This document shows positions 1-27,364 of a DNA stretch of 27,364 bases, piece by piece. The notes beneath the pieces were generated by a model that was given only the letters and a program-made list of their open reading frames with translations, searched no databases and was not told the origin of the DNA. This DNA comes from Promethearchaeota archaeon. Lineage in GTDB: Archaea > Asgardarchaeota > Lokiarchaeia > Sigyniarchaeales > SOKP01. How positions within the stretch are numbered: the stretch's first letter is position 1; each line of letters opens with the position of its first letter. The stretch is from contig JABCSY010000054.1 of the NCBI GenBank assembly GCA_018238625.1, positions 1-27,364 on the forward strand, given 5' to 3'. A program made the position numbers and the translations under genes.

Positions 1-163
1 TTATTATGAACCCAATAATGAAAAATATTATAAAAAGGAGAAAAAGGATAAGTTCTGTAAGCATTATTAATAATTTAATACATTTATATTTCTGTTGTTA
101 ACATATATTTAATATATAAAGGAATTAAATGTTATTAAATTAGTTTTATGGTGTGAGTAAAAA

Positions 164-724
164 TTGGAAAAAATTGAAGATCAACTAGTGGATTCGCTAA
201 ATCGTGTAAATTTTATCTTTAAAAACGAGGAAATGATTACTGAATGCATAAAAGCTTACGATGGTTTTTCAATATTAGGAGAAGCGTTCGGACCGTTTGA
301 AAAAAGCAAAAAATACAAATTAAAATATTTTGTAGCGCTTCCTTTTATAGAAAATGATATTATGAAGATTTCATTGGACGAAAAGTGCGATAATTTCGAT
401 GTTCAAAGATACGCTATAAGTGAGCGCGACGATCAGAGATTAATCCAACGAGATAATCCTTATTTTCTAAATAAAATAAAAGAATTTAAAAAATTCATTG
501 AAAAAGATGTATATGATAAAAACAAACCGAAGAAAGGTTTGGACCTATTTAAATCTTTTAATATAAATATTATCGATAGTAGGTTGTCAAAAATGCTAAG
601 GTTAGCGAGATCAGAATTATCTGTAGATGATGAGCATAAGTTAACTAATTCTGAAAAGTTGCTCTATAAAAAGCTAAGCAATCTTATTAAAGTATGGAGA
701 GCTTTCTTTTTAAGTATTGATTAA
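164..724 (+). CDS. GINS complex subunit, Gins23 (Psf2/Psf3-like)
   Basis: N-terminal beta-rich B-domain pattern (FGPFEKSKKYKLKYFVALPFIENDIMKI) precedes a helical A-domain with RLSKMLRLA...LTNSEKLLYKKLSNLIKVWR, the order and motifs of archaeal Gins23. The TTG start is uncertain. Confidence 0.65.
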   Translation: MEKIEDQLVDSLNRVNFIFKNEEMITECIKAYDGFSILGEAFGPFEKSKKYKLKYFVALPFIENDIMKISLDEKCDNFDVQRYAISERDDQRLIQRDNPYFLNKIKEFKKFIEKDVYDKNKPKKGLDLFKSFNINIIDSRLSKMLRLARSELSVDDEHKLTNSEKLLYKKLSNLIKVWRAFFLSID

Positions 725-763
725 ATTATATAATAACAAACTTATATTCGTTTGAGTTTTGCG

Positions 764-1438
764 CTAAAATTTGATTTCTTTTGAACCGTATTTCTTAAAA
801 TAATTTTCAACATGACTTTTTATGCTTTTATTTGGGTTAAGTTTTGGTAATAAATCTAAAGCATCGCTCATTGCAAAATATTGAATATTTTTTTCCTTGA
901 TAGCTTCTTCGACAGTTCTACCATCGTCTCTTAATTCATTTCGGTTTGTTAATCCGATAGCGGCTATTACATTTACTTTAAAATCAAACAAATTATCAAT
1001 TGTTTTAAGTAAAGATCCCCCTGTAGTTGTAGTATCTTCCACGATTATCACTCTTCCTTTAGGAATTCCTAAAAAGTATTTATCTTTAGGGTCTCCGTGT
1101 TCTTTTGGTTTTGCTCTTCCCATAGATAGAATAAACATGCCTGGTGTTAGATTAATATTGCTAATCGCCCATTTATATTGAGTTATTACACCTAGCTTTG
1201 TAGCACCTTCTGGAACGCCATAAAAACAGTCTGGTTTAAGCTTTAGATGCTTAACATATGAAATAAGAAAATCAGTTAATGTATCAAATAGAAACACATC
1301 TTCAGCTATATTTCTCCAATTTACATACCAGTATGATTTTCTTCCAGACTTTAATGTTATTGGCTCGTCAAAAAATCCTATTACATTGTTTTGTATGATA
1401 AAATCGTAAAACTTCTTTTTTTCTGATTCCCAACTCAT
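764..1438 (-). CDS. pyrE: Orotate phosphoribosyltransferase
   Basis: TLKSGRKSYWYVNWR hood motif, R-x-K-x-K-x-HG flexible loop and PRPP-binding motif VIIVEDTTTTGGS. Confidence 0.85.
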   Translation of the reverse strand: MSWESEKKKFYDFIIQNNVIGFFDEPITLKSGRKSYWYVNWRNIAEDVFLFDTLTDFLISYVKHLKLKPDCFYGVPEGATKLGVITQYKWAISNINLTPGMFILSMGRAKPKEHGDPKDKYFLGIPKGRVIIVEDTTTTGGSLLKTIDNLFDFKVNVIAAIGLTNRNELRDDGRTVEEAIKEKNIQYFAMSDALDLLPKLNPNKSIKSHVENYFKKYGSKEIKF

Positions 1439-1449
1439 AAAAAATCAAA

Positions 1450-1968
1450 CTACTCTTTTAAAATTAAATATTCTTTTCGAGCTTTAGCATACTCTTCTCC
1501 ACTGATATTTCCAGCCAAGAATTCTTTTTCTCTTTCTTGCATAATTTTTCTTTTCTCAGCTAATCTCTTCCTTCTTTCTGCCTTTGAAAAACTTTCTAAA
1601 ATTGAGTTACTAAGTTTTCTTATTTCCTTGTTATCCTTTTTTACCAACTTCTCTACGTATGGCTTTATTGGTTTAACCAAATCTATTTTCTTTTTAGCTA
1701 ATTCATCAATTCTAACGAGGGCTTTATTTGTTTCTTTAAAATTATCACCATCAAGAACTTTAATTAGCCCTGGAATAGCAACATCTTCAAGAACCTCGTC
1801 AAGATATTGCTCAATTTCTTTCTTTAATTTTGAATCTTCGTAAGTCTTTAATTGATTATTACGTATGTATTCAATAAAAATAAGAGGTAATTCTATTGGC
1901 CACTCCTTCATTTTTTCTTTGTCTATTAGTTGTACTATCCCACCATCTTTTTTGTTAAATATTTTCAT
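1450..1968 (-). CDS. Hypothetical helical (HEAT/ARM-like) protein
   Basis: Helical pattern AIPGLIKVLDG...IKPYVEKLVKKDNKEIRKLSNSILE followed by a basic coiled tail. The ATG at 1968 overlaps the top6A stop (TAATG) and is preferred over the TTG at 1977. Confidence 0.6.
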   Translation of the reverse strand: MKIFNKKDGGIVQLIDKEKMKEWPIELPLIFIEYIRNNQLKTYEDSKLKKEIEQYLDEVLEDVAIPGLIKVLDGDNFKETNKALVRIDELAKKKIDLVKPIKPYVEKLVKKDNKEIRKLSNSILESFSKAERRKRLAEKRKIMQEREKEFLAGNISGEEYAKARKEYLILKE

Positions 1969-3161
1969 TATATCCAATCTCCAGTTGATAATTTTTCAGG
2001 TATGTATTGATCGGTCAAGAATTCAAATCCAAACGCTGAAAGAGCTTGAATTTCTGCTTTTACCTTCAATTTCAGAGCTAATTTGAGATCTGTTTCCCAC
2101 TCTTTATTTTTTTTAACAAAACCTTCATTTAACAACTCCTTAGTCCTTTTAATATCTGTTTGATTCATTGGAATTCTACAATCATTTGGAATTTTATATT
2201 TTTCCAGATCTCTGGTGAGTACACCTAGGAGTTTTATGTCAGGAGTGGCTAAAAATGGCGACTCGTAACTTAATCGTTTAGACCCTCGTAAATAAACCGA
2301 ATGAATATAATGCCCATACGGATCACTATCAACTAACGAAAAGACGGGTAATTTGAGTTCCTTACTAATTCTCTTTAAGAACATTCGGGTAGCGATGTCA
2401 GCAGCACCCTTCGCTGTCAAAATTATGCACGGGTATTTTCTCCAAAATCTAGCCTCTGCTAATCTTATCATCGCGGCATCTTTTTCTAAAACCAAAATAA
2501 ATTCCGCATCGGATTCAATTATTTCAATATTATCAAGCATGGGACTGATCGTCCAACCTCCGCTCCCTAATCCTTCTAAATCTATAATATCATTTTTATC
2601 CCTAATTCGAAGGCGTCCTATACATGAACCTTTGGCTGAAGCAACAATGTGTGTCGAATTCCTCGTTGTATAGAGCATTGTAGCCACATCTTCAATACAT
2701 TTATCACTATTTTTTTGATCCCCAAACAATTGAACTGCTGAATAAAAAATTTCTCTTTTTGTAGCGTGAAGGTCTTTAAGTAGTAATTCGTTAATTTTTT
2801 CAAGCACTTTCATTAATCTAGTAATATCAGCAACGCTAGCGAGCGAATGAAATTGTTTTTCCATTATTTGTTGTCCTAACAGCAATAAATCATTTTCTTC
2901 GTCCCAAATAATATTTGCACTCGTTCTTGAAGGTAAGCGAATGGCGGGTCTTCCTGTTTCATAAATCATTTCAATAAGGGAATCTGTTAAATTATTTATC
3001 CGATCTAAGGTTAATTCTCTGTCCAATTCATCAATTTTAACTGTATGTTCAGGTAACTTGATTTGTTTTTTTTCCTCTTCAATACCTTTTTTTAAGGATT
3101 CTTGAAATAGTTTTTTTGTTGCCCTTATATCCCATTTTTCCTGTTTTATCTTACTTGACAC
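1968..3161 (-). CDS. top6A: DNA topoisomerase VI subunit A (Spo11 homologue)
   Basis: Catalytic Tyr motif TKREIFY, TOPRIM Glu in LEKDA, DxD motif DSDPYG and C-terminal KAEIQAL. Adjacent to top6B. Confidence 0.95.
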   Translation of the reverse strand: MSSKIKQEKWDIRATKKLFQESLKKGIEEEKKQIKLPEHTVKIDELDRELTLDRINNLTDSLIEMIYETGRPAIRLPSRTSANIIWDEENDLLLLGQQIMEKQFHSLASVADITRLMKVLEKINELLLKDLHATKREIFYSAVQLFGDQKNSDKCIEDVATMLYTTRNSTHIVASAKGSCIGRLRIRDKNDIIDLEGLGSGGWTISPMLDNIEIIESDAEFILVLEKDAAMIRLAEARFWRKYPCIILTAKGAADIATRMFLKRISKELKLPVFSLVDSDPYGHYIHSVYLRGSKRLSYESPFLATPDIKLLGVLTRDLEKYKIPNDCRIPMNQTDIKRTKELLNEGFVKKNKEWETDLKLALKLKVKAEIQALSAFGFEFLTDQYIPEKLSTGDWI

Positions 3162-3171
3162 TTAAATCACT

Positions 3172-6100
3172 TCATTTTAACTTCCAATTTTTTTTATTTT
3201 TTATAGTAGAGACAACAATACTATTTTTGCGCTCTAACTCTTTTAATTTTATTTGTAAGAAGCGAGCATCCATCATTTCTTTTATTTTCATTTTAAAAAT
3301 TAAAGAAGTAATCGGTTGCCATTCATCAGATAAAGCGTCCAGTATTTTCTCTGTTGTAATTATCGGCAATTCGATTTGAGTAGGTTCAGGTTTAGGCTCT
3401 GGAGCACGAACTATAGGTTTCTTTATAGCGATAGGTTGAGTCGGCTTTTCACTCCCGACTAACCGCAATTGTTTTCTTTTTTCTGTTACAACGCTTGTAA
3501 CGACAGGTTTTAGTTTAATGGGCTCTTCTCTTTCCTTTACTGAAGGCGATATTACTTCTGGCTTTCCTTTTGTATAAAATTCTTGAATTATTTTAATAAT
3601 TTCTGATTTTCGCACCGTTGAAGATTTGGCTATTAAGATATCATTTTCTATGCAATATTCTTTGAGTTCATTAACGGTCCAGTTCCTAAGGGTTCTTTCA
3701 GAAAGAAATTCTTTTCTTGGTTCTGCCTTCTTGGGGATATGTTCTTTCTTATCAATTGTTTTCTCCCATTCAACGACTATTTTCTTCTGTTTTTCTTTTT
3801 CAATTTCTATCTTTTTAATTATTGGCTCAATCTCTTTAGAAATGCTAGGTATTTTTTTAACTCCAATAGCATCTTTCATTAAGGTTTCTAATTCCGTTCC
3901 TGAAATTTTATCTTTGTATTTTCCATCGCCCTGCTTTACGATGTTAGTAAGGCTTTGGACGAATAATGGAATGTATCTTTCAATTAAACCAGCTCTTTTT
4001 TCGATTTTTCGAATATTCGCTTTTCTGTTAAGATATATTCTCAACCGTCTTCCAATGGCTTCGAGACAATATTTAATTTCTTTTAGAAGTTCGTCGTCGT
4101 CAGCCAGAGCATTTTTACTCTGGCTCTTAAACATCAAATGAACATATGGACCAGAGATATTTATTAATAACTTTATTGGGCCTTTAGGCAAATTATTATC
4201 ATATGTTTCTAATTTATAATTCTTCCAATTAACTGATTGAACTGCTTTCGTAATCGCACAATCCGCAGAATCCCTTAATTTTGGCGTTCTATTAATAAAT
4301 CTTGATAGCACATCCCTAGAACGCTTAGGCGTATCAAGTTTTTTAGGATCATTGCAATAGGCCAAAACAGCTTCAACAGCATAAGCTAAACCCTTTCCGC
4401 TTGTTGGAGCTCTTGTTTCAGCAGAAATAAAATCATCGTCCTTGGTGTAACTTTCAATAAAATATTCGAATATTTCTTGATATGAATCTTTTTGCACTTC
4501 TTCGGACGATATAAAATTTTTTTGGATTGTTTGTCTAAATTTTTCCGGTTCGACTGAGCGATCTTTAATATCAACACTGGCTAACATCTTTGAGTTAAAA
4601 ATCTTAAGCTCTTCGGAATTTATAACGATATTTTCTAAAGAATCGTCCTTTCCGGAAGAATGGTTTTTAGCGCGCTCTTTTATTATTTCATCCCGCAATA
4701 CTTCAATTGATTCTTTTATGTCATCTGTGGGATCTTCAAAATCATCAATATTAGCAGATATTCTTAGCCCAATTTCTTTTATTAAAGTATTTTCTAATAC
4801 AACATCACCTACAGGAATTGCTGTATCTGTTGGAGGGGCCATGTATTTGACTGATTTGAACGCGTGAAATAGAGAATTGAATTGCACATTAGTTAACTCA
4901 GAGGGTTTAGCTTTTGAAATTTGAACTTCTTTTACTAAATCTTCAAATTCGCTCCTATTTTTTAATTTTTTAACTTCTACTAACCCTATAGAAGTATTGA
5001 AAATGGTATTTAAACCACTTTTTATTTTTTCTTTATTTTGTGAATTGCTCTCTATTTGTTTTAATAAGCTATTAATCTCTTTTTCGATTTTTTTTATATC
5101 TTTTTTCGTTTCAGATTTATCAATACGACGTCTATGTTTTGTTATTTCTCTATATATCTTTTCTAAATCTTTATTATATTGGTTATATGTTTTCATAAGT
5201 TCCCAATATTTAGCCTTCAACTCTTCAGAATCAACTTGATAAATGATTAATTTATCTCTTGGTTTCGTAGAGCGCCCAAATATTCTTTTTTCAAATTTAA
5301 GGAAATTAATAGTATCAGTATTTTTCTCTAATTTGTTTACAAATCCACTACTAAGAATTAATAAAGATAAATTATCCTGTAAATTCTTTTCTGCGATCTT
5401 CAGAATTTGTTTAGCTAATTTGGAACTAATTCTTACAAAATTATCTTGTAAAAAAGCTGAAATCGTGAGATTTTCTGATTTTATTAAAAGATCTTGTAAA
5501 TCACCAATGTTAGTAGATAAGGGGTGTGGTTTTGCATATTTTGGTTGTCTAGGAAAATTCGAAACTACCCTTCTATAAATCCATTCTTCACCATAAGGAT
5601 CAATAAAAATAATAGTTACATGCGGATTCATGAGCGAAGTTTCTTTTATATAGGTATCCACATAACCTCTAACATATTTTACGTTTAAGTAATTCAACTT
5701 AATATATGTCCCGTGTAGGAATGGGCTGTCAACTTCCGTTGGGCGCACTAAATATCGTTTTTCATTTTTTGAAGTAGTAAAAAATTCTGACACAGTACCA
5801 TAAATAGTGTCTTTAGACTTTGAAACTGCAACAATTGGTTTGCCAGTCGTGTTTTGGGCGTCACTAAACGCACTTGGAGAGCCAAATCCTTGACTTCCGC
5901 GAGTTTGCTTTAATTCTAGACTTTTTGAAGAAGCTAGATATTTTCCAAACTTACCTAGATCTCTTTTGGACATTCCAATACCATTATCAAACATTTCAAA
6001 AGTGTAACTCATAACATTTTTTTGCGATAACTCAGAAGTTAAAAAGGCGGCGGCTTCAGATTCGCGGAGTCGGATTATTACAATTGGTTCGATATCGATG

Positions 6101-6588
6101 ATTGGTTCTACAGGTTTGATAATTTCATTCATGTCTTCAATAATCCTTTTTACTTCTTCCTCAACCTCTATTTCCTCTTTATCGATAATTTCTCCCGATT
6201 CTTCTTCTTTATCTCTGTCAACATCTGACAAAACTTCAGCCTCAGAAGATATTGTAGGAATTATACCAACTTCTTGCATTAATGCATATTTAGACGCGTT
6301 ATTTAATGGTCGTTCCACCTCATCTTTTTTTGCTTCTTGAAGGATGGATAAATTTTCTAAAGATAATTCTTGATCGAGAGAGAATTGGATTTTTGAATCC
6401 TTATCTTTTATTTCATTCCATTGGAACTCTTCAATAGCATCTAAACTGTTGTCTAAAAATTCTGAAACGTATTGCATGTGTTTATAATAACCCATTGAGA
6501 AGCCTACAAGTTGTCCTCTCTTCCTCATAAACCCTGCAATTGTGCCTTGCTTTATCCTACCTTCATCCTCAGAGGAAATTTGAATCAC
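3172..6588 (-). CDS. top6B: DNA topoisomerase VI subunit B, enlarged (1138 aa)
   Basis: GHKL motifs EFLDNSLDA, FDNGIG, QTRGSQGFG and HGT; KPHP linker; transducer motifs RFINRTP and FKSQSK. Carries several insertions and a long C-terminal extension. Confidence 0.92.
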   Translation of the reverse strand: MIQISSEDEGRIKQGTIAGFMRKRGQLVGFSMGYYKHMQYVSEFLDNSLDAIEEFQWNEIKDKDSKIQFSLDQELSLENLSILQEAKKDEVERPLNNASKYALMQEVGIIPTISSEAEVLSDVDRDKEEESGEIIDKEEIEVEEEVKRIIEDMNEIIKPVEPIIDIEPIVIIRLRESEAAAFLTSELSQKNVMSYTFEMFDNGIGMSKRDLGKFGKYLASSKSLELKQTRGSQGFGSPSAFSDAQNTTGKPIVAVSKSKDTIYGTVSEFFTTSKNEKRYLVRPTEVDSPFLHGTYIKLNYLNVKYVRGYVDTYIKETSLMNPHVTIIFIDPYGEEWIYRRVVSNFPRQPKYAKPHPLSTNIGDLQDLLIKSENLTISAFLQDNFVRISSKLAKQILKIAEKNLQDNLSLLILSSGFVNKLEKNTDTINFLKFEKRIFGRSTKPRDKLIIYQVDSEELKAKYWELMKTYNQYNKDLEKIYREITKHRRRIDKSETKKDIKKIEKEINSLLKQIESNSQNKEKIKSGLNTIFNTSIGLVEVKKLKNRSEFEDLVKEVQISKAKPSELTNVQFNSLFHAFKSVKYMAPPTDTAIPVGDVVLENTLIKEIGLRISANIDDFEDPTDDIKESIEVLRDEIIKERAKNHSSGKDDSLENIVINSEELKIFNSKMLASVDIKDRSVEPEKFRQTIQKNFISSEEVQKDSYQEIFEYFIESYTKDDDFISAETRAPTSGKGLAYAVEAVLAYCNDPKKLDTPKRSRDVLSRFINRTPKLRDSADCAITKAVQSVNWKNYKLETYDNNLPKGPIKLLINISGPYVHLMFKSQSKNALADDDELLKEIKYCLEAIGRRLRIYLNRKANIRKIEKRAGLIERYIPLFVQSLTNIVKQGDGKYKDKISGTELETLMKDAIGVKKIPSISKEIEPIIKKIEIEKEKQKKIVVEWEKTIDKKEHIPKKAEPRKEFLSERTLRNWTVNELKEYCIENDILIAKSSTVRKSEIIKIIQEFYTKGKPEVISPSVKEREEPIKLKPVVTSVVTEKRKQLRLVGSEKPTQPIAIKKPIVRAPEPKPEPTQIELPIITTEKILDALSDEWQPITSLIFKMKIKEMMDARFLQIKLKELERKNSIVVSTIKNKKNWKLK

Positions 6589-6789
6589 ATCTTTTCTTAT
6601 TTCTATTTTAAATATCTACCTATTTATATGTAGAATTATAAATACATTAACTAATATTAAACGAATATCCTAATTCTTTACTATTCAATCAATTTTTCTC
6701 AATGTATTCGGTCATTCATTTTGAACAGAAATTGAATTAGTATTTAAATCTTTTCTTTAGGTGAAAAAATTTAAAAGGAAGGAGTAAGT

Positions 6790-8073
6790 TTATTTTGAAA
6801 TTTCTCTGATGCGGTAATTTTCTAAGGCTACATCAATTATTTTAGAAGCTACATATCTTTTAGTATGCTTATCGATATGAGTTATGTGTTTTACTTTATT
6901 TATTATGTATACCTCATTATCTTTACTGTTGAACCCTATATCCTCTCGACCCACATCATTGGCAACTATTAAATCTGACTCAGATTTTAAAAGTCTATCG
7001 TAAGCGCGATCAATTAGCTCGCTTCGAGAAACATTTGTCTCCGCTTTAAATGCGATAATAAAAAGATTGTAATCTTTCCTTCTTGCTATATCTAATATCT
7101 TAGGCGTTAATTTCATATTTACGTTTAATTCCTTTACATTATCTGACGAGATTTTTCCTTCAATGAGTTCCACTGGCTTATAATCGCTAATTGCGGCTGC
7201 AGAAATAAAGAAGTCGTAATTATTGTATGAAATTTCGTCCTTTATAACTTTAATAAAATCGTCTGCCGATTCCACATGATTGGTTTTAATGTACTCTGGA
7301 ATCTTCACCATACATTCACCAGCAACCAATAATACATCCGCACCTCTTGCAGAGGCTTCTTTTGCTATTTCGATACCCATTCTACCAGAGGATTTATTTG
7401 ATAAATACCGAACATTGTCTATTGCCTCGCGGCTGGGTCCAGCGGTGATTAGTATTCTCTTTCCTTCAAGATCCTTTTTCGTAATCAATAAATCAATAAC
7501 TCTATCGATTATATCATCCACTTTTGCAATCTTAGCCTTTCCTTCGCTAATTCTCGGACCTAATACGTCAATACCATACTTTTTCAAAACTGAGATATTT
7601 GTCTCGATTATGGGATGATACATACTTTCATGCATAGCAGGAACTACGACTATAGGGATAGAGGAACCAAAAGCGGTTGAGACCATTGTTGTTACCGGGG
7701 TGTCGTCTATCCCGTTAGCGACTTTAGAAATTGAATTTGCTGTTGCGGGACAAACCAAAATTAGATCTGCTTTTCCGGCGGCATTAGGTCTATCACCCGC
7801 TAGAAAAACATGTTCGACTGATCCAGTTAAATGAGTAATTACAGGGTTTCCTGTAGCCCAATGCATTAAAGTTGGCTTTATTAACTCTGTAGCTGCTTTT
7901 GACATTACGGAAATTACATCCGCTCCTAAACGCATTAATTCTCTAGCAATAATTGGAGCGTTAATAACCGCAACCGAGCCAGTTAAACACATGCATATAG
8001 TTTTTCCTCTTAAGATCGTTCCCTTGCTTTCTATAATGTCCTTGGATGGGTGCTGTAATCTGTCTTTTACCAT
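6790..8073 (-). CDS. coaBC: Bifunctional phosphopantothenoylcysteine decarboxylase/synthetase
   Basis: Flavoprotein motifs TGSVA, PATANSISK and PAMHESM; CoaB motifs ITAGPSREAIDNVRYLSNKSSGRMG, AAISDY, FKAET and ANDV. The ATG at 8073 is preferred over the TTG at 8085. Confidence 0.95.
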   Translation of the reverse strand: MVKDRLQHPSKDIIESKGTILRGKTICMCLTGSVAVINAPIIARELMRLGADVISVMSKAATELIKPTLMHWATGNPVITHLTGSVEHVFLAGDRPNAAGKADLILVCPATANSISKVANGIDDTPVTTMVSTAFGSSIPIVVVPAMHESMYHPIIETNISVLKKYGIDVLGPRISEGKAKIAKVDDIIDRVIDLLITKKDLEGKRILITAGPSREAIDNVRYLSNKSSGRMGIEIAKEASARGADVLLVAGECMVKIPEYIKTNHVESADDFIKVIKDEISYNNYDFFISAAAISDYKPVELIEGKISSDNVKELNVNMKLTPKILDIARRKDYNLFIIAFKAETNVSRSELIDRAYDRLLKSESDLIVANDVGREDIGFNSKDNEVYIINKVKHITHIDKHTKRYVASKIIDVALENYRIREISK

Positions 8074-8230
8074 TTCTTTCAACAAAATAGAGTTTTATTT
8101 AGTATACTTAATAAAGTTATATTTTCAATTTAAAAATATTGCAATCCTTTAACTCTTTTTGGATATTGGAAGATAAATTTTTGATTTATGTCGTTAAATT
8201 GGAAAGCTTTAACTAACGGCGGTAATAATA

Positions 8231-8277
8231 TTTTAAAAAAGAATAGAAATTATGTGATGTTCTTATAAAAAACATCA
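8231..8277 (-). terminator. Hairpin plus pyrimidine/U-rich tract after mini-ORF 1
   Basis: Inverted repeat TGATGTT (8255-8261)/AACATCA (8271-8277), then minus-strand TTTCTATTCTTTTTT. Confidence 0.5.
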
Positions 8278-8279
8278 TT

Positions 8280-8309
8280 TTATGGGAGGTGACCGTCCTG
8301 ACCAGGCAT
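8280..8309 (-). CDS. Putative 9-aa micropeptide MPGQDGHLP
   Basis: ATG CCT GGT CAG GAC GGT CAC CTC CCA TAA, preceded by AGTGAGAAAAA and followed by a hairpin and U-rich tract. Confidence 0.65.
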   Translation of the reverse strand: MPGQDGHLP

Positions 8310-8450
8310 TTTTTCTCACTTTGTTTGTTATGTGAATTGTTTTTAACTAATTTTTTTTTTAATTTGAAACCGAATTGAAACGACATAGATTACATTTTGT
8401 TAAATTGTAAGATCTATCTAATTATAATAAAATATTTTTTTAACTACTTA

Positions 8451-8496
8451 TTTTAAAAAAGAAAGGAAAATATATGATGTTTTTGTATAAAACATC
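8451..8496 (-). terminator. Hairpin plus U-rich tract after mini-ORF 2
   Basis: Inverted repeat GATGTTTT (8476-8483)/AAAACATC (8489-8496), then minus-strand TTTTCCTTTCTTTTTT. Confidence 0.55.
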
Positions 8497-8499
8497 CAT

Positions 8500-8529
8500 T
8501 TATGGTATGATATATGGTTGACCAGGCAT
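8500..8529 (-). CDS. Putative 9-aa micropeptide MPGQPYIIP
   Basis: ATG CCT GGT CAA CCA TAT ATC ATA CCA TAA, preceded by AGTGTGAAAAAA and followed by a hairpin and U-rich tract. Confidence 0.65.
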   Translation of the reverse strand: MPGQPYIIP

Positions 8530-8652
8530 TTTTTTCACACTATTTGTTTAATGAAATGAATTTAATATCTCCTTCTTTTAAATTTGAAACCAAATATACT
8601 TAGTTTTTTCAAAACCAATTTATTAATTAACAATATTTATTTAAACTACTTA

Positions 8653-8698
8653 TTTTAAAAAAGAAAGGAAAATACATGATGTTCTTACAATAAACATC
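8653..8698 (-). terminator. Hairpin plus U-rich tract after mini-ORF 3
   Basis: Inverted repeat GATGTT (8678-8683)/AACATC (8693-8698), then minus-strand TTTTCCTTTCTTTTTT. Confidence 0.5.
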
Positions 8699-8701
8699 TA
8701 A

Positions 8702-8731
8702 TTATGGCCCTATACCGTCATGACCAGGCAT
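8702..8731 (-). CDS. Putative 9-aa micropeptide MPGHDGIGP
   Basis: ATG CCT GGT CAT GAC GGT ATA GGG CCA TAA, preceded by AGTGAGAAAAA and followed by a hairpin and U-rich tract. Confidence 0.65.
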   Translation of the reverse strand: MPGHDGIGP

Positions 8732-9032
8732 TTTTTCTCACTCTATTTATTAATTGAAATGTATTTGATTTATTCTTTTTTTAATTTAAGGCTAAAATGG
8801 ATGATTTATGTTTAATTTTTTCAAGCCTATTTATTAATTTGATAAAATTTATTTAAACTCCTAAAAAAGTGAAAAGTGATTAGCGTAAAATAACCAACTC
8901 ATGCTTTTAGGGATTTTTAAATATAATTTTTTATCATTGTAGGTCTAAACAATTCTAAATACTTTACATCATCAAGTTTGGGGCTAAATGCTCCAGTGAA
9001 AAATGAAAGAAATTTTAAGAAGTATTCTTTTT

Positions 9033-10235
9033 TTATATTAAATCTGAAGGTAAATGTGGATTAGTAATTAAGTTTTGAAAGTTTTTAACTGAAGGAAGCT
9101 TTCCATACTTGTATTTTATGAGATTGCTTCCAAGGTTATACATAAAAGCGTTTTTTGAATAAACTGGGTTAGAGATTTTTTTTAGTTGAATTTTTATGGT
9201 TTCTTTACTAACAATTTCAAAATTTGTTCCATATCGTATTAATTGCTCGTCGTTATATTTATCAATAAGCGCATGATATGCAAAATTATACCAAAAAAGG
9301 GTTATTTTTCCTTTTACTTTGTTTTGTGCCATCATCATTTCAAGAGAATCTTCGTTTGATGAATCTGGACACAATTCTCGTAAACTAATTTCTACTGCTT
9401 CCCGATTTGAAAAGAGCATTTTTAATGCTAATTCTGCGATCCCTTCTGAGAGTATTAATTTAGGGCTATGTAGCAGTAGTATTGAGTGTTCAAATTGATT
9501 TAACTCGCGATATAACACTCTTTCTTTGATAGCAAATTCTGTATGATGGCCAGGATATCCCTCATGTGCGGCAGAAGACAAAAGTCCAGTCCAATAAATG
9601 TTGTAATTCGGATTAACCTCTATTCGGGAGCAAAAATTACCCACATACCAATTGTAATAAGACCATTTTATTTCATCATTATTTTTGACTAATTCTAACA
9701 CAATTCGTTCTTTTTGAGGTAATAAGTTGACAAATAACTTTTTAGTTCGCTCTCTCGTGATGTTGAGAGCTTTTTTATATAATTCAAATACTTTACCCTC
9801 AGGAACAGTTCGTCGTACTCTTAAATCGTTCATTCGCTTTTCTAAACTTCCAGAATCACCATACGCTGCGCTAAACTCTTCTTTTAAGTTATCTAATTCA
9901 GATTCTTTAACTGGTTGTAAGACTACATCATATAACTTTGAGAATTGCTCCTTTATAGGAATATCGATATCGCTTAGGATTTCGATGGAAGTTCTCATCG
10001 ATATTAATGTTTTTTCTAAGTATCGCTCGCGTTTTTTATCGTAACCTTGTTTAAACAAATCTTTTTGTAGAGCTTTGCAATCACTTAAAAGCTTGTTTGG
10101 TGAAGTTATAACCTCATTGTCAACGATTTTACGTAATTTTTTAGGACCAATATAAAAATCTACATATCCCTTATTGTGTTTGTCTATGCGAAGTGTTAAA
10201 TTCAGAAAACGTCTTCCATATTCAGATAATTTCAT
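9033..10235 (-). CDS. DUF885-like putative zinc metallopeptidase (gluzincin-like)
   Basis: HEGYPGHH motif (nt ~9543-9566) with a downstream EGIAE candidate third-ligand motif and a late Y-x-x-G, matching the pattern of DUF885-type proteins. No signal peptide is visible. Confidence 0.65.
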   Translation of the reverse strand: MKLSEYGRRFLNLTLRIDKHNKGYVDFYIGPKKLRKIVDNEVITSPNKLLSDCKALQKDLFKQGYDKKRERYLEKTLISMRTSIEILSDIDIPIKEQFSKLYDVVLQPVKESELDNLKEEFSAAYGDSGSLEKRMNDLRVRRTVPEGKVFELYKKALNITRERTKKLFVNLLPQKERIVLELVKNNDEIKWSYYNWYVGNFCSRIEVNPNYNIYWTGLLSSAAHEGYPGHHTEFAIKERVLYRELNQFEHSILLLHSPKLILSEGIAELALKMLFSNREAVEISLRELCPDSSNEDSLEMMMAQNKVKGKITLFWYNFAYHALIDKYNDEQLIRYGTNFEIVSKETIKIQLKKISNPVYSKNAFMYNLGSNLIKYKYGKLPSVKNFQNLITNPHLPSDLI

Positions 10236-10408
10236 AGTTACACCCGGTATTTTCGTCTTTGAGCGCGTAAATTAAATATTTTATTTTAAAGATAATCGTC
10301 TACTATTGAGATAATAATTATAATTGATTATATTAAATTATTGGTTTATTCGGGTCACGATAGGATTAATTGTGATTTAAAATTTGAAGCGTAACAGAAA
10401 TAATTAAT

Positions 10409-12769
10409 TTATTCCTCAACTATATTTAAATTTAGTTTTAATTTTGAGGTATAAAACATTATTTTATTAAAAATGTCTTGATCAATCTCTAACCTTAAGC
10501 CTAAATTCAATATATTCGAAAATTGGTTTCCGTAATAGGTTTTAAACAACTTGGATACGTTATATATTGCGTTTTTTTCAGAAGATTTAAGTATTTTAGA
10601 TTTTTCAAATTCTTCTTTTCTTATCTTTAAGATTTCGCTGGAATATTTAACAAATTGCGTATGACGCATTTCTTTTAGATTGAAAATCTTTGTACCTCCA
10701 AGCTCTCTTACCACGAGTATATTTTTTACGACTGAATGAATTTTCTCGAGCAGTTTGGTTCTAAATTCATCTAAATTACTTACTTCGCGTAATAACTCTT
10801 GAATTATTTCAGAGAATGGTAAATCTAATCCAGCTAATTCAGTCGTTAAATTTAATAATATTAAAATTTGATCCGTTTTCTCTTCAGAATTAGATTTTAA
10901 TTCTTGGTAAATAAATTCTCTTTCTTTATTTATAAAATCGAATAAGAATTTTCTGAAAGCTTTTACAAATTGACGATAATTTGGGACAAACAGTTTATTT
11001 GGGTTATTTAATATGATTTCATAAGCTTTAAAAGGACTAATCTTTTTATCGAGAACCGCTTTGATAAGAGATAAAGGGTAATACCCTTCAATAAATACCA
11101 TGCCCTTCGAAATACTATTAATTGCGTCTTTAAACGAACATTTCGCGATTATATTGATTCTTTTAACGATATTTCCTTCAATTTTAACCGGTGTTTTTTG
11201 ACAGTAAACTAAATCGAATGGTTTCAAGTCGTGAAAAAGAGAGTTGTTTTGATCTGGGATAACAATTTGGGCGCCGTACGCATTTACTAAACTGCCTTGT
11301 CTTGGCTTACTAGCTAAATCCCATTCGATTATCATAAGGTCGTTAATATTAGAATGATCTTGGTCAATGTCGTAATTGTATTCTATAGGTTTACTGATTA
11401 GCGAAAAGACATCTATAGAATTAATTTCATAACTATTTTCTTCTCCCCAGAATTGTTTTTTATAATAGAAAATATCTGGGAAGTTGTTTAAATCGTCTAA
11501 GAACAATTCTTTAATTATTAAATAGTTAACTCCAATTTCCGAAGATTTAATGGTAGATTCGTTTATTCCATAAAAGCCTATGTGTTTTATAACGTAATTG
11601 TAAGCGGGGTTTTCGAGATTCTCTTTATCGTGATTAACGATGTAGGTGTTTCTCTTTTTTCTAAAGTCAACTTTAGATTTTTTGATTTTATATTTTTCCT
11701 TAAGTAGATTGAGAAAGGCAAATTTCTTTAAATATACTTTCTTTTCTAATTCTTTTATTTCGCTTTTATATGCCTTATATTCGTCATAGTACGCGTCTTT
11801 TTGAATTTGAAAAACTTCAAAATGCCCCTTCATTAGCTTTAGTTTATCTATTACGCAGAAATTCTCTATTTCGCTTTTAAAATACTTTACAATTTCGCTT
11901 TTAAACGATTCAAAAGCCTTCAAAGGTATTAAATCTTTGAAAAGCGGATTAAGGTTAACGAGAGTTTCGTATTTTTTTTTTATAAAAAAAGCTGAAAAAT
12001 ACATTTCATTAAAATCGTTTGAATTAGCCATTTTTGCTAATTTTTTAAGCAAAGACGAAACAAAAGATTCGTTTTGAAATTTATACACATCTAATAATCT
12101 ATCAAAAGATTCTATAATTCTAAGTATTTCATAAAAAGCGTATTTTGAAACCGAATTTAGAAACAATTTAACACCTTTTTCTATGTAGTGATTGTATTTG
12201 AGAAGATAGGGTCCTAATTCGTTATCATAGGCAGACAGCAGAAATTCAAAAAATTCAATATACAAATTATTTTCAATCGCCGTTTTCAAATACCTTTCAA
12301 TAATCGATTCGCACTCGTGTTGATTAATAATCGCTTTATTTAAATAATTTAGTCCATCAACACAATTTTCACATTCAAAACAAGCATTAGCCAATTTCAA
12401 ATAGTTTTTGCTCTTCTTTTTGGAACCAAAGTCTTCAGAAGTTAAAAAAAAATCGTCAATATTGTTGATAATTTTTAAAGAAATCGACGGATTTATTATC
12501 GTTAAAAGTCTTATTAGATGAATGCATATCTTATCATCTCTTTCGCTGTGTATTAAAAAAGTAGGACAATCGTGAAATATTTCATTTTTTTTCTCGTTAA
12601 TAACTAGGTGGAATTCCCGGTCATTATCTAAAATGATTGCTCTTATCTTTATTGGATCTTCTTTCAATGAAATTATATTAATTTTATTTTTCTGGAACTC
12701 AACTGATTTCTTATATATCTCAATTCCATATTTCTCAATTATTAATTCTGATAAATTATTTTTTGTCAT
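10409..12769 (-). CDS. Large hypothetical protein with N-terminal SWIM-like Zn finger
   Basis: Beta-hairpin followed by HDCPTF...KICIHL (H/C-x-C...C-x-H), then a helical region. Starts 4 nt downstream of the VWA gene. Confidence 0.6.
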   Translation of the reverse strand: MTKNNLSELIIEKYGIEIYKKSVEFQKNKINIISLKEDPIKIRAIILDNDREFHLVINEKKNEIFHDCPTFLIHSERDDKICIHLIRLLTIINPSISLKIINNIDDFFLTSEDFGSKKKSKNYLKLANACFECENCVDGLNYLNKAIINQHECESIIERYLKTAIENNLYIEFFEFLLSAYDNELGPYLLKYNHYIEKGVKLFLNSVSKYAFYEILRIIESFDRLLDVYKFQNESFVSSLLKKLAKMANSNDFNEMYFSAFFIKKKYETLVNLNPLFKDLIPLKAFESFKSEIVKYFKSEIENFCVIDKLKLMKGHFEVFQIQKDAYYDEYKAYKSEIKELEKKVYLKKFAFLNLLKEKYKIKKSKVDFRKKRNTYIVNHDKENLENPAYNYVIKHIGFYGINESTIKSSEIGVNYLIIKELFLDDLNNFPDIFYYKKQFWGEENSYEINSIDVFSLISKPIEYNYDIDQDHSNINDLMIIEWDLASKPRQGSLVNAYGAQIVIPDQNNSLFHDLKPFDLVYCQKTPVKIEGNIVKRINIIAKCSFKDAINSISKGMVFIEGYYPLSLIKAVLDKKISPFKAYEIILNNPNKLFVPNYRQFVKAFRKFLFDFINKEREFIYQELKSNSEEKTDQILILLNLTTELAGLDLPFSEIIQELLREVSNLDEFRTKLLEKIHSVVKNILVVRELGGTKIFNLKEMRHTQFVKYSSEILKIRKEEFEKSKILKSSEKNAIYNVSKLFKTYYGNQFSNILNLGLRLEIDQDIFNKIMFYTSKLKLNLNIVEE

Positions 12770-12773
12770 TCTT

Positions 12774-15287
12774 CTAAAATCTCGATTTTATAATATCAGA
12801 AATTAATTTTGGGAAGTCGTTCCAATCTTTTATAGTTAATAATTGTCCTCCTGCGATTTTAACCATTTTTTTTGCTTCTTTTAAATTAAAGGAGGATTCT
12901 GGACAGACTAAGATAAAATCAATTCCTAAAGAGCGGAAAATTCTTAACGTTTCAATAGATTGCTGAAGGTCGTATATTTCAGCATCAGTAAATAATACAT
13001 TCAGCTTTTCACGGGAGCTTGATTTTTCTTTAAATTGTTTTTTTGCCCATTCTAAGGCACTTTGAAGCCTTGTACCACCTTTAGCTGAAACAGAGAGCAA
13101 CTCATCGGCTAATTTTTCTAAATCAACTTTTTTAGATAATTCCTTTAAAACATGCGTATCAGACTCGAAAAATGCAATAGCAATCTCATCTTTTCTCATC
13201 CCATATACTAACATAGTCACACATATTGCCATATAAGCTAGTTTTTCTCCCGTCATCGAACCACTGATATCAAGTTCAAAGCATAACGAGCGTAGTCCTT
13301 TCGCGGTCTCATAAACAAAAAAATCATCGTAATTAAGATGGTCTAATTTTTTACCCTTTTCCAGAAGATGGAAAATTGTTTCCTCCAAGTCTATATTTTC
13401 AAAGTCATCTCCTATTGTGTAGGGTCTTACTATGTTAACAGGTGTAGGGCCGGTCGTTGCACTGCCTAAACGAGCCCTTGAATAATATATTCCTAACTCA
13501 ATTAACATTTTTTTTGCTAATTCCTTAACCTTTAATTTAACTTGTTCTGGTAGATTATTTCTATGAATAAACCATTGTTTAAGGAGGTTTTCACCAGTAC
13601 CCGCGGATAAACACGCAATTAGTTTATCTTGCGCTTCTTTGCCCCCAATTTGCTGAGCACCTTTTAAAGCCTCATTCAGATTAAAATGACCAATTGCGCC
13701 TAAAGCATCCCTATTATCGGAAGCTAACGCACTGCTTAAAAGCTCTCTGATTCTCTCTTTATTCAGTTGGTCTTTAATTTGATTCATTAAATTGTTAATT
13801 CGCTGAAAATCTGCTACTTTCTTTTCAATCGTTTTTTTTAATAATTGATAGTTAGGTTCTATTAATTCGTATATTTCCTCTTCGGGCATTTCAAGTTTTT
13901 TTCCAATTCTTTTAATATCTTCTGCTTCAGGATTTAATCCGATCTTTCTTAAGAATTCTGTTGCGTTTCTTAATTGATCAGGCGTTTCACAAGCCTCTAG
14001 TGTTTGAGAAGTTAATTCGGGTAATTTCTGAGATATTTTTTGTCCACAGTGCATGTTTGGGCAGCTATTCATTAATTGTTGCATTTGATGAGAAAGCGAT
14101 TTAAATGCTTCAAACTTAATATTTTGACTATTTGCTTCATCGATCGCATTTTTCATAGCTTGATTAAATAGCGAATTCCAAGATTTATTAGCAAAGGCAT
14201 TTTTTGTCAACATTTCTAACGATAGATTCAATTGTTTCTTTTGCTTTTGCGGATTTTGCATTTGCCCATTTAATTTATTTAGCAGTTCTTCTCTTAAATT
14301 AGTACCAAAATATTGATCTAACGAGTCTGCAAGGTTAAAATTATGCTCAAATGAAGATTGGTTTAGCGAATTATTCAAAACTTTATCTTGATCAAACTTA
14401 GGAGTTTCGCCTAAAGTTTTTGCGGCATTAAATAATTGATCTAAATTATTTAGTTGGTTCTGAAGTTGATTTTTAATGTTTTGGATTTGATCTTTTATGC
14501 TTTGATTGTCCGAGGTCTCATTAATAAATTTTATAGATTTTAAAAGATCATCTAATTTGTTTGAATTAATCAGTTTTGATAAATCCTCAGAAATATTTTG
14601 ATTATCGAGAGCTTTACTTGCGAGTTTTTCCCATTCCCTTAAAGAATTTTGCTGGATTAAGTCGTTTAAACCTAAATTCGAACCAGCCCTTAAATCGTCA
14701 GGACTCAACGAATTTATTTTTTGTTCTAGCCTTTTTTGGGCTTCTTGAATTAGTTTTTCTAAGGAAGATATCTCTTCTTTATACAATTCCGAATCGTCGT
14801 TAAAAAAATTTAATGCGGATTTATATGGCTCTTCCTCCCTATTCGAATTTAATTCTTTGAGAAATTCCTCTAATTTTTGAATCTCATCTGTATCAATTGA
14901 TTTTGTCGCCTCGATTTCGTCAATAATCTCTTGAAGTTGATCTAATTCAGACTTCATCTCGGATTCTACAAGGTCTTCAATAGATTTATCAACGGCATCT
15001 TCGCTCTGAAAAAACGAGTCAATAATATCTTTTTTGTAATTTGGAAAGAGAATTTTAAAAGCAATGTCTTTTGCTAATTCCTGATTGTCCGGAAACGAAG
15101 TTACGGTACTTATTTCTATGTAATCGTTGGGAGTCACAAAACCCTTTCGATAATACCTCGATAAAATTAACTTTGGAATTGATAAAACTTGACGTGATGA
15201 CGGAATTTGGATAATGTCAGCATGAGACCTCATTTTTCTAATGAAATCTACAGCAAATTCGCAAGGATTTTCAGGAAAAACTGCCAT
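12774..15287 (-). CDS. VWA-domain protein (CoxE/MoxR-partner-like)
   Basis: C-terminal MIDAS motif DISGS, with GGT and LFTD; pre-VWA motif IDLEETI; long Q/N/E-rich helical stalk. Confidence 0.85.
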   Translation of the reverse strand: MAVFPENPCEFAVDFIRKMRSHADIIQIPSSRQVLSIPKLILSRYYRKGFVTPNDYIEISTVTSFPDNQELAKDIAFKILFPNYKKDIIDSFFQSEDAVDKSIEDLVESEMKSELDQLQEIIDEIEATKSIDTDEIQKLEEFLKELNSNREEEPYKSALNFFNDDSELYKEEISSLEKLIQEAQKRLEQKINSLSPDDLRAGSNLGLNDLIQQNSLREWEKLASKALDNQNISEDLSKLINSNKLDDLLKSIKFINETSDNQSIKDQIQNIKNQLQNQLNNLDQLFNAAKTLGETPKFDQDKVLNNSLNQSSFEHNFNLADSLDQYFGTNLREELLNKLNGQMQNPQKQKKQLNLSLEMLTKNAFANKSWNSLFNQAMKNAIDEANSQNIKFEAFKSLSHQMQQLMNSCPNMHCGQKISQKLPELTSQTLEACETPDQLRNATEFLRKIGLNPEAEDIKRIGKKLEMPEEEIYELIEPNYQLLKKTIEKKVADFQRINNLMNQIKDQLNKERIRELLSSALASDNRDALGAIGHFNLNEALKGAQQIGGKEAQDKLIACLSAGTGENLLKQWFIHRNNLPEQVKLKVKELAKKMLIELGIYYSRARLGSATTGPTPVNIVRPYTIGDDFENIDLEETIFHLLEKGKKLDHLNYDDFFVYETAKGLRSLCFELDISGSMTGEKLAYMAICVTMLVYGMRKDEIAIAFFESDTHVLKELSKKVDLEKLADELLSVSAKGGTRLQSALEWAKKQFKEKSSSREKLNVLFTDAEIYDLQQSIETLRIFRSLGIDFILVCPESSFNLKEAKKMVKIAGGQLLTIKDWNDFPKLISDIIKSRF

Positions 15288-15305
15288 AAAATAACTTTTT
15301 ACCCC

Positions 15306-16247
15306 CTACGCACCTAAAGTTTTATGAATAATACTTTCAATAATATTTTCAACTTTTGTACCAGGCTTTGGTTTCATACTTCCTAGTAGAACGTGACGAG
15401 TGATCTCTGAAAGATATTCGTAAGTAGATGTTTTTTCTTTTATTTTTCCTTCTTTTTCTAAAGATCGTCTTCGAGCCAATAGCTTTGCTATCGCAATTCC
15501 GGCTCGAATTGACGCTGGTACTTCAATATCTATTTTATTCTTTCTCGTTTCGTTTATTATTGAATAAATTAATTCTAATTCAGACTCTTCGATAACAAAA
15601 TGTTCAGGCAAATTTATTCTTATAATCTCAAGCTCAGTTGCTTTATCGGGATATGTTAATTTAATCCAGATTTTAATCCTATCCTTTAAAGCCTCAGATA
15701 GCCGATGGGTTCCCGAAAGTTCTTCCGGATTCATAGCAGAAATAAAGAAGAAATCATTGTTAGCTTTTATTCGACCCAAGTGCGGAATGTTAATCGATTC
15801 TTCCTCTAAAGGTTCTAATAAAGTATTTTGCGAGTATTCAGTAGCTCGATTTATTTCATTAGCTAAAAAAGTTCCACCTTCTAGCATTGCGCTCAAAAGC
15901 GGGCCGGGATTAAAAGCTTCTAGCACAAATCCCTTTTTTAGGGTAATAGCAGGATCGAAACTCCCTATAAAATGCGAAGGTTTTATGCTTTCGTCCATTG
16001 TGAGCCAGAAAAAGCTCTTATTTTTCTTTTCTTTAGCTCTTAAACTAGCAAAATATCTACACAAAATTGTTTTCCCTACTCCAGGCGGCCCAACAAGCGC
16101 TGGAAACAATCCTGTTGCCTCTGCATCTCTAAGCAATTCCAGTGCTTTACCATATTGTCCTGATAAAACAATATCAATTGGTTCTTGAGATATATCTTTT
16201 ATAAGTTGTTGCTGAAATAACTCCTCGAATCTTTCTTTATTAATCAT
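15306..16247 (-). CDS. MoxR-family AAA+ ATPase
   Basis: Walker A GPPGVGKT, GPLLSAM, Walker B-like FLANEINR, QNTLLEPLEE, sensor I AMNP and arginine finger LSEALKDR. Confidence 0.9.
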   Translation of the reverse strand: MINKERFEELFQQQLIKDISQEPIDIVLSGQYGKALELLRDAEATGLFPALVGPPGVGKTILCRYFASLRAKEKKNKSFFWLTMDESIKPSHFIGSFDPAITLKKGFVLEAFNPGPLLSAMLEGGTFLANEINRATEYSQNTLLEPLEEESINIPHLGRIKANNDFFFISAMNPEELSGTHRLSEALKDRIKIWIKLTYPDKATELEIIRINLPEHFVIEESELELIYSIINETRKNKIDIEVPASIRAGIAIAKLLARRRSLEKEGKIKEKTSTYEYLSEITRHVLLGSMKPKPGTKVENIIESIIHKTLGA

Positions 16248-16374
16248 TTTATTTTCTCTGATTAAAGACGACTATTCAAAGTCTTTCTTTTTGTAAATAA
16301 TAAGTATTTGGTAATTTTTAACTTTAAATATAATAAGATAAAAGTATAAAAAATATTCTGATAAAGTATCAAAA

Positions 16375-16420
16375 TTTTAAAAAAGAAAGGAAATTATATG
16401 ATACTCTTAGAAAGAGCAAC
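16375..16420 (-). terminator. Hairpin plus U-rich tract after mini-ORF 4
   Basis: CTCTT (16404-16408)/AAGAG (16412-16416) core stem, extendable with a G-U pair on the minus strand, then TTTCCTTTCTTTTTT. Confidence 0.45.
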
Positions 16421-16423
16421 AAT

Positions 16424-16453
16424 TTATGGTACAAGACCGTTTTGACCAGGCAT
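16424..16453 (-). CDS. Putative 9-aa micropeptide MPGQNGLVP (solo copy of the repeat family)
   Basis: ATG CCT GGT CAA AAC GGT CTT GTA CCA TAA, preceded by GAGTGATTAAA. Has the same downstream hairpin position and TTTCCTTTCTTTTTT tract as the 8.2-8.9 kb copies. Confidence 0.65.
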   Translation of the reverse strand: MPGQNGLVP

Positions 16454-16654
16454 TTTAATCACTCGATTCATTAATTGAAAAAATTTAGCTTATTATTAGA
16501 ATTTAAAATGATTATTTAAACTGCGAAAATAATTTTGAGGATTTTTTAAATAATAACTCATAACAACTTTTATTTAGTTTTAAATTATAATAAAAATTAA
16601 AGTAATGATAATTTAATTAATATCAAATAAAAATTACAAATTTTAGGAATAACA

Positions 16655-19033
16655 ATGCAAATTGAACATATCTCTCCTCCGGGTTATGAAGATCGAATTT
16701 CACGATTGAAAAATAGAGTGGTTTTACAACCACACGAACTCTGCATAGAAAGAGCTAAAATTTTCACGGAATCTTATAAAAGTACGAAGGGTGAAGTTCC
16801 AAACATAAGATTTGCGAAAGCTATGCGCCATCTTTTTACAAATATGACGATAAAAATATGGGACGACGAATTTATTGTTGGAAATCGATGTACTAAATTT
16901 GTTGGAACGCCCTTATATCCTGAAGTACGCGTTGATACGATTGAACAAGATATTAACCTCTATAACAATCGAGAAACTCAACGGCTATTACTTTCAGATG
17001 ACGATAAACAAATCATAATCGAAGAAATAATACCATATTGGAAAAACGAAGAAGAGACAACCAAATCCAGGTTTGACTCTTATTTAAGTCCCGAATTAAC
17101 TGCCCTCATGCTAAATCTACCGTATATCGTGGATACAAACATAACTAATGGAACGGGGCATTTCTTCCCAGGACATCATAATGTCTTAAAAGTGGGATTT
17201 AACGGCTTAATTCAAAAAGCAAGAGAGAAGATGAAAGAATTTACAAAAGATCAGAAGAAAATGAACTTTTTGGAGTCAGTTATTATTGTTTTGGACGGTT
17301 CTAAAGAATTTATTCAAAGATTCTCAATATTGGCAACGGAATTAGCAGAAAAAGAAAGCAATAGTGATAGAAAAAAAGAACTTTATGAAATTGCTGAAAT
17401 TTGTTCAAATATCTCTGGTAACCCACCATCCTCATTTAAAGAAGCCTTCCAATTATTGTATTTCACTCACGTTATTGCTGGTCTCGAAGATGGAGGCTTT
17501 GCTATTAGTATAGGACGCATAGATCAAGTTCTTTATCCTTTTTATTTTGAGGATATAAAAAAGGGAACTATAAACAATGAAGAAGTGCAATTCTTAATTG
17601 AATGTTTTTATTTGAAGCTTACAACTCTATGGAATTATGTCCTCCATAAAGGAATTATAGCGGCGGAAGGTCCGCCTCTCACAGCAAATATGACGATAGG
17701 AGGCGTTGATGAGGACGGAAACGACGCTACTAATCAATTGTCGTATCTATTCTTAAATTCTTACAAAAAACTAAAAACCGTTCAACCTACTTTTTCCGTT
17801 CGCATTCATAATAAATCTCCAGACGATTTACTTGTAAAAACAGGAGAAGCAATTAAATCTGGAACAAGTATTGCTTTGTTCAACGATGTTGTTATGATTC
17901 CAGGTCTTAACAAGCTTGGTTATACTATAGAGGATGCGCGTGGATACGCACCAATAGGGTGTGTAGAACCAACACATACTTATAAGTCGTTTGGATGTAC
18001 AAACGCTACTCAATTAAATATTGTGAAGTGTTTAGAGTTAACCTTGAACAATGGGACAGATATGTTTACAAGAAAGTCATATGGCATTGAAAACACAAAA
18101 AAGCTCTCTTCATACCAAGATTTATTGGACGAGTTTTCGAACCAACTTAGCTTTTTTACAAAAAATTTGGTAGAAACAATGTCTTTCCTCGAAAAAGCTA
18201 TTGCTGAGCTCAATCCGCAACCCTTTTTATCCGCAACTATAGACGATTGCATTGAACGGGGGTGTGATATCACAAGTGGAGGCGCTAAATATGATTTTAC
18301 TACTATTCAATTGATTGGTTTATCTACTGTTGCCGATTCTCTTGCTGTAATTAAAAAATTGGTCTACGAGGAAAAATTATACTCATTAGAAGAGTTAATC
18401 AAGATATTGTCAAAGAATTACCGGGGTACTTACAATGGTAAAAAGGGAGAAGAAATAAGACAAATCTTTATTAATAAAGTCCCTAAGTTTGGAAACGATG
18501 ACGATTATGTAGACATTATAGCTCACGACGTAGCAGATTTGTTCTGTAATGAAGTTCTTAAATATGAGAATTTTAGAGGTGGAAAGTATCATCCAGGAAT
18601 TTATTCTACAGCTTTTCACATGGCATTTGGAGTTTTTACAGCAGCCTCTGCTGATGGAAGAAAGTCAAGGGAACCGCTCTCAAATGGGGTTGGTCCAACC
18701 AATGGAAGGGATAAAAATGGTCCAACAGCGATACTTAATTCGATAATGAAGCTGGATAATGAGTTAATAACGAATGGAAATTCAGTAATATTAGCATTTC
18801 ATCCAAACACACTAAAAATAGAATTGTTCCTTCCACTTATTAGAACCTATTTTGAAGAAAATGGGGGTTATCATATCCAATTTAACGTTGTTGGAAAAGA
18901 AACTCTATGTGATGCCCAAATAAATCCAAAGGAATATCAAGGGTTAGTTGTACGGATCGCGGGTTATTCTGTATTGTTTACAGAATTATCTAAGTCTGCA
19001 CAAGACGAGATTATTGGTCGAACGGAATTTTAA
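16655..19033 (+). CDS. Glycyl radical enzyme (PFL2/dehydratase-like, substrate unknown)
   Basis: Single-Cys active-site loop IGCVEP, C-terminal glycyl radical motif LVVRIAGYS, and the family motifs SIGRIDQ, ASADGR and HIQFNVV. Confidence 0.92.
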   Translation: MQIEHISPPGYEDRISRLKNRVVLQPHELCIERAKIFTESYKSTKGEVPNIRFAKAMRHLFTNMTIKIWDDEFIVGNRCTKFVGTPLYPEVRVDTIEQDINLYNNRETQRLLLSDDDKQIIIEEIIPYWKNEEETTKSRFDSYLSPELTALMLNLPYIVDTNITNGTGHFFPGHHNVLKVGFNGLIQKAREKMKEFTKDQKKMNFLESVIIVLDGSKEFIQRFSILATELAEKESNSDRKKELYEIAEICSNISGNPPSSFKEAFQLLYFTHVIAGLEDGGFAISIGRIDQVLYPFYFEDIKKGTINNEEVQFLIECFYLKLTTLWNYVLHKGIIAAEGPPLTANMTIGGVDEDGNDATNQLSYLFLNSYKKLKTVQPTFSVRIHNKSPDDLLVKTGEAIKSGTSIALFNDVVMIPGLNKLGYTIEDARGYAPIGCVEPTHTYKSFGCTNATQLNIVKCLELTLNNGTDMFTRKSYGIENTKKLSSYQDLLDEFSNQLSFFTKNLVETMSFLEKAIAELNPQPFLSATIDDCIERGCDITSGGAKYDFTTIQLIGLSTVADSLAVIKKLVYEEKLYSLEELIKILSKNYRGTYNGKKGEEIRQIFINKVPKFGNDDDYVDIIAHDVADLFCNEVLKYENFRGGKYHPGIYSTAFHMAFGVFTAASADGRKSREPLSNGVGPTNGRDKNGPTAILNSIMKLDNELITNGNSVILAFHPNTLKIELFLPLIRTYFEENGGYHIQFNVVGKETLCDAQINPKEYQGLVVRIAGYSVLFTELSKSAQDEIIGRTEF

Positions 19034-19132
19034 TTGCATTCAAATGTAATTTATATTATTTTTTGAAGAAAAATCAAAAAAATTTTTAGTTATTATTGTT
19101 TTTTTATTGTATCTATATATAAAAAATAAAAT

Positions 19133-19204
19133 GGGCCTGTAGATCAGTCGCAGATCGCTTGCTTCGCATGTAAGAGGGCACGGGTTCAATTCCCGTCAGG
19201 TCCA
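19133..19204 (+). tRNA. tRNA-Ala(CGC)
   Basis: Cloverleaf: acceptor GGGCCTG/CAGGTCC with G3:U70, D-stem GATC/GATC, anticodon stem CTTGC/GTAAG with CGC at 19165-19167, T-arm ACGGG-TTCAATT-CCCGT and discriminator A. CCA is not encoded. Confidence 0.93.
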
Positions 19205-19240
19205 CTATTACATTAAATAACTATCTAAAAAGGTATGTAA

Positions 19241-21841
19241 ATGACGCAAGAGACCGAGTACCCAAAAAGATTTAAATTCAACGATATTCAAAAAAAGTGG
19301 ATACAATATTGGCGCGAAGAAAAGATTTACGATTTTGACATTGATAAAAAAGGCACTCTTTTTTCTATTGACACACCTCCTCCTTTTGTTAGTGGATCGT
19401 TGCATATGGGACACATTTTGAATCATTCGTGGATCGATTTTGTAGCGCGATATCATAAAATGAAGGGAGAAAATGTTTATTTTCCTCAAGGTTTTGATTG
19501 TCATGGTCTTCCAGTAGAATTAGCCGTGGCAAAAAATTATGGCGTTTCTAAGGATGACCGAGAGGAATTCTTAAAAAAATGCGTTGAATGGGTCGATAAC
19601 AATATAAAAAATATGACGAAACAGTTGAATGAATTAGGATATTCCACAGATTGGAGATATACTTATCGCACTATGGACGAGGAATATAAACGAAAAGTCC
19701 AAATTTCACTTTTAAAATTTTACGAAAAGGGATTACTTTATAGAGAGAAGTTCCCGACGCATTTCTGCGTTAATTGTGAGACTTCCGTAGCGAAAGCAGA
19801 AGTGGGTTATAAAGAAGAAACAGGAAAGTTATGGTATATAAAATTATCTTTAGTTGGAAGAGAGAACGAGTATGTTACCATAGCTACGACTCGACCAGAG
19901 TATATGGAGGCTTGCGTTGCCGTTCTTATTAATCCAAACGATGATAGATACTACGATCTTTCTGCAGCAAAAGTAAGACTTCCTATTGCTAACCGAGACG
20001 TTCAAATTTATATGAACGAAAATGTTGATATGAATTTTGGAACGGGAGTGGTTTATGTTTGTACTTACGGAGATGAAATGGACATTAAATGGAAATTAGA
20101 ATACGACCTTAACGAAATTCAAATATTTACTGAAAACGGTCGTATGAACGAGAATTCTAAATACAAAGGACTTTCAATTATGGAAGCTCGAAAACAAATA
20201 GTAAAGGATCTTGAAGAGCTAGATTTAATAGAAAAAATAGATGACTATGAACACAGCATAATAATCCATTCAGAACGCTCGTCTTGTCGAACTCCAATAG
20301 AATATCTACCAGTTTATCAGTGGTTTATTAATGTTAAGGACTTTACTCAAGAAATTATAGAATCTGCTAATTTAATGAAATGGTATCCTAAAAAACATAA
20401 ATTACGATTATTAGATTGGGCAAATGGATTAGATTGGAATTGGGTAATTTCTCGACAACGCGTCTTCGGGACACCTATTCCTTTTTGGTATTGTGGTGAA
20501 TGCAACGAGATTTTTCCTCCAAAAAAAGAAGATTTACCAATAGATCCAATTAAAGTTCCTCCACCATTTGAAAAATGTCCTAAATGTGGTAGCACTGATA
20601 TTATTGGCGAAAAAGATGTTTGCGATTGCTGGATTGATTCTAGCATATCTCCCCTTGCCATGTCCAAATGGTTAGACGATGATGCTTTCTTTAAAAGAGC
20701 CTATTTAGAAGCTAAAGTTCATCGCCCTCAAGGTTATGAAATTATTCGGACATGGTTGTTTTATACGCTATTTCGGTGCAAAATATTAACGGGAAAAGCT
20801 CCTTTTTACGAAGCAATGATTAATGGTATGGTTTCAGGTCCAGATGGAAGACATATGTCAAAAAGCCTTGGAAATTCTATTTCACCGGATGAAGTTATGC
20901 CCAAATTTGGAGCTGACGCGGTTAGACAATGGGCAGCGATGGGCTCACTAGGTGATGATTACCCATTTGAATTTACTTGGATAAATATTCATACAAAACA
21001 GCCGATTTCAAAAGAAAACATCGAAAAAGAGAGGAAAAAACTCCCAGAAGACAAATTTAACAAAAAATACCGCAGAAATTTCGAGCAACTAATTGGAACA
21101 TCGCGATTTATCACTAAGATGTGGAACGCATACAGATTTTTGTTCCTTAATTTAAGAAACATCGAGGTTCCAAATTTACAAATTAAAGATAGCGAATTAT
21201 CTGAAATTGAAAGTTATTATTTTTTTGAATTTAACAAAGCTTTAAAAGAAGCTACAAAACATTTCGACGGATATAATTGGCACGAAGCTTTTATTGTATT
21301 GCGAGTTTTTTTCTGGAACGAACTGTGCGATAATTACATAGAAGCAATAAAGCATAAATTCTATTCTGAAGATAAAAATATTGCGCAAAACGCATTAAAA
21401 AATGCCCTGAGTTTATTTTACAAGATTTTAACCACATTCGCCTTTACAATGCCTTTTATTACAGAAGAAATTTACTCAATTCTCTATCAAAATTATAAAG
21501 AGTTGAAATCGATTCATTTAGAAACATGGCCGCAGCCGTACGATAATGTTTCTGAGGAGCTAGCGAATCGTGGAAAAGTAGCAATTGAAATTATCAAAAT
21601 TCTTAGAAATTGCAAATCTAAGCTTAAAATACCGTTAAATCAAGATGTAGAAAGAATTGTTATTTCCACTGATAAAAATACGATGACCGAGATTGAAATT
21701 GTAAAAGCTGATATTATTAACACAATTAGAATAAAAAACTTTGAAATTATTGAAAGCAAAAAAGAAAAAGACATTAAAGAAAGTCCTGAACTTAAAGAAC
21801 ATTACGAGGATTTAAATTTATCCATATTCTTTTTTAATTAA
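19241..21841 (+). CDS. valS: Valine--tRNA ligase (archaeal type)
   Basis: DTPPP, HIGH-like HMGH, GFDCHGLP, editing motifs ATTRPE and GTGVV, WVISRQR and KMSKS-like HMSKS. Confidence 0.93.
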   Translation: MTQETEYPKRFKFNDIQKKWIQYWREEKIYDFDIDKKGTLFSIDTPPPFVSGSLHMGHILNHSWIDFVARYHKMKGENVYFPQGFDCHGLPVELAVAKNYGVSKDDREEFLKKCVEWVDNNIKNMTKQLNELGYSTDWRYTYRTMDEEYKRKVQISLLKFYEKGLLYREKFPTHFCVNCETSVAKAEVGYKEETGKLWYIKLSLVGRENEYVTIATTRPEYMEACVAVLINPNDDRYYDLSAAKVRLPIANRDVQIYMNENVDMNFGTGVVYVCTYGDEMDIKWKLEYDLNEIQIFTENGRMNENSKYKGLSIMEARKQIVKDLEELDLIEKIDDYEHSIIIHSERSSCRTPIEYLPVYQWFINVKDFTQEIIESANLMKWYPKKHKLRLLDWANGLDWNWVISRQRVFGTPIPFWYCGECNEIFPPKKEDLPIDPIKVPPPFEKCPKCGSTDIIGEKDVCDCWIDSSISPLAMSKWLDDDAFFKRAYLEAKVHRPQGYEIIRTWLFYTLFRCKILTGKAPFYEAMINGMVSGPDGRHMSKSLGNSISPDEVMPKFGADAVRQWAAMGSLGDDYPFEFTWINIHTKQPISKENIEKERKKLPEDKFNKKYRRNFEQLIGTSRFITKMWNAYRFLFLNLRNIEVPNLQIKDSELSEIESYYFFEFNKALKEATKHFDGYNWHEAFIVLRVFFWNELCDNYIEAIKHKFYSEDKNIAQNALKNALSLFYKILTTFAFTMPFITEEIYSILYQNYKELKSIHLETWPQPYDNVSEELANRGKVAIEIIKILRNCKSKLKIPLNQDVERIVISTDKNTMTEIEIVKADIINTIRIKNFEIIESKKEKDIKESPELKEHYEDLNLSIFFFN

Positions 21842-21867
21842 TTCTTTTATCTACAATCTTTTTTAAG

Positions 21868-22590
21868 ATGGCGAATAAAAATTTAATTATTTTCGTCCCC
21901 GCTTATAACGAAGAAAAAAGCATTTTTAATTTGATTAAGGAAATACCCTCTTTCCCAAACATTAACCAGAAAGTTATTGTTATTAGCGATGGCAGTACGG
22001 ACAACACTTCAGCTGCCGCGAAAAAAGCAGGTGCAACAGTAATATCGAATAAAAAGAACTTAGGTTTGGGTTATTCCTTTAAGATTGGATTAGTAGAAGC
22101 GTTAAAAGAAGAGGCAGATATTGTGGTGGTGTTAGACGGCGATGGTCAATATAACCCTAAACACATAATTAAGTTGATTTCTCCAATTTTACGAAACGAA
22201 GCCGATTTAGTGCAAGGAAATCGATTTTTGACTGGCGAGAGATACGAATCTTCGTCAATAAAGATATTAGGAAACAAATTTATCTCGATCTTTTTGTCCA
22301 TGATATTATTAAGACGGTCAGAAGTTTACGACGTACAATCCTCTTTTAGGGCGTTTAATGGATCGTTAGCAGCTGTTCTTGTGAAAGAAATTGTAGGTAA
22401 GTACAATTACGCTCAAGAAATGTTTATAATAACGAGCTTACATGGGTACAAAATAAAACAAATTCCGATCCAATGCTCGAAAAGAAGATACGGTAAATCA
22501 AGGTTAATCAGGAATCCTTTCATCCATTTAATTAAAATTCTTTGGGTTAGTTTTAGAACTTATTTGCTATTTAGAGTAAAAGGGCTATAG
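21868..22590 (+). CDS. Glycosyltransferase family 2 (DPM synthase-like)
   Basis: Motifs VPAYNEE, SDGSTDNT, DGDGQY, GNRF and DVQSSFRAF. Confidence 0.9.
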   Translation: MANKNLIIFVPAYNEEKSIFNLIKEIPSFPNINQKVIVISDGSTDNTSAAAKKAGATVISNKKNLGLGYSFKIGLVEALKEEADIVVVLDGDGQYNPKHIIKLISPILRNEADLVQGNRFLTGERYESSSIKILGNKFISIFLSMILLRRSEVYDVQSSFRAFNGSLAAVLVKEIVGKYNYAQEMFIITSLHGYKIKQIPIQCSKRRYGKSRLIRNPFIHLIKILWVSFRTYLLFRVKGL

Positions 22591-22609
22591 TAATGCTATG
22601 TTTATAAGT

Positions 22610-23452
22610 TCAATTCATATTTTCTCCAAGACCTAATTGCGACACCATCATTCTTTTCAGCTCTTCTTTATTTTTAGGCAAACCAAACATATCTGCATAC
22701 TTATCTGTCGTAGCCAATTCAGCTGACCTTCCTTTTTTTACTGCCGATATTAGATCGTTTTCTAAAAGGTATTTAACATGATCGTAAGCTCCACTTCCTC
22801 TTAATTTAATAACCATTGATTTTAAAATTGGTTGTTTCAACGCTATAATCGTTAGCGTTCTTAAATAACGCTCAGCAATAGCGCCTCCTTTGGCAAATTT
22901 AGATACGGTTTCGGTAAGTTCGGGTCTAAGCTGCATCTGGTATTTCTCCCCAATTTGAGCGACAATTAGTGCGCCAGAACGTTCTAAATAATCAAAAGCG
23001 ACAGCTCTTACTAATTCTTCAACTTCTTTTTTGGGAATTTCTAATTTAGTCGATAATTCTTCTACATCAAGGGGTCTACCTGCTGCGTAAAGGGCGCCTT
23101 CTATTAGATTTCTCCGTAGTTCTTTTAATTGTATTTTTAAATCTTCTTTCGTGATTTCTTGGGGAATTTGGGGTTCTTCACCGTCATTTCCGATAATTTT
23201 TGTTTCCAATTCACTTAATCTTTCTTCTGAGGCTTCGAAACTTAATGTGTCTTCCTCAGATTCTTCTTTGGATTCTTTTTCAAGTTCTTCTTCGATATTC
23301 TCATCAGTATCAATAGTATCTCCTAATTCTTCTGGAATCTTTTCAACTTGAGAGATATTTTCTTCTATTTCACTTATATGTATTTCTTCCTTCTCTTCTT
23401 CTGTTTCAATTTCAGGTAGTTTTTCTAGTTCTTTTTCGCTATTATCGTTCAT
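22610..23452 (-). CDS. scpB: SMC-Scp complex subunit ScpB (kite) with acidic N-terminal extension
   Basis: Motifs IEGALYAAGRPL, LRTLTIIALKQPI, IKLRGSGAYDHVKYL and TTDKYADMFGL. Confidence 0.9.
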   Translation of the reverse strand: MNDNSEKELEKLPEIETEEEKEEIHISEIEENISQVEKIPEELGDTIDTDENIEEELEKESKEESEEDTLSFEASEERLSELETKIIGNDGEEPQIPQEITKEDLKIQLKELRRNLIEGALYAAGRPLDVEELSTKLEIPKKEVEELVRAVAFDYLERSGALIVAQIGEKYQMQLRPELTETVSKFAKGGAIAERYLRTLTIIALKQPILKSMVIKLRGSGAYDHVKYLLENDLISAVKKGRSAELATTDKYADMFGLPKNKEELKRMMVSQLGLGENMN

Positions 23453-23467
23453 AATTTATCGCCAAAA

Positions 23468-23620
23468 TTATTTTTTTAAGTTAATTGAAATATTTTTAAA
23501 AACTTCTTCTTGTGATAGTGTCAGCTTATTGCCCGTGGACAGGAACATAAGCGCCAAAAACATTCTTACAAAAGCAAACTTTTTACCAATCTCGCTTTCT
23601 TCTTCAGTATATAATAAACA
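23468..23620 (-). pseudogene. scpA: C-terminal fragment of ScpA (kleisin); 5' part absent
   Basis: Open frame reads ...EEESEIGKKFAFVRMFLALMFLSTGNKLTLSQEEVFKNISINLKK*, matching the kleisin C-terminal winged-helix pattern (FLALLxL..G.i.l.Q.e.F..I.I). It lies directly upstream of scpB, with an in-frame stop at 23621-23623. Confidence 0.75.
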
Positions 23621-23624
23621 TTAT

Positions 23625-24629
23625 TTATGTGAGCGTTAATCTTGGGTCGAGAGCGTCTCTTAAACCATCTCCCACTAACATAAATCCAAGTACAGTAATT
23701 AATATCATTAAACCAGGATAGAGTGGCGCCCAAGGAGCATCATATAAGTTTTCCCTTGCAAGACTTATATCATTTCCCCATTCTACAAATGTTGGATCGC
23801 CAAATCCTAAAAATGCTAATCCCGCCAAACCTAAAATAAATCCTCCTATAGCGAAAGTAACTGAAATTATTACAGGTTGTATAACGTTTGGTAATATATG
23901 CTTGAACATTATCCTCCAGTTATTCGCACCAGCAACTTTTGCGGCTTTTACATAGGGTAGTTCCTTAGCTTGTAACACGTTGCCTCTGATCAATCTGGAA
24001 TAACCGGGGATTCCTAAAAATGCATAAATAAACATAATAACTTGTATTTTTTTTCCAAAGATACCTACAAATACTAATGCAAGGATAAGTCCTGGAAAAG
24101 CAAGAAAAACATCTGCTATTCTCATGATAACTGAATCTATCCATCCCCCATAGTATGCAGCAATAACCCCCAGAAATACGCCGCCAATAACATTCATAGC
24201 AATAGCAGGAAGGGCTACCGTCAATGAGGAACGCGCACCAAATATAATTCTTGCTAAAACATCACGTCCTAGTTGTGTAGTTCCCAATAAGTGTTCTGGT
24301 GAGGGCGGAGCAAATGGAAGAAAAAGGTATCCCGTTGCTTCTGCAAATGTATAGGGAGAAAGCCAATGGGGAAAAACAGCCATAGTAACCAAGCAAAATA
24401 CAATAAATAAACCTAAAAGTGTTAATGCTGACTTAAGTTTTCTTATAAATTTTCTTTGACTTACTTGTTTTTCATATTCACGTTCTTTAAATGTCAATTC
24501 TTCTATAGTTGATGCTGGAACTATAAGAAATTTAAGATTTCTTATGAAAAATTCGAAAATATTTTTTACAACATTCTCTTTTTTCTCTTCTTTCTCAACT
24601 TCTATTTGATAAGTTTGATCACTTTCCAT
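23625..24629 (-). CDS. dppC: Peptide/nickel ABC transporter permease (DppC/OppC family)
   Basis: HLLGTTQLGRDVLARIIFGARSSL, EAA loop YVKAAKVAGA..HILPN and GDGLRDALDPR. Confidence 0.9.
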   Translation of the reverse strand: MESDQTYQIEVEKEEKKENVVKNIFEFFIRNLKFLIVPASTIEELTFKEREYEKQVSQRKFIRKLKSALTLLGLFIVFCLVTMAVFPHWLSPYTFAEATGYLFLPFAPPSPEHLLGTTQLGRDVLARIIFGARSSLTVALPAIAMNVIGGVFLGVIAAYYGGWIDSVIMRIADVFLAFPGLILALVFVGIFGKKIQVIMFIYAFLGIPGYSRLIRGNVLQAKELPYVKAAKVAGANNWRIMFKHILPNVIQPVIISVTFAIGGFILGLAGLAFLGFGDPTFVEWGNDISLARENLYDAPWAPLYPGLMILITVLGFMLVGDGLRDALDPRLTLT

Positions 24630-24682
24630 ACTTTTTCACATCCTACTTCTTATTTTTTATTTATTTAAATATGAAATTTTTA

Positions 24683-25711
24683 TTAATATCTTATTCTTGG
24701 ATCTAGAATACCGTAAGCTATATCAGTTATAAGTGTAGTTGCGACAAATATTAATGCCATCATAAATACGACACCGTTTAGTACCCAATAATCGCTTTTT
24801 TCAATCGCATCTACTAACGTTAAACCAATTCCATATATTCCAAAAGTAGTTTCCGTTAAAACTGCTCCTGTTAATAAACTTGCAAAATTTAATCCAATTA
24901 CGGTTATTGTTGGAATAAGAGAATTTTTTAATGCGTGAGTATTGATTACATCTCTCTCTTTACACCCTTTTGCTCTAGCTGTTCTCACATAATCTTGTTC
25001 CAATACTTCTAACATGCTTGAACGAGATTGTCTGACTATAGAAGCAAGAGTAACAAAAGATAAACAAAATACAGGCATTACCATGTGAATTAGATAATCT
25101 CCCACTAAATAAAAATATCCTCCTAGTATTGAGTCAATTAATATAAATCCCGTTATAGTTGGAGGATATGGATATTGTACTGACTTAATACCTACAGTAG
25201 GAAAGATATCAAGCTTATAACCTAAGAAAAATTGCATTAACATACCTAAAAAGAATATTGGAAATGCAACGCCTATTAATGCCATCCCCCTGAAAACAGT
25301 ATCTTTGATTTTATTTCTATTAGTAGCTGAAATCACTCCAACTTTAATTCCTATAAAAGAAGCGATAATCATTGAATATAGAGCAAGATCTATAGTTCTA
25401 GGAAGGCGTCTTCCTATTAAATCTATTACTTGCGATCCTGTAGCAACGGAGTAAGATTCACCCCAGTTACCAGTAAATAAATCTAAAATATATCTAAAGT
25501 ATTGGAGAATTATAGGCAGATCTAATCCCAATTCATGACGTTTTGCTGCAATTACAGCTGGATTTGGGTGAGGTATGCCCTGTGATTGTAATAATGCTAA
25601 GACTGGATCACCTGGCATCATTCTAGATAGAAAAAAAGTTAGTGTCATAACACCAAATATTATAGGTATAATTGCAATTAATCTTCTTACAAGATACTTA
25701 GTTAGACTCAT
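24683..25711 (-). CDS. dppB: Peptide/nickel ABC transporter permease (DppB/OppB family)
   Basis: PGDP, LGLDLP..QY, EAA loop DYVRTARAKG..HALKNS and C-terminal LDPRIRY. Confidence 0.9.
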   Translation of the reverse strand: MSLTKYLVRRLIAIIPIIFGVMTLTFFLSRMMPGDPVLALLQSQGIPHPNPAVIAAKRHELGLDLPIILQYFRYILDLFTGNWGESYSVATGSQVIDLIGRRLPRTIDLALYSMIIASFIGIKVGVISATNRNKIKDTVFRGMALIGVAFPIFFLGMLMQFFLGYKLDIFPTVGIKSVQYPYPPTITGFILIDSILGGYFYLVGDYLIHMVMPVFCLSFVTLASIVRQSRSSMLEVLEQDYVRTARAKGCKERDVINTHALKNSLIPTITVIGLNFASLLTGAVLTETTFGIYGIGLTLVDAIEKSDYWVLNGVVFMMALIFVATTLITDIAYGILDPRIRY

Positions 25712-25756
25712 AATACCACTTCAAATTTTCAATTTTTTTTTTAATTTATTATTAAT

Positions 25757-26230
25757 TTATAATTTTACCGGAGTTAATTTTAAAGCTTCCGTTTTAAACA
25801 ACTTATATTTCTCTTTTGCTATTGCTCCTAAAAATGTTGCAGATAAGACTAAGGCAAATAAAGATAAAATCGTAAGATAACTTTCAAATCGGATAAAATA
25901 TCCTCCAATTATCGTGATATCAAATTCACCAGTAATAAACCAATACCATATCCATGATTCTACGATTATGAATGGAATTGTCCATATACTGTTTCTCATT
26001 CCGTATTCATAAAAATTTTCTCTAAAAGTCATTAGGAAGATAATTAGAAATAGAATTATTGCTGATACAAATGAATATGGGTTAAACATAACTTTATATA
26101 AAAATAATATACCATCTCCTATACCAGTTATGTATACATTGGCTAGGTAACCAAAAAATAAGAAGTGGATCAATAACAAACCTAAAATGAAGTTTCCTTG
26201 TCTTCCAATATCAATTTTTTTAAATTTCAT
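25757..26230 (-). CDS. Hypothetical membrane protein (~4 TM helices)
   Basis: 157-aa ORF with several hydrophobic stretches, co-oriented upstream of dppB. Confidence 0.7.
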   Translation of the reverse strand: MKFKKIDIGRQGNFILGLLLIHFLFFGYLANVYITGIGDGILFLYKVMFNPYSFVSAIILFLIIFLMTFRENFYEYGMRNSIWTIPFIIVESWIWYWFITGEFDITIIGGYFIRFESYLTILSLFALVLSATFLGAIAKEKYKLFKTEALKLTPVKL

Positions 26231-26624
26231 TTATCAAATTCTCCAATTCAATATTTTTTAATTCACTAATACTTTGAATATTATTATTTAAATCATTTAT
26301 TGTAATGTTTGTATATTTAAGAATGATTTCTTTTTTTCTAAAAATAGTAAATTTATAGGGTTTTCTTTTTTGTTCTGTAAGCAATTTTTTATTGTAACAG
26401 AAAGTTTCTAAAATGTCGTCATAAATTAAATAAGGTAGGAAGCGCATTTTCTTCACGATATTTTTTTCACCTTCTCTAAATTTCTCGATATTTATTTCGA
26501 TAATTCTGGGATAATAATTTGATTTTTTTGTGATATATATTTTTTCTTCTTTATACTCACCATTGGATTTTATCTTAATTGAATTGCTTTCTAATCTTTC
26601 TTGAAAATATGCTATAATGCGGTA
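26220..26624 (-). CDS. 5'-truncated hypothetical protein
   Basis: The frame of the 78-aa track ORF stays open upstream to 26624 (..IIAYFQERLESNSIKIKSNGEYKEEKIYITKKSNYYPRIIEINIEKFREGEKNIVKKMR..) with no ATG/GTG/TTG in that extension. The upstream stop is at 26625-26627. Confidence 0.5.
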   Translation of the reverse strand, partial: YRIIAYFQERLESNSIKIKSNGEYKEEKIYITKKSNYYPRIIEINIEKFREGEKNIVKKMRFLPYLIYDDILETFCYNKKLLTEQKRKPYKFTIFRKKEIILKYTNITINDLNNNIQSISELKNIELENLINEI

Positions 26625-26832
26625 TTAAACAATGAAGGACTAAAAAGCTTGGATTTGTTTATAAGGAGGGAAATTGTTCTTTAAAAATTTGAGAGTGGAT
26701 AAAAATAGAATTTTCAGATAGTCAAAATTTGTTTATAAAAAAATATCTTGTAGATAATTTATGGCTATCTGAAGTGAAATGGAAAACCCATTTGTGATCT
26801 GTGAAGGATAGTACAAAAAAGAGGTGGATAGT

Positions 26833-27364
26833 ATGATTAAAGATAGTTGGTTTGAAGGTGGAAAGAAAGAGAAAAGAGTCATAACGCGAAGAGAACAGAA
26901 ATGGATATTAGCGATTCATGAGAATCCGCATCCAGCCGATTATGTTTCTCTGTGGGAAATGATGCGATTTGGAGAGGAAAAATTTCCAGGAGTTGAACAA
27001 GCGGAAATTTTTTTCACACAAAGCGGAGAAAAGTCCGGCATGGCATTCGAAAGTACCAATGTAATTTCGATTGATACGGGAGGAGGAAGATACGATGAGC
27101 ATCGAAACGGTGGAGATACAGATCGATTAGCTGGAGAATGTTCAGCGACTTTAATAGCAAAGGATTTAGGAATTCGAGAAAAACTGGAGGTAAAAGAATT
27201 GCTTAATTATGTATTTATACATGATTCAAGCAGCCAACGAAGAAACTTTGACTTTGCAGATTTAGTAATTGCGATGAATCGCAGCGAAATGGAGCAGAAA
27301 GAGATAATCAGTTATGTCTTTGATATTCTTGATGCTCTCTATGAGCTAAAGGAAGAAGAGTCAG
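26833..27364 (+). CDS. MYG1/DHH-like metal-dependent hydrolase-related protein, runs off the window end (not in ORF track)
   Basis: ATG at 26833 follows GAGGTGG and the frame is open to the window end. Motifs IHENPHPAD and IDTGGGRYDEH resemble MYG1-family H-x-x-x-H-x-D and D-x-GG..DHH; CSATLIA also present. Confidence 0.65.
   Translation, partial: MIKDSWFEGGKKEKRVITRREQKWILAIHENPHPADYVSLWEMMRFGEEKFPGVEQAEIFFTQSGEKSGMAFESTNVISIDTGGGRYDEHRNGGDTDRLAGECSATLIAKDLGIREKLEVKELLNYVFIHDSSSQRRNFDFADLVIAMNRSEMEQKEIISYVFDILDALYELKEEES

Follow-up and report, generated by a model that had tools for sequence, protein, structure and literature searches.

RRNPP systems (Rap-Phr, PlcR-PapR and AimR-AimP) pair secreted pro-peptides of 20–60 aa with non-catalytic TPR receptors in Bacillota and their phages. 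The microcin C gene mccA is a bacterial gene of 7 codons; MccB adenylates its peptide product, the last residue of which is Asn. YehL/YehP/YehQ of E. coli form a MoxR-VWA-SWIM operon, and RavA-ViaA likewise are a MoxR-VWA pair. DUF885 is a large superfamily with crystal structures whose function, to our knowledge, has not been established, and for no member do we know of a biochemical role or of a peptide encoded alongside it. The literature searched yielded no paper on the function of DUF885, none on the HExxPGHH motif and no description of a pairing of peptide and peptidase; bioRxiv supplements and subscription journals lay outside this search.

The window analysed here is a stretch of 27,364 nt from a Promethearchaeota archaeon (contig JABCSY010000054.1). 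As in the RRNPP systems, peptide genes lie directly 3′ of the gene for a largely helical cytoplasmic protein of ~400 aa, paralogous cassettes are numerous within one genome, the candidate peptides are clade-specific and the distribution is patchy. The differences place the locus outside that family: the host is an archaeon, a directly translated peptide of 9 residues has no room for a signal sequence, and the partner, instead of TPRs, has a predicted gluzincin-like metallopeptidase fold in which the residues of the catalytic motif are intact. With mccA the locus shares a putatively directly translated gene of <10 codons that has its own ribosome-binding site, is followed directly by a hairpin and terminator, and adjoins the gene of an enzyme acting, here presumptively, on the peptide; mccA, however, involves neither a peptidase partner nor Pro caps and has not expanded into paralogues. 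The co-oriented genes for a MoxR protein, a MIDAS-bearing VWA protein and a protein that has a SWIM-like zinc-finger motif recall YehL/YehP/YehQ and RavA-ViaA, a likeness drawn by description only and one in which the SWIM assignment has no HMM support.

Anatomy of the locus and its DUF885-like protein

The original prediction described mini-ORFs of one repeat family bracketing a block of larger genes, and this description held at every coordinate. All genes of the block are on the minus strand, and ORF and Pfam analysis confirmed the order MoxR, VWA, 786-aa protein and HExxPGHH protein between peptide 4 on one side and peptides 3, 2 and 1 on the other. The MoxR-type AAA+ ATPase (313 aa, 15306–16247; AAA_5 E 3.5e-18, AAA_3 E 4.3e-13) carries the Walker A motif GPPGVGKT and adjoins the gene for an 837-aa protein (12774–15287) with a C-terminal VWA domain (VWA_2 E 1.1e-10), whose translation contains the MIDAS sequence DISGS; the two thus have the features of a MoxR AAA+/VWA pair. 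The MoxR gene has its own conserved upstream region, located downstream of unit 4. Next comes the 786-aa protein (10409–12769), encoded by a gene that tblastn found in a single copy in the genome. Its earlier label, SWIM, keeps only the N-terminal motif HDC-x15-CIH, recognised by eye and present in the G156 homologue as HDC-x15-CPH; neither Pfam (SWIM PF04434 included) nor NCBIfam gave a match, even at E 10. The 400-aa HExxPGHH protein (9033–10235) completes the block. A tRNA at 19133–19204 was the sole Rfam match in the window. The source genome is a MAG of 201 contigs with 7.6% contamination, and units often lie near contig ends.

The four mini-ORFs sit within units of ~200 nt on the minus strand, each consisting of an SD-like site, a nine-codon ORF of the form MPGxxxxxP, a hairpin and a T-run. 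A repeat search recovered them as four copies of 137 nt, and nhmmer matched them at E values from 1.9e-32 to 9.2e-53. Unit 1 (8215–8421) encodes MPGQDGHLP (8280–8309) behind the SD-like site GTGAG, with its hairpin at 8256–8276 and T-run at 8235–8240; its upstream region holds no exact TTTAWAWA match. In unit 2 (8440–8650), the ORF MPGQPYIIP (8500–8529) is preceded by GTGTGA and by the TATA-like box TTTAAATA at 8638–8645, and followed by a hairpin (8476–8496) and a T-rich run (8455–8475). Unit 3 (8645–8866) has the same box at 8850–8857, then a 5′ leader, the site GTGAG, the ORF MPGHDGIGP (8702–8731), a hairpin (8678–8698) and a T-rich run (8657–8674). The fourth unit (16357–16578), an orphan at the far end of the block, encodes MPGQNGLVP (16424–16453) with the SD-like site GAGTGA, the TATA-like box GTTTAAATAA at ~16513–16520, a hairpin at 16400–16420 and a T-rich run at 16379–16399.

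The 400-aa protein gave no NCBIfam or Pfam match above threshold. Its score against DUF885 (PF05960) was 16.7 bits (E 0.0061, residues 217–239 only), below the gathering score of 32.4 bits; 14 of 32 aligned homologues matched PF05960 at E ≤ 0.01, the best at 8.8e-6. DUF885 belongs to the Peptidase_MA clan (PMC12572635). The short matching region contains the motif HEGYPGHH (residues 224–231), and H224, E225, Y227, P228, G229, H230 and H231, together with E249 and E264, were invariant in the 32 archaeal and bacterial homologues; all of these residues were likewise invariant in the 10 paralogues of the genome. Searching the PDB by sequence, with the single protein or a profile, returned nothing meaningful. 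The AF2 model (pLDDT 93.4), compared with the PDB by Foldseek, had as its top match the DUF885 structure 3o0y_A (E 1.4e-5, probability 1.00, TMq 0.50), followed by the DUF885 structures 3u24 and 3iuk and then by M32 carboxypeptidases, ACE and neurolysin at E 0.01–0.3. Neighbours of the protein in the atlas bear the name "putative DUF885 domain-containing protein", and protein dN/dS was 0.15–0.45. On the strength of the model we assign it as a DUF885-like putative metallopeptidase with a predicted gluzincin oligopeptidase fold. It resembles DUF885 in the motif region and DUF885, M32, M2 (ACE) and M3 proteins in predicted fold, and differs from the solved DUF885 proteins in length (~400 aa vs ~550 aa).

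Peptidase genes and mini-genes across genomes

Genome-wide, nhmmer located 17 units on 7 contigs, and tblastn located 10 HExxPGHH paralogues at 64–83% identity. Sixteen of the 17 units lay 161–723 nt downstream of such a paralogue, and every one of the 10 paralogues was followed by one to three mini-ORFs, starting 161–353 nt past the peptidase stop codon. The same pairing was found in eight relatives (G071, G113, G125, G161, G163, G152, G168 and G171), in two named Promethearchaeota MAGs and in all six archaeal metagenome loci for which downstream DNA was available. A covariance model of the unit was run against 31 further genomes in the genus and matched 9, which coincided with those holding the expanded peptidase clade; across 69 genomes from 12 further genera in the family it matched none. 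Orphan units were seen in three places: unit 4 of the window, G170:C75 and a decayed copy in G154. This strict co-occurrence in the genome, its relatives and metagenome contigs supports one half of the predicted peptide-centred system, the half that named the peptidase as partner.

Farther out, peptidase subfamilies at 37–50% identity also have MP...P mini-ORFs, twice in convergent orientation, and some distant orthologues have none, with a radical-SAM gene coming next instead. A 10-codon ORF behind distant orthologues was considered as a second peptide family and rejected as an out-of-frame artefact inside the radical-SAM gene. Bacterial homologues (25–36% identity) were followed by no mini-ORFs and had no conserved partner, their 57 neighbouring ORFs being heterogeneous. 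The peptide sequence varies between peptidase clades and is conserved inside each. Two or even three quite dissimilar peptides may follow a single enzyme gene, and this speaks against a strict one-to-one specificity. The nine modules outside the window are surrounded by unrelated housekeeping genes and share no tailoring enzyme; together with an ORF of only nine codons, this does not fit a RiPP precursor with its maturation protease.

We believe, with a probability of about 0.6, that the locus carries a lineage-specific, multi-copy and fast-turning-over module of peptidase plus nonapeptide, found in a single genus of Promethearchaeota (Lokiarchaeia-type Asgard archaea). The anatomy of the module as described above is put forward with high confidence, and a functional pairing of the nonapeptide with the peptidase, suggested by the comparative data, seems fairly probable. 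Each mini-ORF would be a separately transcribed nine-codon gene, with a TATA-like box, a leader of ~90 nt and a Shine-Dalgarno site ahead of M-P-G-x5-P-stop, and a stabilising hairpin and oligo-T terminator behind it. Removal of Met would leave an octapeptide with Pro at each end, which should shield it from general exopeptidases. Closed-channel oligopeptidases of this fold take only short peptides, so a co-encoded peptide, bound within the channel, would be a dedicated ligand; the nonapeptide is thus probably the dedicated substrate or ligand of the enzyme. Of the possible roles we favour that of a substrate, in which the conserved (M)PG head and the Pro tail would be the handles for recognition and the variable middle the payload, but we offer it tentatively. 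Equally tentative is the broader suggestion that the diversifying library of Pro-capped nonapeptides and the cognate DUF885-like paralogues may constitute a new recognition system (for signalling, kin discrimination or conflict), in which cognate pairs would co-diversify and swap between chromosomal slots.

The peptide could instead be a substrate-like competitive inhibitor or gatekeeper, with the enzyme inactive during peptide production and set free once it stops, in the manner of a toxin-antitoxin or defence system. Oligopeptides that end in Pro are classical inhibitors of peptidases with the ACE fold, and the peptide genes have promoter-like boxes of their own and stand several to an enzyme. 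The turnover of the module would also suit such a role: its distribution is patchy (10 peptidase copies here, whereas 7 of the 12 congeners sampled have none), some copies are pseudogenised or survive as relics, and in close relatives one slot may hold differing paralogue lineages, with flanks 93–98% identical and peptidases only 70–73% identical. However, the closed-channel M32, M3 and M2 oligopeptidases do not attack folded proteins, and such an enzyme is therefore unlikely as a toxin; Pro-capped peptides should be stable, in contrast to the labile antitoxins; and no defence genes were seen among the neighbours of the modules. We consider the inhibitor role rather unlikely on these grounds.

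Coding capacity of the units

The units could alternatively act as non-coding elements, whether as an sRNA, as a selfish repeat or as a cis-element at the 3′ end of the peptidase transcript, with the frame incidental or translated solely for control of the RNA. Conservation at the nucleotide level is consistent with this: ATGCCTGGTCA and the long leader are conserved in nucleotides, and a conserved hairpin that a terminating ribosome would melt lies right behind the stop codon. Pairing in the hairpin reached 92%, and 4 of its 8 base pairs showed compensatory changes. Within the genus, ATGCCTGGT was near-invariant in nucleotides (CCT in 33/37, GGT in 33/37), which could reflect gene conversion or a constraint at the RNA level.

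The open frame, however, has a fixed length. Among 40 distinct units, the first stop fell at codon 10 in 36, at codon 11 in three and at codon 6 in one. In-frame stops within codons 4–8 numbered 1 in 200 codons against 13.6 expected, a value reached in 0 of 20000 shuffles; the same codons read in the other two frames held 6/200 and 9/200 stops. Chance does not account for the repeat, because the hairpin shows compensatory changes and the ORF is open far beyond expectation. Pro9 was invariant in all 37 nine-codon ORFs through four codons (CCA 25, CCT 5, CCC 5, CCG 2), and Gly3 was likewise encoded by four codons. Entire peptides are conserved through synonymous changes only: MPGQAGAVP was identical in three genomes, whose copies of this ORF differed at 2–4 synonymous and zero non-synonymous positions, the proteins beside these units having dN of 0.14–0.15 and dS of 0.90–0.96. 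The SD-like element varied in sequence (GGTG, GGAG, GTGA, GGGA) at constant spacing, its function thus being kept, and 40 of 43 units had a TTTAWAWA box 51–149 nt ahead of the ATG, mostly right behind a T-run.

Frame, length, start, stop and ribosome-binding site are therefore maintained, and synonymous change is favoured, as in a translated small ORF. A simple 3′-UTR role is excluded by the mini-ORFs that lie convergently behind distant orthologues, and the units matched no Rfam family in the window search at gathering score. These comparative data support translation of the mini-ORFs and make a non-coding role improbable. The single metatranscriptome run that held 7% of the window's words gave low-depth contigs on the VWA gene only, the units and the peptidase gene being uncovered.

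The resident operon and its two slots

The other half of the original prediction made the peptides ligands or substrates of the MoxR-VWA machinery through its MIDAS domain, the whole 8-kb block being one system. In the window the genes do adjoin and are co-oriented; a module also lies beside the 786-aa gene in G161, G163, G157, G071, G168 and G171, and in G168 a second module abuts MoxR. Their distribution, however, separates the two. Nine of the 10 modules in the genome have no MoxR, VWA or 786-aa gene as neighbour, the last of these being unique, and none of the six other contigs with MoxR/VWA paralogues carries a unit. Of the 9 loci fetched, 5 had the operon with no unit at all, so that it is usually found without them, and it is present in genomes that lack both peptidase and units (e.g. 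G083, G099, G104, G121 and G141). Conversely, G152, G154 and G156 have modules elsewhere and none in the slot beside the 786-aa gene, which is empty in G152 and occupied by other DNA in G154 and by a PHP-like gene in G156. We find it very improbable, given these distributions, that the MoxR-VWA proteins are the partners of the peptides; as judged from distribution, the operon is unrelated to the mini-genes.

Of 30 further genomes in the genus, 29 kept the order TopoVI-coaBC-(786-aa-VWA-MoxR)-PFL-tRNA-LeuRS, at DNA identities as low as 70%. This comparison indicates that the MoxR, VWA and 786-aa genes are a resident, genus-wide operon, a bystander between two intergenic module slots, and that the variable, inserted part of the locus is the module of peptidase and peptide genes. 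By the same comparison, a full module (peptidase and three units) sits in the downstream slot and a relic in the upstream one. In the sister genome G168 a peptidase paralogue stands between PFL and MoxR and is followed by a peptide identical to peptide 4; G170, G161 and G163 retain only a 3′ remnant at the unit 4 site. Synteny thus identifies unit 4 as what is left of a second module that has lost its peptidase gene in this genome. It had also been proposed that four contiguous units formed an older array, which then received the MoxR-VWA-SWIM-peptidase cassette by insertion or mobilised it by recombination; this is scarcely credible: the units are recombination-prone (in G170 peptidase and units were lost by a deletion with its junction inside a mini-ORF, and unit number differs among close relatives), but the operon lies between coaBC and PFL in those 29 genomes, unit-free ones included, contiguous units at an empty site were nowhere found, and the lost second peptidase gene accounts for unit 4.

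The empty-site alignment showed no target-site duplications or terminal repeats at the module boundaries. By eye, a short direct repeat of the AAAATC type was seen at both module boundaries in G168. The near-identical peptidases of G071 and G157 were considered as a transfer, which was rejected: both genes occupy the slot next to the 786-aa gene and are therefore orthologues. Metagenome contigs that join unit 1 to unit 4 (skips of ~8 kb; backward joints of ~8.1–8.2 kb) most likely derive from other paralogous loci, the sides of these joints being only 43–57 letters long, at 90% likeness and within the repeat family, and they were set aside. Raised depth in DNA runs over 9038–10373 fits cross-mapping of paralogues and was not taken as evidence.

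For annotation, the locus is a warning that adjacency misleads on function, the MoxR-VWA operon being a bystander. Gene callers overlook genes as short as these. If the peptides are made, nine-codon genes can be selectively maintained in archaea, and the nonapeptides would be among the smallest genes proposed in any archaeon. The pairing suggests for DUF885-like proteins a substrate or ligand that can be put to the test and, if true, would be the first functional handle on the superfamily. Asgard archaea are the archaeal lineage closest to eukaryotes, and within them the locus points to a fast-evolving, multi-copy peptide-enzyme module with a pattern typical of signalling or conflict systems.

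Peptide units and the peptidase-like gene

The minus-strand order anticipated from sequence was confirmed exactly in the window: the mini-ORF of unit 4 (16424–16453), a MoxR-type AAA+ ATPase (15306–16247), a VWA protein (12774–15287), a 786-aa protein (10409–12769), a 400-aa HEGYPGHH protein (9033–10235; the putative peptidase) and three tandem units with mini-ORFs at 8702–8731, 8500–8529 and 8280–8309. CoaBC follows the block, also on the minus strand, and a PFL-like gene lies divergently on the other side. The label 'SWIM' for the 786-aa protein held only in part: its sole basis is an HDC-x15-CIH motif spotted by eye, and no HMM matched. The window comes from an archaeal MAG of 4.29 Mb (32% G+C, 201 contigs), also encodes topoisomerase VI, ScpB, CoaBC and a glycyl-radical enzyme, and has 'Promethearchaeota archaeon' MAGs as the nearest named records for its genes.

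Within the topoisomerase VI B ORF (3172–6588, minus strand; 1138 aa), HATPase_c_3 matched at residues 197–248 and the transducer domain only at 717–864, positions that suggest large insertions or extensions. A tRNA gene (19133–19204, plus strand; Rfam, 62.8 bits) sits between the PFL-like and leucyl-tRNA synthetase-like genes, a trio syntenic genus-wide. Two Opp/Dpp-type ABC permease genes (BPD_transp_1 plus N-terminal PF19300) occupy 23625–25711 on the minus strand, 7 kb from the block.

Searches of this genome with nhmmer found 17 units across seven contigs, and the four proteins of the block were compared with it by tblastn. The 786-aa protein is single-copy, and paralogues of MoxR and VWA lie on six other contigs, none carrying a unit. 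Ten genomic copies encode the HExxPGHH protein (64–83% identity), each followed on the same strand by one to three mini-ORFs, the first starting 161–353 nt past the peptidase stop codon. Of the 17 units, 16 are found at most 723 nt from such a stop; only the window's unit 4 is not. Around the nine other modules, the 35 flanking ORFs are housekeeping genes unrelated to one another (RtcB, TGT, TYW2, L15e and QPRTase among them) and include no MoxR or VWA protein. The units thus track the peptidase copies and are absent from the six contigs with MoxR/VWA paralogues, which speaks against a MoxR-centred interpretation. At one locus (L001), an ORF combining an intein splicing domain with a C2H2 zinc finger (6295–7683, plus strand) adjoins RtcB, ~600 nt downstream of another module.

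Across the phylum (150 other genomes), the high-scoring, 'expanded' peptidase clade was found only in the genus of the window (G071, G113, G125); 7 of 12 sampled congeners have no peptidase homologue at all. Wherever downstream DNA was available in eight genomes (G071, G113, G125, G152, G161, G163, G168, G171), MPG-type mini-ORFs follow the expanded-clade genes, one G113 copy being recovered by covariance model only. Mini-ORFs also accompany two Promethearchaeota MAG loci of the species collection (a third ends at the peptidase gene) and all six archaeal loci with downstream sequence in an independent metagenome contig scan; bacterial-type metagenome loci (24–34% identity) gave chance mini-ORF matches only. 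Searching with a covariance model built on the core of the unit gave hits in 9 of 31 further genomes from the genus, against none in 69 genomes from 12 other genera of the family. On one G113 contig (C44), a peptidase paralogue has units on both sides: one downstream and, ~190 nt upstream, a complete one (MPGHNQIFP; L099, 1779, plus strand), which represents either the end of a neighbouring module since lost or an alternative arrangement.

Distant peptidase subfamilies (37–50% identity) have related mini-ORFs (MPVDGNIVP, MPHTDGIVP, MPSGNIIPE, MPHTFDIFP), and two further ones, encoding MPHSPNTVP and MPHGPGGTVIP, run convergently from the other strand towards the peptidase gene. No mini-ORF accompanies other distant orthologues, one of them from Hodarchaeota; a radical-SAM gene comes next instead. 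This gene (CQHGCIYCY motif) lies directly 3' of the HExxPGHH gene at four loci (L012, L103, L105, L106), from one Hodarchaeota MAG and three genomes of the window's family, and may be a second conserved partner of the protein family.

Resident operon and turnover at its two slots

A 16-kb DNA query picked up 786aa-VWA-MoxR operon DNA in 29 of the 30 other congeners sampled, at identities as low as ~70%, and where contigs suffice the order TopoVI-CoaBC-[786aa-VWA-MoxR]-PFL-tRNA-LeuRS is maintained. The operon is intact in 9/9 fetched loci. Three of these loci (G161, G163, G157) have a peptidase gene next to the one for the 786-aa protein, nhmmer detected no unit at E <= 1e-3 in five (G160, G152, G154, G156, G121), and the G170 locus has unit remnants only. 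Several genomes have the operon with neither peptidase nor units. G152, G154 and G156 carry modules elsewhere and none in this slot, which is empty, filled with other DNA and occupied by a PHP-like gene, respectively. Slot cargo beside the operon includes this 401-aa PHP-like protein (L116, 3411–4616, plus strand) and, in G160, a 280-aa Dam-like methyltransferase (L111, 9404–10246, plus strand). Variable genes seem to accumulate preferentially in the two intergenic slots, and the operon is a bystander to the peptide module. Synteny across genomes thus bore out co-occurrence of units with the peptidase gene but not with the operon, which is often found without them.

In G170, whose flanks are 93–99% identical to the window at the protein level, the 786-aa gene runs directly into a unit's last codon, stop, hairpin and T-run; this is a deletion with its junction inside a mini-ORF. 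G161 and G163 have flanks 93–98% identical, but their same-slot peptidase is only 70–73% identical and the peptides differ. On the tree, these copies cluster with other paralogues from the window's genome instead of the window's own copy; a slot is therefore not tied to one paralogue lineage.

On the MoxR side, G168 has a peptidase paralogue (67% identity) between PFL and MoxR, and behind it a unit whose mini-ORF encodes MPGQNGLVP, exactly the peptide of the window's unit 4. Aligned with G168, the window lacks the peptidase gene there and retains the entire unit, whereas G170, G161 and G163 have lost the gene together with the unit's 5' part as far as roughly codon 5. The two deletions differ in their boundaries. 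The units at both ends, read in the original prediction as bracketing a cassette, are therefore explained as two modules, one now decayed, that occupy the slots on either side of a resident operon. The peptidase-like gene and its nonapeptide genes are inherited, lost and swapped together.

Unit anatomy and coding signal

A unit spans ~200–230 nt and consists of a box, a leader, an SD-like element, a nine-codon ORF, a hairpin and a T-rich run. The TTTAAATA-type box lies 51–149 nt 5' of the ATG in 40/43 units from this and related genomes, usually immediately 3' of the preceding element's T-run. The leader between box and SD-like element is conserved; the latter varies in sequence (GTGAG, GGTG, GGAG, GGGA) at constant spacing. 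A hairpin of up to 8 bp starts 1–3 nt past the mini-ORF, with 92% of cells paired, compensatory changes at four of eight pairs and a covariation score reached by 0/500 shuffles; some relatives' units have an extra inner stem inserted. The last element is a T-rich run terminating in T6. Such an architecture is that of a self-standing mini-gene and not of a leader belonging to the next gene, since that gene can lie in convergent orientation (locus L008).

Among 40 distinct units chosen without an ORF-length filter, the first in-frame stop fell at codon 10 in 36, codon 11 in three and codon 6 in one, an orphan copy. Codons 4–8 contained one stop per 200 codons versus 13.6 expected from shuffles (<=1 in 0/20000 shuffles); the two other frames had 6 and 9. 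Across 37 nine-codon ORFs, Met1, Gly3 and Pro9 are invariant and Pro2 occurs in 36, with Gly3 encoded by four codons and Pro9 by CCA (25), CCT (5), CCC (5) and CCG (2); the consensus is M-P-G-[QHE]-x-[G/D/N]-x-x-P. MPGQAGAVP, encoded behind orthologous peptidase genes in three genomes, shows 2–4 synonymous and 0 non-synonymous differences, and the adjoining proteins have dN of 0.14–0.15 and dS of 0.90–0.96. These substitution and stop patterns indicate that the nine-codon frame is under selection.

Peptidase-like protein and candidate roles of the peptide

Pfam matched only the DUF885 motif region of the 400-aa protein, below the cut-off; 14 of 32 homologues matched DUF885 at E <= 0.01. The AlphaFold2 model from the 32-sequence alignment (pLDDT 93.4, pTM 0.92) best matched three DUF885 structural-genomics entries in the PDB, then M32 carboxypeptidases, ACE/ACE2, neurolysin and MATCAP. 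H224, E225, H230, H231, E249 and E264 are invariant from archaea through bacteria. Paralogue dN/dS values of 0.15–0.45 show constraint, with the youngest pairs somewhat relaxed or diversifying. M32, M2 and M3 enzymes enclose the active site in a channel that admits short peptides only, and by analogy the 400-aa protein may have such a closed channel.

The peptide sequence is conserved inside protein clades and differs between them. Pro at position 2 suggests that Met would be removed; the resulting octapeptide, with Pro at both ends, would resist general exopeptidases and could enter the channel of its partner enzyme. We tentatively favor the peptide as a dedicated substrate (probability about 0.35), with the conserved ends as handles and the middle as payload. 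Ranked next, and rather unlikely, is a substrate-like gatekeeper of its enzyme; that one enzyme gene can be followed by several different peptides is more in keeping with a dedicated substrate. Within the genus, ATGCCTGGT barely varies in nucleotide sequence, a point against the coding reading. We consider an RNA-only function of the units improbable.

No description of the peptidase-nonapeptide pairing was found in the searchable literature. RRNPP systems, microcin C and known toxin-antitoxin systems have no component homologous to the module and so are analogies only. The module's patchy, multi-copy, fast-turnover distribution fits a signaling or conflict role, whether the peptide is a dedicated substrate or a gatekeeper.

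Follow-up and report, generated by a model that had tools for sequence, protein, structure and literature searches.

We consider it probable that the nine-codon open reading frames described here are real, separately transcribed micropeptide genes, whose products would serve as ligands of a peptidase-like protein encoded beside them. The pairing of peptide and enzyme looks real and looks undescribed: the original prediction held that this was not a described system, and a full-text literature search returned no such genes from the portions of the articles that were available. At the level of sequence comparison, the family shows coding-type constraint on the frames, a covarying hairpin that belongs to the ORF strand, use of a Shine-Dalgarno (SD) signal, and linkage to the gene of a putative zincin in either orientation.

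The window, by which we mean the whole 27,364-nt stretch of DNA analysed, contains four minus-strand occurrences of ATGCCTGGTCA-N13-CCATAA, at 8280-8309, 8500-8529, 8702-8731 and 16424-16453, against 0.01 expected; none of 100 shuffles reached four. They encode MPGQDGHLP, MPGQPYIIP, MPGHDGIGP and MPGQNGLVP, respectively, and in all four GTGA can be read 5-6 nt ahead of the ATG. Re-running the sequence pattern on the window thus recovered the four 30-nt ORFs with the positions, translations and features first reported for them. The gap of some 950 bp said to hold three of them is also there: it spans 8086-9032 (947 bp), between an ORF at 6790-8085 that Pfam assigns to DFP/Flavoprotein (coaBC-type) and a 400-aa ORF. 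Two parts of the initial description were too narrow. The 30-nt ORFs are present, but the conserved unit is about 130 nt long, and the four copies in the window belong to a far larger family, with 19 copies in this genome (17 strong and one diverged by an nhmmer unit profile, and one more by ORF pattern). Contigs from two runs labelled metatranscriptomic align only at 7900-8186, on the coaBC side, and are uninformative on expression.

The units are built in the order SD-like GTGA, nine-codon ORF, covarying hairpin and oligo-T, and conservation extends from about 45 nt upstream of the ATG to the hairpin and T-tract. The features given below all lie on the minus strand. In unit 3, a TATA-like TTTAAATA at 8850-8857 is a candidate promoter; it is part of a block, TTTTTTAGGAGTTTAAATAAAT, situated some 120 nt ahead of the first micro-ORF, and an alignment finds this block conserved in all ten cassettes of the genome. 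A second candidate promoter element, GTTAAATA-like, is placed about 40 nt upstream of the ATG. There follow GTGA at 8738-8741, 6 nt before the ATG, the ORF itself (MPGHDGIGP and TAA, 8702-8731), a hairpin (GATGTTT...GAACATC) at 8678-8698 that starts 4 nt past the stop, and a T-rich tract with a T6 run at 8657-8672, the likely terminator. Unit 2 has a TATA-like TTTAAATA at 8638-8645, GTGA at 8535-8538 (5 nt before the ATG), its ORF (MPGQPYIIP and TAA) at 8500-8529, a hairpin at 8476-8496 and a T-rich tract with a T6 run at 8455-8470; the same 30-nt ORF occurs unchanged in genomes G020 and G008. Upstream of unit 1 the A/T-rich TATA-like element, GTTAAAAAAATA at 8433-8444, is the weakest of the four, and is followed by GTGA at 8316-8319 (6 nt before the ATG), the ORF (MPGQDGHLP and TAA) at 8280-8309, a hairpin at 8255-8277 and a T6 run at 8235-8240. 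Unit 4 is an orphan, with no partner gene adjacent. Its TATA-like TTTAAATA at 16513-16520 stands about 64 nt upstream, its GTGA at 16459-16462 (5 nt before the ATG), its ORF (MPGQNGLVP and TAA) at 16424-16453, its hairpin (GTTGCTCTT...AAGAGTATC) at 16400-16420 and its T6 run at 16379-16384. The stem changes of this hairpin relative to units 1-3 preserve pairing, and an ORF identical to that of unit 4 sits after a partner paralogue in genome G050.

Beyond the conserved unit, at a further 65-120 nt upstream, there is a TATA-like AGTTTAAATAAAT, a candidate promoter. Oligo-T terminators are in general use in archaea, which makes the T-tracts likely terminators. A scan for sigma-70 promoters and intrinsic terminators, ill-suited to an archaeon, gave nothing above shuffles. 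An additional ORF in the conserved 150 nt between the partner stop and the TATA-like block was dismissed on inspection by eye, its ATG being lost in one paralogue.

GTGA had been taken as the SD core, and this is backed by the 3' end of the 16S rRNA of the organism, GGAUCACCUCCU, by the enrichment of GTGA upstream of long ORFs (4.4-fold, with a peak at -11 to -9; 8.9-fold for AGTGA) and by its position at -10 or -9 in 59 of 89 units. Diverged units carry other SD-compatible words, namely GGTGG, GGAGTGA, GGGAG and GAGGTA. The hairpin begins 2-5 nt past the micro-ORF stop. Six of its seven stem pairs covary, with a score that none of 500 shuffles reached, and its stability favours the ORF strand in 54 of 79 units and the opposite strand in 21 (Wilcoxon p 3e-5); G-U pairs number 83 on the ORF strand versus 38 on the other. 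Outside this terminator hairpin, the folding of the units does not surpass that of shuffled sequences, whichever strand is taken (z -0.64 to +0.63).

A covariance model, R1, matched 84 times in 15 of the 42 genomes of the genus, and the family now counts about 90 known copies, all within one genus-level group of Promethearchaeota (Asgard) MAGs. The collection is partly biased, as the profiles contain the conserved ORF ends and five units came from an ORF-shaped pattern; this bears less on the tests of stop avoidance and of third positions, which use the variable letters.

The comparative data favour translation of the micro-ORFs. The tests were taken over 89 full-length units, of which 83 have nine codons, three have ten, one has eight and two are disrupted. 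The ten-codon units have lost their stop and run on to the next one in frame; the eight-codon unit has a 3-nt deletion. Start codons are ATG (85), TTG (3), GTG (1) and CTG (1, in a decayed copy). The absence of synonymous change at the Pro and Gly codons, an early caveat, is true within the window and vanishes once relatives are added. The search of homologues for synonymous third-position variation, proposed at the same time, found it at Pro2, Gly3 and Pro9 across 14 other genomes: Pro2 is CCT in 72 cases, CCA in 7 and CCC in 3; Gly3 is GGT in 57, GGA in 14, GGG in 7 and GGC in 5; and Pro9 is CCA in 53, CCT in 19, CCC in 9 and CCG in 3. First- or second-position changes at the same three codons amount to 2, 1 and 0 of 84, respectively. 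Only two of the 89 units have an in-frame stop in the core. The same letters contain 13 and 20 stops per 370 codons when read in frames +1 and +2, and shuffled cores contain 25.5 on average, with a minimum of 11 in 2000 shuffles. Close pairs differ by 25 synonymous and 45 non-synonymous single changes in the ORF, where 27% synonymous would be expected; this gives a ratio of about 0.68, over non-independent pairs, and indicates that the core is, on average, only weakly constrained. Orthologues with synonymous-only differences were also seen. Decayed homologues that keep the nucleotide motif, which would have spoken against coding, are limited to three full-length units of about 90. We read these three as pseudogenes because each has several lesions and an intact partner gene is absent.

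The idea that the peptides form a diversified family, in which a variable core is set in a constant scaffold, is likewise supported by the comparison of homologues. The scaffold is M-P-G-x5-P, with only M-P-G and the terminal Pro constant. Among the 69 distinct 9-aa peptides over which residues were counted, all 69 have the C-terminal Pro, position 4 is mostly Q (32), E (16) or H (6), position 6 is G (36), D (13), N (7) or E (6), and position 7 is I (22), T (18), A (12) or V (5). Core identity drops faster than partner-protein identity, which counts against our main reading. MPGQAGAVP is retained through synonymous changes beside partner proteins that are only 75% identical. Met is usually removed ahead of Pro. 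Its removal here would yield an octapeptide with Pro at each end, which should resist exopeptidases.

The gene at the upstream border of the array (P0001, 9033-10235, minus strand) encodes a 400-aa DUF885-like putative zincin with an invariant HExYPGHH motif (H224, E225, Y227, G229, H230 and H231). The first reading of this DNA called the neighbour a metallopeptidase and did not recognise its role as a conserved partner. Across 55 sequences, H224, E225, H230 and H231 show no variation, and E249 and E264 hardly any. The spacing of the motif, HExxxxHH, differs from the canonical HExxH. P0001 scores 16.7 bits against Pfam DUF885 (PF05960), below the gathering cut-off of 32.4; 19 of 55 relatives match at E<=0.01, the best at 4e-6, all of them under the cut-off among the matches shown. 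The nearest clusters of a homologue, P0052, are annotated in the Atlas as "putative DUF885 domain-containing protein". Pfam places DUF885 in the zinc-peptidase clan Peptidase_MA (PMC12572635). From the sub-threshold match and the non-canonical motif, we regard the partner as a putative zincin, distantly DUF885-like, and a putative zinc peptidase. No signal peptide is evident by eye. Searches with the partner gave no significant match among PDB sequences and none in NCBIfam, and family-model searches found no nuclease or nucleic-acid-binding family; an A4 profile showed weak, single-repeat-length similarity to TPR proteins in the PDB (E 0.003-0.47). PADLOC and PHROGs models matched five family members at chance level only, and no relatives were found in viral contigs. 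The peptidase-like family is widespread (1226 representative clusters); we found no function for DUF885 in the literature.

Linkage between units and partner is close. The genome has ten P0001 paralogues, 64-86% identical, each upstream of micro-ORF units, and at 10 of its 13 loci the units lie 160-355 nt downstream of such a paralogue on the same strand, in arrays of one to three. In the other genomes of the genus, a unit lies 54-515 nt downstream of 37 of the 39 partner genes (at least 56% identity); the remaining two run off the contig end, so that all 37 assessable genes carry one. Metagenome contigs found through the protein alone give the same picture, with such an ORF at seven of seven assessable low-GC loci (at least 50% identity). 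Paralogues at 36-44% identity are accompanied by ORFs of 8-11 codons that end in Pro and are either co-directional or convergent with them: MPVDGNIVP, MPHTDGIVP, MPSGNIIPE, MPHAGDAVP, MPHSPNTVP, MPADTGGTVP, MEVNGGSIIP, MPHGPGGTVIP and MQGPGVIP. The genome-wide background for ORFs of this kind is 0.044 per kb. Beside bacterial-type homologues (24-34% identity, GC 0.49-0.75) we found no ORF of this sort, under a T-run criterion unsuited to high-GC DNA. Three of the 13 loci here, and 18 of 67 R1 matches outside this genome, are not beside a listed partner gene. A shared partner was sought for the orphan subfamily on contigs C43 and C36 and rejected: the genes alongside encode MFS, DUF7064/7065, CdhD and unknown proteins, two of them mutually unrelated. 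No gene family other than the DUF885-like one recurs in the flanks of the 13 loci.

These properties suggest the following scheme. Each micro-ORF would form its own small minus-strand transcription unit, made up of an A/T-rich promoter, GTGA, nine codons, a stop, a hairpin and oligo-T. The partner zincin, which we take as cytoplasmic, and its downstream array would have been copied and diversified as a pair, giving the ten cassettes of this genome, and the peptide would be the cognate ligand of the neighbouring enzyme, seated in its substrate channel. Within an array, a single enzyme gene is followed by genes for unlike peptides, and this speaks against a strict one-to-one specificity. If the peptide is indeed a ligand, it might be a labile, antitoxin-like blocker or regulator of the active site, a role that we find plausible, if short of probable, because we never found the enzyme gene without a peptide gene, while peptide genes persist without the enzyme. 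It is also conceivable, at a somewhat lower level of confidence, that it is a substrate or precursor trimmed by the enzyme to a product. An exported signal seems unlikely, and a role outside these three rather unlikely.

Three other explanations deserve consideration. The units might be small non-coding RNA genes with an incidental ORF. The invariant letters would in that case make up an RNA motif, and the 15 variable ones a segment that confers specificity or acts as a guide together with the neighbouring protein. Conservation far beyond the ORF, over some 130 nt, would fit such genes, as would the promoter-like and terminator elements of each unit and the covarying hairpin, and a variable block in constant flanks beside a multi-copy 400-aa protein has a guide-RNA-like outline. 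We hold this to be very improbable, however. Variation is three-periodic and falls on the third position of the Pro2, Gly3 and Pro9 codons, starts alternate between ATG, TTG and GTG, length changes stay in frame, orthologues differ by synonymous changes only, and core stops occur in 2 of 89 units where 13-25 per 370 codons would be expected. Moreover, folding beyond the terminator hairpin does not exceed that of shuffles, the partner matches no nuclease or nucleic-acid-binding family, and in Rfam the units match nothing at gathering score, nor anything above chance level at E<=1 (in the window it finds tRNA-Ala only, and at 8100-9050 chance-level matches). Some specific RNA and mobile-element candidates were also rejected. 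A C/D box sRNA on the plus strand would need a C box (RUGAUGA) and a D box (CUGA) joined in a k-turn, with a guide upstream of the latter, and these boxes are not conserved: the would-be D box is NTGA, with N being C, T or A by the codon-4 third-position counts, and the would-be C box falls inside the covarying hairpin. The ACA that follows the hairpin, as it would in an H/ACA RNA, is not conserved. Some units have GCCTGGTCAACGGT in common with a tRNA on contig C24, but across the family its ACGGT part changes in the manner of codons, which speaks against a tRNA-derived element. A transposon or guide-RNA system was dropped because the paralogues share 64-86% identity, short of near-identity, and because the searches turned up neither a transposase nor a nuclease family.

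Alternatively, the ORF could be translated and its peptide irrelevant, a Pro-stop ORF of fixed length at a hairpin serving to control transcript stability or termination or to sense translation capacity. With the stop 2-5 nt ahead of the hairpin, a terminating ribosome would cover the 5' arm; the nine-codon length is fixed in 83 of 89 units, the core evolves fast (ratio about 0.68), and the mccA transcript of microcin C provides a precedent, ribosome-controlled termination directly past a 7-codon ORF being described in PMC4231749. Against this, there is no consistent downstream gene to control, as units end arrays, face convergent genes or converge on the partner; positions 4, 6 and 7 are strongly biased through several synonymous codons; and MPGQAGAVP and MPGQPYIIP are kept across species. 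On balance we judge this explanation improbable. Finally, the peptides might be real and their adjacency to the DUF885-like gene a matter of neutral co-duplication or shared regulation, with no direct interaction. Gene neighbourhood by itself does not demonstrate binding, orphans account for three of the 13 loci in this genome, unlike peptides are mixed within arrays, and core-protein identity correlates as vertical co-inheritance alone would have it. The linkage, however, holds even where orientation, spacing or peptide type has changed, in paralogues of as little as 36-44% identity and in a sister genus, a unit is present at 37 of 37 and seven of seven assessable partner genes, and the flanks lack any other recurring gene family, so that this too appears quite improbable.

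The conserved pairing offers a candidate natural ligand for an uncharacterised and widespread peptidase-like family, in the form of a simple two-part module with a soluble-looking 400-aa partner. Regulation or blockade of the enzyme would amount to a new type of protease control, by a genetically encoded octapeptide; processing or export would give Asgard archaea their first candidate system for peptide natural products or peptide signalling. A bolder and, in our estimate, doubtful proposal is that the units form a library of the smallest known archaeal genes, with the Pro-capped octapeptides acting as short-lived, paralogue-matched active-site ligands (a "micro-antitoxin" or switch) of an expanded zincin family. 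If true, this would be a peptide-protease module without described counterpart, and would provide the first natural ligands for DUF885-like proteins.

Several known systems bring the present one to mind. The microcin C mccA/MccB pair (see PMC4231749, PMC6495379 and PMC4010828) is likewise built on a gene of fewer than ten codons, which is translated from an SD of its own, and has a terminator hairpin directly 3' of the ORF, which in mccA yields a short, abundant transcript. There, the peptide is the ligand (substrate) of an adjacently encoded protein, as we propose by analogy for the micropeptides. MccA differs in having 7 aa and ending in Asn, which is adenylated by an E1-like enzyme; none of the 69 distinct micropeptides has a C-terminal Asn, and Pfam revealed no MccB-type (ThiF/E1-like) adenylyltransferase in ten window ORFs and seven orphan-flanking ORFs. 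Here, moreover, the partner is zincin-like, the host is an archaeon, and up to ten diverged cassette copies occur per genome. A second parallel is found in the RRNPP systems (Rap-Phr, NprR-NprX, PlcR-PapR and AimR-AimP; see PMC10075063 and PMC9765709), two-gene modules in which a short peptide gene adjoins that of a cytoplasmic protein of about 300-400 aa, with many diverged paralogous pairs per genome and a peptide that evolves faster than the protein. RRNPP propeptides, in contrast, are tens of residues long, secreted and processed, and belong to Firmicutes and their mobile elements, whereas the ORFs considered here have 8-11 codons, with no space for an export signal, and no conserved in-frame ORF of greater length was found around them. 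RRNPP receptors are TPR proteins and lack the peptidase motif that is kept invariant in our partner.

RiPP precursors such as those of cyanobactins and the fungal MSDIN/amatoxin family share with the units the constant ends and the variable core of fixed length, the presence of several precursor genes beside one enzyme, and the Pro residues that bound the core at both ends. Unlike them, the units have no leader or follower peptide, and nine codons could accommodate none; the partner is a putative metallopeptidase and not a known macrocyclase or tailoring enzyme, and no transporter or further tailoring genes recur beside the 13 loci. The insect gene tarsal-less/polished rice also has tandem, very short ORFs for related peptides with a conserved motif. 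Its 11-aa peptides are made from one polycistronic eukaryotic mRNA and act via a ubiquitin ligase, whereas each ORF described here has its own promoter-like and terminator elements and the array a zincin-like neighbour. In chemical terms, one is reminded of the Pro-terminated oligopeptide inhibitors of gluzincin peptidases, such as the bradykinin-potentiating peptides of snakes and the ACE inhibitors of the Ile-Pro-Pro type. These are cut from larger precursors in animals or from food proteins, unlike the products of micropeptide genes. They have 5-13 residues, with an N-terminus that is either blocked or Pro and a C-terminus of the form hydrophobic-X-Pro, and they occupy the substrate channel of the zinc peptidase and resist cleavage; the likeness of our micropeptides to them is one of chemical analogy only.

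The original prediction described four 30-nt minus-strand ORFs, MPG[QH]xxxxP, as a diversified micropeptide family. Inspection of the minus strand of 7900-9100 and 16240-16670 found all four at the positions claimed for them. The pattern ATGCCTGGTCA-N13-CCATAA matches the window four times versus 0.01 expected, a count reached by none of 100 shuffles. Three ORFs share a gap of 947 bp bounded by a coaBC-type ORF (6790-8085, with Pfam matches to DFP and Flavoprotein) and by a 400-aa ORF (9033-10235, minus strand), hereafter the partner gene; the fourth (16424-16453) has a MoxR-type AAA ORF on one side and a pyruvate-formate-lyase-like ORF on the other. When aligned with their flanks, the four copies define a conserved unit of about 130 nt made of an A/T-rich upstream part, GAGTGAG, the ORF, a hairpin starting 2-5 nt past the stop, and TTTCCTTTCTTTTTTAAAAT. 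Elsewhere in the window, a 1138-aa ORF (3172-6588, minus strand) with topoisomerase VI B transducer and GHKL ATPase signatures adjoins a normal Top6A ORF (1968-3161) and is about twice as long as archaeal Top6B usually is; an ordinary tRNA-Ala (CGC; 19133-19205, plus strand) lies just upstream of a valyl-tRNA-synthetase-like ORF.

The unit profile detects 17 strong copies in this genome (4.29-Mb assembly, 32% GC; the window is its contig C164) and a diverged one on contig C43. An ORF-shaped pattern adds a copy on C36, bringing the total to 19 copies at 13 loci. The pattern ATGCCNGGN-N15-CCNTAA has matches in 8 of 24 sampled congeners, the reversed pattern used as control giving 0-1 match per genome; outside the genus, in the same order, it has only three, two with internal stops. 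A covariance model of the unit (R1) yields 84 matches in 15 of the 42 genomes of the genus. Exact-pattern scanning of about 185,000 species of prokaryotes, each represented by one genome, gave 24 stretches, titled as Promethearchaeota/Promethearchaeia MAGs, one "uncultured archaeon" MAG and two contigs of an actinobacterial MAG, titles that fit the earlier guess of an Asgard family. These last two public contigs, which carry the cassette (a partner paralogue with its downstream units; loci L081 and L102), are titled actinobacterial (Nanopelagicaceae) MAG, while all other carriers are titled Asgard; wrong titles or wrong binning are the probable cause. Within the array at 8290-8840, DNA contigs of two other sediment metagenomes (runs X5 and X8) join across 201-202 or 453-464 nt, as if unit number differed between strains; the joints were scored at 85% likeness within repeats, and other loci or organisms may be their source.

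Coding character was assessed on 89 full-length units, 19 from this genome and the rest from fetched loci, five having been found through the ORF pattern and not the profile. Nine codons are kept in 83. Three have ten, the TAA being short of one base and the next in-frame stop being taken (...PY, ...PK); one has eight through a 3-nt deletion (MAGHYRIP); and two are disrupted. Start codons are ATG (85), TTG (3) and GTG (1), with CTG in one decayed copy. The original prediction looked to synonymous variation among homologues, and the conserved codons indeed change almost solely at the third position: CCT72/CCA7/CCC3 at Pro2 (GCT and TTT once each), GGT57/GGA14/GGG7/GGC5 at Gly3 (CAT once) and CCA53/CCT19/CCC9/CCG3 at Pro9. 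In the 15 core letters of 74 distinct intact ORFs (370 codons), there are 13 stops in frame +1 and 20 in frame +2, where shuffled core letters average 25.5, with 11 as the lowest count in 2000 shuffles; only two of the 89 units have an in-frame core stop. Nor is the core of the peptide free to vary: among 69 distinct peptides, 54 have Q/E/H at position 4, 62 have G/D/N/E at position 6 and 57 have I/T/A/V at position 7, with several codons in use for each class. MPGQAGAVP occurs in three nucleotide versions across four genomes with its amino acids unchanged, and the two MPGQAGAVP partner proteins compared are 75% identical. Close pairs, which are non-independent, differ by 25 synonymous and 45 non-synonymous single changes (27% synonymous expected), a ratio of about 0.68 that speaks against strong constraint.

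The proposed role of GTGA as Shine-Dalgarno (SD) core agrees with the genome's own usage. Its 16S rRNA 3' end is GGAUCACCUCCU; relative to a control window, the regions preceding 2379 long ORFs are enriched 4.4-fold in GTGA and 8.9-fold in AGTGA, with the peak at -11 to -9. GTGA stands at -10 or -9 in 59 of the 89 units, and diverged units bear other SD-compatible words. Of 79 distinct units, 54 form the more stable hairpin on the ORF strand and 21 on the opposite strand, with 83 G-U pairs on the former versus 38 on the latter. In a model-fitted alignment of 49 units, six of seven stem pairs show two-sided changes and 93% of stem cells pair; none of 500 shuffles attained the observed score. 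Beyond the hairpin, no fold above shuffle level was seen on either strand, and the unit has no Rfam match. Each ATG is preceded, at a distance of 65-120 nt, by a TATA-like AGTTTAAATAAAT that stands immediately past the preceding T-tract; a second promoter candidate, GTTAAATA, lies about 40 nt upstream. We conclude that the units form a coding-type, SD-led and terminator-bounded family of nine-codon genes. Separately, some 150 nt from the partner stop to the TATA-like block (8858-9032, minus strand) are conserved in the five most similar cassettes (C24a, C24b, C86, C164 and C188) and may represent a 3' UTR or some other RNA element; a 13-codon ORF within them is probably not coding, since one cassette lacks its ATG.

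All-against-all comparison of the ORFs flanking the 13 loci of this genome revealed one recurring family only. At ten loci, a paralogue of the partner gene (64-86% identical) precedes the units on the same strand at a distance of 160-355 nt; the other three are the 16424 unit and diverged-subfamily members on C43 and C36. Of the 42 genus genomes, 17 have the protein, 15 have units and 14 have both; the three protein-only genomes have solely a 37-41%-identity paralogue. Among partner genes of other genomes at no less than 56% identity, 37 of 39 are followed by a same-strand unit at a distance of 54-515 nt, and the remaining two reach the contig end. Eighty metagenome contigs retrieved by protein profile alone carry micro-ORFs at all seven assessable low-GC loci with at least 50% partner identity, including the new variants MLGRAEIIP, MPGYTDINP, MPHTFDIFP and VPHVHDTLP (GTG start, TGA stop). 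Pro-ending ORFs of 8-11 codons, co-directional or convergent, accompany 36-44%-identity paralogues at 6 of 11 genus loci; the sister genus has them at 1 of 5 loci and metagenomes at 1 of 3. Across the genome, such ORFs occur at a background of 0.044 per kb. The partner protein is single-copy in other Asgard families, and none of 20 loci there showed a micro-ORF. The link of the micropeptides to one zincin-like family persists through duplication, divergence and inversion.

Several loci depart from this layout. At L113 (G043 C137:14020-14920), a 37%-identical paralogue is followed by three convergent 10-codon ORFs in a row, MEVNGGSIIP, MSISSGGIIP (recognized by eye only) and MPADTGGTVP; two lack the MP start, which shows that what stays constant in the wider family is the ...[IV]P-stop end. 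The diverged subfamily (C43:22047-22076 and C36:15456-15485; relatives in G007, G008, G010, G011, G020 and G051) encodes MPGNCNTTP, MPGTANTTP, MPGTADATP and others; its hairpin is of another type, rich in G+C (TTCTCCCGC...GCGGGAAAA), and it lacks an adjacent partner gene. The C43 and C36 neighbours differ (MFS transporters, DUF7064/7065, CdhD, unknown proteins). At L109 (G019 C15), L110 (G009 C27) and L119 (G106 C31), partner paralogues of about 40% identity lack a micro-ORF and have, no more than about 50 nt downstream, a gene bearing a radical-SAM-type CxxxCxxC motif, an arrangement kept in three genomes of two genera.

Decayed homologues that keep the nucleotide motif had been named as evidence against a peptide family. 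Such copies do exist (7 of about 94 elements), but none stands behind an intact partner gene, and for this reason they look like pseudogenes. One has an internal TGA (G004 C174), one has lost ATG, Pro2 and SD and contains a stop (G048 C113), one has lost its start (G011 C42), and four are reduced to hairpin and T-tract. Three of these four occupy loci orthologous, by eye, to that of the 16424 unit (L072, G016 C53:26404-26680; L066, G020 C98:200-470; L068, G042 C19:6270-6543), where promoter and most of the ORF are lost and hairpin and T-tract are nearly intact. In G050, an ORF identical to that of the 16424 unit is still downstream of a partner paralogue.

The partner protein has no Pfam match at default thresholds. 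Relaxing the thresholds brings up DUF885 at the motif (16.7 bits versus a cut-off of 32.4). Among 55 diverse relatives, 19 match DUF885 at E<=0.01, some collinearly over 100-150 residues. HExYPGHH (H224, E225, Y227, G229, H230, H231) is invariant in the 55 sequences, down to 24% identity, and E249 and E264-G265 are nearly so. A passage in PMC12572635 has Pfam assigning DUF885 to the zinc-peptidase clan Peptidase_MA. This large, unnamed family comprises 692 close relatives and 1226 representative clusters; a feature search with a stored homologue led to "putative DUF885 domain-containing protein" clusters of Actinomycetota, and no match was found to defence models, phage models or viral contigs.

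We infer that the peptide acts on or through this zincin-like partner. Proline at both ends after Met removal should slow exopeptidases, and a strong-looking promoter of its own, tandem copies and a tight terminator would provide peptide in large excess over protein. We lean towards a short-lived active-site ligand that would keep the enzyme in check, antitoxin-like, because the enzyme gene was never seen without a peptide gene, whereas peptide genes persist where the enzyme gene is broken or lost (G008 C285; the broken copy at G056 C25:7376-7771; the 16424 unit); because the cassette pair has expanded and is diverging; and because hydrophobic-X-Pro C-termini are poor substrates and classic inhibitors of gluzincins. 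Nearly as likely, the peptide is a substrate or precursor of the partner, a role that fits the mixed arrays that follow a single enzyme gene. The peptide may also be an exported signal, but it has no export feature.

Among the families of Rfam, Pfam, NCBIfam, PADLOC and PHROGs, none includes the peptide genes or gives the pair a name, and in the literature covered (abstracts and listings) nothing relevant turned up on DUF885, on small proteins of Asgard archaea or on their sORFs or SD sequences. The predicted excess of peptide over protein parallels the description of mccA in PMC4231749. The nearest analogues are mccA-mccB, the RRNPP pairs and RiPP precursors, and each differs from the present pair in at least one of the defining features tested here.
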